Part shown: positions 1 through 61,265 of the stretch, in pieces
Numbering within the stretch: position 1 is the stretch's first letter
Layout of the letters: each line of letters opens with the position of its first letter
Assembly (NCBI GenBank): GCA_964599645.1
Contig: CAZRGQ010000005.1
Location: 1 to 61,265, forward strand
Direction: 5' to 3'
Source of the DNA: an uncultured Lentisphaerales bacterium
Lineage (GTDB): Bacteria > Verrucomicrobiota > Kiritimatiellia > RFP12 > JAAYLN01
Length of the DNA stretch: 61,265 bases
The notes under the pieces: generated by a model
The model's input: the letters and a program-made list of their open reading frames with translations, nothing else
Database searches by the model: none
What the model was told of the DNA's origin: nothing
Made by a program: the position numbers and the translations under genes

Positions 1-86
1 GTACAGGCCGATAGTCCCTTAGGCGCTGCGACCGAGGGGTTTTGCAAGAGCCTCTCTCTACCAGCCATAATGTTTGGAGCAGCAAG

Positions 87-3000
87 ATGGAAAAAATGAA
101 TCGTTTGATCACCGGATTAGGAGTCGCCCTGCTATTGGCGCTCGCACCGCATCTGAAGGCGGTCGACTACTATGTCGCTACCAACGGGGATGACGAGAAC
201 GGCGGCACAACGCCGGAAGCGGCCTTCGCCACGCTCGACAAAGCCGTCGGCGAAGCGGCTGATGGCGATGTCATCTACATCACCAACGGCATCTATCAGG
301 TAACGTCGCCCCCGCTCCTGATCGAAAAGGCGATCACTTTGGAAGGCTATGGCGAGGCCACCAACAGTGTGGTTGTAACCCCCGACGCTCCCTCCTCACC
401 CACCATTCTGATCCTCTCCAATGCTGCGGCCCGGGTGGCGAACATGAGCTTTACGGGTGTTTCGCTTGATTTGGATCTTGATCCTACAGAGGAGAGTCGT
501 GCCGGGGTGGTAGTTGTCCACCTGGGCACATTCGACAACTGTGAGGTGATGCATAACACTACACACGACGCCGGTGGTGTCAGGCAGTTTGGTGGTCTGG
601 TTGTCAACTGCCGTCTCTACAACAACATCGGCAACTGTAACAAGGCCCACTGGATCGGCTGGGGCGGCGGGCTGGCCATCGCGGGCGGCATCGCCTCCAA
701 CTGCGTTGTCTATGGCAACTATGTGCGCTGCGGTGGCGGCGGCGTCCATATCACCGGCGGTTTGGTCGTCGACTGCGTCGTCACCAACAACACCATCGAG
801 CGCCATCTGGGAACGGGCGTCTTTATCAATGGCGGCACCCTGCTCTCATCACGGGTCAGCGCCAACAATCATACCACCTTCGGCTATGTCCCTTACGGAG
901 CTCTGGCCATCATGCGTGGCCTGGCCGATCGTTGTGTCATCAGCGACCACAACCACAACGTCATCGGTAGCGGTGTCGCTTTGGTGAGTACATTCCAAAG
1001 CGTCACGCCTAATGCGGGAGCGCCGGCTCCGGCCCTGCGCAACTCGCTGGTCTATGGCAACATTTCGCCCAACAACGGTGCCGGTGTCCATCTCGCAGGT
1101 GGCACGATTGAATCGTGTACCATTACGCGGAACCGCTCTACTACCGGCGTCGGCTCGGGCGTCGCCCAGAGCGGCGGTGCGATCAGCAACAGCATCATCT
1201 ACGCCAACGGGATCGTGACAGACGAACTTGAGGCCGACAATCTCCAAACCAGCGGCGGCACCATCGACTACTCGCTGGTGGCCCCTCTGCCCGCAGGTGA
1301 GGGCAATATCGTGGCCTGGCCGCTCTTTGTCGATCCGGCGGCCCTGGACTTCCGCCTGCGCCCCGGTTCACCTGCCATCGACGCCGGCAGTGAGCTGGCC
1401 GTCGTGACCAACGACTTCAGCGGCTTGGTCCGTCCGCAGGGGAGCGCCCACGATATCGGCGCACATGAATATCAACCCGCGACAGGCGCCCTGACCTGTG
1501 GTTTCACACTGACGCCCAATAAACTGCATGAGGCCGGTGACGTGACGCTGCAAGGGTATGCCGATGGAGACGACCTCGAGGGCCTCAGCTTCCACTGGGA
1601 CTTTAACAACGATGGCACGATTGATGCCACCGGCGACTCGGCCATCTGGCACATCGACATGGCCGGTGCCTACGACGTGCTGTTGATCGTCAGCAACACG
1701 GCGGGCGAGGCGGCCAGCTATCTGCGTCAGCAGGCGATTCTCTACACCCTGCCGATCGCCTACGTCAGCCCCGATGGCAGCGCCATACCGCCCTACCTTA
1801 CCTGGGAGACGGCGGCCAATGACTTGCAGGATGCCATCAACGCCGTCGAGGCCTCGGAAGAGGCACCCGGCACCGTCTATGTGGCGGCCGGCAGCTACGA
1901 TGTCGCCGATCTCTGGATCACTGTAACACGCCCCGTATCTATCTATGGCGTTGACGGTGCAGAGGTCACCACACTAAAAGCGTGGAATGGAGGAGTCGAC
2001 ATGCCGCGCCGTGTCATGTTGGTCAACCACCCCCAAGCCGTCGTCAGCGGATTCTCAATGATTAACGGCAAGTTAAACACAGATACGAGTGATGGCGCCG
2101 GCCCCGGCGGCTTGCGACTCGTCTCGGGCGTCGTCTCCAACTGCATCATCCGTGATAACTGGGGCTCCGACAACGCCGGTGGTGTTGAAGTCCGCGGCGG
2201 TACACTGGCCAACTGCCTGATCCGCAACAACCAATCACATCGCAGCAATAATGCAAGTGTCGGCAAAGGAGGCGGCATCACCATCTCCGGTGGCGTCGTG
2301 ACCAACTGCATCGTCACCAGCAACAAGGTCTATCTGGAGGGGGCGGGAGTCTATGCCACCGGAGGCACGGTCTGTGATACCGTAATTAGCAATAACTACA
2401 CGGAGGGCAACTCAAGGTATGGTGCCGGCCTCTCACTCAACGGTGCAGCCATCGTCGAACGCTGCATCATCCGCGACAACACCTCACCTTTTGCCGCGGG
2501 CGTCTATCTGCAACACGCTGCGGCTATCCTGCGCAACTCTCTGGTAGTCAATAACGAGGCGCTGGATGAGGGTGGCGGCCTCTATCTCAAAAATGGTCTG
2601 GTCGACTTCTGTACCATCGTCGGCAACTTCTCCGGCAATCTCAAGGGAGGCGGCCTCTATCAGAGCGGCGGTACAGTACAAAACTCGATTATCTACGGTA
2701 ACGGTGGTAATCTGGCCACCGACCCCCTGGCCAACATCAACCAAACAGGTGGCACCTTCCAATACAGCCTGACACTACCAGCCGTCGCCGGCAGCGGCAA
2801 CCTGGCTACCGATCCCCTCTTCATGGCACCGGAGAGTGGCGACTACACCCTGGCCCCCGGCTCAGCAGCCATCGATAGCGCCAACGACACGGCCGGCGTG
2901 AGTGACGATCTAAACGGCGCCCTACGCCCGCAAGATGGCGCTGGCGCTGGTGTTGCCGCCCCCGACATGGGCTGTTACGAAGCCGCCGCTGCCGCCACAG

Positions 3001-4544
3001 GAGCACTGCGTTGCGCCTACAACGTCTCCCCTGTTTCAGGGGTTGCCGAAGTCGAAGCCACCTTTACCGCCCATGTCGCCGGTGAAGGTTACGACGGCGA
3101 GGTTACCTACTCTTGGGACTTCAACAACGATGGTGTTGCCGATCTGGCTGGCGTCGGTCCGGCCTATGCCACCACCAGTCAGCTCTTCGACAGCTACGGT
3201 TACCATACCGTCACACTCACCGTCTATGCCGACGGCAAGAGCGCCAGCTTTACGATTCCCAATACCATCGCCGTCGGTAGCGCCACAGCCTACGTCAGTG
3301 AAGAGGGGGACTCCATCTGGCCCTATGCCACCTGGCAGACAGCCGCCACAAACATTCTCGACGCCATCAACAGCCTGATACTGGCAGAGGGTGTGCGCTC
3401 CGAGGTCATCGTGGCCGACGGCACCTATCCGATCAACGACTTCTGGGCGATCATAACAGCCCCGCTCACGATACGCAGCGTCAATGGCCCCGAAAAAACC
3501 ACTCTCAAGGCAGCCAACCCCGGCCAGGCCAATTGGCGGCGTATTATGTACGTCAACCACCCCGACGCCCTGATTAGCGGTTTCACCATGCGCGATGGCA
3601 GCGTTTTGAACAATACGGCCGACAACGCCGGGCCGGGTGCCTTGCGCCTCTTGGCCGGCACCGTCTCCAACTGTGTGATCCGCAGCAATATCGGTGCCGA
3701 CAATTCAGGCGGCGTCGAGCTGGGTGGCGGCCTCTTGACGCATTCGATAATCGACAACAACCAAGCCTACCGCGGCAATAATCCCAGTGTCGGAATGGGT
3801 GGCGGCGTCTGGGTCTACGGTGGACTGTTGAGCCACTGCATTGTTACCAACAACTTAGCAAATGGGAATCCAACCACTGCTGCAGGCGGCGGCGTGCGCC
3901 TGACCGGTGGCAAGATCGAACACTGCTATATTGCCAACAATATGGGTGGCGGCCAAAACCACACCGGCAAACATGGTGGCGGGCTCTACCAAACCGCCGG
4001 TGAGGCGGCCTACTGCACGATCGCCAACAACGCTGCCCGTGGTGATGGCGCCGGCGCCTTCGTCACCGGTGGCCGCCTCCACAACAGCCTGATCGTGGGC
4101 AACACCTCACAGACCAGCGGCACGGGACACGGTCTGGTGCTCAACGGTGCCGCCGCCCGGTTGGAGAACCTGACGATCGTCGACAACGCTTACGGGAGCG
4201 CCGGCAGTGGTGTAGATATCCGCAACGGTTTCGTCACCAACTGCATCGCCTGGTACAACGCCACGGTCGACCTGCAGCAGAGCGGTAGAAAGATCGGCTA
4301 CTCCTGCTGGAGCGAGGCTCCCGCGACCGACCATAATATCAGCGCCGAGCCGCTCTTTGCCGACCGTGACAACGGCAACTATCGCCTTGCGGCCGACTCC
4401 CCCTGCATCGACGCCGGTACCAAGTATATTTGGGGTCCGGAGGATGTCGATCTCGACGGCAACCCGCGCCTCCGTTTCCGCTCCTGCGATATCGGAGCCT
4501 ACGAGCGCAACGCCGGCAACGAGACCATCTTAATCCTGCGCTGA
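87..4544 (+). CDS. Large secreted protein: three right-handed beta-helix (pectin-lyase-like, choice-of-anchor-Q-type) modules separated by two PKD domains
   Basis: ORF 42..4544; likely start ATG 87 or 96, followed by a signal peptide (MNRLITGLGVALLLALAPHLKA). Three modules begin YYVATNG/AYVSPDG/AYVSEEG, contain GG/NC-rich repeats and end DIGAHEY/DMGCYE/DIGAYE. PKD-like WDFNNDG motif occurs twice. Confidence 0.8.
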   Translation: MEKMNRLITGLGVALLLALAPHLKAVDYYVATNGDDENGGTTPEAAFATLDKAVGEAADGDVIYITNGIYQVTSPPLLIEKAITLEGYGEATNSVVVTPDAPSSPTILILSNAAARVANMSFTGVSLDLDLDPTEESRAGVVVVHLGTFDNCEVMHNTTHDAGGVRQFGGLVVNCRLYNNIGNCNKAHWIGWGGGLAIAGGIASNCVVYGNYVRCGGGGVHITGGLVVDCVVTNNTIERHLGTGVFINGGTLLSSRVSANNHTTFGYVPYGALAIMRGLADRCVISDHNHNVIGSGVALVSTFQSVTPNAGAPAPALRNSLVYGNISPNNGAGVHLAGGTIESCTITRNRSTTGVGSGVAQSGGAISNSIIYANGIVTDELEADNLQTSGGTIDYSLVAPLPAGEGNIVAWPLFVDPAALDFRLRPGSPAIDAGSELAVVTNDFSGLVRPQGSAHDIGAHEYQPATGALTCGFTLTPNKLHEAGDVTLQGYADGDDLEGLSFHWDFNNDGTIDATGDSAIWHIDMAGAYDVLLIVSNTAGEAASYLRQQAILYTLPIAYVSPDGSAIPPYLTWETAANDLQDAINAVEASEEAPGTVYVAAGSYDVADLWITVTRPVSIYGVDGAEVTTLKAWNGGVDMPRRVMLVNHPQAVVSGFSMINGKLNTDTSDGAGPGGLRLVSGVVSNCIIRDNWGSDNAGGVEVRGGTLANCLIRNNQSHRSNNASVGKGGGITISGGVVTNCIVTSNKVYLEGAGVYATGGTVCDTVISNNYTEGNSRYGAGLSLNGAAIVERCIIRDNTSPFAAGVYLQHAAAILRNSLVVNNEALDEGGGLYLKNGLVDFCTIVGNFSGNLKGGGLYQSGGTVQNSIIYGNGGNLATDPLANINQTGGTFQYSLTLPAVAGSGNLATDPLFMAPESGDYTLAPGSAAIDSANDTAGVSDDLNGALRPQDGAGAGVAAPDMGCYEAAAAATGALRCAYNVSPVSGVAEVEATFTAHVAGEGYDGEVTYSWDFNNDGVADLAGVGPAYATTSQLFDSYGYHTVTLTVYADGKSASFTIPNTIAVGSATAYVSEEGDSIWPYATWQTAATNILDAINSLILAEGVRSEVIVADGTYPINDFWAIITAPLTIRSVNGPEKTTLKAANPGQANWRRIMYVNHPDALISGFTMRDGSVLNNTADNAGPGALRLLAGTVSNCVIRSNIGADNSGGVELGGGLLTHSIIDNNQAYRGNNPSVGMGGGVWVYGGLLSHCIVTNNLANGNPTTAAGGGVRLTGGKIEHCYIANNMGGGQNHTGKHGGGLYQTAGEAAYCTIANNAARGDGAGAFVTGGRLHNSLIVGNTSQTSGTGHGLVLNGAAARLENLTIVDNAYGSAGSGVDIRNGFVTNCIAWYNATVDLQQSGRKIGYSCWSEAPATDHNISAEPLFADRDNGNYRLAADSPCIDAGTKYIWGPEDVDLDGNPRLRFRSCDIGAYERNAGNETILILR

Positions 4545-4545
4545 C

Positions 4546-7377
4546 CTACCCAAACTGCCGCAGAAAACGCCCCGTATGTGAGCGCCGACACTCGGCGACC
4601 TCCTCCGGTGTGCCGGCGACCACCAGTTGGCCGCCGGCATCGCCGCCTTCGGGGCCGAGATCGATGATATAGTCGGCAGCACGGATGATATCGAGGTTGT
4701 GTTCGATCACCACGATACTGTTGCCGGCGTCGCGCAGACGCAGCAGGACATCGAGCAGTTTGTCGACATCGGCAAAGTGTAAGCCAGTAGTCGGCTCATC
4801 AAGCAGGTAGAGGGTGCGTCCGGTGGCGGGGCGGCTCAGTTCGGTGGCCAGCTTGATCCGTTGCGCCTCGCCACCGGAGAGCGTGGTGGCCGGCTGGCCC
4901 AACTGCAGGTAGCCGAGCCCCACCTCGGCCAGAGTGCGCAGCTTGGTGGCCACGGCACGCACCGGCTCAAAGATGGGCAGCGCCTCATCAACCGTCATCT
5001 TTAAGATGTCAGAGATCGTCTGGCCGGCATAGCGCACCTGCAGCGTCTCGCGATTGTAACGCAGCCCGCCACACTGTTCGCAGGTGACGTAGACATCGGG
5101 CAGGAAGTGCATCTCCATCTTGATGGAGCCGTCGCCCTTGCAACTCTCGCAGCGGCCACCCTTAACGTTAAAACTGAAACGCCCCGGCTTGTAGCCCCGC
5201 ATCTTGGCGGCCGGAGTGGCAGCGAAGAGTGTGCGGATCGGCGTGAAGGCGTCGGTGTAGGTGGCAGGATTGCTGCGCGGGGTACGCCCGATCGGACTCT
5301 GGTCGATCTCGATCACCTTGTCGAGCAGCTCACTGCCCTCGATTTTGGTGAAGAGTCCGGGGCGCTCCTTGGCACCGTGAAACTCGCGCGCCAGATGCTT
5401 GCGCAAGATTTCGTCGACCAGCGTGCTCTTGCCGGAGCCCGAGACGCCGGTGACACAAACAAAACAGCCGAGAGGTATCTTGACGTCGATGTTGCGCAGG
5501 TTGTTGGCCCTGGCCCCCTTGATCGTCAGCCACTGGTCATTTGGTGCCACACGCTCTACCCGGGCGCCGATGCGCTTCTTGCCGGTCAGATAGTCCGCAG
5601 TCAGCGAGCCCTTCTGGCGCAAGAGCCCTTTGCAATCGCCTTGATAGACCAGTTCACCACCGAGCCGTCCGGCGCCCGGCCCGAGGTCGATAATGTGGTC
5701 AGCCGTTCTGATCATCGTCTCATCGTGCTCCACGATCACCACGGTATTGCCACGTGCCTGGAGCTGGCGTAGCATCGCAATCAGACGCTCATTGTCGCGC
5801 GGATGGAGGCCGATGGTCGGCTCATCCATCACATAGAGCACCCCCACCAGACCTGATCCGATCTGGGTTGCCAGACGAATACGCTGCATCTCGCCACCCG
5901 AAAGGGTGGCGCTCTCGCGGTTGAGGGTCAGATAGTCGAGCCCCACATCGACCAGCACTTGCAGACGACGCCGAATCTCCTTCAACACCTCAGCCGCAAT
6001 CTTCTGCTCCTGCGGCGAGAGTTGCAGTTCATCAAAAAATTGGCAGGCAGCCCGTACCGTCATCTCCATCACCGCCACGATTGAAGCGCCACCGACTGTG
6101 ACGGCCCGCGGCTCGGGACGCAGGCGTGCCCCTTTGCAGTCGGGGCAGCGCTCCATCGTCATATATTGCCGCATACGCTCGCGCACCTCTTCGATCTCCG
6201 TCTCGGTATATTGGCGGTGCAGCGCCGGCAAGACCCCCTCAAACGGTTTCAAATGTTTGCGGGTGGTGCCGCGCATGCGGAAGCGGATCTCGATCGCCTC
6301 AGCACCGGTCCCGTGCATCAGAATCTGGCGCGCCCCGGCCGGCAACTCGCCATAGGGAGTCTGCATATCGATATTGCAGGCGCGGGCCACTTCACGCAGC
6401 AGGTGGCGATGGTAGAGAACCACACGATAGCCGCCACGCCGCCAGGCGTGAATGGCGCCATCGGCCAGCGAGAGGCTCTTGTCGGGCACCACCAGCTCCT
6501 CATCAAAGATGAGCTGCGAGCCGAGGCCGGCGCAGGTGGGGCAGGCCCCCTGCGGACTGTTGAAGGAGAAGTGGCGTGGCTTGAGATCTTCGAAACTCAA
6601 CTGGCAGTGGGGACAGGCATTACGCTCAGAAAAGAGCGTCTCGGCCTCGTCCCCATCAGGCGCCTGCGTCAGAGCCAGCAGGACTCCCCCACCCCGCTTG
6701 AGCGCCAACTCCACGGAGTCGGTCAGGCGAGTAGCCCCCTCCGGGTCGATCACAATCCGGTCCACCACCACCTCGATGCTGTGCATCCGCCTGCGATCCA
6801 GCTCCGGCACCTCATCCAAATCAAAAATTTTGCCATCCACCCGCGCCCGGACAAAGCCTTCACGCCGCAGCTCTTCAAAGACCTCCTGGTGTCCCCCTTT
6901 GCGCCCCCGCACCAGCGGCGCCAGCAGCGTCAGGCGGGTACGCGCCGGACGCTGCAACAGTTGGTCGACGATCTGCTCGGCGCTCTGCCGTTCAACTGGA
7001 CGCCGGCATGTCGGGCAGTGCGGCTGCCCGATGTTGCCATAGAGCAGACGCAGATAGTCGTGAATCTCGGTTGTAGTGGCGACAACTGAGCGAGGATTGC
7101 TTCCGGCCGTACGTTGTTCGATGGCGATGGCCGGTGAGAGCCCCACGATCTTCTCAACGTCAGGCTTCTCCAACTGTCCCAGAAATTGGCGGGCATAGGC
7201 CGAGAGGCTCTCGACATAGCGTCGCTGCCCCTCGGCATAGAGAGTGTCGAACGCAAGGGAAGATTTGCCGGAACCGCTCAGCCCTGTTACCACCACCAGC
7301 TTGTTGCGTGGAATCCGGACATCGATGTTCTTGAGGTTGTGTTCACGAGCCCCGAAAATTAAAATGTCGTCTTGCAT
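4546..7377 (-). CDS. uvrA: Excinuclease ABC subunit A
   Basis: [12 protein letters not shown] start, two Walker A motifs ([18 protein letters not shown]), LSGGE signatures, zinc-finger cysteines, 943 aa. Confidence 0.99.
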
Positions 7378-7447
7378 TGATCTGCCATTTTAACAAACTA
7401 TTACCACATTTTCGAGTCGGAAGAGGAGCCGGTGGGTAAGCAACAAA

Positions 7448-7493
7448 GACAGCAAAGGACAGACAGCAAGAGACAGCAAGGGACAGACAGCAA
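7448..7493 (+). repeat. Four copies of GACAGCAA in a degenerate tandem array
   Basis: Copies at 7448, 7462, 7472 and 7486. Confidence 0.7.
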
Positions 7494-7513
7494 GGGATAG
7501 AGAATAGGATACA

Positions 7514-7605
7514 CGTCAGCCCACCGGATCGCCGGGCTCCGTACCGGCAGTAGCGCGTCAGCCCACCGGACCGCCGGGCTCCGTACCGGCAGCAGCGCGT
7601 CAGCC
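7514..7605 (+). repeat. 42-bp tandem direct repeat (2 copies plus an 8-bp partial)
   Basis: cgtcagcccaccggatcgccgggctccgtaccggcagtagcg (7514-7555) and cgtcagcccaccggaccgccgggctccgtaccggcagcagcg (7556-7597), 2 mismatches, then cgtcagcc. Confidence 0.9.
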
Positions 7606-7620
7606 TCGGTGTACGCAGGC

Positions 7621-7763
7621 GTTTAAGCGGAAGCGTTTAAGTGTGCCGTTTAAGATGGAGTTTAAGTGTGGGTTTAAGTGTGGGTTTAAGCGTTTGCTTT
7701 CGCCTTAAACGGCCCTCTTAAACCTCCTGACTTAAACTTTACTCTTAAACGGCTGCCTTAAAC
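7621..7763. repeat. Oppositely oriented heptamer arrays: 6x GTTTAAG followed by 5x CTTAAAC
   Basis: GTTTAAG at 7621, 7635, 7648, 7660, 7672, 7684; reverse complement CTTAAAC at 7704, 7717, 7731, 7744, 7757; period 12-14 bp. Confidence 0.9.
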
Positions 7764-7787
7764 AGGGCGTGGCGCGTAAGAGTATCG

Positions 7788-7816
7788 TTGCGGGATGGGG
7801 CGCAATCGACTATATT
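7788..7816 (+). promoter_or_regulatory. Putative sigma70 promoter for a leaderless der transcript
   Basis: TTGCGG (7788-93), 17 bp, TATATT (7811-16); ATG at 7823 lies 6 nt downstream with no Shine-Dalgarno. Confidence 0.55.
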
Positions 7817-7822
7817 TAAACC

Positions 7823-9226
7823 ATGCCCAACCACGAGACAGCCCCGGCCGCAGCCGCCGCCCCTGAAGCTCCACCACCACGCCAGCGCATGGTGGCGATC
7901 GTTGGACGACCCAACGTCGGCAAATCGGCCCTCTTCAACCGTATCGCCGGTGCCCGGATTGCCATCGTCCACGATGAGAGCGGCGTCACACGCGACCGCC
8001 TGATCCGTGAAGTCCCCTGGTCGCCGGCCCCCTTCGACCTGATCGACACCGGCGGGGTGCGGCTGCCGCCCGGTGCCACCACATCCGACCAGATCGAGAC
8101 CGGCATCGTGGAACAGGTGGAGAGCGCCCTGACCGATGCCGCCGTGGCCATCCTCGTCGTCGACGTCCAGATCGGCCTCCATCCGCTCGATGCCGAGGTC
8201 GCCAACCGCCTGCGGCGTACCGGCATACCCTGCTATGTGGCGGTCAACAAGTGCGATGCCGAGCAACACGATCTCGGAGCGCACGACTTCGCCACCCTCG
8301 GGCTGCCCCTCTTCCCCGTCTCGGCGCTCCATGATCGTGGTATCAAACCACTGCTCAAGTCCGTTACTGCCGAACTGCCGCCAGCCGCCGAGCCCACCGA
8401 CCAGACGCCACTCAAGGTGGCGGTAGTGGGACGCCCCAACGCCGGCAAGTCGTCGTATATCAACCGTCTGCTGCGTCAGCCGCGTGTGATTGTCTCTGAA
8501 GTGGCCGGCACCACGCGCGATAGCATCACCATCCCCTTCACCAACGGCAGCGGTGAGGCCGCCCGCCACTACCACCTGATCGACACCGCCGGCATGCGCC
8601 ACCTGCGTCGCATTGACAACGCTGTCGAACGCTACAGCCTGATCCGGGCGGAGAAATCGATATCCGAAGCCGACGTTGTCCTGCTGCTGCTCGATGCCAC
8701 CACCGGGCCGACAATGCAGGACAAACAGATTGCGGCCAAGATACAGAAGGCCCAGAAGGGGTGTCTGCTGCTCGTCAACAAGTGGGACCTAGCGATGGAG
8801 GAGGGCATTACCCAGACACGCTATGAGCCGGCGCTGCGTGAGGCCATGCCTTTTCTTGACTTTTGTCCGCTACTCTTCGTCTCTGCCGCCAGCGGCTACA
8901 ACATCCGCCGCAGCCTCGATGCCATCGATCTGGTAGCCGGTGAGGTGCGCCGCACACTCCCGACTGGGCCACTCAACCGCGCATTGGCCAACGCCATGGC
9001 GGCGATCAACCCGCCGAGTCGCGGACGGCGACGTCTTAAAATCTACTACGCCACCCAGACCGGTACAGCACCGATTGAAATCCGTATCTTTGTCAACGAC
9101 ACCTCGCTGGCCGGCAGCAACTTCACCAGCTACCTGATCCGCTGCCTGCGCTCCAACTTCGGTCTGGAGGGAGCCCCGGTTACCATCCGCTACCGCTCGC
9201 GTGACCGCAGCAAGCAGGATAATTGA
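7823..9226 (+). CDS. der: Ribosome biogenesis GTPase Der (EngA)
   Basis: Two tandem GTPase domains (GRPNVGKS, DTGG, NKCD; GRPNAGKS, DTAG, NKWD) and a KH-like C-terminus. Confidence 0.98.
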   Translation: MPNHETAPAAAAAPEAPPPRQRMVAIVGRPNVGKSALFNRIAGARIAIVHDESGVTRDRLIREVPWSPAPFDLIDTGGVRLPPGATTSDQIETGIVEQVESALTDAAVAILVVDVQIGLHPLDAEVANRLRRTGIPCYVAVNKCDAEQHDLGAHDFATLGLPLFPVSALHDRGIKPLLKSVTAELPPAAEPTDQTPLKVAVVGRPNAGKSSYINRLLRQPRVIVSEVAGTTRDSITIPFTNGSGEAARHYHLIDTAGMRHLRRIDNAVERYSLIRAEKSISEADVVLLLLDATTGPTMQDKQIAAKIQKAQKGCLLLVNKWDLAMEEGITQTRYEPALREAMPFLDFCPLLFVSAASGYNIRRSLDAIDLVAGEVRRTLPTGPLNRALANAMAAINPPSRGRRRLKIYYATQTGTAPIEIRIFVNDTSLAGSNFTSYLIRCLRSNFGLEGAPVTIRYRSRDRSKQDN

Positions 9227-9238
9227 ATCTTGGGAGGA

Positions 9239-10996
9239 CTATTCACGCTCGCGCAGCATCTCCAGCCAGATGGCGGCGGTTTCACGCACCCCGACTGAGG
9301 AGTCGGGCGAGTTAGCTGCCTCATCAAAGCAGTCAAAAGCCGCTTCACGGTTGCACTCGGTACGGTAATAAATCTCCCCCAGCCGCAGGTTGAGCGCCTG
9401 ACGCTCGGAGGCGCTGGCGGCACGATTACGCCGCAGAGTGAGAATCCGCGCATGGTGCGCTGCAAACTTGGGAGCGCATTCCAGTGGTGTTCGGCAACGG
9501 TACGCGCCATGCTCCAAACTGGAGGATCTTCTGCAGTCATCGCTGCGCCCTTGCCGCTGTAGCGGTTGCCGTTGATGGCAAAGGCCAACTGGTAGTAGGA
9601 GCCGATGCCTTTGAGGTCGCCATCGACAAACATCTCAATCGTGGGGCCCACCAGACTGCTCCAGTCGCAGGCGCCGGGCACCGCCGGGTATTTGCCGGCC
9701 TCAAATCCGGCACGGGCGTCCGGCAGCGCGAGCCGGAAGGCGAGATAGAGGTTCTCCTTGTCATGCAACAGCCGGACAGAGGTTTCACGGTGTGGCGGTT
9801 TGGTGGCATCGCTGATTCTGGTGAAGGCAGGTATCACGGCGGCCGACTGCCACTCTGCCGTCGTGGGATCACCGCTCAGGGGGGCCTTGGCCACCTGTGG
9901 CACCGCCAGTGTGATCCGCTCCGGCGCTTTAATCGCCTCATCAATCATCTCCAGCATGCGGTCGCGGTGCAGCTCGATCAGACGCCGGGAGCCGGGATGC
10001 TGCGCCAGCTTGAGGGCCTCATCAAGCTCCCGGCGCACAAAGTCGGTCAATCCCTTGTCGATAATGTAGTGCTTGCAGGCCGAGATCGGATCGTCATTCC
10101 AGTAGCAGCCGGCCGGATCACTGCGGTAGTTCTCGCCCAGGCGTTCAAAGTAGCGGATCATCGGCGCAGCCGCCTCGCGATAGGCACGGCGGCAATATTC
10201 GCGCCGTGCCTGCTGGACATCGATCCCGGGATTCCACATTAGGCGTGATATGACCCAGAACTCGATCGCCGAGATATCAAACTGCCAGCGGGTGACGCCG
10301 CTGTCGTGTGCGGGAGCATCGAGATAGACCCCCTGGAGGTCACTGCCATAAAACTTGAAGTCTTGTTGCGCCACCTCGGCAATTGCATGGTAGAAGCGCG
10401 GCGTGGTCGAGCAGAGGTAGTACTCATAGAGCGCCGTCAGCGGAATGCCGGCCGCCCGGAAACGCTCCACCTTGTCGTGCCAACGCTCGTTGATAGTGGT
10501 GTCGAAGACAGGGCGTTTATGGTTTTTGATGTAAGGGCAGTAGGAGGTGACAAAACCGGCGCGCGGTTTGACGGCCGACGGCTCTGTCAGGAAGAGGTAG
10601 GCACGGGTAGTGAGCGGCTTCAGCTCCGGGAAACGCTCTGTCAGGTAGTCGGAGACGGCGTTGACGAAGAGGGTATACTGGGTGGAGCGGAAGTTGGCAT
10701 CTTCCGGCTTCACCTCACCACCATCCGGCAGTGGAATAGGAGCCTGACAGAGGTCGCATTCACAGAGCCCCCAGTTGTCGCCCTCGATGATACTGTGCAG
10801 CGCCGCTGATGCGTCCCAACCAGTTGGTCAGCTCGCTGGCGGCATATTCAAGCTGCCGCTGCGGTTGTGCCAGATCCAGTACGATCTCGACCTGTGCTAC
10901 CCCCTCCTCCACCAGCGTCAGGGGCGCAGCTTGAGAAGTGGCCGCAATGGCGGCGCCAAGGGCGCCAAGCGCACAACAAATCAACTCTCTTTTCAT
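9239..10996 (-). pseudogene. Disrupted DUF4838-like secreted glycan-active gene with a CBM9-like region, fused to a fragment of another gene
   Basis: Signal peptide plus AASELTNWLGRISGA N-terminus (10996-10800) jumps out of frame near 10797 to SIIEGDNWGLCECDLC...; a second frame switch near 9478 leads into a TPR-like C-terminal fragment ending at 9239. Confidence 0.65.
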
Positions 10997-11017
10997 CGTC
11001 TATTCTCTTTTCCAACC

Positions 11018-12010
11018 TTAAGGTCTGGCGGCAGGTGGTGGTCCACACGACTCACGCACAATAAGCGCTTTGTCCAACAGCAGATGTTTGACCGGTGCCA
11101 ACGGCTGTTTCAAGCGCCGCCACAACAGCTCGGTCAACTGCCGGGCAATTTCGTCCGTCGGAGTGCCCAGCGTCGTCAGCGGCGGATTGGTGAGCGACCC
11201 GATCGAGACGCCATCAAAGCCGATCACTGAGAGCTCCTGCGGCACCCGCAGACCGAAGCAGCCCGCTACCGAAAGCGCCTGCATCGCCACGGTATCGTTA
11301 CGACAGAGCAGAGCCGTGGGACGTTGCGCAGGCGGCAACGACAGCAGTTCGCCGATGCCCTCGCATGTCTTTGCCAGATAGTTGATCTCCTTGGAGTCAG
11401 AAACCCAGAGCAGCGGTTCAACGTTTACATACCCGGCCAAGACCTGATTTACATTCGCTTCCTGCTCCTCCCGGTTCATGTTGATCATGCCGAGGCGCCG
11501 ATGCCCCAACTCCAACAGATAGATGAGGGCATTGCGTACCGCCCCCTTGCCATCACGACAGATGGAGTCGTGTTGCGGGTTACAATTCTCAAAAGTCACG
11601 ACAGGAATCTCTGCCGGCACCCCTGACAGATCTTCATGGCAGGTGATAATGCCATCGACACCGCGTGAAATAACACTTTGAAAGGCGGCGTCGACGTCAT
11701 CAAGAGAGTTCCAGAAGGCGGCCACACCGGCGTAACGCCGCTTTGTCAGGCGCGCCTGCAGCACGGTGAGCAACTCCGCATAGAGCAGCTCGTTGGGGTT
11801 GTGCAGCAAGAGACCGATGGTGTAGTGTTTGCGTGTGCGCAGAGCACGGGCGGTCAGGTTGGGTCGATAACCGAGCCGGTCGGCCATCTTCTTGACACGT
11901 TCTTCCGTAGTGCGGCTGATGCCGCCGGCTGTCGCCTTGTTGGAGAGGACGGTCGAAACCGTCGCTATACTGACTCCAAGTGCTTCGGCTATATCGCGCT
12001 GACTTACCAT
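11018..12010 (-). CDS. LacI family transcriptional regulator
   Basis: N-terminal HTH (VSQRDIAEALGVSIATVSTVL, GYRPN) and sugar-binding domain ending LIVRESCG. Confidence 0.95.
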   Translation of the reverse strand: MVSQRDIAEALGVSIATVSTVLSNKATAGGISRTTEERVKKMADRLGYRPNLTARALRTRKHYTIGLLLHNPNELLYAELLTVLQARLTKRRYAGVAAFWNSLDDVDAAFQSVISRGVDGIITCHEDLSGVPAEIPVVTFENCNPQHDSICRDGKGAVRNALIYLLELGHRRLGMINMNREEQEANVNQVLAGYVNVEPLLWVSDSKEINYLAKTCEGIGELLSLPPAQRPTALLCRNDTVAMQALSVAGCFGLRVPQELSVIGFDGVSIGSLTNPPLTTLGTPTDEIARQLTELLWRRLKQPLAPVKHLLLDKALIVRESCGPPPAARP

Positions 12011-12032
12011 AATTAGATCTCAACTTTCTGCA

Positions 12033-14834
12033 TCATTTAAACTGCAACAGAACATCTCGAATTTCTCCAGGGTTATTAACCTTTGCTTCATGCCAATGCC
12101 CAAACCCCTTGTGCTCATTTACGGCGGAAACCCACTCCTGCAAGTAGTGCTGCTTGACCCTGCTTGCTTCCGTCTCTTGCCCCTTAGTTTCGAGCACTAG
12201 CATATCTCCATTACTCAACCTGACTAGGAAATCAGGTCTGTATTTCTTAACAACACCCTCATGCAAGTAGAGTATTTCAAATCCCAAATGGTCATTTTTT
12301 ACCCATGATTCGACTCTATCACTGTTATCCAACATAAATGCATCTGCGACCTCCCAAGTGCTGTCATAAACACAGACATTAATATGTGACTTCTTTGTGC
12401 GCTGACAAGGCTTTCCCGTGTACCATGTACGCATGTCACCCGTTGAGCACACAGGCCTGTCCCGATCGAACACCAGCAGGTTACGCTCTGTGTTCGTTTT
12501 CTTTACTGCCTCAAAGACATAATTTACAACCCGTGACATGTTAAGGGTAATAATCAGACGGCGGCGCAAATCATCCTGATAAAACAACGGCGGCGCAATG
12601 TTTATGTGATCTGTCCTGATAAAATCTTCAACAATTCTAACTAACTGTGCCAATAAAACCTCACGGTTGCCTTCCCAAGCTTGCTTCATTTGATCAAAGA
12701 CATCACGTGCCGCCTCAAATACTATTCGTTGTTTCCTGAATTTACGCGCCAATTTTTCCAGCTCGATACGATCAATCTCCGAGACATTGGGTTTTCCATC
12801 TATAATTGGTGCCATTTCAGCAATTTGAACCGTTTGTGATGCATCCAGTTCCAAAGGCTTGACCCTTGTCCAATCCAACTCAAGCACTGGCTGAAAAACC
12901 TTGTCTATTCTGACAATATTCGGCCACTGTATTTCATGCTTTATCTTGGCTTTGTCCGGCTCTACTGCTGTTTTCGGCTCTGGCGGTGGCTGCGGCCCAC
13001 CCTCTCCGCTCTCATGAGGCAAGAATGTAAACGGCACTCCAAAAATGTTTACATATTCCGGTCTGAACAATCCACTCTCTTTATCTACCTCATAAGATGT
13101 GCGGCGTAAGCCACGCCCCACCACCTGCTCACACAGTAGTTGTGATGTAAAAGCTCTCAACCCCATTATATGTGTAACCGTTTTGGCATCCCATCCCTCC
13201 GAGAGCATCCCCACAGAGATTACGTTTCTTACTTGTTCACCAGCCTCTCCTGCTTTGCCAACTGTGTCAACTATATGGCGCAGCCTCTCTGCCTGCTCAC
13301 CTTTGGTTAATTGAACAGGTGCTTCCTCCTCATCATCAAAAACAGGAATATTGATCACATTGCTGCCATCTTCGACACCCTCAGCTTGCCCAAGCACCTT
13401 TGAATCAATATGCAACAAGTAGCTTTTGTCGCACAGTTCATCAATGTGGATACGCTTCGATTCAAAGGCATGACGCACCCTGGCGGCTGTCTCAGTACGG
13501 TTTGCCACCGTAATCATGACAGGCGGTGTCTTGAGTCCCGCATCGCTCCAAGCCTTAAAAGCCTCTAACCAATCCAACCCAAGCAGGTAATAGGCGTTTA
13601 GCACCAAGTCAGGCAATGGCTCTTCAGCTTTTGCCTGACGGTTAAGATCATCTTTAACCTCTGGGTCATTATAGATATGATATAAACGTGATTTATATGT
13701 CTTGGCATCGGGCACAGCATCATCACGTACAACAACACGCGGGGTCTTGACCAAGCCTGACTCAATCGCGTCATTCAAGCCAAAGTCGCTGACAATCCAT
13801 CCAAATAAAGCCTCCTCGCTGCTTTTTTTGCCTGATGGCGTAAACGGTGTGGCTGAAAAGTCATAACAAGTCAGAATACCACGGGTTCGATGCAAACGAT
13901 CCAGGCCGCCAATCCAAACCGTTGCTTCCTCGGCACTGTCCTTTAAATCGCGGGTTCGATAGTACTTGCCCTCAGCCTCCCAATTGACCCGCCATGCATG
14001 ATGCGCCTCATCGTTTATGACCAGCAAATTTTGTGCGTTTGCCATGTCGCCAAGAATTTCACGTGTATAAGCCTCATCACTCTTGACACCACGTTTGTCA
14101 ACACTGCGCTTTTTCTTAATCTGCTCTTCACTATCCCACGACAGCGCATGCCAATTGCGTATGATAATCTTGCTCTGATGCAACTTTTCAAACAGTGCCG
14201 ATGGCACAACGTTAAATGCAGCATAATAATTATCCTCAGCCGAAGGCTGTAAAACCCCCAAGCGCTTGCGCACAGTCAAACCCGGCGCAATAATCAAAAC
14301 ATTCTTGGAAAACCGGGCATCTTGAGGTGAGGCAACCTTGTTTAATACCTGCCAGGCAATTACCAGTGCCATAACAATCGTCTTGCCTGAGCCTGTTGCC
14401 ATTTTACAGCATTGGCGTACAAAATCGCCTCCATCGCCAGGAATCTCAATACCTGTTTTATCTGCACTACTTGCCTCACAAAGCCAAATCAAAGTTTCTA
14501 TGGCTTCAAGCTGACAGAAGAAGAAGCGCCTTTGGTCAAACTCCTCAGGGCTTTGCCAGTGCAACAGGAGGCGTTTTGTGATAGCGGTAACCCCGGGGTA
14601 CCCAGCCTCGCGCCACGCTTTAACCCGTGACCTGATCGCATTTACCAGAGGTATCTCCACAAAGTGCCCCGGGTCATCATGCGTCTTGGATGCCTGTGAA
14701 GCTACGATGTACCCGGCTGGTCTTCTGCCCTCTTCCAATTTGAAGGATTGAGTCTCGCGCACATACTTCCAGTATTGTAACGGCTCAACATAGGGTGAGT
14801 TGATTATCAAACGGTCTATTTTTGTATGTGCCAT
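12033..14834 (-). CDS. res: Type III restriction endonuclease Res subunit (SF2 helicase plus PD-(D/E)xK nuclease)
   Basis: KMATGSGKT Walker A, DEAH box, EQVVGRGLR, C-terminal PDFLVR...LETKG. Likely ATG at 14834 overlaps the upstream TGA (TGATG); the ORF track starts at 14852. Confidence 0.9.
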   Translation of the reverse strand: MAHTKIDRLIINSPYVEPLQYWKYVRETQSFKLEEGRRPAGYIVASQASKTHDDPGHFVEIPLVNAIRSRVKAWREAGYPGVTAITKRLLLHWQSPEEFDQRRFFFCQLEAIETLIWLCEASSADKTGIEIPGDGGDFVRQCCKMATGSGKTIVMALVIAWQVLNKVASPQDARFSKNVLIIAPGLTVRKRLGVLQPSAEDNYYAAFNVVPSALFEKLHQSKIIIRNWHALSWDSEEQIKKKRSVDKRGVKSDEAYTREILGDMANAQNLLVINDEAHHAWRVNWEAEGKYYRTRDLKDSAEEATVWIGGLDRLHRTRGILTCYDFSATPFTPSGKKSSEEALFGWIVSDFGLNDAIESGLVKTPRVVVRDDAVPDAKTYKSRLYHIYNDPEVKDDLNRQAKAEEPLPDLVLNAYYLLGLDWLEAFKAWSDAGLKTPPVMITVANRTETAARVRHAFESKRIHIDELCDKSYLLHIDSKVLGQAEGVEDGSNVINIPVFDDEEEAPVQLTKGEQAERLRHIVDTVGKAGEAGEQVRNVISVGMLSEGWDAKTVTHIMGLRAFTSQLLCEQVVGRGLRRTSYEVDKESGLFRPEYVNIFGVPFTFLPHESGEGGPQPPPEPKTAVEPDKAKIKHEIQWPNIVRIDKVFQPVLELDWTRVKPLELDASQTVQIAEMAPIIDGKPNVSEIDRIELEKLARKFRKQRIVFEAARDVFDQMKQAWEGNREVLLAQLVRIVEDFIRTDHINIAPPLFYQDDLRRRLIITLNMSRVVNYVFEAVKKTNTERNLLVFDRDRPVCSTGDMRTWYTGKPCQRTKKSHINVCVYDSTWEVADAFMLDNSDRVESWVKNDHLGFEILYLHEGVVKKYRPDFLVRLSNGDMLVLETKGQETEASRVKQHYLQEWVSAVNEHKGFGHWHEAKVNNPGEIRDVLLQFK

Positions 14835-15358
14835 CAATCCACCTTTTTCCATTCATAACAAACTGCCAGTTCATGTAGCATTTCAAAAGTGTCTTTATAA
14901 GTCACGTTGAATTGGCTGCATATATCAGGTATTGCAACACGCTTGTGTGATTGCGGTTGGGGCTGCTCATTGGTTACTACAGCCGCATCGTGCACCATGG
15001 CATAAGCTACCAGCCAGCCATCCGCATCAGTTGCAAATTTTGCTTTGGCATGGTCATAATACTGCGAATTGCGTTGTACCCACAACATAATCTGACTAAA
15101 AGCATTTATGACCTGCTCTGTTCCAGTATCCTCGAAAAAAGCTGGAGGCAAATCATTTTCAACCCACTGTACCAGATCGTCTGATTTACGGCCGCGTAAA
15201 AGCTCAGTCCGCACATGGTCTATGCTGCCGACAACCTCTGCTTCATGAAAATAAAGAAGGCTGTCCCAGAACCCCGGGCATATGGCAAAGGAGTAGTAGC
15301 GGTTTTTTGCCGTTATAAACACATCGGAGTCCAAGATATAAGATGCACTCTTGCTCAT
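14834..15358 (-). CDS. DUF4411 family PIN-like protein (putative RNase toxin)
   Basis: YILDSDVFI PIN-like first strand, RYYSF..CPGFW, ADGWLVAYA, VVTNE, IPDIC motifs; 174 aa. Confidence 0.8.
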   Translation of the reverse strand: MSKSASYILDSDVFITAKNRYYSFAICPGFWDSLLYFHEAEVVGSIDHVRTELLRGRKSDDLVQWVENDLPPAFFEDTGTEQVINAFSQIMLWVQRNSQYYDHAKAKFATDADGWLVAYAMVHDAAVVTNEQPQPQSHKRVAIPDICSQFNVTYKDTFEMLHELAVCYEWKKVD

Positions 15359-16506
15359 GGCAACACCACTCCCAGCCTGGATGCGTACTCTTGAAAAGCA
15401 CCACCATGCAAGCCTGTAAGATCATAGGCATCCTTGAATCCTACCCGTCCCTCTTTGGCTGCATAAAAAACCGCCAAAGCAAACTGCTCACCAAGCCGCA
15501 CATTCTGGCTGTTATAGAAGTTGCCTCCTTTGGAGCCAGCACGTTGTCTGCTTTCACGCTTTATGTAGTCTTGATAAAATTCAAAAAAGTACTCTTTGCT
15601 CACTAAAAGCAGATCCATGGCACGACGCCCTGCCACAATCGGACTGACCTTGAAGCGTCGGGCAAGATTCTCAAAAGGTGTCTCATCATATTTTATTTCA
15701 GACCAGCACTCCCTGAGTGTTTTTTCCGGCACCAGGAATTCGGCCGCCGCTTTGTTGCACCATGCTTCAATTTTTTGCTGAGGATACGCCCCAAGGTACG
15801 CATCCGAAAGCGCGCTTTCTCCCAACCAGACATGGGCCAGCTCGTGAGCCAAGGTGAACATTTGTGCCGATTTGCTGTCCGCCCCGTTGACAAATATCAG
15901 CGGTGCGTACTCATCGCAAAGCGCAAAACCGCGAAACTCATCAACATTGAGCACACGTTTTGTGTTGTTCCCCACAACCCCGTTTATGAAGGCACAAACC
16001 CCGATCTTTTCCATTGCAAGGCGCAAAGCACTGACAGCTTCCTGCCAGGTCCTTACACTTGCTGCCCACCCATCCTCAAAGCCGATTATCCGGCGCATCT
16101 CCTGTCCCACGCCCTGCGGAGAGTCTTTGACTGTGGCACTCCCCACAAACCCCAACGGTTCAGCCTCACAGGCTATCAACTCCTCACGCAGCCAGGCCTG
16201 CCGTCTCTGCATGGCATGAATTGTATCCAGCAGATTGGGGCTGGGAGAGCCTACCCACTGATTGTCCATGGTTCGCAAATCAGCCAGGTGCAACTGCTCA
16301 ACAGGGGGCTCAGGCAGGAAGAAATACCCCAGTGGCACGTATGTTGCCTTTGCATACTCTTCCAACTGCCTGAAAGTTGGCAGTGCCTCGCCCCGCTCCC
16401 AGGCTGCAAGCCGCCGGAAGCGTGTGCCGAAATCGCCAGCATCACGGTCAAGCCGCTCACGTGCCCAGCGAATCATTTCCGGTTTAACCTTAATACGCTG
16501 CACCAT
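15355..16506 (-). CDS. XRE-HTH plus ImmA/IrrE family zinc metallopeptidase
   Basis: N-terminal XRE HTH (LAAWERGEALPTFRQLEEYAK), FTLAHELAH HExxH motif, downstream EAWCNKAAAEFLVP. Confidence 0.9.
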   Translation of the reverse strand: MVQRIKVKPEMIRWARERLDRDAGDFGTRFRRLAAWERGEALPTFRQLEEYAKATYVPLGYFFLPEPPVEQLHLADLRTMDNQWVGSPSPNLLDTIHAMQRRQAWLREELIACEAEPLGFVGSATVKDSPQGVGQEMRRIIGFEDGWAASVRTWQEAVSALRLAMEKIGVCAFINGVVGNNTKRVLNVDEFRGFALCDEYAPLIFVNGADSKSAQMFTLAHELAHVWLGESALSDAYLGAYPQQKIEAWCNKAAAEFLVPEKTLRECWSEIKYDETPFENLARRFKVSPIVAGRRAMDLLLVSKEYFFEFYQDYIKRESRQRAGSKGGNFYNSQNVRLGEQFALAVFYAAKEGRVGFKDAYDLTGLHGGAFQEYASRLGVVLP

Positions 16507-16508
16507 GC

Positions 16509-19154
16509 CTACATCTCCAGTATCTTTAAACTCTCAATACCTCGGTCATCCACAATTTTGACCGCTACCCGTTTGTATTTGCCTGGTTCAAAGGGCAGGG
16601 ATATCGTGCCGCGATAAGCCTCAATCAGATCATCGTCTATCTCGGCACTCAGATTCTTTGCCAGACGTGACCACCCCTCTTTTTCCCCTGCCATCGGGAA
16701 AAACACCTGTCTGGGATACAAGCTGCGGCCATCGTAATCGGTGTCCAGCATCCAGACCGCAATCTGGCTCTCATCACCCGACTCTATTTCACCTGTTTTG
16801 GTGTTGTAGTAGTCAAAGCCATGTACCTCGACCTCCCATTTATCACGGTCAGCACCGCGGGTAATGCGGCGTAGCATAACATCCGGCTGGCCAATCAGCC
16901 AGAATGACTCATTGCTGGCACGCTTTTTCTTGAGATCATCGGTCAGTAGGTCGGCATTCATCTGTGCTTTCAGCAGTGTCACACCCGGCCAGTTAATTTC
17001 ATCAATATCTTTGGCAGCTTCCGGGTCAAACTGGAAAGCTGCAAAGACAATCAACCGCGGTTTGGGCACCAGCGTCTGCGCCTCCTCAATCGCCTGGGCA
17101 ACTTGACGCTGCTCCAAAGGCGCATGATCCGGCCCAAATGAGACCACCACCCGTTGCGCCTCAGCCGCAGCGCCCTCCCTGACCCTGTCATGCCCATCTT
17201 TGTTGGGCCTGCTCTCGCCATCAGCATGTAGCCAGCGGCAACCCGGCAAAGGCTCCAGACGCGCAAACTTGATATGCTGCCCGGCCTTGGCCCTGATGCC
17301 GGTACGCAGCAACTCATCCCGCCAGTCGCCTTGCCGCAGCGTTTCACCACTGCGGGCAATTGTAGATGCGAAGTGCCCAGTCTGCTCCTGATCATAGAGA
17401 TTGTCGCTGCTGCCACCATACTCCAGAATATTGTCCAGCGACTTCACTGCCGCTGCCGGCACCGCCTCTACCGTAAAAGGTCCGCTGACCCGCGTCTTTT
17501 TTTTGTCAACCAGTGGTTGGTCGTAAAGCACTTCCTGCGGTGCATGACGCGCAATCGCTGCATCAATTGCCGCTTGTGACATCCCCTCTTTTATATCGGG
17601 ATTGTTGGCAATTGACTTGAGTGTTACATGCGGCACCGTTTTATACTTGAAGCCGCTCCCCACTCCTTCATTCGGGTGCGCCAGTTCAAAGTAGTCATAT
17701 ACCCCGGTCATCAAACGCTGCTTTGCCAAGGTCAACGCCACCCGCGATGTGTCACAGGTAATCCAGCGCCTGCCCCACTGCTCAGCCACAAAGGCAGTCG
17801 TACCACTACCACAGGTCGGGTCAAAAACCAGATCACCAGGATCGGTTGTCATGAGAAGGCAGCGCTGTACAGCAAGATTGCCGGTTTGAACTACATATAT
17901 TTTTTGTGTGAATGTTCCTATTACAGTGTCATCCCACACGCTATTAATTGGCATAACAGGAAAATCAGTTTCATAGCGTTTGTATGCGAGAGTTTTACCT
18001 TGTGATATGATACGATTTGCATTTGCTAGAGTCCTCATACCGGCTTCATTAGTTGACCAATGTCGGCCTTGTGAAGGAAGAAAAAGTTGTCCATCAAATT
18101 CAAAATTAAAAGAACCGCTAGCTGTTTCGCCTTGTCCAGAAATATCCGATGCTCGAAACCTACGTCCTTTTGGCAATTCGACTTCGCCACGCATTTCTTC
18201 ACCTGATAACCTTCGACAATTTCCTGCCTCTAGTTCTAACCAAGAAAAAGTACCCAGTTCAGTTCTTTCTTTTTTTGCTACAAACAACTGACGGTATTTT
18301 ATTTTATTTTTATCTTTTGCGTACCATAATAGGTAATCAAAATTACTAGATAATAAGCTACCTGAAAAGCTAGCCGTTTTAATGAACGCAATTAGACTAA
18401 TAAAGTTTTTTGCCCCAAACACCTCATCCAGCAGCTCCCGTACATGGTGTACGTTTTCATCGCTGATCTGGACAAAGATGCTGCCGCTCTCGGTCAACAG
18501 CTCTCTTGCCAGCAGCAAACGGTCACGCAGGTAGGTCAGATAGGAGTGGATGCCCAGCTCCCAGGTGTCGCGGAAAGCCTTGATCTGCTCCGGCTCGGCA
18601 GTCAGGTCCTCATCACGCCCCTCTCGCACATCGCGCTTGTTGACAAAGGGCTGGAAGTTGGAGCCATACTTGATGCCATAAGGCGGATCCAGATAGACCA
18701 TCTGCACCTTGCCTGCCATCCCCTCTTTTTCCAGCAGGGAATTCATCACCAGCAGGCTGTCGCCTGCCACCATGCGGTTACTCCAGCCATGCGCGTGTTT
18801 GTAAAAGTCAATAGCCTGACGCAGCGGCTCATCACGCTCCACATCAAACAGCAGCATCTGCGCCGCGTCCTTGCTGCCATTGCGCTTTTTGACCGCCTCC
18901 ATAATGCTACGCGGGTCAATACGCTCATGCACATGTAAAGAGACAGTTGGCACCTCAAAAGAGGTGTGCTCACTCTTGCCCGCCCATTGCAACTGCGGAT
19001 CAAGGTGCGGGTCATAGGCATAACTCCTCGAAGCCCCGGCATCAGGGTCAGTATCAGGTGTTACCAATCCCACCGGAGGGTTATTGACCCGCTCTTTGTC
19101 CTTGTGCTCATACGACTCTATGGGACGCTTGGCACTCTCTCTTCTTCTAGCCAT
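16509..19154 (-). CDS. mod: Type III R-M adenine methyltransferase Mod subunit (beta class) with long C-terminal extension
   Basis: DPPY motif IV precedes FDPTCGSGTT motif I, with a variable TRD between them; 881 aa. Confidence 0.92.
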   Translation of the reverse strand: MARRRESAKRPIESYEHKDKERVNNPPVGLVTPDTDPDAGASRSYAYDPHLDPQLQWAGKSEHTSFEVPTVSLHVHERIDPRSIMEAVKKRNGSKDAAQMLLFDVERDEPLRQAIDFYKHAHGWSNRMVAGDSLLVMNSLLEKEGMAGKVQMVYLDPPYGIKYGSNFQPFVNKRDVREGRDEDLTAEPEQIKAFRDTWELGIHSYLTYLRDRLLLARELLTESGSIFVQISDENVHHVRELLDEVFGAKNFISLIAFIKTASFSGSLLSSNFDYLLWYAKDKNKIKYRQLFVAKKERTELGTFSWLELEAGNCRRLSGEEMRGEVELPKGRRFRASDISGQGETASGSFNFEFDGQLFLPSQGRHWSTNEAGMRTLANANRIISQGKTLAYKRYETDFPVMPINSVWDDTVIGTFTQKIYVVQTGNLAVQRCLLMTTDPGDLVFDPTCGSGTTAFVAEQWGRRWITCDTSRVALTLAKQRLMTGVYDYFELAHPNEGVGSGFKYKTVPHVTLKSIANNPDIKEGMSQAAIDAAIARHAPQEVLYDQPLVDKKKTRVSGPFTVEAVPAAAVKSLDNILEYGGSSDNLYDQEQTGHFASTIARSGETLRQGDWRDELLRTGIRAKAGQHIKFARLEPLPGCRWLHADGESRPNKDGHDRVREGAAAEAQRVVVSFGPDHAPLEQRQVAQAIEEAQTLVPKPRLIVFAAFQFDPEAAKDIDEINWPGVTLLKAQMNADLLTDDLKKKRASNESFWLIGQPDVMLRRITRGADRDKWEVEVHGFDYYNTKTGEIESGDESQIAVWMLDTDYDGRSLYPRQVFFPMAGEKEGWSRLAKNLSAEIDDDLIEAYRGTISLPFEPGKYKRVAVKIVDDRGIESLKILEM

Positions 19155-19251
19155 GATAACCTTTAAAATTAGTAAGCTGCTTCAAGCCCTGTCCCATACG
19201 CATTTTACATGTGGGTAACGCCAAAAAGTCTTGCACAAAACATCTTTAATG

Positions 19252-20049
19252 TCAACCCTGCTTGTAACTTTGCACCCATCTGCGTGCCAGCAGCCAGCCT
19301 GCCAGACAGCCGATCAGATGGGCTGAGTAGGCGATCTGCCCCCACCCTATCACGAGCTGCACCAGCGTAATCGCCATTACCAGCAAGGCCAAGGTGCGCG
19401 CCTGCAGCTTGAGCGGTATCACGAAGAAGAGCAGCACAAGCAGCTTGCGCCGCGGAGCCAGCGCCGCATAGGCGCCGATCAGACCGAAGACCGCCCCGGA
19501 GGCACCGACGCAGGTGCCGTAGGCTCCGATCGGTTGCTGCTCGGCCCAACGCTGTACCCACGGCCCCCAGAAACTGCCCGGCAGATGCTGCAGACCGAGC
19601 CAGATGGTCGGCTCCAGCCAGTTGAAGAGCATCCAGCCGAGACCTGCCACTACGGCGCTCACCAGATAGAGCTGCCAGAAGCGGCGTGTGCCCACCAGTG
19701 CCTCGACGGCCGAGCCGAAGAAGAGGAGTGTCACCATGTTGAGCGTCAGGTGCAACCAGGAGCCGTGGAGAAAGGCGTAGCTGAGCGGCTGCCAGAAGCA
19801 GCCGCTGCGCAACAGCGGCCAGTGGAGGCCGAAGATGTCGTAAATCAGTACGCCGCAGTTGAGCTCCTCGGAGTATTCCAGCCCGTGCAAGACGCTCAGT
19901 ACGATTTGAACCGCGAGGGCGGCAATGGCAATAGCTTTTACCGCCGGCGTGAACTGTAGCCAGGGTGAAAAGCGCCAGGTACGACGCCAGCCCGCAGGAG
20001 GCGATGGAGCAGACTCCTCCGGGGCATAAGTTATCTCCACCTCACTCAT
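19252..20049 (-). CDS. Rhomboid family intramembrane serine protease
   Basis: WQPLSYAFLHGSWLHLTLNM, GASG catalytic Ser, AHLIG catalytic His, multiple TM helices. ATG 20049 overlaps the GT2 stop. Confidence 0.92.
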   Translation of the reverse strand: MSEVEITYAPEESAPSPPAGWRRTWRFSPWLQFTPAVKAIAIAALAVQIVLSVLHGLEYSEELNCGVLIYDIFGLHWPLLRSGCFWQPLSYAFLHGSWLHLTLNMVTLLFFGSAVEALVGTRRFWQLYLVSAVVAGLGWMLFNWLEPTIWLGLQHLPGSFWGPWVQRWAEQQPIGAYGTCVGASGAVFGLIGAYAALAPRRKLLVLLFFVIPLKLQARTLALLVMAITLVQLVIGWGQIAYSAHLIGCLAGWLLARRWVQSYKQG

Positions 20050-20873
20050 CACAGGTTACGCCAGCGGCACTCCTCGTCGGACGGGCCCTCTTCATGTTCA
20101 AACATGTGACGCCACCGCTTCTGGAAGCGTAGTCCATTGCGTATCACGACGGCGGCGTTGTGGATCGAAGGCGAGCCCTGCGTGGTGGTGCTTTCGTCGT
20201 GATACATCTCGACTGTCGGCTCATACCACGCCTCCCAGCCGGCCTCGCGCAAACGGTAGCAGAGGTCAAAATCCTCAAACTGCACCGGATTGAAGGCCTC
20301 ATCAAAACCGCCATGCTGCTCGATCAGATCACGCCGCACCATCAGTGTGGCGCTGATCAGCGCCTGCACCCGTGTGGCGCTGCTCCAGCGGGGATCATCA
20401 CGCGGCTCGCCACGCCCGCGGAAGCAGACGCGACCACGTTTGGAGATACCGACGCCGGCGCACTGAATCAGATGCGGCGGCGCCGGATAGATCATCTTGG
20501 CGCCTGCCATCCCGGCGCGCCCGCTACCCAGGAGTCGGGCACGCAGGCGCGTGAGCCAGTTGCGTGTGGCGGGATAGACGTCGTTATCGAGAAAGGTGAT
20601 CGAGGTGCCCTGCGCCAGCTCCAACGCCTGATTGCGTGCTGTGCTGCAACCGACGTTTTCACTGTTGTGTACGATCTGGCACGTCATGCCGGCTGCGGCC
20701 GCCAACTGCGGCAGCGCGGCATCGAGCCACTCGGCCGAGCCGTCGGTTGAGCCGTTATCGACCACGATCAATTCGGTCTTGCCCTCCAGCAGCGACCGCT
20801 CCACCAGCGCCGTCAGACAGTGGCGGGTCGTGGCAAGCTTGTTAAAGGAGAGTACTATCAGAGAATCGAGCAT
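20049..20873 (-). CDS. Family 2 glycosyltransferase
   Basis: LIVVDNGSTDGS, FLDND DxD motif, FEDFDLCYRL. Confidence 0.92.
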   Translation of the reverse strand: MLDSLIVLSFNKLATTRHCLTALVERSLLEGKTELIVVDNGSTDGSAEWLDAALPQLAAAAGMTCQIVHNSENVGCSTARNQALELAQGTSITFLDNDVYPATRNWLTRLRARLLGSGRAGMAGAKMIYPAPPHLIQCAGVGISKRGRVCFRGRGEPRDDPRWSSATRVQALISATLMVRRDLIEQHGGFDEAFNPVQFEDFDLCYRLREAGWEAWYEPTVEMYHDESTTTQGSPSIHNAAVVIRNGLRFQKRWRHMFEHEEGPSDEECRWRNL

Positions 20874-20879
20874 TTTTAT

Positions 20880-21857
20880 TCAGAGACGGGTGGCCAACTC
20901 TACCGCCGCCGCCACAATGGCAGCCGCTCCCGGCATAATCGTCTCCTCCAGGCTTTTGGCTGAGGGTATTGGGGCGTCGGGCATCGTCAGACGTTGCACC
21001 GGAAAGTCGAGTTCACTAAAGGCGTGTTCATGCACCTGAGTGGCAATTTCGGCGGCAATGCCGCCGGTACGCGGTCCCTCCTCCACGATCAGGAGGCGAC
21101 GCGTCTTGCGGGCTGAGGCTACCACCGTCTCGATATCGAGCGGGTTGAGCGTGCGCAGGTCGATCACCTCGGCTTCAATCTCCTCCTCCTGCAACATGAG
21201 TGCCGCACGCTCGGCCTCAAAGGCGGTCCACGACCAGCCGACGATGGTGATGTCGCTGCCGGTGCGGGCGATACGTGCCACCCCGAGTGGCAGCGGCATC
21301 GCCGGCACCTCCTCGACCTCCCAGCGCAAGGGGTAGAGGAGCTTGTGTTCCAGAAAGAGAGTCGGATTGGGGTCGCGGATGGCGCTCTGCAGCAGCGCCG
21401 AGGCGTCGGCGCCATTGGTCGGGGCCACGATACGCAAGCCCGGCACACCGAAGAAGAGACGTTCGAGCGACTGCGAGTGCGTCGCCCCATAACCACGCCC
21501 GGCTCCCAGCGCTGTCCGCACTACCAGCGGACAGGGGAGATTGTAGACGTACTTCAACTTGGCCGCCATATTGACGAGCTGGTCGACGGCCAAGGTGATG
21601 AAGTCCATAAACATGATCTCCACCACCGGCCGGGCGCCCGCGACAGCCGCACCGATGGCCGCACCGACAAAACCGGCCTCGGAGATCGGGGTATTGCGCA
21701 CCCGCTGCGGGCCAAACTCGTCGAGCAGGCCGCGGGTAACGCCGAAGGAGCCGCCATAGACGCCGATATCCTCGCCGAGCAGCATGACAGAGGGGTCGCG
21801 GCGCAACTCTGCGGCCAGCGTCTCACGTAACATGGCGGCGGTGGTGAGCTGCTTCAT
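20880..21857 (-). CDS. 2-oxoacid/acetoin dehydrogenase E1 beta subunit
   Basis: GEDIGVYGGSF, NTPISEAGF, EIMFMDF, GATHSQS, EVIDLRTLNPLD. Confidence 0.93.
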   Translation of the reverse strand: MKQLTTAAMLRETLAAELRRDPSVMLLGEDIGVYGGSFGVTRGLLDEFGPQRVRNTPISEAGFVGAAIGAAVAGARPVVEIMFMDFITLAVDQLVNMAAKLKYVYNLPCPLVVRTALGAGRGYGATHSQSLERLFFGVPGLRIVAPTNGADASALLQSAIRDPNPTLFLEHKLLYPLRWEVEEVPAMPLPLGVARIARTGSDITIVGWSWTAFEAERAALMLQEEEIEAEVIDLRTLNPLDIETVVASARKTRRLLIVEEGPRTGGIAAEIATQVHEHAFSELDFPVQRLTMPDAPIPSAKSLEETIMPGAAAIVAAAVELATRL

Positions 21858-22801
21858 GAGTAGACCTCCTGTGTCGAAAAATCGGGCTCCGGCATGGGAC
21901 TCGCCTCGGCAAAGGCCACGGCCGCCGCCACGGCCTGACGGGCCGCTGTGCGCTCGGCCTCGATCCCTGCCGCATCAATTCTGCCGGCCGCCAGCAACTC
22001 CTGCTCCAGACGTACGATCGGCTCCTTCTGCCAGGCGGCCGCCTCCTCCTCACGGGTACGGTACACGCGGCGATCACCACGCGAGTGGCCCGAGAGACGA
22101 TAAGTGCGGCACTCCAGCAGCGTCGGTCCGGCACCGCTCCGGGCCCGTGCAGCGGCCTCTGCTACCGCCGTTGCCACGGCTGTGACGCTGTTGCCGTCCA
22201 CCGTCACCCCCGGCATGCCGTAGGCCGCCGCACGCCCGGCCACCGCTGCCACGCTCACACCGACACTGGCCGGCGTCGACATCGCATAGCCGTTCGACTC
22301 GCAGAGGGCAATCAGCGGCAGCTTCCAGAGCGCCGCCAGGTTAAAGCTCTCATGCAGCACCCCCTGACTCGAAGCGCCGTCGCCGAAATAGGCCACCACC
22401 ACACGCCGCGAGCCTGCCTGTTGCGCCTGCAGCGCCACTCCGGTGGCAAAGGCCACACTGGCGCCGGTAATACCGTTGGTGCCATAGAAACCGAGGGAGG
22501 GCTCCATCATCATCTGGCTGCCGCCCCGACCGCGTGAGTAGCCGGTCGCCTTGCCGAAAAGCTCGGCCATCAGGCGGCCTGGCTCGGCTCCGCGCGCCAG
22601 AAAGTGTCCGTGCCCGCGATGGGTACTCGTGATGGCATCACACGGCTCCAGCGCTGCGGCCACCCCGACACAGGTCGCCTCCTGTCCGATACAGGTGTGT
22701 GCCGTCCCCATAATGCGTCCGGCGGCAAAGAGCTCCTCAACCGCCTCTTCAAAGCAGCGGATCAGCAACATCTGGTAGTATGCCTTATTCAGATTGATCA
22801 T
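21854..22801 (-). CDS. TPP-dependent dehydrogenase E1 alpha subunit
   Basis: GQEA, THRGHGH, GDGA...SN TPP-binding motif, YRLSGHSRGD loop. Confidence 0.93.
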   Translation of the reverse strand: MINLNKAYYQMLLIRCFEEAVEELFAAGRIMGTAHTCIGQEATCVGVAAALEPCDAITSTHRGHGHFLARGAEPGRLMAELFGKATGYSRGRGGSQMMMEPSLGFYGTNGITGASVAFATGVALQAQQAGSRRVVVAYFGDGASSQGVLHESFNLAALWKLPLIALCESNGYAMSTPASVGVSVAAVAGRAAAYGMPGVTVDGNSVTAVATAVAEAAARARSGAGPTLLECRTYRLSGHSRGDRRVYRTREEEAAAWQKEPIVRLEQELLAAGRIDAAGIEAERTAARQAVAAAVAFAEASPMPEPDFSTQEVYS

Positions 22802-22908
22802 GCTTAGATTGTAGCAGATATCATGCCCTTGCGCTATAAGTTGCTCTCGGGCTCCCGATCTGGTATAAAGGGGTTTTTTAAGGCCTATTGTAACAAGGGA
22901 GAGATGTC

Positions 22909-24123
22909 ATGCCTGAAGTTGGTGAGAAAGTGCAGTTGGCAATCGAAGAGGTTGCCTATCGTGGTCCCGGTATTGGACGTCTGGATGGTCTGGTGGTCTT
23001 CGTCGAGCGCGTAGCGCCGGGCGAATTGATTGAAGCCCAGATTACCCGCCGCCGCAAAAACTTTGCCGAGGCCACGTTGCTTCAAGTAATTACCCCGTCG
23101 TCCCACCGTATTCCCTCCTGCACCCTCCTGCCCGATGGCACGATCCAGCCCGGCTGCAGCTACGATTTTCTCGACTACCCGACTGAGGTCGAAGTCAAAC
23201 AGCAACAACTGCTGGGACTGCTGCGCCACTGGCCAGGCGTCAAAGAGAAGGCTCTTGCCCCCTTCCCCTCGCCACTGCCGCTCAACTACCGCAACAAGAT
23301 TATTCTACACGCCCAACGTACCGGCCGCGACCTCGCCACCCTCGGCTACTTTGCCGCCGACAACCGCACCGTAATCGATATCCCCAACTGCGCCCTGGCG
23401 CGTGACGCCATCAACTTCGCCTGGCAGGCGCAGCGTGATGAGGCGCGCCGCAAGCTGGAGAATGGACACTCGATCACACTGCGTTGGACACCGGCTGACG
23501 GTGTGCAGAGTTGGATCGACCAGGCTCCCACCGCCGCCGCCTTCCTCACCGAAGAGAGCCCCGGCGGTCAGCTCAAGGTTCCGGCCGGCGGCTTCTTTCA
23601 GGTCAACAGCGAAGTAGGCACCGCCCTTGCGCTGCAGGTAAAGGAGTGGGTCGCCGCCGCTGCTGCCGAGCTGGGCTCCCATACACTGCTCGATCTCTAC
23701 TGCGGCGTCGGCGTCTTTGCCCTCAACTGCGCTACCGACTCTAGCAGCGATATCATCGGCATCGAGAGTCTCCATCCGGCCGTCGTCGCCGCACGCCAGA
23801 ACGCCAAAGCCTGGCAGCGCAAGGCCACCTTCCACGTCGCTCGTGTGGAGGAGGCTGCCCGCAACACCTTCGGGCTCAGCGATCAGAGCCGCACCATCGC
23901 GATTGTCGATCCTCCCCGCCGCGGCCTCGATCCGACTGTGACCAATGCCATTGCCAAGAGCACGATTCCCCACCTGATCTACGTCGCCTGCGACCCCGCC
24001 ACAATGGCACGTGACCTCAAACGTCTCGAACCGCACGGCTATCAGATCAGGTCGCTTAGGATGTTCGACATGTTCCCCCGCACGCCCCACTTCGAAAGCG
24101 CCGTCTGGCTCAGCCGCAACTAA
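22909..24123 (+). CDS. TRAM-domain 23S rRNA (uracil-5)-methyltransferase, RlmD/TrmA family
   Basis: N-terminal TRAM domain, FFQVN, LLDLYCGVG, DPPRRG, YVAC, DMFPRTPHFES. Confidence 0.92.
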   Translation: MPEVGEKVQLAIEEVAYRGPGIGRLDGLVVFVERVAPGELIEAQITRRRKNFAEATLLQVITPSSHRIPSCTLLPDGTIQPGCSYDFLDYPTEVEVKQQQLLGLLRHWPGVKEKALAPFPSPLPLNYRNKIILHAQRTGRDLATLGYFAADNRTVIDIPNCALARDAINFAWQAQRDEARRKLENGHSITLRWTPADGVQSWIDQAPTAAAFLTEESPGGQLKVPAGGFFQVNSEVGTALALQVKEWVAAAAAELGSHTLLDLYCGVGVFALNCATDSSSDIIGIESLHPAVVAARQNAKAWQRKATFHVARVEEAARNTFGLSDQSRTIAIVDPPRRGLDPTVTNAIAKSTIPHLIYVACDPATMARDLKRLEPHGYQIRSLRMFDMFPRTPHFESAVWLSRN

Positions 24124-24216
24124 TCACATTAGGCGCCTGATAGAGTCAACTGGAGGGCGAACCTGCGGTGAGCCGCTAGAGCAATCGAAAGCGCACAGGC
24201 AGGTGGCATCCCACAA
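24121..24216 (+). repeat. About 95-bp REP-like dispersed repeat (GGAGGGCGAACCTG.GGTGAGCCG core); second copy at 55504-55598
   Basis: taatcacattaggcgcctgatagagtcaactggagggcgaacctgcggtgagccgc... aligns end to end with taatcacaccagacgcttgatagatacaactggagggcgaacctgtggtgagccgc... Confidence 0.85.
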
Positions 24217-24235
24217 GAGACACTCAGCTCAGGGA

Positions 24236-24856
24236 CTATGGTTTCTGCTGAAGTTGTCCGCCGGCATTCAGGCAGAGTCGGCCGAGGGGAGTCGGCAGCT
24301 CGTCGCCGACCTCCAGGAGGTTGTCATAGCTTGCCTCAGCGCTGCGCCCGGGCGGACCGAAGAGCAGGCAGCCGGTGGTCTGGCGCAACTCACTGCCAAC
24401 TTCGCTTCCAGGCGGAGTAGCAACCGTAACCACCACACAGTGCAGATGACAGTGGTTGGCTGCCAGCCAGTCGCAGACCTCATCGAGCGAACCGGGATCG
24501 ACCGCCACTGCTGTTGTGCCATCGTTCAGCAGATACCCACCCTGCAACAGCTCATGGCGCGCCACTCTGCTCAGGTCGGCCAGCAACTGCTCCGCCGGGG
24601 TATAGTGACCTTTGCTGTGATTACAGTCACGGCAGGCCGGCACCACGTTGCCGCGCACACTCCGGCCGCCGCGCGCAACCGGCACGATATGGTCGAGCGT
24701 CAGCTCGGACGGTGCAAACGCTCCGTCGCAGTAGTGGCAGCGCCCTTTGGCAATCTCTCCCTGCCACCAGCCTGAGGCGCGCAGTTTCCGGGCACGCTCG
24801 CGTTCGCGTGCTACATGGGCGGCATCAGGCCGCAGATCGATCCAGTCGTTATTCAC
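24236..24856 (-). CDS. HNH endonuclease fused to a degenerate metallo-beta-lactamase/GloB-like domain
   Basis: CHYC, DHIVPVARGG, NVVPACRDCNHSK; the C-terminal half has YLL..AVAVDPG..V..WL...L..VVVT. Confidence 0.8.
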   Translation of the reverse strand: MNNDWIDLRPDAAHVARERERARKLRASGWWQGEIAKGRCHYCDGAFAPSELTLDHIVPVARGGRSVRGNVVPACRDCNHSKGHYTPAEQLLADLSRVARHELLQGGYLLNDGTTAVAVDPGSLDEVCDWLAANHCHLHCVVVTVATPPGSEVGSELRQTTGCLLFGPPGRSAEASYDNLLEVGDELPTPLGRLCLNAGGQLQQKP

Positions 24857-24858
24857 AG

Positions 24859-26226
24859 TCAGAAACTATAGCTCAACTCCCAGCGGGCAAACCAGGAGTT
24901 TTGGTTGACGTTGTAGTAGCTGCCGGGGTCGAGCAGTTCACCCACCAGATGCCCCACCAGCCGATCCTCGCGGTGCAGTAGCCCCTTGCCCAGCGGGAAG
25001 TCGTAACGAGCCGTGAAGAAGTTGCCACGCCGTGCGCCGCCGCCGGGACCATCCTTCTCGTCGGCATAGAGGAGACCGGCAGTCACCTTTATCTGGTGGA
25101 ATTTGTCGCAGGCCAGCGAAGCTGCCACATGGGGATAGACAAGATTGCTATAGTAGCCGGCCTTTTCGGCATCCCAGGCGTAGATGTAGAGCTCGCTGAA
25201 CTGGATAAAACGCGCCCAGAGCGGATTCCACCCCTCCTCCTTCTCTGTCTCCGGATCGTCACCGGAGAGGTAATAGAGCGCGGTTGTCACTTTGGGAGCA
25301 GCTCCGTCGGCCACTTCAAAGGGGAGTGTGACGGTGGCGCCGCCGTAGGCCATGCAGGCGCTGATGTCGCGATAGTCGTCGGTGGTGCCAAACTGCCAGG
25401 CGCCTTCGAACTCGAAGCTGAGATGGTCGTTTACCCTGGGCAGCAGCCGGGCGCCGAGCGTCTGGGTGCGTCGCCCCGGATTGCGGACCGGTGCCAGCGG
25501 CTCTCCACCGAAGCTGTCCCAGCGACTCTCGTCTTTAACCAGGAAGTAGAGCTCCGTCGGCATGCTGGTGTTGCGCAGCAGGCGTGCATAGAGCCCTCCC
25601 CCGCTCTCACGCATCTTGTTGTGGTACTTGTCGAAGCCGGTATTGTCACGATCATAGTGACCGATTTCAAGGCGTGCTTCAGGTTTGTTGTAGATGCCGA
25701 GGAGATCGATGGAGTTATGCTCATCTAAATGCAGGCTCAGCTTGATGGCATCCATAAAGATGGTGCGCGAGCCATCTTTGGGGGTTCCCTCCAGAATCAG
25801 GCGTCCGGCGCCGTAGATCAAATCCTGCCGCCCCAGCCGCAGGTCGAGTTTGCCGTCAAGCAGCCCTTTGGCATCGAAATAGAGTTGGTCAACAACGATC
25901 TCGTCGGGCCAATCCCAAGGCGAAGGGGCATCGGGATCGATGTAGTGACGAAACTCATTGGCCAAACGCCCGGCAAGGGTAAACTCCTCCCAGGCAAGTG
26001 AACCCCAGAGGCGGGGCCGGATGCGAAAGTAGTTGTTCTTGCCACCCCGCGTTACAGCAGGCGGATCGGCGATAATCGGAATGTTGTCGAAAATCTCTTG
26101 TCGAATACGCAGGTCGCCGCCCCAGGTGGCACGCCAGGCGCTACTCTCTACTTCGCCCTCAGTCCCGGCCCCGGCCATCAAGGCTACGACGCCGATGCCG
26201 GCCAATCCCAGTAATAGCCTCTTCAT
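24859..26226 (-). CDS. Outer-membrane beta-barrel, alginate export family-like
   Basis: Signal peptide, alternating amphipathic strands, LRLGRQDLIYGAGRLI motif, terminal WELSYSF. Confidence 0.75.
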   Translation of the reverse strand: MKRLLLGLAGIGVVALMAGAGTEGEVESSAWRATWGGDLRIRQEIFDNIPIIADPPAVTRGGKNNYFRIRPRLWGSLAWEEFTLAGRLANEFRHYIDPDAPSPWDWPDEIVVDQLYFDAKGLLDGKLDLRLGRQDLIYGAGRLILEGTPKDGSRTIFMDAIKLSLHLDEHNSIDLLGIYNKPEARLEIGHYDRDNTGFDKYHNKMRESGGGLYARLLRNTSMPTELYFLVKDESRWDSFGGEPLAPVRNPGRRTQTLGARLLPRVNDHLSFEFEGAWQFGTTDDYRDISACMAYGGATVTLPFEVADGAAPKVTTALYYLSGDDPETEKEEGWNPLWARFIQFSELYIYAWDAEKAGYYSNLVYPHVAASLACDKFHQIKVTAGLLYADEKDGPGGGARRGNFFTARYDFPLGKGLLHREDRLVGHLVGELLDPGSYYNVNQNSWFARWELSYSF

Positions 26227-26318
26227 GCTCGCTCCTTCTCTACCGGTTAAACAACTCCACCCGTCGCGATGGAGTCATGGCAGTATGGCACAGATGCTCG
26301 GGGGCTGTCCAACTATAA

Positions 26319-26347
26319 TTGCCAAAGGGGTAATGATTTGTCATAAT
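26319..26347 (+). promoter_or_regulatory. Putative sigma70 promoter for a leaderless cimA transcript
   Basis: TTGCCA (26319-24), 17 bp, CATAAT (26342-47); ATG at 26355 lies 7 nt downstream. Confidence 0.55.
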
Positions 26348-26354
26348 GTGCGCC

Positions 26355-27980
26355 ATGAAGCGGCTAGAACTACTCGATACCACCCTGCGTGATGGTGCCC
26401 AGGCGGAGGGCATCTCCTTCTCTGTGCAGGACAAGCTCGCCATCGTCAAGACTCTCGACAAATTGGGCATCGCTTTGATTGAAGCCGGCAACCCCGGCTC
26501 CAACCCCAAAGACCTCGCCTTCTTTGCCGAGGTGGCGGCCCGCCCGCCCCAACAGGCACGCCTGGCAGCCTTCGGCGCCACCTGCCGTCCCGGCCTCGAT
26601 CCGGCTGCTGATGTCAACTTGCAGTCGCTGCTCAAGGCCGATACCGAAGTGGTGGTGATCTTCGGCAAGTCGTGGGACCTTCATGTCACCGAGGTGCTGC
26701 GCACCAGCCATAAGGAGAATCTGCGCATTATACACGATACTGTCGCCTGGCTGGTGGCAGCCGGCCGGCAGGTCGTCTTCGATGCTGAGCACTTCTACGA
26801 TGGTTGGAAGGCGTCGCCCGACTACGCCCTGCAGGCGCTTGATGCCGCCATCAGCGGTGGCGCCGCTGTCGTCTGCCTCTGTGAGACCAACGGCGGTGCC
26901 TTTCCCGCTGAGGTGACGCACGGCACGGCGGCGGCCGTGGCGCATGTGGCCGGACGTGCTGCCGTCGGTATCCACTCGCATAACGACGCCGGACTCGGTG
27001 TTGCCAACGCTCTGGCAGCCGTGGCAGCCGGAGCCACCCATCTTCAGGGAACCTTGATCGGCTTTGGCGAACGCTGCGGCAACGTCAACCTCACTACACT
27101 GATCGCCAACCTGCAGTTGAAGCTCGGCTATACCTGCATCCCTCCCGAGCGCCTGCCGACCCTGACCGCTGCCGCACGTCGCGTGGCCGAGGTAGCCAAC
27201 ATCATCCTGCCCGACGACATGCCCTTTGTCGGACGCAAAGCCTTTGCCCACAAGGCCGGCATGCACATGGATGGAGTCAAAAAATGTTCGATCTCCTTTG
27301 AACATGTAACGCCGGAGAGCATCGGCAATGAGCGCCGTTTTCTGATCAGCGAGGTGGCCGGACGCAGCGCGGTGGTCGATCGCATCCGTGAACTGGCACC
27401 TGAGATCACCAAGGACGACCCGGTAGTGGCCAAGGTGGTCAAGCGCCTCAAAGAGTTGGAGAACGAAGGCTACCAGTTCGAGGGGGCCGATGGCAGCTTT
27501 GAGCTGCTGATCCGCAAAGAGCTGGGACTCTACAAGCCGCTCTTCAAGCTGGAGCGCTTCCGGATCATCGGCGAACGCCCCGCTGCCAGCCCCGGCAACG
27601 GTTCGGTGGCAATGGTCAAGGTGATCGTCGGCGGTGAAGAGGAGATTACGGCCGAAGAGGGCAACGGCCCCGTCGATGCCCTCGACAAGAGCCTGCGCAA
27701 AGCCCTCTACCGCTTCTACCCGCGACTCGCCGAAGCCCGCCTCAGCGACTACAAGGTACGCGTACTCGACGGTAGCGATGCCGCCTCCTCCAAGGTGCGT
27801 GTTCTGATCGAATCGACCGACGGCAAGCGCGTCTGGAGCACCGTCGGCGTCTCGACTGACATCATCGAGGCGAGCTGGGTAGCCATGGTCGATGCTATCG
27901 AATACAAGTTGACCTACGACAGCGCCGAGTTTCTCCAGGAGATGATGCAGAGCGTTCAATCTAGCGCCCAACAGGAGTAG
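26355..27980 (+). CDS. cimA: Citramalate synthase (LeuA-family, CimA)
   Basis: DTTLRDGAQ, FDAEHFYDG, HSHND, GERCGN, FAHKAGMH, regulatory domain GNGPVDALD...DYKVRVL. Confidence 0.9.
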   Translation: MKRLELLDTTLRDGAQAEGISFSVQDKLAIVKTLDKLGIALIEAGNPGSNPKDLAFFAEVAARPPQQARLAAFGATCRPGLDPAADVNLQSLLKADTEVVVIFGKSWDLHVTEVLRTSHKENLRIIHDTVAWLVAAGRQVVFDAEHFYDGWKASPDYALQALDAAISGGAAVVCLCETNGGAFPAEVTHGTAAAVAHVAGRAAVGIHSHNDAGLGVANALAAVAAGATHLQGTLIGFGERCGNVNLTTLIANLQLKLGYTCIPPERLPTLTAAARRVAEVANIILPDDMPFVGRKAFAHKAGMHMDGVKKCSISFEHVTPESIGNERRFLISEVAGRSAVVDRIRELAPEITKDDPVVAKVVKRLKELENEGYQFEGADGSFELLIRKELGLYKPLFKLERFRIIGERPAASPGNGSVAMVKVIVGGEEEITAEEGNGPVDALDKSLRKALYRFYPRLAEARLSDYKVRVLDGSDAASSKVRVLIESTDGKRVWSTVGVSTDIIEASWVAMVDAIEYKLTYDSAEFLQEMMQSVQSSAQQE

Positions 27981-28001
27981 CTGCTACCAGCAGAGGCCGA
28001 C

Positions 28002-29579
28002 ATGCAGAAGTTTTTCATCTATGGTGCCCCCGGCAGCGGCAAGAGCACCCTCGGGCAGGCGGTGGCGCACCATCTGGCCCTCCCCTTCCACGACCTCGAT
28101 GCGGTGATTGAACAGGAGCAGGGGTGTGCCGTGCGTGAGATTTTTGCTGCGTCCGGCGAAGCCGCCTTTCGCACGCTGGAGCAGCAGACGCTGCAACGCC
28201 TGGCCACTGCCCCCAGCGAGGCCGTCATCGCCCTAGGGGGCGGTGCCCTTCTCGATCCCGCCAGCCACGCTCTGGCCGCCGCCCATGGCACGATCCTTCT
28301 GCTCGATACCCCGCTGGCGATTTTGGAGCAGCGCACGCACCAGGCGCCGGGGAGTCGTCCGCTACTCACCGGCGCTCACAGCACCGCCACAGCGCTGGCG
28401 GCGCTGCTGGCGCAGCGGGAGGCGCACTACCGCTCCTTCCCCTTGCGTATCGACGGTAGCAGTGACGACCTCACGGCCAAGGTGGCGGCCGCCGCAGCCG
28501 CCTTCGGCGCCTTCCGGATCAGCGGCATGGGAAGTGTCGCCACTACCGTCCGGGTCGGCAGCAACCTGCTCAGCAGCCTTGGTCGACGCCTGACGGCCGA
28601 CGGTTGGCAGGGCCATGCCCTGATCGTAGCCGATAGCAATACCGTATTGCCTTACGGTGAAGTCGTCCGCGACTCACTGCAGCAGGCCGGTTGCCGGGCG
28701 CAGCTTGTGACCATACCCGCCGGCGAGAGTGAAAAAAACATCACCACGCTGACGACCCTGTGGCAGGCCTGCCTCGCGGCCGGCATCGATCGTGGCGGCA
28801 CACTGGTTGCCGTTGGCGGTGGCGTGGTTGGCGATCTGGTCGGCTTTGCCGCTGCCACCTGGATGCGCGGTGTACGTTGGGTAGGTATCCCCACCACCCT
28901 GCTGGCGATGGTCGACTCCAGCCTCGGCGGCAAGACGGCTATCGATCTGCCGGCCGGCAAGAACCTGGTGGGCGCCTTCCACCCGCCGACACTGGTAGTG
29001 GCTGACAACACCACGCTGGCGACTCTGCCTGAGGGTGAACTGCGCAGCGGTGCCGCCGAGGCGATCAAACATGGCGTCATCAGCGATCCGCAACTCTTCG
29101 CTGACTTTGAAGCCGCCACCGCCCCCTGGCAGGCTGCCGACTGGAGAGTGCCGCGCCTGGCGCAGGCCATGGCCGTCAAGGTGGCCATTATCACAGCCGA
29201 TCCCTACGAGCGCGGTATCCGTGCCGCACTCAATCTGGGCCACACGCTGGGGCACGGCATCGAACTCGCCTCACACTTCGCACTGCGCCACGGCGAGGCT
29301 GTCGCGATCGGCATGGTGGCCGAAGCACGGCTGGCAGAACAACTGGGGCTCGCCCATGAGCCGGGGCTGAGCAGGCGCCTGCAGCAAGTATTGGCAGCCC
29401 ACGGCCTCCCCACCACCCTGCCCCCCGGCATCAGCCTTGAAGATATTGGGCAGGCGATGCTGCACGACAAGAAGAACGAAGCCGGCACACTCCGCTTCGC
29501 CCTGCCATGCGCCATTGGCGAGGTACACACCCGCGTTACAGCCACGCCCCAAGCCGCCCTGGCCGCCCTTAAAGCCTGA
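28002..29579 (+). CDS. aroKB: Bifunctional shikimate kinase / 3-dehydroquinate synthase
   Basis: GAPGSGKST, GEAAFR, ALGGG (AroK), then GGGVVGDLVGF, PTTLLAMVDSSLGGKT, LNLGHTLGH, HGEAV, DKK (AroB). Confidence 0.93.
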   Translation: MQKFFIYGAPGSGKSTLGQAVAHHLALPFHDLDAVIEQEQGCAVREIFAASGEAAFRTLEQQTLQRLATAPSEAVIALGGGALLDPASHALAAAHGTILLLDTPLAILEQRTHQAPGSRPLLTGAHSTATALAALLAQREAHYRSFPLRIDGSSDDLTAKVAAAAAAFGAFRISGMGSVATTVRVGSNLLSSLGRRLTADGWQGHALIVADSNTVLPYGEVVRDSLQQAGCRAQLVTIPAGESEKNITTLTTLWQACLAAGIDRGGTLVAVGGGVVGDLVGFAAATWMRGVRWVGIPTTLLAMVDSSLGGKTAIDLPAGKNLVGAFHPPTLVVADNTTLATLPEGELRSGAAEAIKHGVISDPQLFADFEAATAPWQAADWRVPRLAQAMAVKVAIITADPYERGIRAALNLGHTLGHGIELASHFALRHGEAVAIGMVAEARLAEQLGLAHEPGLSRRLQQVLAAHGLPTTLPPGISLEDIGQAMLHDKKNEAGTLRFALPCAIGEVHTRVTATPQAALAALKA

Positions 29580-29866
29580 TTATCAACTATTATCAACAGT
29601 AGTTAATAATTTAGTTTATAGCTTGATTTATCATCTCTTTACATCTTCCATATTGCTTAATACCAATAAAATAGATAGAAGCCAAGCGCCTGTCAACAAC
29701 TTGATAATTAACTTGATAATCAACAGCTTGTTGACAGCCACCCTAATAGAGAGGGGCCAAACAGAGGGGAAAGCAAATAGAGGGGACCAAATTAGAGGGG
29801 ACAGGGAAACAATTCAAATAGAGGGGACAGGGAAACAATTCACTCTCTAGCTTGACCAGCTTGACC
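29580..29866. repeat. AT-rich intergenic region with direct and inverted short repeats
   Basis: TTATCAAC at 29580 and 29590; AACTTGATAAT at 29698 and 29710; 10-bp inverted repeat 29690-99/29728-37; AGAGGGG five times (29750-29826); tagaggggacagggaaacaattca at 29793 and 29819. Confidence 0.75.
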
Positions 29867-29893
29867 ATGTCACCAAAAGAGTTGCCTGCGCGA

Positions 29894-29923
29894 TTGCCGC
29901 CGAGCCACCACCTGCGCTATAAT
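29894..29923 (+). promoter_or_regulatory. Putative sigma70 promoter
   Basis: TTGCCG (29894-99), 18 bp, TATAAT (29918-23); GTG start at 29933. Confidence 0.45.
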
Positions 29924-29932
29924 CCTCCAACC

Positions 29933-31903
29933 GTGAAAGCCTGCCACTCAAAAAAATCTCCGCTGCTGCGACTTGCGCTGCTGTTGCTCCTCTGCACCCC
30001 GGTGGCCGTGGTGGCCGCTACTACCACGCCGGTGGTGGTGATACATGGCCGCCGCTCGCTGCCGACAGAGGGCGACAGCCGCTTTGCCGCTGCGCTGGGT
30101 CGTCATACCGTGCGCTGGTTTCGCAGCGGTGGCATCACGGCTGAGCTGCAGGACGACACCAACCTCGCGGCAACCTTGCGTCAACGCAAAGTGGCGCTAC
30201 TGGTGCATTGCGATGCCCTGCAGGCCGACCAGTTGCAGGAGTTGCAGCGCTTTGCCGGCGGCGGTGGCACTCTGATCGTCTGCTACTCCTCCTCGCCCGG
30301 TCTCGCCAAACTGATGGGTGTCAAGGTGGGCGGCTACCTCAAACCGCCCGCCGGCACCTTCGCCACCATGCGCTTCAATACCAACCGGCCGCCCAATACC
30401 CCCACCGCCATCCGGCAATCTTCACCCAATATCTTCAGCGCCACCCCTCTGCCGGGCGAGTCGACCCTGCTGGCTGAGTGGTACGACCGTCAGGGCAAAC
30501 CAACCGGTGAGGCCGCCTGGCTGCAGGGCAGACATGGCTTCTGGATGACGCACACTCTGCTGGGCGATGGTGATGCAGCCGCCAAAGCACGACTGATTGT
30601 GGCGCTGGCGGCCGGACGCCACCCCGAGCTCTGGCTCCCGGCGGCCGAAAAGCGCCTGGCGGAGGCGGCCAAAGTCGGCCCCTGGCAATGCGCCGCCGAT
30701 GGTCTGGCCACGGCCAACGCCATCAGCGGCACCAAACGGCGCAACGCCGCGCTACAGGCTGTCCGGGAGGCGCTGGAGGCCGAGGAGGAGGCGCGCAAGC
30801 TGCTGGAGGCCGGACGCGGCGCCGAGGCCTGGCTCTTGAGCCACGAGTTGGAGCAGCGTCTGATGGCGGCCTACGGCCACATGCAGCAGCCGCTCAAGGG
30901 TGAACTGCGGGCGATTTGGGACCACTCAGGGCAGGGACTCTACCCCGGCGACTGGCAGCGCACCTGTCGCGAGCTCAAGGCTGCCGGTATCTCCGACATT
31001 CTGGTCAACGTAGCCGCTCCCGGTTTTGCCCACTGTCGCCTCGATGCCCTGCCGCGCTCACCGCTCTATGAGAGCGAAGGCGACCAGCTCGCCGCCTGTA
31101 TCGCCGCGGCCCGCCCGCTTGGCCTGCGGGTACATGCCTGGCTTATCGCCTTCAGCACCACTCAGGCCACGGCCCACCGCATGTCGCTCTTTACAGCACG
31201 CAACTGGCTGCTGCTTGATACTCAGGGGCGCCCTACCCCCTGGCTCAACCCCGCCCATCCTGAAGTGCAGACGATGCTGGTAACGGCGGTGCAAGAGCTC
31301 TTTGAGCGCTACCGGATCGATGGCATCCATCTCGACTTCGTGCGCTATGCCAACCTCTATGAGAGTATGGGGCCCGACACGCGGCGAGCCTTTGAGCAGT
31401 CACGCGGGGCAGCCGTGCCCGGCTGGCCCGAAGCGGCTCAAAAAAACCCGCTCCACGACGAACTGGTAGGCTGGCGTGTGGCCCAAATCAGCGACTTTGT
31501 GGCTGCCGTGCGCCGGGTACAGCGTGAAAAGGCGCCGGGGCGCCTCGTCACGGCGGCGGTCCTCGGCAAATATCCCTCATGCGTGGCGGCAGTCGGCCAG
31601 GATTGGGAGAGCTGGATTGAGCAGGGCTATGTCGACTACCTCATGCCGATGAACTACACCGAGAGCTTCAACTTTTATAACGAACTGGTGAGCCGGCAGA
31701 GCCGCACCCGTTCGCTAGCGCGTCATCTGGTGGGCGGCATCGGCGTTACGGCTGCCGAGAGCCGGCTGACGGCCGATCTGGTGATCGACCAGGTCAACCG
31801 CCTGCGCACGGCCCGTGCCGCCGGTTTTGCCCTCTTCGACCTCAACCCAACTCTGGCAAATGAGATCCTGCCCATCTTGAAGCTGGGCTTGACCGCACCG
31901 TAG
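29933..31903 (+). CDS. Secreted glycoside hydrolase-like family 10 (GHL10/DUF187) protein with N-terminal class I GATase-like domain
   Basis: Signal peptide; ELRAIWDH, LRVHAW, WLNPAHPEV, DGIHLDFVRY, QDWESW...VDYLMPMNY. ORF track begins at 29852; true start uncertain. Confidence 0.8.
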   Translation: MKACHSKKSPLLRLALLLLLCTPVAVVAATTTPVVVIHGRRSLPTEGDSRFAAALGRHTVRWFRSGGITAELQDDTNLAATLRQRKVALLVHCDALQADQLQELQRFAGGGGTLIVCYSSSPGLAKLMGVKVGGYLKPPAGTFATMRFNTNRPPNTPTAIRQSSPNIFSATPLPGESTLLAEWYDRQGKPTGEAAWLQGRHGFWMTHTLLGDGDAAAKARLIVALAAGRHPELWLPAAEKRLAEAAKVGPWQCAADGLATANAISGTKRRNAALQAVREALEAEEEARKLLEAGRGAEAWLLSHELEQRLMAAYGHMQQPLKGELRAIWDHSGQGLYPGDWQRTCRELKAAGISDILVNVAAPGFAHCRLDALPRSPLYESEGDQLAACIAAARPLGLRVHAWLIAFSTTQATAHRMSLFTARNWLLLDTQGRPTPWLNPAHPEVQTMLVTAVQELFERYRIDGIHLDFVRYANLYESMGPDTRRAFEQSRGAAVPGWPEAAQKNPLHDELVGWRVAQISDFVAAVRRVQREKAPGRLVTAAVLGKYPSCVAAVGQDWESWIEQGYVDYLMPMNYTESFNFYNELVSRQSRTRSLARHLVGGIGVTAAESRLTADLVIDQVNRLRTARAAGFALFDLNPTLANEILPILKLGLTAP

Positions 31904-31910
31904 GCTATCC

Positions 31911-33257
31911 TTACAAAAACGGCTGCAGCAGCCGCTCCAGTTGGTCGCGTTTGGCTGCCAGAAGCGACTGGTTGTCGGCTTCGATAATCAGGCGCAGGTA
32001 GGGCTCGGTGTTGGAGCGGCGCAGGCTGACCCACCAGTCGGGATATTCGAGCCGGTAGCCGTCGAAATCGAGCATACGCTCCGGTGTGGCCGCCTGCAGC
32101 AGCTCCTGCACGATACTCTCGAGCACTGCCAGGCTATTTTCAACGCGGTAGTTCAACTCGCCGGTATTGGCCACAGCGTTGCAGGGTTCGAGCAACCGGC
32201 TGAGCGTCAGGCCGCGCTCCTTGGCCGCTGCCACTTCACCGAGCGCGATCAGGGCGGCCAATTCGCCGGAGTCGCACCAGAAGAAGTCGCGGAAGTAGTA
32301 GTGACCGGCCAGCTCGCCGCCGAAGATAGCGCCCAGTTCACGCATCTTCTCCTTGGCAAAGGCGTGCCCCACCTTCCACATCGCCGGTTTGGCGCCGGCC
32401 TGCTCCAATTGCCGTGTGACAACTCGAGAGGTGCGGATATCCTGCAGGATCGTAGCGCCCGGCTGTTGTTGCAAAAAGGGGTGTGCCAGCAGCGGGATCA
32501 TCTGATCGGGCCGGACAAAGTTGCCTTTTTCGTCGATGAACATGACGCGGTCGACGTCGCCATCGAAGATCACGCCGAGATCGAGCTGTTGTCCGAGCAC
32601 CGCCCCTACCAGCGGCTCACGTGCCTCGGCTTCAAGCGGATTGGGCGAGTGACTGGGGAAGCTGCCGTCGGGGGTGTCGGCCAGAAAGAGCGGCGTAGTG
32701 CCGAGCAGCGGCTTGGCCGTAAGCGCCGCCAGGCCATCGGAGCAGTCGACCGCCAGCTTGAGGTTCTCAAAGGGGCGTTGCCAGGGACGCAGGAAGTAGA
32801 GAAACTCTTCTAGGCGAGAGACCTCGCGCCGCTGGCCGCGAGTTGCCACAGGTGGCGGCTGGTGGCTCCTGGCCACCAGCGCCTCAAGCTGCTGCAGGCC
32901 AGTGTCGTAGCCGACGGGGCGCGCTTCGCGGCGCGACACCTTGAAGCCGTTATAGGCGGTCGGGTTGTGTGAAGCGGTGATCTGGATCGAGAGGTCGTAA
33001 CCATGTTTGGCTGTCAGGTAGTAGACCATCGGAGTCGACGTCAGGCCGGCGATATCGACGTTATAGCCGGCATCCTGCAGACCGCGGCAGAGGGCTTCGC
33101 AGAGGGGTGGCGAAGAGGGGCGCATATCGCGTCCGAGCAGGGCGCGTTTGCCCAGCACCACCTCGGGCAGACGGCGTCCGATCAGGTAGGCGCGCTCCTC
33201 ATTCAACTGCTCGGGATAGATACCGCGGATGTCGTAAGCTTTAAAGATCGTGGCCAT
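31911..33257 (-). CDS. Phosphomannomutase/phosphoglucomutase
   Basis: FKAYDIRG, TASHNP, FDGDVDR, GGELAGHYYFRDF, RRSNTEP. Confidence 0.95.
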   Translation of the reverse strand: MATIFKAYDIRGIYPEQLNEERAYLIGRRLPEVVLGKRALLGRDMRPSSPPLCEALCRGLQDAGYNVDIAGLTSTPMVYYLTAKHGYDLSIQITASHNPTAYNGFKVSRREARPVGYDTGLQQLEALVARSHQPPPVATRGQRREVSRLEEFLYFLRPWQRPFENLKLAVDCSDGLAALTAKPLLGTTPLFLADTPDGSFPSHSPNPLEAEAREPLVGAVLGQQLDLGVIFDGDVDRVMFIDEKGNFVRPDQMIPLLAHPFLQQQPGATILQDIRTSRVVTRQLEQAGAKPAMWKVGHAFAKEKMRELGAIFGGELAGHYYFRDFFWCDSGELAALIALGEVAAAKERGLTLSRLLEPCNAVANTGELNYRVENSLAVLESIVQELLQAATPERMLDFDGYRLEYPDWWVSLRRSNTEPYLRLIIEADNQSLLAAKRDQLERLLQPFL

Positions 33258-33258
33258 A

Positions 33259-33693
33259 TCAATTCAGAATCAGGAGGTAGCCACCGGCGCGCCCGGGGCG
33301 TCCCAGCGAACGGATAAGGGGTGAGCTGAGATCGGCCTCGTCGAGGCTGTTGGTGCTGCTGCCGAAGGCCTGAATCAGCGAGGCGGCCACTTCATTGCCG
33401 CCGGTCTGGTGCTTTGCCACCATCCAGGCGCCGATAGCGCCGCCGATCAGCAGGGAGCAGAGCAGCGCCAATGAGAAGGTGCTGATGCCGATCGTCATGC
33501 GCCCGGCAGCGCGATCGGCCAGCAAACGCCTCTCTTTCTGTTTGTCGCGCTCGGCCGTCCAACGCTCGCGCTCCAGAGCCAGCCGCTCGCGTTCGATCTG
33601 AATCTTCTCACGTTCCAGCGTCAGTTCGTCGAGTGGGCCCGGCTCAGTGGGGGACGGTGCAGGCTTGACAGCAGGGGTTTGTTCTCGCGTCAT
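33259..33693 (-). CDS. Hypothetical membrane protein (coiled coil plus one TM helix)
   Basis: 144 aa ORF filling the gap between same-strand genes; LEREKIQIERERLALERER coil, then a hydrophobic segment. Confidence 0.7.
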   Translation of the reverse strand: MTREQTPAVKPAPSPTEPGPLDELTLEREKIQIERERLALERERWTAERDKQKERRLLADRAAGRMTIGISTFSLALLCSLLIGGAIGAWMVAKHQTGGNEVAASLIQAFGSSTNSLDEADLSSPLIRSLGRPGRAGGYLLILN

Positions 33694-33711
33694 GACAGGC
33701 TCCTGAGGTGG

Positions 33712-35388
33712 TCAGTAGTTGAGGCGGCTGCCGCCGATATATTCGCGCAGGATCGAGTCGCCGGGAACATCGTCGGGGGCCAAGGCGACAAAGTGGTGCA
33801 GGATACCACTGAGGCGCCGCGCTTCAGAGTATTCGGGATCCATCGGTTTCACCTCGTTGAGGAGGGCGGCCGCATAGGGTTTGAGGATCGCCAGTTCATA
33901 GTCGAGCGCCGAGTTGAAGACGGCATCGGCGAGGTGCTGGAAGGGGAAGATCCAGCGGTCTTCGCCGCGACGTACCGAGGGCCAGCGACGCAGCGTCTGC
34001 AGCGGAGCGTGTTTGCGGAACTGGTTGTCGCGCACCATGCGGCGCAGCAGCCGGTTGTCGGTGGTGGAGATGCGACTGTTGTAGTCGAGCGCCAACTGCG
34101 TCAGGGCGCTGATGTAGATCAGAAATTTGAGCCGGCGCGGTATCTCGCTGGTTAGTTCGGGATTGAGCGCATGAATCCCCTCGATCACAAGGGTCTGATC
34201 GGGAGTGATGATTGTCGGTTCGGGACGCTCTTCACGCTGTTTCGTCTTGAAGTTGAAGAGGGGCAGATGTACCGGCTGACCGTCGAGCAGTCGAGTCAGG
34301 TCACTATTGAGCCGCGGCAGATCGAGGGCGTGGAGATGCTCGTAGTCGAGATTGCCGGCGGCGTCACGCGGATTTTCATCATCGCCGACAAAGTAGTCGT
34401 CGAGCGAGATCATGTGGGGGTTGCAGCCGTTGACGCGCAGGTGGGTCATCAGACGGATAGCCATCGTCGTCTTGCCGGAGGAGGAGGGTCCGGCGATCAG
34501 AACGAGGCGGGGGCGCCCATTGTTATGGTTTGAGATGCGATCGGCAATCTCTGCCAGCTTCTTGTTATGGAGCGCTTCGATGGTGCTGATCAGTTCGGCC
34601 GAGCGCCGGTCGGCAATCGCCTGGTTGAGCTCACCAACCGTCGTCACCCCCATAATGCCGCCCCAGGCGATATGCTCCTGATAGACCTTGATCAAGTGCG
34701 GTTCCGGCGTAAAGGGGGCGATCGTGGCAGGATCGCTGACGGTCGGGAGACGCAGCACAAAGCCCGACTCGTAGGGCGTGAGGGCAAATTTGTCGAGCAG
34801 GCCGGTCCGGCAGACGAGCGGCTCGTGGCGCATATCACAATAGTCGCGGCAACGCATCAGGGCGATGCAGGGCGGGTTGCGGTAGGCGAGCAGGTGGAGT
34901 TGATCGAGTTGGCCACTCTCCTTGAGATTGTCGATGGCCTCATGGTAGGCGACGAGCCGCACGGTAATGGGAAGATCGGCAGCGACCAGCTCGCGCATGC
35001 GCTGTTCGATGGCTGCGACGGTTTCGGCTTTGGCCCGGCTCAGTTCGGCGGGCCACTCGACGCTGCAGAAGAGTCCCTCTCCGATCGGGTGACGCACCCG
35101 GAAGGCGAGCGCGGGATAGAGCTCATGAATTGCCATGCCGAGCAGGAAGGTGAGCGACCAGCGGTAGACCCGCCAGCCATCGTTGTCGGCCAGCGTCAGT
35201 AGTTCGACGGTACCGTTGTAGGCGATCCGTTGGCAGAGGGCGACAACGTTATTGTTGAGGCGTACGGCCAATACCGGCAGTCCGTTCTCCGCCTGCGCTG
35301 GCACAACTTCCCCGACGGGGGTGCCGATAGCCACCTCTTGCGGTGGCCTGGTGGCAATTTTAAGTTTGGCAATCCCGTTCATCTTCAA
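33712..35388 (-). CDS. Nucleoside (uridine) kinase with ThrRS-like N-terminal domain
   Basis: IAGPSSSGKTT, SLDDYF, IEGIHALN, TTDNRLLRRMVRD, FNSALDYEL. Confidence 0.9.
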   Translation of the reverse strand: MKMNGIAKLKIATRPPQEVAIGTPVGEVVPAQAENGLPVLAVRLNNNVVALCQRIAYNGTVELLTLADNDGWRVYRWSLTFLLGMAIHELYPALAFRVRHPIGEGLFCSVEWPAELSRAKAETVAAIEQRMRELVAADLPITVRLVAYHEAIDNLKESGQLDQLHLLAYRNPPCIALMRCRDYCDMRHEPLVCRTGLLDKFALTPYESGFVLRLPTVSDPATIAPFTPEPHLIKVYQEHIAWGGIMGVTTVGELNQAIADRRSAELISTIEALHNKKLAEIADRISNHNNGRPRLVLIAGPSSSGKTTMAIRLMTHLRVNGCNPHMISLDDYFVGDDENPRDAAGNLDYEHLHALDLPRLNSDLTRLLDGQPVHLPLFNFKTKQREERPEPTIITPDQTLVIEGIHALNPELTSEIPRRLKFLIYISALTQLALDYNSRISTTDNRLLRRMVRDNQFRKHAPLQTLRRWPSVRRGEDRWIFPFQHLADAVFNSALDYELAILKPYAAALLNEVKPMDPEYSEARRLSGILHHFVALAPDDVPGDSILREYIGGSRLNY

Positions 35389-35392
35389 GCTC

Positions 35393-36250
35393 CTAGTTGA
35401 TGCGTTGCAGCATCTGTTGCGCCAGATTCACAAGCGGCTCGACAGGCCCCGGCAGTCCGGCAAGTTGTGCCAAAGCGGCATCGGTCGCGGCGGCGGCAAC
35501 CCGGCGTGCCTCAGCCGGAGTCCAGAGCATCAGGCAGCTTAACTCCGGCTCCTCATCCACCTCCGGCACAGCGGCGTCCAGAAGATCATCGATAATCTGA
35601 AAGGCGTGTCCGAGGTGGCTGCCAAAGCCTCCAAGCTGCTCCACCTGAGCAGCCGTAGCGCCACCGCCCAACGCGCCGAGGCGCATCGCGGCGCGGAAGA
35701 GATCGGCCGTCTTGTGTTGATGGATGTAGTCGAGCGTCGCAGCATCGATCACCCGCTGCCCGGCGGCAGCGATATCCTCTACCTGTCCCCCGATCACGCC
35801 ACGCGGACCGGCCGCCGCCGCCAGCTCTGCCACCCAACGCATCGCCAGTGCCGGCGGGGTGGTTGGATCGGCTACAAGTCGCTCAAAGGCGAGCGTCTGG
35901 AGGGCATCGCCCACCAGCACGGCCAGCCCCTCGCCATACTTGGCATGCACGGTCGGCTCGCCACGACGCAGCAGGTCGTTATCCATGCAGGGGAGGTCGT
36001 CGTGAACCAACGTGTAGGTATGCAACAGCTCAACGGCCACTGCCGCCGGCAGCGCCGCCTCCCACTTACCGCCAACGGCCTCGGCTGCCAGCAGGGTGAG
36101 AATCGGACGCAGCCGTTTTCCGCCCACCAGCACGCTATAGCGGATCGCCTCGTTGAGGCGGGCCGGGCGCTCCCCCTGCGGCGGCAACGCCTCACGCAGA
36201 GCGGCCTCAACACGAGCCTGGCACGTTGCAAAGTGGGAATCGCCAGCCAT
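35393..36250 (-). CDS. ispA: Polyprenyl (farnesyl/geranylgeranyl) diphosphate synthase
   Basis: GGKRLRP, HDDLPCMDNDLLRRG, GQVED, HKTA, FQIIDDLLD. Confidence 0.92.
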   Translation of the reverse strand: MAGDSHFATCQARVEAALREALPPQGERPARLNEAIRYSVLVGGKRLRPILTLLAAEAVGGKWEAALPAAVAVELLHTYTLVHDDLPCMDNDLLRRGEPTVHAKYGEGLAVLVGDALQTLAFERLVADPTTPPALAMRWVAELAAAAGPRGVIGGQVEDIAAAGQRVIDAATLDYIHQHKTADLFRAAMRLGALGGGATAAQVEQLGGFGSHLGHAFQIIDDLLDAAVPEVDEEPELSCLMLWTPAEARRVAAAATDAALAQLAGLPGPVEPLVNLAQQMLQRIN

Positions 36251-36258
36251 ACCCGCTC

Positions 36259-37110
36259 CTACTTGACGGTGTAGCGCGTCGCCTTGGTGAGCGCCTTCCA
36301 GAGCTGCTCCGGCGTGGTGGCCGCCATCAGGGCGGTGCGGTTCTGCTCCTTGAGAAAGGTGGTGGTAAGTCCGGCCATCAGCCGCAGGTAGAAGGCGCTT
36401 ACGGCCGTCGGAATCACGAAGAAGCAGATGATATTGGCGCTATGTTCGGAGTCGAAGGCGACGCCCTGCTCGCTGGTGCCCATGGCCAGAGTAAGCCCGC
36501 CACCCTCGACGCCTCTGACGTGTGGAAAGGCAAGCCCATGCTCCATACCGGTGCTGAGGATGTTTTCACGCTCGATAGCGGCGCTGGCCAGTTTCTCGGC
36601 GTTATCGATAAAGCCGGCGACCTGCAGACTGTTGGCCAACTCTCTGATCGCTTCATCACGGCTGGTAGCCGCCATATTGGGCAGCATCAATGAGGAGGCA
36701 GTAAAGCGCGCGATGCCCGAACGACGCGGCTCGGAGCGCGCCTGCGCCTCGCCGACCCACTGCGCTGCATCGGCTGATTCGAAGAGTATGCGGGCGCAAC
36801 TGGGGCATGTCTGGACATCCTTCAGCTTGCGCACCGCCTGCACATGGCTGGTGGGCAGACGCATACCGCAGATGGCACAGGTGTTGTTGTGCATCGGCGC
36901 CATAACGATATGGTCTTTCTTCAACAGCCGCTGGACAAATCCACGAATTTGCAGCGGCAGCTCGTTGGTCATCTGGCTGATGTTATCACTCAACCGTGTC
37001 AAGTGGCTGCCATCACCCGAAGCGCGGTGCTCATCGAGTATCAATACCAGCTCTTGCAGTTGTTGCAGTTGATTGATCAGGCTCTGAATGTTGGTTCCAG
37101 GTTCGCTCAT
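36259..37110 (-). CDS. C4 zinc-ribbon plus PTS EIIA (PtsN/fructose-type) fusion protein
   Basis: CAICGMRLP...CPSCARIL, then ERENILSTGMEHGLAFPHVR with the phospho-His. Start taken at ATG 37110. Confidence 0.85.
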   Translation of the reverse strand: MSEPGTNIQSLINQLQQLQELVLILDEHRASGDGSHLTRLSDNISQMTNELPLQIRGFVQRLLKKDHIVMAPMHNNTCAICGMRLPTSHVQAVRKLKDVQTCPSCARILFESADAAQWVGEAQARSEPRRSGIARFTASSLMLPNMAATSRDEAIRELANSLQVAGFIDNAEKLASAAIERENILSTGMEHGLAFPHVRGVEGGGLTLAMGTSEQGVAFDSEHSANIICFFVIPTAVSAFYLRLMAGLTTTFLKEQNRTALMAATTPEQLWKALTKATRYTVK

Positions 37111-37327
37111 GATAAATTTCCTTGTGTGCTTCGTTTTACCCCTGTATGAGGCAAATGTCAACCAGAATCAAAAGACGACCGTAATGGCGCTATCTTTTTC
37201 CGGGCTTTAATGTTACACTCACATCATTGACTGTGGCTGTGCGGTGGGGTTGCCTGCATGGTAACAGAGGTAATAGTATGACTGTAACCACTGAAAGCGA
37301 GTATTGTCAACCACGGGAGAGAGAGAG

Positions 37328-38269
37328 ATGAGTCGCAGAGTAGCGGTATTGGGCGCAGGCGGTATCGGCCGTCACCACGCCAACTGGTGGAATCTTGAAG
37401 GGGCCGAGGTGGTCGCCATCCTGGGCCGCAATGAAACCAGCGTGGCCGCCAGTGCGGCGCGCCTAAAAGAGATGTTCGGTTTCAGCGGCGCATGTTACAC
37501 AAAACTGTCGCAACTGCTCTCTGAGGTGCGCCCTGAGATTGTCGATGTCGCCACCCCGGCCCGGCTCCACTATCGACAGGTAGACCAGGCGTTGCGCGCC
37601 GGCTGCCATGTCTTGTGTGAAAAACCGCTGCACTTCGATCACCACGTGGATGAGGCCACACTGCTGAGTCAGGCCGAGGCGCTCGTCGAACTGGCCCATG
37701 ATGCCGGTCTGCTGCTGGGGCTCTGCTCCCAGTTTTCAATTGCCGCCCGCACCTGTGCCGCCCTGCGGCAGGAGCGTACACCAGCACCGCTGCAGCGGAT
37801 TATCATGGAGCTGCGCTCACCGGAACGCGGACGCTCCCCCAACCCGGCACAGACCTGGATCGATCTCGGGCCGCACCTCATTGCAGCCCTGCAGACGCTC
37901 CTGCCCGGCCACGAACCGGCCTGGCAGACCCTTAATGTGGCACGGGAGGGGCATAACGCCGCCTTTTCCTTTGAGATGGCGGGCAGCAGAGGTGTGGCGG
38001 TCGAATTGCAGGTTGGTTTTACCAACAGTAAACCGGCCAATGTCCGTCGTATTACGCTGAATGAAACCACCTTTGACCTGATCGGCGAAGCCGGCCCCGA
38101 CGGCCATTTCCGCATCCGCTACCGCTCCAGTGCCGGCGACGACAGCGCGCAGGAGGATCCGATGCGCCTCCTGCTCCGGGAGTTCCTGGCCGGCACACCG
38201 CCGCTTGATGCTACAGCGGCCCTGCTCAATCAGCGCTGGCTGCTGCACCTGCTGCTGGCTTTGCGCTGA
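37328..38269 (+). CDS. Gfo/Idh/MocA family oxidoreductase
   Basis: GAGGIGRHH Rossmann motif, HVLCEKP, DLGPH. Confidence 0.88.
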   Translation: MSRRVAVLGAGGIGRHHANWWNLEGAEVVAILGRNETSVAASAARLKEMFGFSGACYTKLSQLLSEVRPEIVDVATPARLHYRQVDQALRAGCHVLCEKPLHFDHHVDEATLLSQAEALVELAHDAGLLLGLCSQFSIAARTCAALRQERTPAPLQRIIMELRSPERGRSPNPAQTWIDLGPHLIAALQTLLPGHEPAWQTLNVAREGHNAAFSFEMAGSRGVAVELQVGFTNSKPANVRRITLNETTFDLIGEAGPDGHFRIRYRSSAGDDSAQEDPMRLLLREFLAGTPPLDATAALLNQRWLLHLLLALR

Positions 38270-38296
38270 CCATAGGTGCCCCACCCTCACGGCTCG

Positions 38297-39115
38297 CTAT
38301 TTTCTGCTGCGACGTTCAAATTCGCGGGCAAAATCGCGGTAGGCCTGCGCCCCTTTGGAAGAGGGGTCGTAATCGATAATCGGTTTGCCGAAGCTGGGAG
38401 CCTCGCTCAGACGCACATTGCGCGGGATAACGCTCTCATAGACCAACTTCCCGAAGTGCTGCCGCACCTCGGCCATCACATCCTGCGCCAGACGGGTGCG
38501 CCCGTCAAACATCGTCATCAGGATGCCTTCGATCATCAGGTTGGGGTTGGCACCATTCTGCCGCAGATGGTCGATCAGGTTGGTAATCACACTCAACCCC
38601 TCCATGGCATAGTATTCCGACTGCATCGTCACCACCACGCCATCGGCGGCCGCCAGTGAGGAGGTCATCAAAATACCAAGTGAAGGGGGGCAGTCCATCA
38701 GGACGAAGTCGAAAACGCGCGCCTCCAACACCCGTGCCAGCGCTTTGCGTACGCTCTGCAGATGGTCGTCCTGCCGCGCAATCTCGATTTCAGCGCCGGC
38801 CAGATCGATCTCCGAGGGGATGATGTTGAGATTTTCATAGGGAGTAGGCTGGATGATGTCGGCCACATCAGAGGCCCCCGTCAAGACGGGGTAGAGGCTG
38901 TAGCCCCGGGTGGGCGTCAGTCCCAGACCACTGGTGGCGTTGGCCTGCGGATCGAGATCGACCACCAGCACGGTGCGTTTACGCTCGGCCAGCGCCGCCG
39001 CCAGGTTAACGACAGTCGTCGTCTTGCCGACCCCGCCTTTCTGGTTGGCCACCGCTACTACACGCGTACTGTTCCGTCCCGTCTGCTCTGCGCTCTGCAT
39101 CGTCTGCCTCCTCAT
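38297..39115 (-). CDS. ParA/Soj family ATPase
   Basis: NQKGGVGKTTT, DLDPQANATSGLG, DCPPSLG, IPRNVRLSEAPSFG. Start uncertain (39115 or 39100). Confidence 0.93.
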   Translation of the reverse strand: MRRQTMQSAEQTGRNSTRVVAVANQKGGVGKTTTVVNLAAALAERKRTVLVVDLDPQANATSGLGLTPTRGYSLYPVLTGASDVADIIQPTPYENLNIIPSEIDLAGAEIEIARQDDHLQSVRKALARVLEARVFDFVLMDCPPSLGILMTSSLAAADGVVVTMQSEYYAMEGLSVITNLIDHLRQNGANPNLMIEGILMTMFDGRTRLAQDVMAEVRQHFGKLVYESVIPRNVRLSEAPSFGKPIIDYDPSSKGAQAYRDFAREFERRSRK

Positions 39116-39119
39116 GACG

Positions 39120-39689
39120 CTACGCGCGTCCCAAAAACTCACCGCTGCGGGTGTCGATTCTGATCAATTCACCCCGCTCCAGATACTCCGGCACCTGTAC
39201 CACCAGACCGGTAGCCGTGCGGGCCGGCTTATTGCGTGCCGTTACCGTCTGCCCGCGCATGGTGGGATCGCACTCGACGATCTCCTGCACTACCTGTGAG
39301 GGCAGCTCAATGGCAGCCGGACGGCCAGCCACAAGCAGACAGCGGAGCCCCTCCAGCTCCTCGACCAGATAAGGGGCCTGCTCCTCCAGCTCATCGGCTG
39401 TCAGTGTAAACTGGGAGTAGTCGGCCTCATCCATGAAGACGTAACTGTCGTCATGTTCCCGATAGAGAAACTGCACCGGACGCCGCTCCACCGCCACATC
39501 TTCAAACTTCTCCTCGCCCTTGCAGGTCTGGTCCAGCTTGGCTTTGGTAATGAGATTGCGGAAGCGGAAGCGGAAGAGCGTGGCGGCGCCACGCGCACTC
39601 GGCGTCGAGACCCGCAGGTTTTCAACCACATGCGGGGCGCCACCGATTAAAACAACGCTGTTACGACTTAACTCTGATGCTCTGGCCAT
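39120..39689 (-). CDS. yeiP: Elongation factor P-like protein EfpL (YeiP)
   Basis: Loop TPSARGAATL is YeiP-type rather than the EF-P PGKG; C-terminal VQVPEYL..GE.IRIDTRSGEFLGRA. Confidence 0.85.
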   Translation of the reverse strand: MARASELSRNSVVLIGGAPHVVENLRVSTPSARGAATLFRFRFRNLITKAKLDQTCKGEEKFEDVAVERRPVQFLYREHDDSYVFMDEADYSQFTLTADELEEQAPYLVEELEGLRCLLVAGRPAAIELPSQVVQEIVECDPTMRGQTVTARNKPARTATGLVVQVPEYLERGELIRIDTRSGEFLGRA

Positions 39690-39788
39690 AAACTCCTCAA
39701 TTTGCAGAAAGCGTTGACCAGATTAGCAAAATACCGGCACGGCGGCGAGTGTGCAGTTGTGCCCCTATTTTACGGAAGTTGTCACAAC

Positions 39789-40421
39789 CTCTGCCTCTTT
39801 TCATGCTCAACCCCTTGCGCTTGCGGCTCAGCAGGAGCTTCGCCCTACTGTCTCAGTGGAAACCGGGGACAGAGAAACAGCCGACGATAAGCTCTTCGTC
39901 TAACTCTTTGTCTCGCTCCTCGTCTAACCCTTTGTCTCGATCTTCGTCAACGCGAGACAATGATCGGGACGAAGATGAAGAGGACAATGATCGGGACGAA
40001 GATCGAGACAGAGATTGGAGACACCGTTGCTACTCATTCTCTGTCCCTCTGGCACCGACGCACTGTGGTGGCTGAATGGCACAGCATGGCCGGAGTACCG
40101 GCTTCAGCCAGAAGCCAAAAAGAGCCTTTAGGCCCGACTGAACACGGCTGTAATCGGAGCTGAAGCTCCTGGTTTGCTACCGCCTGAAGGCTGGACTCCG
40201 ACGCGGGGCGACAGAAACCAAGCGGGGCTGCAGCGAGATAAGCCGTTGTGGCGCACAGGCGGAATGCCTGCGGTACAGTGGGGTGCATGCAGCGGGCCAC
40301 TTACTCGCCACTCTCTTACTCGATAAAACACTTACTCGCACACTTATTTACCTCGCCCTGTTTAAGGCAGCCGTTTAGGAGTAAAGGTTTAAGGCTGGGA
40401 GGTTTCAGAGCACCGTTTATG
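39789..40421. repeat. Mosaic of several REP-like and short-repeat families in a long intergenic region
   Basis: 58-bp element shared with 55445-55501; 21-bp direct repeats at 39956 and 39983; 16-bp perfect inverted repeat 39933-48/39995-40010; inverted pair 40092-111/40180-199; CTTACTCG three times; inverted copy of 7704-7769 at 40354-40421. Confidence 0.8.
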
Positions 40422-40550
40422 CTCACAGCTGCCTCCCCCCCTGCCACTGACTGATTACATTAGACCTGACAACGATGCTGACAACATGAAACCACTCTGC
40501 TATATTGGTGGCTACTACAGACCGATCAACTTTTTCAAAAAGAGACAGTT

Positions 40551-43500
40551 ATGCAGGGTATGAGAGAGATCAGAGTGGCGTTACTCTTTGTAATGTCGGC
40601 GGCCTTGACCGGTAGCGGGGCCGACTACTATCGTGAGAATTTCCGTCGTTACAGTGCGCAGGTGCCGGGGGTGGTGCGTGACAACGGGGCCACCGTGGCC
40701 AACGATCCGATCTGGGTCGATCGCGGCGAAATACGCTTCAAACCGGAGCGCAGCGGCTACCTCTTCGACGAGTTTCAGGCGGGCGCGCTGCCGGCCGGGG
40801 TCACGAGCTACGATCTCTGCTTTACCTATCGCCTGATGCAGCAGAGCCGGGGAGCTTTTGATCTCGTCTTGCGCGATGTCGCGGAGAGTGAGCTGCGGCT
40901 TACATTTGCGGCCGACGAGGTGGTGGTGCAGCGTCCTGAGGGGGCACTGCGTGGCGCCTTGCCACCGGAGGTGCAGCAGGAGGGTTTCCGCTTCGTCACG
41001 GTCAAGGTGGCCGATGGCGCCATTGCCGTCCACTCCGACCGCCATCGCGTCTATCAGGAGATCGTGGCCGGCCCGGTTAAGCTGGCGGCGCTCAAGGGCT
41101 TCAACTTTTATGCCTCCACCAACGTCTCTTTCGGTGTTACCGATATCGTCTTGCGCGATCCGGCACCTCTGACCACCTGGCCGGTAGAGCAGCACTTTGC
41201 CGCCTTTGAGAGTCTCAAGGATGAGGCCGGCTTTGCCGGCGCCAGGAGCGTCAGTGAGGTGACGCTGACAGGAAATGGCGATGGCGTCAAGTTCAGGGTG
41301 GGCGACTCTGAGCCAGAGTTGATCCTCTCCTGGAGCGATGGCCGCAGCCAGAGCTATCCAATCAAGATCGGCGAGGTCAAGATCACGCGCAAGGTGCCGG
41401 GACTGGCAGGCGAGGCGCTGCATGACGGAACGATCCAGGTGGGGCGTCTTGCGACCCAGTATGTGAAGCCGCTCTTGCGCCGCTACCACTCCAACTCCAA
41501 ATATGTGCCGGCGCTGGTCGATATTATCCGTGATGATGCGCTCCTGCCGGTGGCCTCGGAGCACCCCTTTGACATCGACCTGCAGCGTCTGCCCGACGGT
41601 TCGCTCGATCTCTACTTTGATGGTTCATTTGTCTTGAACCAGAAGCAGGGGGCAGCCTCCTTTGAAAAGGCGACGCTCAAGTTCAAGCAGCCGACGTCGG
41701 TGGTAGTGAAACCGGGGCTCAAGAACGTCAATACCGCGCGCTATGTGCCGCTCGATTTGGCCGCCAACCCGCGGGCCAAAGCCTTTATCGATGCCAAGTT
41801 GAGCCTGCCGCCCGGTTTGCAGACTATCGGCGCCGTGCCGCTCAATATCGTGGCACCGGCGGCTTCAGCCGACGTCGGCATCTGCCGCCAGGGCATGGGC
41901 GACTGGGCGCTGGAGGTTGATGAGTATACCGCGCGCAGTCCGCTTGACGGCTTCTCCTCGGCCATTCACTACCGTTTGCCACCGGCCCACTATACCAAGG
42001 CGTGGCTGGTGGCGGCGCTCGATCCCGACAGCGCCAAAGACCCGGTGCTGGTGGCGCGTATCGGCCACTACACCAGCGCCGGCTCGGGTGGCAACCTGCT
42101 GGCCGACAGCCGCATCGACCTGCCGCGTGGCACAGCCCTGCCCGACAACGTCAAAGAGATCGGCAGTGTCACTCACAAGGGAGCAACGTTGCCCCTCTAT
42201 CTGATTGAACTGCCACTCGATGCCAGCAAGGTGCTCGATCATGCTTCGCAGCGCGCCTACGTTGACTTTGAGGTTTTCGGTAAGCCGTGGGTCAATTTCG
42301 AGCAGGTCGACCGCACCGTCAAGCCCGACCCCCACTCGACCAGCGCCTTCCAGCTCTTCGGTATCACGCTTGAGAAGGCTCCTGTCGTGATGGAGATGGT
42401 GCAGGCTGTGCCGGGCAACGTCTTTACCCTGGAGGAGCAGGCCACCACCGCCGTTGCCCTGACGGCGTTGCACCCCGTCAGCCTGCGTCTGGCGTGGCGC
42501 GCATACGACAGCAACGGTGCCGAGGTGTTCAACGACGCCAGCAACGTTGCGCTGCAACAGGCAGGTGCCTCCCAGAAGATTACGATCCCCCTCAAGGCAA
42601 CGCAGCCGGGTCTCTACCACCTCGAGATCGCACTGCAGGATGAGACCGGCCGGGAGTTGCTGCGCCATGCAGCCCGCTTTGCCATCGTCCTGCCGGAGCG
42701 TCGTCTGGCCGGACGCCACAACTCGCCCTACGCCACCTGGTGGTTTGCGCGGGCACACGGTGGTACAGATGACCTCGACATTATCGGACCACTCTTCCGC
42801 AAGGCGGGCATTCGCCGCATGTCGTGGAAGACGATTCCTGATGCCGATCCCAAGATGGTGGAGTATGGCCTCACCAGCTCGGGCCAGTTCAGAATCCCGC
42901 TCAAGGCAGCCGACCTCGATGCGACGGGCACGGCCTTCAAGCCGCAACCGCTCGAAAAGGCGCTAGCCGCAGTTAACGACTACTTCAAGCGCTGTCCCGA
43001 GGCCGATACGATCATGGTCTGGCATGAGTCGGCCCCGAGCTACGGCATTCCCGAAGAGCTGCTCGGACTGCCGATCCCTGAAGCCAATGAGCGTCAGAAG
43101 CTCAACGGCCCCTTTATCAACGCCGTCGGCAAAGTGATTCGCGACAACTTCCCCGGCAAGAAGATTCAGATCGGCAACAGCACCAGCTCAATCGGCGCGG
43201 CCACACTGCCGCTGCGGCATGGCGCCAACCCTGACTACTATGACTACCTCGGTATCGAGATACCGTCACAGGTGGTTATGCCCGAGCGTCTGATCGAGGT
43301 GGGCTTGCAGGGGATGCGCATCACGCAGGATATCGCCACCCGCCTGGCCGGGCGCAAGGTGGCGCTGAACGCCTGTTTTGAATATACCTACCGCTGTGAA
43401 CGCGACATGGGCGAGCAGCAGCAGGCCGAGTGGTATATGCGTGATGCCCTGATCTCGTTGGCCAATGAGATGCAGCTTATCGGTCCCGGCGTCTTCGTCG

Positions 43501-44570
43501 ATGCCGCCAATGCCTACTACAACGGCCTCTGGGGCGGGAGCGGCATTATCACGCGCCTCCCCTGGCTCTATCCCAAGCGAGCCTACGTAGCCTATTCAGC
43601 CCTGACGGCCATCCTCGACCAGGTCAAGCTGCGTGGCCAGTTGCCGACCGGCTCCACCACCACTTATGCCCTCGCCTTTGAGAGGGCCGACCAACAGCAC
43701 GCCACCGCCCTCTGGTGTGCCCGCGGCGCGGCCGACTTCAATGTAACCTTCGGCGGCAACGCCAAGGTGACGCTCTACGATATCTACGGACGCTCCACTA
43801 CGCAAAGGGGCAGCAGCATCGTAGTCAAGGGTGGCACAGCCGTCAGCTATCTGGTGAGCGACCTGCCGGTGGCAGAGGTGGCCATCACCGGGCGCTCCTT
43901 CCCGCGTGATGAGGCGCGTGCGGCAGCGGCCCAAGTGGTAGAGCCGCTCGCGACGATGCAGGGAGTTGTCATGGCAGCCGATCCCGACTTCACTCATACC
44001 CACACCCGCTATCTGCCGCTGCTCAAGCCCTCTGACTTTACGCTGCAGGAGGTCAAAGACAGCGAAAAGGGCGACTGCCTCGAAGTGACGCTCGATCTGA
44101 GCAAAAACAGTGACACCAGCAAGTATATCACCGAGTTTACCACCCTCACCTTTGCCGAACCCAAAGTGGTGGAGGGCGAGCCGGCCGCGATCGGCCTCTG
44201 GGTGAAGGGCAACTCCAACTGGGGGCAGATCCGCTTTACAATCGAGGATGCCCAGGGCGAAATCTTCAAATCGATCAGCCCTACCGGTTATGGTTGCGAT
44301 GTGCTCGACTGGCCCGGCAATCTGGCGGTCAACTTCGACGGCTGGTGTCATGTGGCCCACCCGTTGCGTACGAGTCGCTTCTTCAACGACCACAGTCCGG
44401 GCGGTGTCGATGAGCAGTGGATTTCGAGTGGCGGCGACAAGGTAATCGACTTCCCGATCAAGATCAAGGCGATTACCGTCGGCATGAATCGCACCAAACT
44501 CGACCTGACCGGCTTCGTGCCCAGTGAGCCGTCGCTTCGGCTGAAAGACCTGGGCGCACTGCAGGAGTAG
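40551..44570 (+). CDS. Large secreted multidomain protein, putative clan GH-A-like glycoside hydrolase with accessory domains
   Basis: Signal peptide; Ig-like segment (QPGLYHL); barrel-like region with VWHES, DYYDYLG, NACFEY, PKRAYVAY; C-terminal IGLWVKGNSNW binding-module-like segment. Confidence 0.55.
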   Translation: MQGMREIRVALLFVMSAALTGSGADYYRENFRRYSAQVPGVVRDNGATVANDPIWVDRGEIRFKPERSGYLFDEFQAGALPAGVTSYDLCFTYRLMQQSRGAFDLVLRDVAESELRLTFAADEVVVQRPEGALRGALPPEVQQEGFRFVTVKVADGAIAVHSDRHRVYQEIVAGPVKLAALKGFNFYASTNVSFGVTDIVLRDPAPLTTWPVEQHFAAFESLKDEAGFAGARSVSEVTLTGNGDGVKFRVGDSEPELILSWSDGRSQSYPIKIGEVKITRKVPGLAGEALHDGTIQVGRLATQYVKPLLRRYHSNSKYVPALVDIIRDDALLPVASEHPFDIDLQRLPDGSLDLYFDGSFVLNQKQGAASFEKATLKFKQPTSVVVKPGLKNVNTARYVPLDLAANPRAKAFIDAKLSLPPGLQTIGAVPLNIVAPAASADVGICRQGMGDWALEVDEYTARSPLDGFSSAIHYRLPPAHYTKAWLVAALDPDSAKDPVLVARIGHYTSAGSGGNLLADSRIDLPRGTALPDNVKEIGSVTHKGATLPLYLIELPLDASKVLDHASQRAYVDFEVFGKPWVNFEQVDRTVKPDPHSTSAFQLFGITLEKAPVVMEMVQAVPGNVFTLEEQATTAVALTALHPVSLRLAWRAYDSNGAEVFNDASNVALQQAGASQKITIPLKATQPGLYHLEIALQDETGRELLRHAARFAIVLPERRLAGRHNSPYATWWFARAHGGTDDLDIIGPLFRKAGIRRMSWKTIPDADPKMVEYGLTSSGQFRIPLKAADLDATGTAFKPQPLEKALAAVNDYFKRCPEADTIMVWHESAPSYGIPEELLGLPIPEANERQKLNGPFINAVGKVIRDNFPGKKIQIGNSTSSIGAATLPLRHGANPDYYDYLGIEIPSQVVMPERLIEVGLQGMRITQDIATRLAGRKVALNACFEYTYRCERDMGEQQQAEWYMRDALISLANEMQLIGPGVFVDAANAYYNGLWGGSGIITRLPWLYPKRAYVAYSALTAILDQVKLRGQLPTGSTTTYALAFERADQQHATALWCARGAADFNVTFGGNAKVTLYDIYGRSTTQRGSSIVVKGGTAVSYLVSDLPVAEVAITGRSFPRDEARAAAAQVVEPLATMQGVVMAADPDFTHTHTRYLPLLKPSDFTLQEVKDSEKGDCLEVTLDLSKNSDTSKYITEFTTLTFAEPKVVEGEPAAIGLWVKGNSNWGQIRFTIEDAQGEIFKSISPTGYGCDVLDWPGNLAVNFDGWCHVAHPLRTSRFFNDHSPGGVDEQWISSGGDKVIDFPIKIKAITVGMNRTKLDLTGFVPSEPSLRLKDLGALQE

Positions 44571-44756
44571 CCCTCAGATAAAAGCATAATTGCGACACAC
44601 TCTACCTCATGCCTGACATCTTTTTACTGAACTAACAATTTTCGTATTGAATTGTTTTTTCAAAACGGTTATAAGCTGAGTTCACTGTTTGCAGGCAACC
44701 GAGGGTTATCCTTGTGTTGTTACCTGTGGGGTTTGGCAGTCTTGTCAGGAGTAGTG

Positions 44757-45452
44757 ATGAAGTCGAAAACGAAACGCTGTTACCGTGCAATAAATCTGAC
44801 ACTCTTTGCACTATTGGCCGGGTTGGGCTTGCTGTTTACGTCCGGCTGTGAAAGCAGTAACCACGATGACGAAGAGAGTGCAGAGACTCCGATAGAGGAG
44901 AGCGATGATTCCACAAAAGAGAGCGCCAAGCAGCAGAGTAGCAACAATCCAAGCGAGGCGCTCTTTCCCGATGGCTTGCATCCCAACAGCGCTGGCGCAG
45001 GCAAGATTGCCAAAGCATTTGCCGCTGCTTTGGGTGGCGCATCCGATGAGACGCTGCCGATAGTCTGTCTTGGTGACAGTATCACTGTAGGTGGTTATCC
45101 GGCGAAGTTGGCCACAATAACCGGTCGCGAGGTCATCAATGCCGGTAAAGGAGGTGAAAAGAGCGCTGGTGGTGCCGGAAGGGTCGCCACTGTTCTAACA
45201 GAACATAACCCCGCCTATCTCTGTATTCTCTATGGTATCAACGACTTGATTTCCCACAAATCGACGAGTGAAGTGATCGCCAACCTCAACTCGATTGTGG
45301 CTACGGCAAAAGCAACAGGGGTAGTACCGATTGTAGGCACACTCACACCGGTCTTCGGGCATTATGAACATCTCCAGCCAGAGGTCAACAAGCTTAACAG
45401 CAGCATTCGCGGCATGGGGGTCAAAGTGGCCAATATCGCCGGTTCTTTTTAG
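44757..45452 (+). CDS. Lipoprotein SGNH/GDSL hydrolase with circularly permuted motif order
   Basis: Shine-Dalgarno plus ATG 44757; lipobox-like FTSGC; DGLHPN (44970-87) precedes GDSIT (45072-86), NAGKGG and GIND (45234-45). Confidence 0.85.
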   Translation: MKSKTKRCYRAINLTLFALLAGLGLLFTSGCESSNHDDEESAETPIEESDDSTKESAKQQSSNNPSEALFPDGLHPNSAGAGKIAKAFAAALGGASDETLPIVCLGDSITVGGYPAKLATITGREVINAGKGGEKSAGGAGRVATVLTEHNPAYLCILYGINDLISHKSTSEVIANLNSIVATAKATGVVPIVGTLTPVFGHYEHLQPEVNKLNSSIRGMGVKVANIAGSF

Positions 45453-45523
45453 TGAGTCAGCGCTACCCGGCTTCCCGGAAAAATCATGGGGGTGCGATCC
45501 ACAATAGTGGATGGCATCAAGAA

Positions 45524-45552
45524 TTGACAGAGAGCCCAAAAGTTGCTATGCT
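45524..45552 (+). promoter_or_regulatory. Near-consensus sigma70 promoter
   Basis: TTGACA (45524-29), 17 bp, TATGCT (45547-52) with an extended -10 TG. Confidence 0.6.
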
Positions 45553-45650
45553 ATCTTCAACTGAAGAGCCCTCTACTTTTTGATGGCGTTTGGTTACGCA
45601 CGTTGAATGGTAGCGGGCTTGGTTAAAACCGCTGATGAGAGGAGCCATTC

Positions 45651-47264
45651 ATGCACAAATCCCATCATAATTCTTTGCAGGAGCCAGCCCTCCATGAGAT
45701 GCTGCATCTCTATAAAGAGAAGAGTTATTGGCAGCGCCTCGGGCTGATGTTTGCCGGTCTCGGCAGACCGCATGAGAGCCGGGAGTACAAAATCGCCCGC
45801 ACCGAGCTGCAGCGTCAGGCAGCTCCCCTTCTGGCCATCACCCTGCCGCTGCTCACGATCCTGCTGCTGGCGCTCCTGGCCAAAACGCACGAAACTGAGG
45901 TGCCGGTCATCCAGACCGAGATCAAGGATCCGGTCGTGGTCGAAAAGCTGAAAGAGCTCTTAAAACGTGACCCACCACCTGATCCACTGCAACTGAAGCA
46001 AGTCGACTTCACCCCTGCTAACGCCATGAACCAGCCGGTGATTACCCCTGATGAGACGGCACCACTGCCGCAAAAGCCGATCGTCTCTGTCTTGCCGATA
46101 CCGAGTCCCATTGTCATTCCCGGCATCTTCAGCGATCCTCGCAGCCCCGGCAAACGTACCGAGCTGCTTGGTGATCATGGTGGCAATCAAGCCACCGAGA
46201 CAGCCGTAATACGTGCCCTGCGCTGGCTCAAGACGCAACAGAACGCCGACGGCTCCTGGGGCCCTAACAAGACTGCCATGACCTCGCTGGTACTCCTCTC
46301 CTATCTGGCGCATGGCGAAAAACCCGACTCCAAAGAGTTTGGCGACAACGTATTGCGTGGCATCGAGTATCTGCTCAAGTCGCAGCCGGCCAGTGGCCAG
46401 TGGCCCGGCAACTATGAGCACTATATCGCCACCTACGCCCTCTCCGAAGCCTACGGCATGACCCAGAACCCCACCCTTCGGGTGGCTGTCGACCGTGCTG
46501 TCAAACTGATCATCGAGGGCCAGCATCCGACCGGCGGCTGGGACTACGCCCTCAAGCAGAATGATCGTGACGACACCTCTGTCATGGGTTGGGCTGCGCA
46601 GGCGCTCAAGGCTGCCATCATGGCCGACTTCTACAGTGACCCCGAAGCGCTGCTGCGTGCCAGCAAGCTCTCTGTCAAAGGCTTCCAGCAGAATGCCGAT
46701 GCCAGCGGTGGTTTCGGTTACGTCAGCAAAGGACGCGGCGGACTAACCTCAGTCGGTGTGCTCGGCATGCAGTTTCACAATGCCGGCAACTACCCGGAGG
46801 TGCGCAAGTCGTTGGAGTTGATGGACTCCTGGATTCCCGCCTGGAACGGCTCAACGCCGCAGCGGCGTCTTGCCAGAGATGAGACGCCTGCCAAAGTCGC
46901 CGGGCTCCCGCCCGGTGCCAACACGCAATACTACTACTACTATGCCACCCAGGCGATGTTCCAAAGCGGTGGCAAACGCTGGGAGCGGTGGAACGGGAGA
47001 ATGTGGCCCGACTACGTCAAGGCGCAGTTCGTCGAAGAGCAGGCAATCGCCGATCCTCAGGGAGTCATGCAGGATATCGGCTGGTGGGAGAATGGCGACA
47101 ACTCCGGCTCAAACCAGCGCCCGGTAATGGACACCTGCCTCGCCGCCCTGCAACTGATGGTCTACTATCGCTACCTGCCGACCTTCAAGGCCGTCGATAT
47201 CCCTGGCGACGTCATTGCCAGTGTAGAGGATAGTGGCGATATCAAGGTCGACAGCAGCCTCTAA
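45651..47264 (+). CDS. Membrane-anchored prenyltransferase/squalene-oxidase-repeat (alpha/alpha barrel) protein
   Basis: N-terminal TM, Pro-rich linker, ALRWLKTQQNADGSW, YLLKSQ, QHPTGGWDY, DTSVMGW, QQNADASGGFGY, YYYYYATQAMF. Confidence 0.8.
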   Translation: MHKSHHNSLQEPALHEMLHLYKEKSYWQRLGLMFAGLGRPHESREYKIARTELQRQAAPLLAITLPLLTILLLALLAKTHETEVPVIQTEIKDPVVVEKLKELLKRDPPPDPLQLKQVDFTPANAMNQPVITPDETAPLPQKPIVSVLPIPSPIVIPGIFSDPRSPGKRTELLGDHGGNQATETAVIRALRWLKTQQNADGSWGPNKTAMTSLVLLSYLAHGEKPDSKEFGDNVLRGIEYLLKSQPASGQWPGNYEHYIATYALSEAYGMTQNPTLRVAVDRAVKLIIEGQHPTGGWDYALKQNDRDDTSVMGWAAQALKAAIMADFYSDPEALLRASKLSVKGFQQNADASGGFGYVSKGRGGLTSVGVLGMQFHNAGNYPEVRKSLELMDSWIPAWNGSTPQRRLARDETPAKVAGLPPGANTQYYYYYATQAMFQSGGKRWERWNGRMWPDYVKAQFVEEQAIADPQGVMQDIGWWENGDNSGSNQRPVMDTCLAALQLMVYYRYLPTFKAVDIPGDVIASVEDSGDIKVDSSL

Positions 47265-47273
47265 GCACAACCG

Positions 47274-48560
47274 CTAAAAGCTCAGCACCGCCATCGCCGT
47301 CGCATAGACGTCGCCACCGCTGCGCCCCCACTGGTCGAGCGCTGGCCAGTGAGCTCCTTCGTGACCAAGGCGCGACTCGTAGTTGCCTGCCAAACGCCGC
47401 TCCACCTCTCTGCGCGCCACACTGTCGCCCGTCAGGGTGGAAACACGGGCCAGGAAGTAGTCACGGTAGTAGTCGCTGCCATCTGATTGCACTCTCCCCA
47501 TCAGATCATACAACATGGCTACGGCAGCCGTTGCATCATCACTGAGCGCCTGATAGAGGTGCGCTCCTTCGATCAGAGAGGTGGCAGCCATCGCTGTCAG
47601 CGTTACCCGGCCATGTCCGGCCACAGCTATGCCAGGCTGGCGATAGCCAAATTCGTGGCCGTCGCTCTGCTGCCGCAACCAGGCCAGACCACGCCGCAGA
47701 TGCCCGCCATCATCGTTCCAGCCGCGCTCTTTGGCCTTCGTCAAGACCGCCAGTTGCCAGCTCGTCAAGGCCGTATTGCCGCTCCCTTCGCGGCCGTAGT
47801 CCCAGGCCCCTTGCGCTGTCTGGCGTGTGCGTGAAAAGTCGATGGCACGGCTACAAGCAGCATGTACCTTGCTGCGGCTGAGCACTTCATCCGGCAGATG
47901 CAAGAGAGCGTACGTTACGAAGGCCTGATTGTAGAGCTCCGCACCGCTGGTGCGGCAAAAAGCTCCCTCTGGTGTTTGCAGCGCCACCAGGGCTGCCACC
48001 GCCGCCTCAACCGCCGTCTCGTATCGCTCCGGTGCCTGCGACTGCAACGCCAGCAGCGCCAAAGCCGTGACAGCCGGGCGATAGGCATCGTTGCCGCCAG
48101 TGCGCATCGGCCGCCAGGTGCCATCGCTCTCCTGCTGCGCTGCCAACCAGTCGAGCGCCAACTCCTGTTGCTGTTTTGTATTCTCTACCACCACCACTTC
48201 ACCATCTGCTGTGCCATGCATCACATGGTGCGCCAACGGCAACAGACAGATCAGCAGCAGCGCTGCGGCCGCACTCCACCAGAGCGGTGCAGGCTGCAAA
48301 CGCAGCTCGCGACGCTCCAACCGTGCTTCACGCGCCACGGCCCCCATGATGCGCGTTGTCAACTCTCCGCTGGCCACGGCCTGCGGTGCCTCTTGCAGCA
48401 GCAGGAGTGTCTTCTGCAACGAGTCGACCTCACTCCGGCACTCTGGACACTTGTCCAGATGAGCGCCGAAGAGTTCTCTCTGGCGCTGCGTCAAGCCACC
48501 GCTGGCCCACGCTGCTGCCATGTCGATTCGACGACAACTCTCACTCTCTGCTCTCTTCAC
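47274..48560 (-). CDS. Zinc-finger (HxxxCxxC) anti-sigma factor with C-terminal prenyltransferase-like alpha/alpha barrel
   Basis: HLDKCPEC, TM segment, ALDWLAAQQESDGTW, QTAQGAWDY, TALTSWQL; 4-bp overlap with the ECF gene. Confidence 0.8.
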   Translation of the reverse strand: MKRAESESCRRIDMAAAWASGGLTQRQRELFGAHLDKCPECRSEVDSLQKTLLLLQEAPQAVASGELTTRIMGAVAREARLERRELRLQPAPLWWSAAAALLLICLLPLAHHVMHGTADGEVVVVENTKQQQELALDWLAAQQESDGTWRPMRTGGNDAYRPAVTALALLALQSQAPERYETAVEAAVAALVALQTPEGAFCRTSGAELYNQAFVTYALLHLPDEVLSRSKVHAACSRAIDFSRTRQTAQGAWDYGREGSGNTALTSWQLAVLTKAKERGWNDDGGHLRRGLAWLRQQSDGHEFGYRQPGIAVAGHGRVTLTAMAATSLIEGAHLYQALSDDATAAVAMLYDLMGRVQSDGSDYYRDYFLARVSTLTGDSVARREVERRLAGNYESRLGHEGAHWPALDQWGRSGGDVYATAMAVLSF

Positions 48561-49114
48561 TTCTCTTCCGCTCCGGTAGTCAACTGCTGCCGCATCTGCC
48601 GCAGTCCGTTAAACATGCGCGACTTCACCGTACCAACCGGAATCTTGAGAATCCGGGCGATCTCGGCCTGCTCCAACCCCTGCAGCACACCGAGCACCAC
48701 TACCTCACGCATGGCGGGCGTAAGCTGCAACAGAGCCTGCTGAACCTCGTCTGAGAAGCCTTCGAAGGGAACCTGCCGGCTCCCCTGAACTGCAACTTCA
48801 GCCTCGTCAATCAGTCTGTCGCGCAACGCACGCCGCCGTTCCCGTCGTCGCAATTCGTCGATCCAGGTCTGACGTGCCAGCAGATAGAGAAAGGTTGTAA
48901 AGCGGGCACGCGGACGGTAACGCTTGCGATAGCGGTAGAGGCGCACAAAGGTCTGCTGCACCAGGTCCTCTGCATCTCTATTAACGCCCATGCGGAAAAA
49001 AAAGTTCAACAGCGGTTGTTGGTGGCGTCGTACCAGACTCTCAAGTGCATGCTGATCGCCCTTGGCAGCCTGCAACATCAAGGCGACATCTTCGTCTGGC
49101 AGCGTCTCGGACAT
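48557..49114 (-). CDS. ECF RNA polymerase sigma factor
   Basis: AEDLVQQTFVR, FTTFLYLLARQTWID, EIARILKIPVGTVKSRMF. Confidence 0.95.
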   Translation of the reverse strand: MSETLPDEDVALMLQAAKGDQHALESLVRRHQQPLLNFFFRMGVNRDAEDLVQQTFVRLYRYRKRYRPRARFTTFLYLLARQTWIDELRRRERRRALRDRLIDEAEVAVQGSRQVPFEGFSDEVQQALLQLTPAMREVVVLGVLQGLEQAEIARILKIPVGTVKSRMFNGLRQMRQQLTTGAEEK

Positions 49115-49129
49115 CGATAACCTGTTAGC

Positions 49130-51100
49130 TCAACGCCGCTCGCCTGCCGGAACTTCTACCAGCAGCAAGACCGGGTGTCCCCAGAAGGGTTTGCCGAAGC
49201 CGCCATTCTCCAGAATCGCTACGGTGCCGCCATCAGCCGTGATGTTCAACCCCCAAACCCCATTGCCGATAAAAAGTCCGAACTGTTGCCGGATGGCGGC
49301 ACTGAGAAAACCGATGATCTTGATCCGCCCCGTGGCAATCTCATACTGCATCAGCGCCATCGTGTCGTCGGCCCGTGGTGTCCAGTAGACAAATCGCTTG
49401 TCAGGAGAGAGCGCCATCTGCAACACCGGGAAGGACTCCGAACGCCCCGTCACGCCCAGCCGCTCCATCTGCATCCCGCGTTCCCAGTCAGGGCGGAAGC
49501 GGGTAAAGACACCCCCGAAATCGGTATAGTAGCGCCCTTCGCTGTCAGGCCCCGTCGCCCAGGCACCATGCAACGTCTGCTCCTTCGCCCCTTCGTAGAG
49601 CGGCACCTCGTCGTCGTGCCGCTTGAAACGGTTGCGGGCGGGATCGTAGCTGATAAAGCGATAGGGCTTTTCGCTCGTCTCAATCCCCCAGAAGTGACCC
49701 GTCGCCTCATCCAGCATCACACCGCGTGAACCCCACTTCCAGCCGTTGGGCGGTGCGCCGGCCAGAAGCGTCCGGCGCGCCTTCGTATCGTAAACCAGAA
49801 TGTTGGGTGTCAGGTCGCCGTTGGCAAAGAAGATACCCCGCTCGCGGTCGAGACGGCAGTTGGGCAGACTCTGTCCGATAATCGGCACCCCCAGATTCTC
49901 AAACTCGGCCGTATTGAGGTTGAAGTTGAAGAACCAGGAGCCACGGTAGCCAACGTCGTACCACGACTCCTGTGGATAAGGTCCGTGGTGTGTGGCGCCC
50001 CACAAGGTGCCGTCGGGCAGGACATCGAGGTGACCATGCACCTTGCCATCGGTATACATCCCGCCATGCCAGCCAAGGGCCGCCGTCAGATCGAGCACCC
50101 GCTCCAAACGCCCGCCACTGCGTCGTCCGCCGGGCGTATAGGCGTAGATGTTGATCTGTGCCCCCTTGCCACGATGATCACCGGCTGCCATTATGAGGCG
50201 TCCGTCGTCACTGCGTGTAATCGCGGCCCAGTTGGCCCAGCCGGCCTGGTAGGCTTCGCCTTCGGGAAAGTACTCCGGCACCATCTCCGGCAGCACCTGG
50301 AGCTTCACCTCCGGTGCCTGACGTGCAATCACATAGTCACCCAGCCGATACTGTGGGAAACCGGGTGGCGGCTCCAGAAAGGCCGCCGACTTGAGCGCGA
50401 CAAACTCCCGCTTGAGGCGCAACCCCGCCACATCGTAGAGATCGTTAAACTCGGCCCGCTCCTGTTCACCCTTGGTCAAACTCGCAAAGGAGTCGCTCAA
50501 GTCAGGCCGCCTGCCCTCATGCTGAGCCAGCCGCTTGGAACTCCCCTTGACCGGCCAGGCGAAACCCAACTGCTCTTTGCCGCCCATGAAGAGCTTGCCG
50601 CTACCTCTGATATCGACTCTGAAAGCCGCGTTGGTGATATATCCTGTCTCAGTGGAACTCCAGAAATAGCTGCGCCGCTGCCGCTCGTTAAGCTGTGCGA
50701 AGGGCGTGTTGGTACTGAAAGCGCCACCTGTCAAACCATACCTGGTCAGCGTCAGCAGCTCATGCGCCGTGGGCAGACGCCATGTGCCCGGTTTGGAACG
50801 GTCCCGCAACCCCTCCACCCCGGCAGCCGCAAGGTGCTGACACGCCTTCACCGCCTCTTCCCATGACAACGTCCCCAACTGCTCAACCTCGCGCAACCAC
50901 ACCAATCCCGTTTCGCGATCCTGCACCGTGCCGTCGCCCAGATCACGGAAGCGTTCGCCCGCTGCGGCTGCAATGGCAACGCCCCCCGCTACCAGCAGGA
51001 GCCAGGCCGTTTTTGCCACTCTAAACTCTCTGCGATGCTCTCTACTTGCTCTTTTGGTATCCATAGCCCCTATTAAAGCAGAAACCACCATCGGCGGCAA
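49130..51100 (-). CDS. Secreted DUF1566 (Lcl C-terminal-like) domain plus beta-propeller protein
   Basis: RFRDLGDGTVQDRETGLVW, WRLPTAHEL, YFWSST; the remainder is repeat-rich beta strand (DGKVHG, LPDGTLWGAT). Start uncertain. Confidence 0.7.
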   Translation of the reverse strand: MPPMVVSALIGAMDTKRASREHRREFRVAKTAWLLLVAGGVAIAAAAGERFRDLGDGTVQDRETGLVWLREVEQLGTLSWEEAVKACQHLAAAGVEGLRDRSKPGTWRLPTAHELLTLTRYGLTGGAFSTNTPFAQLNERQRRSYFWSSTETGYITNAAFRVDIRGSGKLFMGGKEQLGFAWPVKGSSKRLAQHEGRRPDLSDSFASLTKGEQERAEFNDLYDVAGLRLKREFVALKSAAFLEPPPGFPQYRLGDYVIARQAPEVKLQVLPEMVPEYFPEGEAYQAGWANWAAITRSDDGRLIMAAGDHRGKGAQINIYAYTPGGRRSGGRLERVLDLTAALGWHGGMYTDGKVHGHLDVLPDGTLWGATHHGPYPQESWYDVGYRGSWFFNFNLNTAEFENLGVPIIGQSLPNCRLDRERGIFFANGDLTPNILVYDTKARRTLLAGAPPNGWKWGSRGVMLDEATGHFWGIETSEKPYRFISYDPARNRFKRHDDEVPLYEGAKEQTLHGAWATGPDSEGRYYTDFGGVFTRFRPDWERGMQMERLGVTGRSESFPVLQMALSPDKRFVYWTPRADDTMALMQYEIATGRIKIIGFLSAAIRQQFGLFIGNGVWGLNITADGGTVAILENGGFGKPFWGHPVLLLVEVPAGERR

Positions 51101-51135
51101 CTTCTATCCGCAGCCCTGATCTGCCATTGAGTCGC

Positions 51136-52161
51136 TTAACTCTCTCCGCGCCGCGTGTGACGCCGCGCATAGTCAAATGCCGCAAAGAGACTGTCGGGCC
51201 GTACACGCCCCTGCCAGGCGATATCAAAGGCTGTCCCGTGGTCAGGCGAGGTACGGCAGAAGGGCAACCCGAGCGTCACATTAACCCCCTCATCGAAGGC
51301 CAGCATCTTGAAGGGGATCAGTCCCTGATCGTGATACATCGCCACGTAGGCATCAACCTCGCGACGCATCGGCTCACGAAAGGCGACGTCCGGTACCAGA
51401 GGTCCAAACGCCTCGATCCCCCCGGCTTGTGCCGCCGCCACGGCGGGTGTAATCGCCTCGCTTTCACTGCGTCCGAACAGCCCGCCCTCACCGGCATGCG
51501 GGTTGAGTCCCAACACCGCTATGCGCGGCTGCGGCCTCTTGGGTGTGCTGATGGCGCCATGCACCTGCCTGATCGTCGCCAACACCGCCGCTTCTGTTAT
51601 CAACGGGGTCACTTCTGCCAGCGCCACGTGTATCGTCACCAGACCCACTGCCAGACCGGGGCTCCAGAAAAACATCCGGGGCTCACGGCTCCCCGTCAGA
51701 CTCGCCAACATCTCGGTGTGTCCCGGAAAGTCGATACCGGCCGCCTGTAACGCCGCCTTGGAGAGTGGAGCCGTAACGACTCCATCGATACGCCCCCGGA
51801 GCGCATCTGCGGTGGCGGCGGCTACCCAGTCGTACGCCAACCTGCCACAAACAGCCGCAATTTGCCCCGGCACTATAGGCTCGTCTGGTGTTGTATCAAC
51901 CAGCACCGGACGTTGATCCTCCTCGCTCGCTTCCCACTCGCTGCCGGCTGTTACCAGCCGCACTCCCGCACAACCCGGCCATGGCAGACCGCTCGCCGCC
52001 GCAACCTCTTCCAGTAGCGTAGCGCTGCCGTAAATCACCAGACGCGCCGGACGCCACCGCGCCGGTGTCGCCAACGCATGCAGTGCCAACTCCGGACCCA
52101 CGCCGGCTACATCGCCCAGTGTCAGCCCCAAAATCGGAGCCTGTGTCTGCTCGCTACTCAA
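51136..52161 (-). CDS. pdxA: 4-hydroxythreonine-4-phosphate dehydrogenase PdxA family
   Basis: GDVAGVGPE, TAPLSK, FPGHTE, LNPHAGE, AMYHDQGLIPFK, RTSPDHGTAFDIA. Confidence 0.92.
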   Translation of the reverse strand: MSSEQTQAPILGLTLGDVAGVGPELALHALATPARWRPARLVIYGSATLLEEVAAASGLPWPGCAGVRLVTAGSEWEASEEDQRPVLVDTTPDEPIVPGQIAAVCGRLAYDWVAAATADALRGRIDGVVTAPLSKAALQAAGIDFPGHTEMLASLTGSREPRMFFWSPGLAVGLVTIHVALAEVTPLITEAAVLATIRQVHGAISTPKRPQPRIAVLGLNPHAGEGGLFGRSESEAITPAVAAAQAGGIEAFGPLVPDVAFREPMRREVDAYVAMYHDQGLIPFKMLAFDEGVNVTLGLPFCRTSPDHGTAFDIAWQGRVRPDSLFAAFDYARRHTRRGES

Positions 52162-52474
52162 CGTGAACTACACTGTTAAGTGTGCCGAAGCTGTTTGGTA
52201 CCCAATCTTTGCAGGCAGCATCTACGCACCAGGTGTCGTCCACAATAAACTTGTATTCGTAGACTCCCGGCGCCAGGTTCATCGTCACCTGGTAGTTGCC
52301 ATCGCCATTTTTATCGACCATCTTGCGTCCCTTGGGGTCCCAGTCGTTGAAGTCTCCCGAGACAGCCACCTTGTGGCCCGCCTCGGCGCTCAACGTAAAG
52401 GTAATCCGCCGTTTGCGCGGCGTCGTACCAGTCGTACGCTTGGTCGTTCTCTTTTTAGCCTTCTGTTCGCTCAT
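52154..52474 (-). CDS. Stand-alone glycogen-binding (CBM48 / isoamylase early-set) domain protein
   Basis: VAVSGDFNDW, LAPGVYEYKFIVDDTW, NSFGTLNSV; GAGGAG Shine-Dalgarno before ATG 52474. Confidence 0.88.
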   Translation of the reverse strand: MSEQKAKKRTTKRTTGTTPRKRRITFTLSAEAGHKVAVSGDFNDWDPKGRKMVDKNGDGNYQVTMNLAPGVYEYKFIVDDTWCVDAACKDWVPNSFGTLNSVVHVE

Positions 52475-52688
52475 CGTTCTCCTCGCTCTGGCACTGCCAC
52501 AATTAGGCTGTGCAGGTTTTTTGACAATACTCAATTAAGTGGCAATATACGCTGAAAAGGGTTGAAAGTCAATACGCACGATTTCACTCTTGTCCCATGA
52601 CCCTACAAATGCTAAACTTCATCTCACTCTATGAGTGGCACAAAACTGCGCCAAAACACCACTTTTCTCCACCAATATCGAGGACAAC

Positions 52689-53987
52689 ATGTCGATTCAG
52701 ATTGTCTGCTGGTCCACGCGGCAACCTACACCGGAGGTCGACGCCTTCCTCCAACGCCCCGCCTTTGATCCCGCTGCTGAAACCGCCGCCGCTACCGTTC
52801 TGGCCGAGATTCGTGCCAAGGGCGATCAGGCCGTTCTGGCCGCCGCCGACCGCTTTGACGGTGTCCACCTCAAGCTCTCTGAAATGCTCGTCAGCGAGGC
52901 CCGTCTTGAAGCCGCCACGGCCGCCACTACCGCAGCCGAGCGACGCGCCGTACGCGCCGCCCACAAACGCGTAACGGCCTTTGCCAAAGCCGGTCTGCGT
53001 CGTGACTGGGAGATCGCCACACCCCACGGTGGCCGTCTCGGCGAGCGCTTCCTGCCCCTGGAGCGTGTCGGCGTCTATATCCCCGGCGGCACCGCCCCGC
53101 TCGCCTCTACCGCCATCATGACCGCTGCCATCGCCAAGGTGGCCGGTGTGCGCGAAATCGTGGCCGTCACCCCCTGCAACCGCCGTAAGGAGATCGCCCC
53201 TGTCCTGCTCCATGCCCTCAAAGTTGCCGGTGCCACCGAAATCTACGGCGTCGGTGGCATCCAGGCCATCGGTATGCTCGCCTACGGTACACAATCTGTG
53301 CGTCCCGTACAGAAGATCGTCGGCCCCGGCGGCGCCTACGTCACCGCCGCCAAGCGTCAGGTCTACGGCCATGTGGCCCTCGACCTCGTTGCCGGACCAA
53401 GTGAAATCGCCATTCTGGCCGATAAAAATGCCAACCCGGCCTGGGTCGCTGCCGACCTCCTCTCACAGCTCGAACACGGCACCGGCCACGAAAAGGCCCT
53501 CCTGGCTACCGACTGCGCCGAGCTGGCGCAGGCCGTCAGCCACCAGCTTGCCTGGCAGCTCCAGAAGTTGAGCCGTGCCGACCGCATTACACCGATGCTG
53601 CCTCACGGGCTGCTTCTGGTCGTCACCCCGACGATCGAGCAGGGCGCCGAACTCTGCAACCGCTTCGCTCCCGAACACCTTGAAGTGATGGTCGCACGTC
53701 CGCGCCGCATCCTGCCCAAACTGACGACCGCCGGTGCCATCTTTCTCGGCTCCTGGACCCCTGAATCGGCTGGCGACTTCGCCGCCGGCCCCAGCCATGT
53801 GCTGCCTACCGGCGGTGCCGCCCGCTCCTTTTCGGGGCTCACAGTCGACGACTTCCGCCGCCGTACCAGCCTGATCGAGTATACCACGGCCGACCTCAAG
53901 GAGGCGCTGCCGATCATCGAGACTTTTGGTGCCATTGAGGGCCTTGATGCCCACGCCCGCGCCGGCTCCATCCGCTTTGAGGCCTGA
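52689..53987 (+). CDS. hisD: Histidinol dehydrogenase
   Basis: GVYIPGG, GGIQAI, KIVGPGGAYV, AGPSE, DLLSQLEH, APEHLE, AGPSHVLPT; GAGGA Shine-Dalgarno before ATG 52689. Confidence 0.97.
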   Translation: MSIQIVCWSTRQPTPEVDAFLQRPAFDPAAETAAATVLAEIRAKGDQAVLAAADRFDGVHLKLSEMLVSEARLEAATAATTAAERRAVRAAHKRVTAFAKAGLRRDWEIATPHGGRLGERFLPLERVGVYIPGGTAPLASTAIMTAAIAKVAGVREIVAVTPCNRRKEIAPVLLHALKVAGATEIYGVGGIQAIGMLAYGTQSVRPVQKIVGPGGAYVTAAKRQVYGHVALDLVAGPSEIAILADKNANPAWVAADLLSQLEHGTGHEKALLATDCAELAQAVSHQLAWQLQKLSRADRITPMLPHGLLLVVTPTIEQGAELCNRFAPEHLEVMVARPRRILPKLTTAGAIFLGSWTPESAGDFAAGPSHVLPTGGAARSFSGLTVDDFRRRTSLIEYTTADLKEALPIIETFGAIEGLDAHARAGSIRFEA

Positions 53988-53994
53988 GCCTGCC

Positions 53995-54261
53995 ATGACC
54001 CAATGCGCTATCGATGAAGCCCGCGTCTATCCGGCACCCTTCCATTTCCGAATTATTGTCCATGCCGACAGTCAGGCCCACACCAGTCTGGCCACCACGC
54101 TTGCCGACTACCGCGTAGTTGAGCCGCTCGCCTCCGGCAACTCATCCGGCAGCGGTCGCTATCTCTCACTCAATGTAACTGTCCACCTCGAAAGTCGCGA
54201 CGAGCATCAACGCCTCCACACCGCCATCCGCAACACTGCCGGTGTACGTCTCCTGCTCTGA
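53995..54261 (+). CDS. DUF493 (YbeD-like) family protein
   Basis: YPAPFHFRII...SSGSGRYLSLNVTV pattern; 88 aa. Confidence 0.75.
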   Translation: MTQCAIDEARVYPAPFHFRIIVHADSQAHTSLATTLADYRVVEPLASGNSSGSGRYLSLNVTVHLESRDEHQRLHTAIRNTAGVRLLL

Positions 54262-54288
54262 TCGCTAACTCCCAACCCCTTCCACACT

Positions 54289-55410
54289 ATGTTGTCTCTG
54301 CTTGGCAAATGGCTTGGCCCCCATTGGGGGCCGTTACGCCTGCTCAACTCCCACCTGATGCTGATCGCCAGCGGCACACTCTTCGCCGGGCTCCTTGTCT
54401 GGAGCCGTCTGCCGCGCCTCTGGCACCTCCTGCCCCACGACCAGGGCAAATCTCTCGCCGCCGACGGAGGTCAAAAATCAAAGGGCAAACCGACCGGTGC
54501 CGGACTCTGGATCTCCCTCCTGATCCTGCCCGTCATCCTCCTCGTCGTGCCACCCAGCCTCACCTTCTGGGGCATTCTGGTCGCCCTCTATCTGGCAATG
54601 TTCTTCGGCTACCTTGACGATGCCAGTGAAAAGCCCTGGGGTGAGCTGAAAAAGGGTCTGATCGATGCCGCCATCGCACTCTTTGCCGCCTGGTGCCTCT
54701 CGCAGGGCAAACCGGTCACACTCTGGTGGCCCTTTGTTAAAACCGCCACTCTCGTCTCGCCCTGGTACTACATACCCGGTGCGGCAGCGCTCCTCTGGTT
54801 TACCATGAACGCCACCAACTGCAGTGATGGCGTCGACGGACTCGCCGGCTCGCTCACCCTTATCTCCCTCTTCTCGCTCGCCGCCCTCCTCTACGGCGTC
54901 GTCGGCTACGCCCCGATCGCCGACTACCTCCTCATCCCCCACTACCCCGACAGCACCCGCTGGGCTATCCTCACGGCCACCATCGCCGGTGGTCTCGCCG
55001 GCTACCTCTGGCACAACGCCGAACCAAGCCGGGTTCTGATGGGCGATGCCGGTTCACGGATGCTGGGACTGCTGGTCGGCGTCGCCGTTTTGATGGCCGG
55101 CAACCCCTTTCTCGTCATCGTTGTCGCACCCGTAGTGCTGGTCAATGGCGGCACCGGCATGTTGAAGTTGATCCTGCTGCGCCTCCTTAAGCGCATCGGC
55201 TTCGATACCACTCACCCCAGTCAACTCTCACCCGCCGCCGCCGCACGGCAAAATGCGCTGGTACGCACCCTTCACCGCTACCGCTTCCCGCTGCACGACC
55301 ACTGCCGCAAAAATATGAAGTGGAAAAACTCCGAAGTGCTGTTGCGCTTCGTGCTGGTGCAGGCCTTCCTCACCCCGGCCCTCTTCGTCATCCTGATCAA
55401 GATCAGATAG
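54289..55410 (+). CDS. mraY: Phospho-N-acetylmuramoyl-pentapeptide transferase (MraY family)
   Basis: KPTGAG, GYLDD, NATNCSDGVDGLA, LMGDAGS, PLHDH; about 10 TM helices. Confidence 0.85.
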   Translation: MLSLLGKWLGPHWGPLRLLNSHLMLIASGTLFAGLLVWSRLPRLWHLLPHDQGKSLAADGGQKSKGKPTGAGLWISLLILPVILLVVPPSLTFWGILVALYLAMFFGYLDDASEKPWGELKKGLIDAAIALFAAWCLSQGKPVTLWWPFVKTATLVSPWYYIPGAAALLWFTMNATNCSDGVDGLAGSLTLISLFSLAALLYGVVGYAPIADYLLIPHYPDSTRWAILTATIAGGLAGYLWHNAEPSRVLMGDAGSRMLGLLVGVAVLMAGNPFLVIVVAPVVLVNGGTGMLKLILLRLLKRIGFDTTHPSQLSPAAAARQNALVRTLHRYRFPLHDHCRKNMKWKNSEVLLRFVLVQAFLTPALFVILIKIR

Positions 55411-55444
55411 CCGGATCCTGATCTGCAAAAGAGATGAGTGCTTT

Positions 55445-55598
55445 CTCTGCCACTCTTTATGCTCACCCCCTTGCGCTCATGGCTCGGCACAGCCTCGCCC
55501 TTGTAATCACACCAGACGCTTGATAGATACAACTGGAGGGCGAACCTGTGGTGAGCCGCCGGAGCAAGAGAAAGTGCATGAGCAAGCGGCATTTACAA
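55445..55598. repeat. Pair of oppositely oriented REP-like elements between convergent mraY and prmC
   Basis: 55445-55501 matches 39789-39846; 55504-55598 matches 24121-24216. Both carry the AGGGCGA...GAGCC core, on opposite strands. Confidence 0.8.
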
Positions 55599-55623
55599 CC
55601 AATCTCTCGCAATCTTGGGGCCA

Positions 55624-56505
55624 CTACATCCGGGCGACTACATGGCGTTCACGCCCCGCCAGATCACGTCGCACCTCGGCCATTGCAAAGCCGGCTCGCC
55701 GCATTAGCGCACAGACGTCGCGCCCCTGTCCGGCGCCGATCTCCAGAAAACACCACCCGCCCGCTTTGAGGCGCAGTGCCGCATCATTGACCACCTGCCT
55801 GATCACCACCAGGCCGTCATCTCCTCCATCCAGCGCCAGCCACGGCTCATGCTCCCGCAATCGTCGCGGCAACTGCCGACACACCTCGCTCGCAATATAG
55901 GGGGGATTGGAGACCACCACATCAAGCGTCGCCGCCGGCACCAGGGCACAGCTCTCACACTCGATAAACTCGATACGCTCCGCCACACCCACCCGCATTG
56001 CATTCTCCCTGGCCAACGACAGTGCCTCCCCGCTGATGTCGCTCGCCAGATACTCCCCTGCCGGCGCCTCGTGCGCCAGACTTACCACGATGCAGCCGCT
56101 GCCGGTCCCCACATCGATAATTCGCGGTCGCGGCTGACGCCACACCTCCTCCTGCCGCAGCACCAACTCCACCAACTGCTCCGTCTCGGGCCGTGGAATC
56201 AAGGCACGACGATCCACCGTCAGACTCAAACCACGGAAATCCCACTCACCAAGCACATACTGCAGCGGCTCGTCACTCCCCAGACGCACCACTCCACGAC
56301 GCAGCCGCTCAACCTCCTCGAGCTTGAGCCGCCGTGTCGACTGCAGTGTCAACTCCAGTCGCGGTATGCCAAGCTGATGCGCCGCCAGCCACTGACAGAG
56401 ACTCTCAGCTTCGGCGACGCCCCGCCGCCGCAACCACTGCACGCCTGCGGCCAGCAGCTCCCCCAGCGGACGTCCCGCCTCACCCTCCGCCGGCATCGTC
56501 GCCAC
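55624..56505 (-). CDS. prmC: Release factor glutamine methyltransferase
   Basis: EPLQYVLG, LIPRPETE, DVGTGSG, SNPPY, GGDDGL, LEIG, DLAGRER. Confidence 0.95.
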   Translation of the reverse strand: MATMPAEGEAGRPLGELLAAGVQWLRRRGVAEAESLCQWLAAHQLGIPRLELTLQSTRRLKLEEVERLRRGVVRLGSDEPLQYVLGEWDFRGLSLTVDRRALIPRPETEQLVELVLRQEEVWRQPRPRIIDVGTGSGCIVVSLAHEAPAGEYLASDISGEALSLARENAMRVGVAERIEFIECESCALVPAATLDVVVSNPPYIASEVCRQLPRRLREHEPWLALDGGDDGLVVIRQVVNDAALRLKAGGWCFLEIGAGQGRDVCALMRRAGFAMAEVRRDLAGRERHVVARM

Positions 56506-56512
56506 CTACACC

Positions 56513-56887
56513 TCAGAACGGCATGTCGACGTCATCTGCAAACGACTCATCGCCACCAAAAGGCGGCTCATTGTCACCGGCAGCCGCACCATCACCTGCC
56601 GCCACCGCATCCAGCCGCTCCAGACGGTAGGCTTCGATATTCACAAAGTGCCGCCCCTGATATTCGCGCCCGCGGATGTTGAAGTTCACACGCAAACGCT
56701 CTCCCGCCTGCACTCCATCCAACAGGCTGCAGCCATCCTTGATGCAGGCAATCAAGATATCCTGCGGATAGCGGTCGTCCTCAGTCGTCAATACAAACTC
56801 GCGTTTGCTAAAGCCGCTGGGAAAGGTCTGCGTCTCGTTAACCAGTTTGACAGTCCCTGTCATTTCAAAGCTCGTGCTCATGCTCAT
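56513..56887 (-). CDS. DUF3127 family OB-fold protein with SSB-like acidic tail
   Basis: GFSKREFVL, YPQDI, FNIRGREYQGRHFVNIEAY, C-terminal DDVDMPF. Confidence 0.85.
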   Translation of the reverse strand: MSMSTSFEMTGTVKLVNETQTFPSGFSKREFVLTTEDDRYPQDILIACIKDGCSLLDGVQAGERLRVNFNIRGREYQGRHFVNIEAYRLERLDAVAAGDGAAAGDNEPPFGGDESFADDVDMPF

Positions 56888-57132
56888 GCTCCACTCTTTC
56901 GATCCAAATAGCGCTATTATGCCACACTACCCTCTCCACGACAAGCCCTCCCTTTTGGGCACCTTCTCCTCTCGTTTGGCTCCCCACCAAAAAAATAGCC
57001 GGGCAAAATTGAGCGGCTCTGCGCAGCAGAGGCATTTTGCCCGGCTATCTGCGGCCATCTGTCTTGAAAACAGACAACCTCTACAGCCAAAACTATTGTC
57101 TATAGTCTCAATGAGTCAGGAATGTACCTTTT

Positions 57133-58731
57133 TTATTCACCGCTCCTGATTAACCGCTGCTGCAACCGCACCCCCGCCGGCATCTCTCCCGCCATCTCAT
57201 CCAACCTATGCGCCAAACGCCCTGCCGCCACTTCATCAGCAGCATAGAACTGCACCGTCTCAAAGGCACACACGATATTATGCGGTATCGTCAAGCTCCC
57301 CACCCTGATCAAACTCTCCGGCAAAAGGGTGCCATCTCCATACCACTCATCGTATACCGCCACATAGGCCACTCCTTTTCGTTGCAACAACTCGCTGATA
57401 TACTCACGCGTCAGCCCCCCCTGACGCTTCACCCGAGCCACCTCTGTCGTTCCCAACCCCCACAAATCAACCAGCTCCAGCCCGGTACGGTAGCACATCG
57501 CTCCCAGATCATTGATGGCTACCCCGCCACTACCCTCCAGGCCCTTGAAAATCTCCGCCATCTGCCACTGCTGCTGGTAGATATTGGCCGCGCCGCGTGG
57601 CACCCTGCTTGTGGCCCATACACCACGCAGACACAACGGACCCACCAGCAACCCCACCAGGGCAATGCGGCCACTCCCCGCCCACCATGCCTCTTCACTG
57701 CTCCATTCCGACTGCGGCCACACTCCCCGCCAGCGCCCATTCGCCAACCATGCCCACCCCAACAGCGCCAAGCCTGCTCCCATCAGATAGGCCTCATAAC
57801 GATAAAAGCGCCCGCACTCGGCCAGCGTCACATGCGCCACCACTGCCACCACAACCACCAGATTCATCTGCCGCAAGGCCAATGGGATACGCCGCAACCC
57901 CGCCGTCAGCAACAACAGCAGCACCACTATATGAAGGTGTACGTTGCTCAGCCCCACATCTACGTAGAACCTGAAAAGCTGCCAGAAATAGCCCTTCACC
58001 CCGCCACCCGGCATCCGACCCTTCAGCATCAGCGAATTCGGCAGGAAAAAGCCGCCATGCGCCACTGCATAGACCCCATGCCACACCACCGGCAACGACG
58101 CCGTCAGCAGCAGCCCCAACGCCAACCACCAGCGGCGACGCCAGGCGAAAACTGCTGCCAGCGGCCCCACCACAAAGAGCGCTTCATAACGCGCCCCCAC
58201 ACTCAACCCCGCCACCAGCACCAGCCACCACTCACAGCCCATTCCCTCCAGAACGCGCAAGGCCAGCACCAGCAGCAATAGTGTCAACCAGAGATGCAAC
58301 GTATGCTCCATCCCGGTCGAGGCGATCACGGCCATCGGCACCAACAGGAAGAGACCCAAGCCGAGTGCCACCCGCCACCACCAACTTACCCCGCGCCGCC
58401 GTGCCTCGCCATCCACTACCCAGAGCGCCAGAACAGCAAAGAGGTAGTTCAACAGCCCGGGCAGCCATTCAGCCTTACCAAGCAGGCGTATCCCTCCCGC
58501 CAGCAACACTGTCCAGAGCGGCGACGACGAACAGAAGGTATAACTCTCCGGCCGCAACCCCCAGACCCCATGCTGTGCCAGATTGCGTGCCAACGCCAGG
58601 TGAATATAGGCATCATCCAGCGTATAGACCCCATGTCCCTCCGACAACCTGATCCCCAGCAACAACTGCACCAGCATCACTGCCAGCGCCACACCGCCCA
58701 CCAAAAGAGCACTACTCCAAAATCGTCTCAT
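57133..58731 (-). CDS. Polytopic membrane protein, GT-C fold-like glycosyltransferase/glycan-modifying protein
   Basis: YTLDDAYIH after TM1, SSSPLWT, GMEH, ARYE; many TM helices plus a soluble C-terminus. Confidence 0.6.
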   Translation of the reverse strand: MRRFWSSALLVGGVALAVMLVQLLLGIRLSEGHGVYTLDDAYIHLALARNLAQHGVWGLRPESYTFCSSSPLWTVLLAGGIRLLGKAEWLPGLLNYLFAVLALWVVDGEARRRGVSWWWRVALGLGLFLLVPMAVIASTGMEHTLHLWLTLLLLVLALRVLEGMGCEWWLVLVAGLSVGARYEALFVVGPLAAVFAWRRRWWLALGLLLTASLPVVWHGVYAVAHGGFFLPNSLMLKGRMPGGGVKGYFWQLFRFYVDVGLSNVHLHIVVLLLLLTAGLRRIPLALRQMNLVVVVAVVAHVTLAECGRFYRYEAYLMGAGLALLGWAWLANGRWRGVWPQSEWSSEEAWWAGSGRIALVGLLVGPLCLRGVWATSRVPRGAANIYQQQWQMAEIFKGLEGSGGVAINDLGAMCYRTGLELVDLWGLGTTEVARVKRQGGLTREYISELLQRKGVAYVAVYDEWYGDGTLLPESLIRVGSLTIPHNIVCAFETVQFYAADEVAAGRLAHRLDEMAGEMPAGVRLQQRLIRSGE

Positions 58732-60158
58732 CTCGCCTCGTCTCCTGGAGGGCGGCGCGCTGTCGCCGCCGCAGCTTTTACCCTCCTTTTATCCACGTCA
58801 TCGCAACCACTCCCTTGGTTACGATAATCCGCCTCCCGCTGCACCAGCCACTCCGCCATCCTCTTGTACACCACCCCGCCATCAAACAGCTCCGCTACCA
58901 TACGCCGCGCCCCCGCCCCATGCTCTTCGATCAACTCCGGCTTATTTAAATAGCGCTCCACTGCCGCCACGAAGCTGTCACAACATCCCGCCTTATACCC
59001 TGCTCCCGCTCCATAGCGTGCCAGCAACTCCTCGCACTCCCCCTTTAAGCCACTGATGATCGCCAACCCCGCCGCCCCGTAATCGATCACCTTGTTCGGC
59101 ACCACCACCCCCGACTCACTGAACATCGGCACCAACCCCACATCACACTGCGCCAGCAACTGCCACATCTCCTCCGCCCCGACAAAACCATGATAATTGA
59201 TTGGCACCCCCTCCGCCGCCGCCCTCTCCACCAAGCCACGCTCCGGCCCATCCCCCGCCACCACCACTCTCACCCGCCTCCCCGCTGCCGCCAGGCGCCT
59301 TACCCCCTCCACCACCGTCCCCAAATCATACCCCGCCCCCAAATTCCCCACATAACACAACTTCACCCCCGCCGCCCCCTCCGTACCATCACGGCATGCC
59401 GTGATGCCACCGCACCCCGCATCCCCCCTGGAGGGCGGCAGGCTCTTGCCGCCGCAGCCTGGTAGGGCGTGCTCGCCGAGCGCGCCGCCCACCGCCTCCT
59501 TACCATCACGGCATGCCGTGATGCCGCCGCTTTGCAGCCCCACCGCCAGCGGAAACCACCCCATCCGCCCCCGCGCCCCGCGCCGCCGCGCCAGCTCCAG
59601 GTAGCGCTCCGCCACCGCCGCCACCCCATCCGCCCCCCGATAGGCCCGCCCCGCACACCACCACCACGGCCACAACACCAGCCGCCCCAGCCAGCCCCAG
59701 CCCCTGCGCCACAACCGGTAAAAATTCTCCGGCCATAAATCCTGAATATCCACCACCACCGGCACGCCCCACCTGCGCCGCAATGCCGCCGCCGCACCAT
59801 ACAGCTCCAAAGGCGGCATGCTCACCACCAACCGCTCCGGCAGCGCCACCTCCCCCGCCGCCACCGCTGCCACCGCCGCCCGTCGCCAGCGCCGTGCATA
59901 GCTCCAGTGACTCACCAACCGCCCCGGCCCGATATTGCGCCGGTAAGGCCGCGTCGCCACCAGCCGTATCTCAATCCCCTCGCATTCATAGCAGGCCGCC
60001 ACCTCGCGCCGCCGCTTCGTCACGTGGTGGAAGTCGCTCGACCACACCACCACCTCATGCCCCGCCGCCACCAGCGCCCGCGCCAGTTGCCAGTAGCGCA
60101 TCGGACGCCCCCGCTCACCCGGCAGCGTATCAAAAGGTGTATTGATCCAAATCTTCAC
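58728..60158 (-). CDS. Family 4 glycosyltransferase carrying an in-frame REP-derived insertion and a REP-derived C-terminal tail
   Basis: VVVDIQDLWPE, YVGNLG, VVAGDGPE, PNKVIDY, LAII; duplicated GGITACRDG peptide flanks 39 extra residues. Confidence 0.88.
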   Translation of the reverse strand: MKIWINTPFDTLPGERGRPMRYWQLARALVAAGHEVVVWSSDFHHVTKRRREVAACYECEGIEIRLVATRPYRRNIGPGRLVSHWSYARRWRRAAVAAVAAGEVALPERLVVSMPPLELYGAAAALRRRWGVPVVVDIQDLWPENFYRLWRRGWGWLGRLVLWPWWWCAGRAYRGADGVAAVAERYLELARRRGARGRMGWFPLAVGLQSGGITACRDGKEAVGGALGEHALPGCGGKSLPPSRGDAGCGGITACRDGTEGAAGVKLCYVGNLGAGYDLGTVVEGVRRLAAAGRRVRVVVAGDGPERGLVERAAAEGVPINYHGFVGAEEMWQLLAQCDVGLVPMFSESGVVVPNKVIDYGAAGLAIISGLKGECEELLARYGAGAGYKAGCCDSFVAAVERYLNKPELIEEHGAGARRMVAELFDGGVVYKRMAEWLVQREADYRNQGSGCDDVDKRRVKAAAATARRPPGDEAR

Positions 60159-60838
60159 GCTCCACGATCCAACCCCGGCACATCCAACTCCGGCAGATCT
60201 TTAAACCAACGGTACAACAACCTGCTCTTTGGAAAAATAATCACCCAGGCCGTCAGAAGAATCAGCTTCAAATCGGTCAGCAGCGACAACCTTTTCTGAT
60301 ACCACAACTCCAACTCACCCTTTGCCGGCGCAATATAGGCCGCATAAAACCGGGCCGGATCACCCTCACACTCCGTCAGCAACCGCTCCTCATCTCTGAA
60401 TACAATCGAGCCGATGCCCGTCAATCCCGGACGCACATTATAGATTTTCGCCTTCACCTCATCGGGATACGGCTCAAACGTCTTGTCTACCAACGGTCGC
60501 GGCCCGACGACAGACATGTCACCTATCAGAATATTGATCAACTGCGGCAACTCATTGATCTTCGTCATCCGCAAAAAGCGTCCCAGCGGCAAAACCCTCG
60601 GATCACGCCGTGTCGTATGCAGCCCCCCCGTCATACTTGGACTCGCCTTCAGCATCGTGGCAAATTTCCACAACTGGAAGCGCCTGTTATGCAATCCGAT
60701 CCGCTCCTGTTGATAGAAGACATAGTGCTCCCCCGTCAGCAGCAGCGCCACCACTATCGGCAACAGCAGCGGCAGCAGCACCAGCAGCGCCACTCCCGCC
60801 AACACCACATCCATCACTCGTTTAAAAAATCGATACAT
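60155..60838 (-). CDS. Undecaprenyl-phosphate sugar phosphotransferase (Bac_transf family)
   Basis: FFKRVMD, QERIG, KFATM, GRFLRMTKINELPQLINILIGDMSVVGPRP, RPGLTG. Confidence 0.93.
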   Translation of the reverse strand: MYRFFKRVMDVVLAGVALLVLLPLLLPIVVALLLTGEHYVFYQQERIGLHNRRFQLWKFATMLKASPSMTGGLHTTRRDPRVLPLGRFLRMTKINELPQLINILIGDMSVVGPRPLVDKTFEPYPDEVKAKIYNVRPGLTGIGSIVFRDEERLLTECEGDPARFYAAYIAPAKGELELWYQKRLSLLTDLKLILLTAWVIIFPKSRLLYRWFKDLPELDVPGLDRGA

Positions 60839-60872
60839 CCTCTTTACCCTTCTCCCTCCATGCCCTCCATGC

Positions 60873-61114
60873 CATCACGGCACGCCGTGATGCCGCATCT
60901 CTGTGTCCCCCCTGGAGGGCGGTAGGCCCTTGCCGCCGCAGCCCGCTTTTACCCTCTCATCGCTACCACTTGGTGGTTGCGATAATAGCGGCAGGCCCTT
61001 GCCGCCGCAGCTTGGTAGGGCGTGAGCCTGTCTGCGTGCACCGCACAGGCAGGCCGAGCGCGCCACCCCCGGTTTTTACCCTCTCATCGCCACCACTCAG
61101 TGGTGGTGATAATC
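60873..61114. repeat. Composite REP-like mosaic; modules shared with 58744-58829 and 59387-59523
   Basis: Near-perfect palindrome catcacggcacgccgtgatg (60873-92); cctggagggcgg...gccgccgcagc; ttttaccctc-tcatcgc.accac...gataat twice; nested 24-bp insert at 61029-52. Confidence 0.8.
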
Positions 61115-61265
61115 CTACATCCTCTGATCCAGCCCCTTCCCCCGCTCGATATGCTCAAAATTGGGCAGATACTCCCGCAGCGCCGCCACGATCTCCCCCT
61201 TCGTCACCCTCTCCCGCCCCATCAGCTCCGCCAGCTCATTGCACACCCCTTCGATCTCCGCCAGA
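61115..61265 (-). CDS. C-terminal fragment of a polysaccharide-biosynthesis nucleotide-sugar dehydratase (CapD/PglF-like); truncated by the window edge
   Basis: Reads ...EYLPNFEHIERGKGLDQRM* with TAG at 61115-17. The HIE.GK.LDQ.M ending is recalled from UDP-GlcNAc 4,6-dehydratase-type proteins. Confidence 0.6.
   Translation of the reverse strand, partial: LAEIEGVCNELAELMGRERVTKGEIVAALREYLPNFEHIERGKGLDQRM

Follow-up and report, generated by a model that had tools for sequence, protein, structure and literature searches.

Gene content and layout of the operon

The four genes analyzed here lie on the minus strand of a window of 61,265 nt (the whole stretch of DNA under study) and follow the order mod, HTH/M78 peptidase, DUF4411 PIN and res, as deduced from open reading frames (ORFs) and their translations (table 1). 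Mod matches PF01555 with E = 2.1e-30 and the PADLOC model MTase_III with E = 1.6e-168, and its translation carries motif IV (VYLDPPYG) ahead of motif I (DPTCGSGTT), the order typical of the β-class. Res scores 1132 bits against NCBIfam NF046055 (BPTD_3080 restriction endonuclease, cut-off 800) and contains a ResIII domain, with GSGKT, DEAH and D868...E882-x-K884 invariant in the alignment of its family, the members of which are named 'type III restriction endonuclease subunit R' in public sources. [quoted passage not shown] ATP-dependent, Mod-requiring cleavage at unmethylated sites would be the enzymatic property expected of such a system.

Table 1. Features of the Type III R-M operon with its inserted gene pair
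Feature	Coordinates	Strand	Domain or model
mod, Type III β-class DNA methyltransferase, 881 aa	16509..19154	-	PF01555, PADLOC MTase_III
vapB52-like antitoxin, Xre-type HTH + M78 (ImmA/IrrE) Zn-peptidase + helical C-terminal domain, 383 aa	15355..16506	-	Peptidase_M78
vapC52-like toxin, DUF4411 PIN-fold RNase (predicted), 174 aa	14834..15358	-	DUF4411
res, Type III restriction subunit, BPTD_3080 family, SF2 helicase + C-terminal PD-(D/E)xK nuclease, 933 aa	12033..14834	-	NF046055, ResIII
Intergenic stretch 5' of mod, sole non-coding room for an operon promoter (inferred)	19155..19251	-	

Direct reading of the sequence shows a gap of 2 nt between mod and the peptidase gene (TAG stop, GC, then ATG) and a 4-nt overlap, ATGA, between the peptidase and PIN genes; at the PIN/res junction, GGATTGATGG, the A of the PIN TGA stop is also the A of the res ATG, producing a TGATG overlap. 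The mechanical ORF list contains an alternative start of res at 14852, 18 nt farther upstream; the 933-aa form is the one used in public gene calls, and the consensus N-terminus of the Res family, MARTTIDRLIINSPY, agrees with its counterpart here, MAHTKIDRLIINSPY. The annotation of four tightly coupled genes in the preliminary description of this DNA is borne out by these junctions and by the domain searches, and the four genes are presumably co-transcribed and translationally coupled. Since no intergenic space is left within them, the stretch 5' of mod offers the only room available for a promoter. Scanning of positions 11800-19500 for promoters and terminators gave matches at chance level only, and upstream of mod we found neither a conserved operator or palindrome nor a conserved motif shared with the upstream regions of related operons. 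No tRNA genes are present in the window. (An antisense ORF of 280 aa, at 15775..16617 on the plus strand, lies entirely within well-supported genes.)

The block is richer in AT than its flanks, as noted earlier, with GC of 0.45-0.53 and GC3 of 0.45-0.56 in its four genes versus 0.58-0.65 and 0.68-0.79, respectively, in the flanking genes. The same four-gene block is found in a Rhodoferax metagenome-assembled genome (MAG), where the proteins show 73, 79, 77 and 76% identity to those reported here (73% over the full length of Mod) and the neighbourhood is different. The foreign composition common to the four genes and the different surroundings of the Rhodoferax block point to a Type III R-M operon of 7.1 kb that was acquired horizontally as a unit. 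No empty insertion site was found, every contig with an identical LacI neighbour having the island. The order mod-peptidase-PIN-res is also present in a Hydrogenedentes MAG and in several metagenome contigs, and its recurrence in unrelated genomes together with the same junction geometry indicates that the layout is not due to chance. The order is therefore not unique to this genome, contrary to a possibility that the preliminary description had left standing against its own interpretation.

Relationship of the inserted pair to VapBC52

The two inserted proteins are homologous to VapBC52 (Rv2515c/Rv2514c) of Mycobacterium tuberculosis, the structures of which (PDB 9VZY and 9VZZ) were published in NAR in 2026 together with a mechanism in which ssDNA activates the peptidase of the antitoxin, the antitoxin cleaves itself and the tRNA-cleaving PIN toxin is freed (PMC13273310). 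In both cases the gene of a large antitoxin combining an HTH with a Zn-peptidase of the M78/IrrE type precedes that of a DUF4411 PIN toxin. The peptidase protein matches Peptidase_M78 (E = 4e-20; HELAH motif), and the profile of its family (A3) aligns with VapB52 (9VZY_A) at E = 6.1e-27, residues 6-350 corresponding to residues 2-360 of the chain and the C-terminal ~30 residues remaining outside the alignment. Each of the 28 sequences of the family keeps the Zn site residues H221, E222, H225 and E247, which align with H216, H220 and E245 of VapB52. Equally invariant in the 28 sequences is D76-L77-R78, of which L77-R78 aligns with the conserved FR motif in the linker between the N-terminal and middle domains of VapB52, where self-cleavage has been proposed to occur, the Arg being retained and the Phe replaced by Leu.

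A departure from VapB52 concerns the cysteine switch, C229, which auto-inhibits both VapB52 and CapP (PMC13273310). The equivalent position is S234 in our protein and is occupied by Thr in 22 and by Ser in six of the 28 sequences, none of which has a Cys anywhere between positions 226 and 246; consequently, the control of activation may differ from that of VapB52. Structural comparison with AF2 models of the pair, which are of moderate confidence (pLDDT 74 and 68), matches the peptidase with IrrE, PprI-ssDNA, PrpR and CapP (7T5T, 3DTI and 8SLN being among the matches) and its N-terminus with Xre HTH domains. This N-terminal HTH also resembles the R-M controller protein C.Csp231I (profile E = 0.093 over residues 29-73; fold probability 0.98-0.99), to which the N-terminal domain of VapB52 was likened by the authors of its structure (PMC13273310).

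The PIN protein is a clear member of DUF4411 (PF14367; E = 3.7e-47, 160.5 bits vs a cut-off of 23.5), and its AF2 model matches VapC toxins. Its family profile shows only distant similarity to VapC52 (9VZY_D; E = 1.9e-6), and about 10 additional residues lie between E52 and D113, but the catalytic tetrad is conserved as are the Zn ligands of the antitoxin: D10, E52, D113 and E131 align in HMMER with D6, E48, D99 and E117 of VapC52 and are invariant in 28 relatives. The proposal that an IrrE/CapP-like HTH-peptidase senses DNA damage or ssDNA and then releases a PIN RNase, already made for this locus, has been demonstrated for the homologous VapBC52 (PMC13273310) and may by analogy apply to the present pair. 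Phage protection by VapBC52 was seen with the toxin over-expressed and disappeared when the antitoxin was co-expressed (PMC13273310), so that even in the reference system a part in defence under native conditions is not firmly established. The same report makes no mention of an R-M context, whereas the pair described here is nested between mod and res.

Antitoxins combining an HTH with a Zn-peptidase are known also from RosmerTA (RmrT/RmrA), for which anti-phage activity has been demonstrated and removal of the antitoxin is toxic (bioRxiv 10.1101/2022.05.11.491447). Our peptidase matches 16 PADLOC models of RmrA, the best at 8.8e-13 over residues 33-320 (models that have no curated library cut-off), as well as PADLOC capP at 2.2e-13. 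The toxins are different, since no RmrT model matches the PIN protein and the function of the RosmerTA toxin is unknown, as opposed to the PIN RNase predicted here. (Of note, the PIN protein matches no PADLOC family, and PADLOC v2 does not contain a model for the DUF4411 toxin.) CapP/CapH of CBASS and IrrE/DdrO of Deinococcus share with our antitoxin the M78/IrrE-type peptidase and, presumably, activation by DNA damage or ssDNA, but in those systems a separate repressor is cleaved to induce genes, whereas here, as in VapB52, protease and HTH form a single protein, which would free a toxin by cutting itself. HTH-DUF955-PIN combinations had been predicted earlier as three-component toxin-antitoxin (TA) systems, including the same pair of DUF4411.1 downstream of an HTH-DUF955 fusion, and several PIN genes were found coupled to Type I R-M subunits (Makarova 2009, PMC2701414; Matelska 2017, PMC5499597 for the latter); neither study reported a Type III case or a DUF4411 subfamily mostly nested upstream of R. 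Our search of the literature on phage defence by M78 antitoxins returned nothing beyond RosmerTA and VapBC52.

Genomic contexts of the pair and of the mod-res junction

Close relatives of the pair were surveyed in 80 genomes or loci: Type I operons house 44 of them (typically as hsdS-pair-hsdR) and Type III operons three, while no R-M gene was detected at 21. Nesting in R-M operons thus applies to at least 47 of the 80 loci, nearly all with the pair directly upstream of the R gene; at 28 of 35 loci the stop of the PIN gene and the start of R overlap, and at 33 the two are no more than 5 nt apart. Intact pairs without R-M occur beside housekeeping genes, on a Pseudoalteromonas plasmid, where the pair adjoins HipBA modules, and in the cI-adjacent slot of an Escherichia coli lambdoid prophage (the related prophage pair is present in 33 of 5426 complete genomes). 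Some 'solo' copies are flanked by scars of hsdS or hsdR, and one pair is retained next to a fragmented hsdR (L024). The distribution across phyla is patchy and HGT-like, with 55-70% identity, and a tree of the peptidase and PIN sequences intermingles solo copies with those from Type I and Type III contexts. The genes typically found beside the pair, in the slots that it shares with them, are known defence genes. A possible third component, an ORF of 415-436 aa right after the toxin gene at four loci (L037, L047, L081 and L086), was discarded, as it has no Pfam match and relatedness is confined to the L081 and L086 versions. A search for a common motif 5' of the antitoxin gene at 21 solo loci yielded only the palindrome GTGTCATGAC..GACAC, shared by three loci (L051, L059 and L064) with near-identical upstream sequences.

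A complementary survey covered 80 loci of the res family, in 66 of which mod is visible. Mod overlaps or abuts res in 41 of these 66 loci and is separated from it by at least 300 nt in 23; overlap is the default geometry even when no cargo is present. According to Pfam, the inserts between mod and res include OLD/AAA_15-AAA_21 ATPases (one with DUF4276), MNT-HepT, HEPN, Bro-N, DUF3800, DUF1828 and the VapBC52-like pair, the latter being absent from 77 of the 80 loci and present in only three (L090, L097 and L124).

The preliminary description had placed the novelty of the locus in the embedding of the pair within the operon. This view is not supported, because the closest relatives are mostly embedded (47 of 80), the mod-res junction of this res family is a general slot for many TA or defence cassettes and the embedding of defence genes has already been described for Type I R-M, BREX and DISARM, in addition to Hma (bioRxiv 10.1101/2024.01.29.577857). 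Our pair behaves in the same way as the cassettes of that study: it has the same orientation as the surrounding genes of the defence operon, lies between modification (or specificity) and restriction genes, recurs in unrelated genomes and is found also in non-embedded form. The difference is that Type III systems are not covered in the cited work, and the listed rows of the supplementary tables of Payne et al. contain no entries for DUF4411, M78 or ImmA.

Possible functions of the embedded cassette

The evidence presented above is best explained by a self-contained cassette of VapBC52 type, acting in toxin-antitoxin or abortive infection mode and riding in the mod-res cargo slot of a Type III R-M operon, an interpretation that we regard as likely. 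The 383-aa HTH-M78 protein would bind and block a dimer of the DUF4411 PIN toxin until its Zn-peptidase is switched on by ssDNA, which phage replication or DNA damage can supply. Self-cleavage would then remove the N-terminal domain at the linker, probably at the invariant D76-L77-R78, leading to dissociation of the complex, cleavage of tRNAs by the freed PIN RNase and arrest of both the infected cell and phage growth. Restriction would constitute the first layer of defence and the cassette an independent second one. The toxicity of the PIN protein, its tRNA targets, the ssDNA trigger and the defence role in this host are all expected by analogy with VapBC52. The position of the cassette would follow from the junction just upstream of the R gene being a permissive, recombination-prone slot that provides co-expression and co-transfer. 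Neither the cassette nor the R-M system appears to need the other. Against this stands the strong preference of the subfamily for sitting right before the R gene, which a functional link invisible to genomics could explain.

Such a link is the essence of a different reading, in which the cassette is wired to the R-M enzyme to form an integrated two-layer system. PrrC, an anticodon nuclease that cleaves tRNA, sits between hsdS and hsdR and is regulated by an ABC-ATPase and restrained by the R-M complex itself; it thereby offers a precedent both for the position between modification and restriction genes and for the predicted tRNA-cleaving effector (PrrC is also named in bioRxiv 10.1101/2024.01.29.577857). 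Unlike PrrC and RloC, neither inserted protein has an ATPase domain according to profiles of Pfam, PADLOC and NCBIfam. By a route similar to that of PrrC, the toxin might be unleashed once a phage anti-restriction protein disables Mod or Res; alternatively, DNA ends or ssDNA produced by Res might activate the peptidase after processing by host exonucleases. The frequent occurrence of the pair in R-M operons, Type I as well as Type III, and the overlap of its PIN stop with the start of R would fit this scheme, as would the activation of the homologous antitoxin by ssDNA and the lack of the cysteine switch in this subfamily, which leaves room for another form of control. We nevertheless consider integration unlikely. 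The pair brings its own antitoxin and sensor, which are conserved intact where no R-M gene lies nearby and persist beside a decayed hsdR. Moreover, the same slot is occupied by many unrelated cassettes, overlapping junctions are what mod and res show without any cargo, and the different contexts are interspersed in the tree. We likewise see no indication that the pair senses inhibition of R-M or tunes Res, as had initially been suggested, intact pairs occurring without R-M and 77 res-family loci being devoid of the pair. That the R-M-associated subfamily, which lacks the cysteine switch and is nearly always translationally fused to the R start, has evolved a relay in which DNA ends or ssDNA made by HsdR or Res on invading or unmodified DNA license self-cleavage of the peptidase is in our judgement quite unlikely; if true, failed restriction or lost methylation would be converted directly into tRNA cleavage and abortive infection.

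The pair could instead be a selfish addiction module that stabilises the R-M island, or itself, by post-segregational killing and has little or no anti-phage role. It belongs to a bona fide TA type (Rv2514c-Rv2515c), its patchy spread resembles horizontal transfer, its plasmid copies stand beside HipBA modules and the R-M scars next to solo copies testify to frequent rearrangement. However, the genes that usually accompany it in these slots are known for defence, RosmerTA, whose antitoxin is built in the same way, protects against phage, and a lambdoid prophage harbours a distant relative in its cI-adjacent slot, where lambda carries rexAB. We thus find a role limited to addiction improbable, while noting that addiction and defence are compatible and do not exclude each other. 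Much more doubtful still is that the HTH acts as a C protein, regulating transcription of res or of the whole operon so as to delay or tune Res after transfer, as in Type II systems. The resemblance to C.Csp231I, noted also for VapB52, and the location of the gene, which directly precedes the toxin and R genes and is coupled to them, reminiscent of C genes, which are located upstream of R genes (PMC2175313), speak for this idea. Yet Xre HTH domains in general show such a resemblance, P22 c2 and DdrO scoring equally well, and the HTH is part of a 383-aa fusion with a peptidase that looks active and has its own toxin partner, unlike the small stand-alone HTH controllers of C-protein systems with their C-box operators. 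There is, in addition, no operator space between mod and res, searches 5' of mod and of the peptidase gene gave no conserved palindrome or motif, and of 80 loci surveyed in this R-M family, 77 do without the pair.

On present evidence, the locus is well accounted for as an assembly of known parts and is one more case of the known nesting of defence genes in restriction operons. Its interest lies in giving a natural setting to a kind of TA system of which the mechanism was elucidated only in 2026, the closest relatives of the pair residing mainly inside restriction operons and just upstream of the R gene. Should the antitoxin be shown to read restriction products, it would represent a concrete case of signalling between two defence layers. 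To the picture of embedded defence in Type I, BREX and DISARM systems the locus also adds a Type III family, that of BPTD_3080, which is very widespread and highly conserved and whose mod-res junction acts like a slot for exchangeable cargo. (A further locus of this family, L121, has a VapC-type PIN gene next to the 5' end of res; its contig stops short of mod.)

Composition, junctions and recurrence of the four-gene block

The four minus-strand genes (see table) are confirmed, as are the junctions noted in the preliminary description, namely a 2-nt gap between mod and the peptidase gene (TAG-GC-ATG), an ATGA overlap between the latter and the PIN gene and a TGATG overlap between PIN and res. 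The TGATG start of res is favored over an alternative start lying 18 nt further upstream in the mechanical ORF list, because public gene calls and the consensus N-terminus of the family agree on it. Each internal start is preceded at 4-10 nt by a GGAG-like or AAGGTGG motif, and a scan of the block found promoter-like and terminator-like matches at chance level. The block genes have GC contents of 0.45-0.53 (GC3 0.45-0.56), those of the flanks (rhomboid, GT2, LacI, DUF4838 and Der) 0.58-0.65 (GC3 0.68-0.79). There is no tRNA gene in the window and no integrase among the called genes on either side of the island; the LacI gene begins 22 nt beyond the res stop.

Coordinates of the genes, remnants and regions discussed in the text
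Feature	Location	Strand	Description
mod	19154..16509	-	881 aa ORF
HTH/M78 peptidase	16506..15355	-	383 aa ORF
DUF4411 protein (PIN)	15358..14834	-	174 aa ORF
res	14834..12033	-	933 aa ORF
hsdS remnant	L020:8803-8853		17-aa C-terminal remnant, abuts antitoxin gene of 'solo' pair
hsdR remnant	L045:10534-10629		35-aa N-terminal remnant, just after toxin gene of 'solo' pair
hsdS 3'/hsdR 5'-end remnants	L031:12930-13007; L004:2669-2938		similar remnants beside 'solo' pairs
Chimeric ORF	L001:8507-8833 (Ga0496409_0000041)		108 aa, directly after toxin gene
E. coli prophage pair	L183:5865-7513 (RHB23-SO-C02, CP099174.1 827466-829114)		distant ImmA/IrrE + DUF4411 pair
ORF	58728..60158	-	glycosyltransferase-like by eye
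Skewed region	54000-61265		GC and AT skew
GC dip	44000-46000		second dip in the window

Mod contains a PF01555 domain, matches MTase_III in PADLOC (1.6e-168) and has the motif order of the beta-class, with DPPY ahead of FxGxG. Res scores 1132 bits against a cut-off of 800 for the NCBIfam 'BPTD_3080 family restriction endonuclease', and its motifs GSGKT, DEAH and C-terminal D...ExK are invariant in an alignment of bacterial relatives and one archaeon, all ~75% identical, so that the restriction enzyme looks intact. This Res family (L089-L168 among our comparison loci) is unusually conserved: proteins from numerous phyla of bacteria and from a Methanothrix MAG are all ~75% identical to that of the window, and their alignment shows a mean column identity of 90%.

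The four-gene order recurs in other genomes and contigs and is not, as the preliminary description had allowed, unique to this one. Rhodoferax MAG contigs present it in a different neighborhood and with identical junctions (a gap of 2 nt, then overlaps of 4 and 1 nt), their proteins being 73, 79, 77 and 76% identical to the four of the window; it is also found in locus L173, a Hydrogenedentes MAG (L011) and a metagenome contig (L090), and in truncated form in three further loci (L015, L097 and L124).

The inserted pair and VapBC52

Pfam recognizes Peptidase_M78 in the peptidase and DUF4411 in the toxin; in PADLOC the peptidase matches capP and RmrA, and the toxin has no match. The family profile of the peptidase hits chain A of PDB 9VZY (E=6.1e-27, residues 6-350) and that of DUF4411 hits chain D (E=1.9e-6), which are VapB52 and VapC52 of Mycobacterium tuberculosis (Rv2515c/Rv2514c; NAR 2026, PMC13273310). 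VapC52, a PIN RNase, cleaves the anticodon or variable loop of tRNAs, those of phage D29 among them, and its dimer is bound by one VapB52; the M78 domain of VapB52 is switched on by ssDNA and severs the antitoxin's own N-terminal domain, which is required for complex formation, and over-expression of the toxin protects M. smegmatis from D29 (PMC13273310). Toxin residues D10, E52, D113 and E131 align to the catalytic D6, E48, D99 and E117 and are invariant in 28 relatives, and H221, E222, H225 and E247 of the peptidase, also invariant, align to the Zn ligands. AF2 models of moderate confidence (pLDDT 74 and 68) match VapC toxins in the case of the toxin, and IrrE, PprI-ssDNA, PrpR and CapP in that of the peptidase.

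By these sequence and model comparisons, the inserted pair is classified as a VapBC52-type toxin-antitoxin module, the mechanism of which is presumably that of VapBC52. However, the 'cysteine switch' C229 of VapB52 corresponds to S234 in the window peptidase and to T or S in all relatives, within a loop devoid of Cys, and hence activation control may differ from that of VapB52; the FR linker motif of VapB52 is likewise replaced by an invariant D-L-R. Earlier comparative work had predicted the pair as a three-component TA (PMC2701414; PMC5499597), and its antitoxin architecture is shared with RosmerTA, a proven defense system.

Genomic contexts of the pair and of the mod-res junction

We surveyed 80 genome loci with the closest DUF4411 relatives (54-69% identity), labeling neighbors by phmmer with two query sets, Mod/Res of the window and HsdM/S/R of Type I; as these queries are of limited sensitivity, the share of loci with R-M is a minimum estimate (in L027, for instance, there is an Eco57I-type methylase). 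In 79 of the 80 loci, the peptidase gene is the first of the pair and the toxin gene the second. Type I genes lie on both sides (hsdM-hsdS-pair-hsdR) in 28 loci and on one side only in 16 more, 12 of which are interrupted by contig ends; three loci have a Type III context, 21 have no detected R-M gene over flanks of at least 3 kb each, and the other 12 are too short for a call. Of the 35 loci in which the toxin gene is followed by an R gene, 28 have the toxin stop overlapping the R start and 33 have the two no more than 5 nt apart. In a neighbor-joining tree of concatenated Pep and PIN, which is only indicative as it has no bootstrap, the different contexts (Type I, Type III, solo) are intermixed and the window pair does not group with the other Type III cases. 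The slot is often common to the pair and other defense-type cargo (AAA_13 ATPase, UvrD-type helicases, AAA_21 ATPase, ApeA and a Schlafen/AlbA_2 protein), as seen in L042, L070, L087, L069 and L067 (Type I) and in L031 (hsdR remnant only).

Several solo pairs are accompanied by hsdS or hsdR remnants (see table), from which it follows that some solo copies, at least, derive from Type I-embedded ones; such scars point to cassette exchange via recombination at conserved hsdS and hsdR ends. Residues 7-92 of the chimeric ORF in L001 represent a duplicated hsdR N-terminus, sharing 88% identity with that of the hsdR located 2 kb further on, and the tail of the ORF resembles an hsdS C-terminus (...TGKIDVRAEVG). 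This chimera, which stands between the pair and a second cargo module, DUF488-DUF488-DuOB, looks like a recombination footprint.

Relatives at a greater distance (30-43% identity) occur as solo pairs on plasmids; in total, the DUF4411 family counts 2767 clusters at 50% identity. One of these distant pairs, from E. coli, lies in a lambdoid prophage, directly after a cI-like repressor and before kil/gam/bet, the place occupied by rexAB in lambda. Copies with >=99% identity are carried by 33 of 5426 complete E. coli genomes; PADLOC contains no model of the toxin, and PHROG families exist for both proteins. In two Arenicellales MAGs and one gammaproteobacterial MAG (L051, L059 and L064) with near-identical upstream sequence, the palindrome GTGTCATGAC(C)GACAC precedes the antitoxin gene start by ~55-70 nt and is a candidate operator for this subgroup only.

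Among 80 res-family loci from metagenomes, mod is visible in 66: it overlaps or abuts res in 41 (mostly -1 or -4 nt), is separated by a short spacer in two and by an insert of >=300 nt in 23. In the remaining 14 the contig ends before mod, and seven of these have an extra same-strand gene directly upstream of res, a VapC-type PIN gene lying there in L121. The inserts include OLD-type or AAA_15/AAA_21 ATPases (one with DUF4276), MNT-HepT pairs, HEPN, Bro-N, DUF3800, DUF1828 and DUF488+ASCH; VapBC52-like pairs occur in three of the 80 loci. Overlapping junctions are therefore the native operon geometry, which is retained when cargo is present, and the mod-res slot is generic.

Interpretation of the embedding

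PrrC is the classical embedded case. Defense genes have been described within Hma, BREX, DISARM and Type I R-M (bioRxiv 10.1101/2024.01.29.577857), and Matelska et al. (PMC5499597) noted the coupling of PIN genes with subunits of Type I systems. We found no literature report of a VapBC52-like pair in R-M operons or of Type III embedding, the supplementary tables of the embedding study being covered in part. The interpretation in the preliminary description finds partial support: its guess as to the mechanism of the pair is good, but the novelty claimed for the embedding is not supported.

The best-supported interpretation is a composite, in which a mobile Type III R-M operon would have been acquired as one block, because foreign composition is common to the four genes and a homologous block exists in Rhodoferax, and its cargo slot would be occupied by an autonomous VapBC52-type abortive-infection/TA cassette. 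Autonomy is suggested by intact pairs without R-M, R-M loci without the pair and the interspersed contexts. That the pair is functionally wired to restriction, through an ssDNA relay or a PrrC-like release, is an attractive idea in view of its positional preference, yet no computed result supports it. The N-terminus of the peptidase model matches Xre HTH domains, controller protein C.Csp231I among them; a C-protein-like controller role of this HTH is nevertheless unlikely, considering that there is no operator space and no conserved motif and that nearly all res-family loci lack the pair. Sequence alone does not distinguish a purely selfish addiction role from defense.

Elsewhere in the window, the terminal region has strongly negative GC skew, reaching -0.44 at 59-60 kb, and its AT skew is positive, up to +0.27; inspection of the translated ORF within it (see table) brought up nothing unusual. 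The second GC dip (0.53 vs ~0.61 around) may be another acquired segment.
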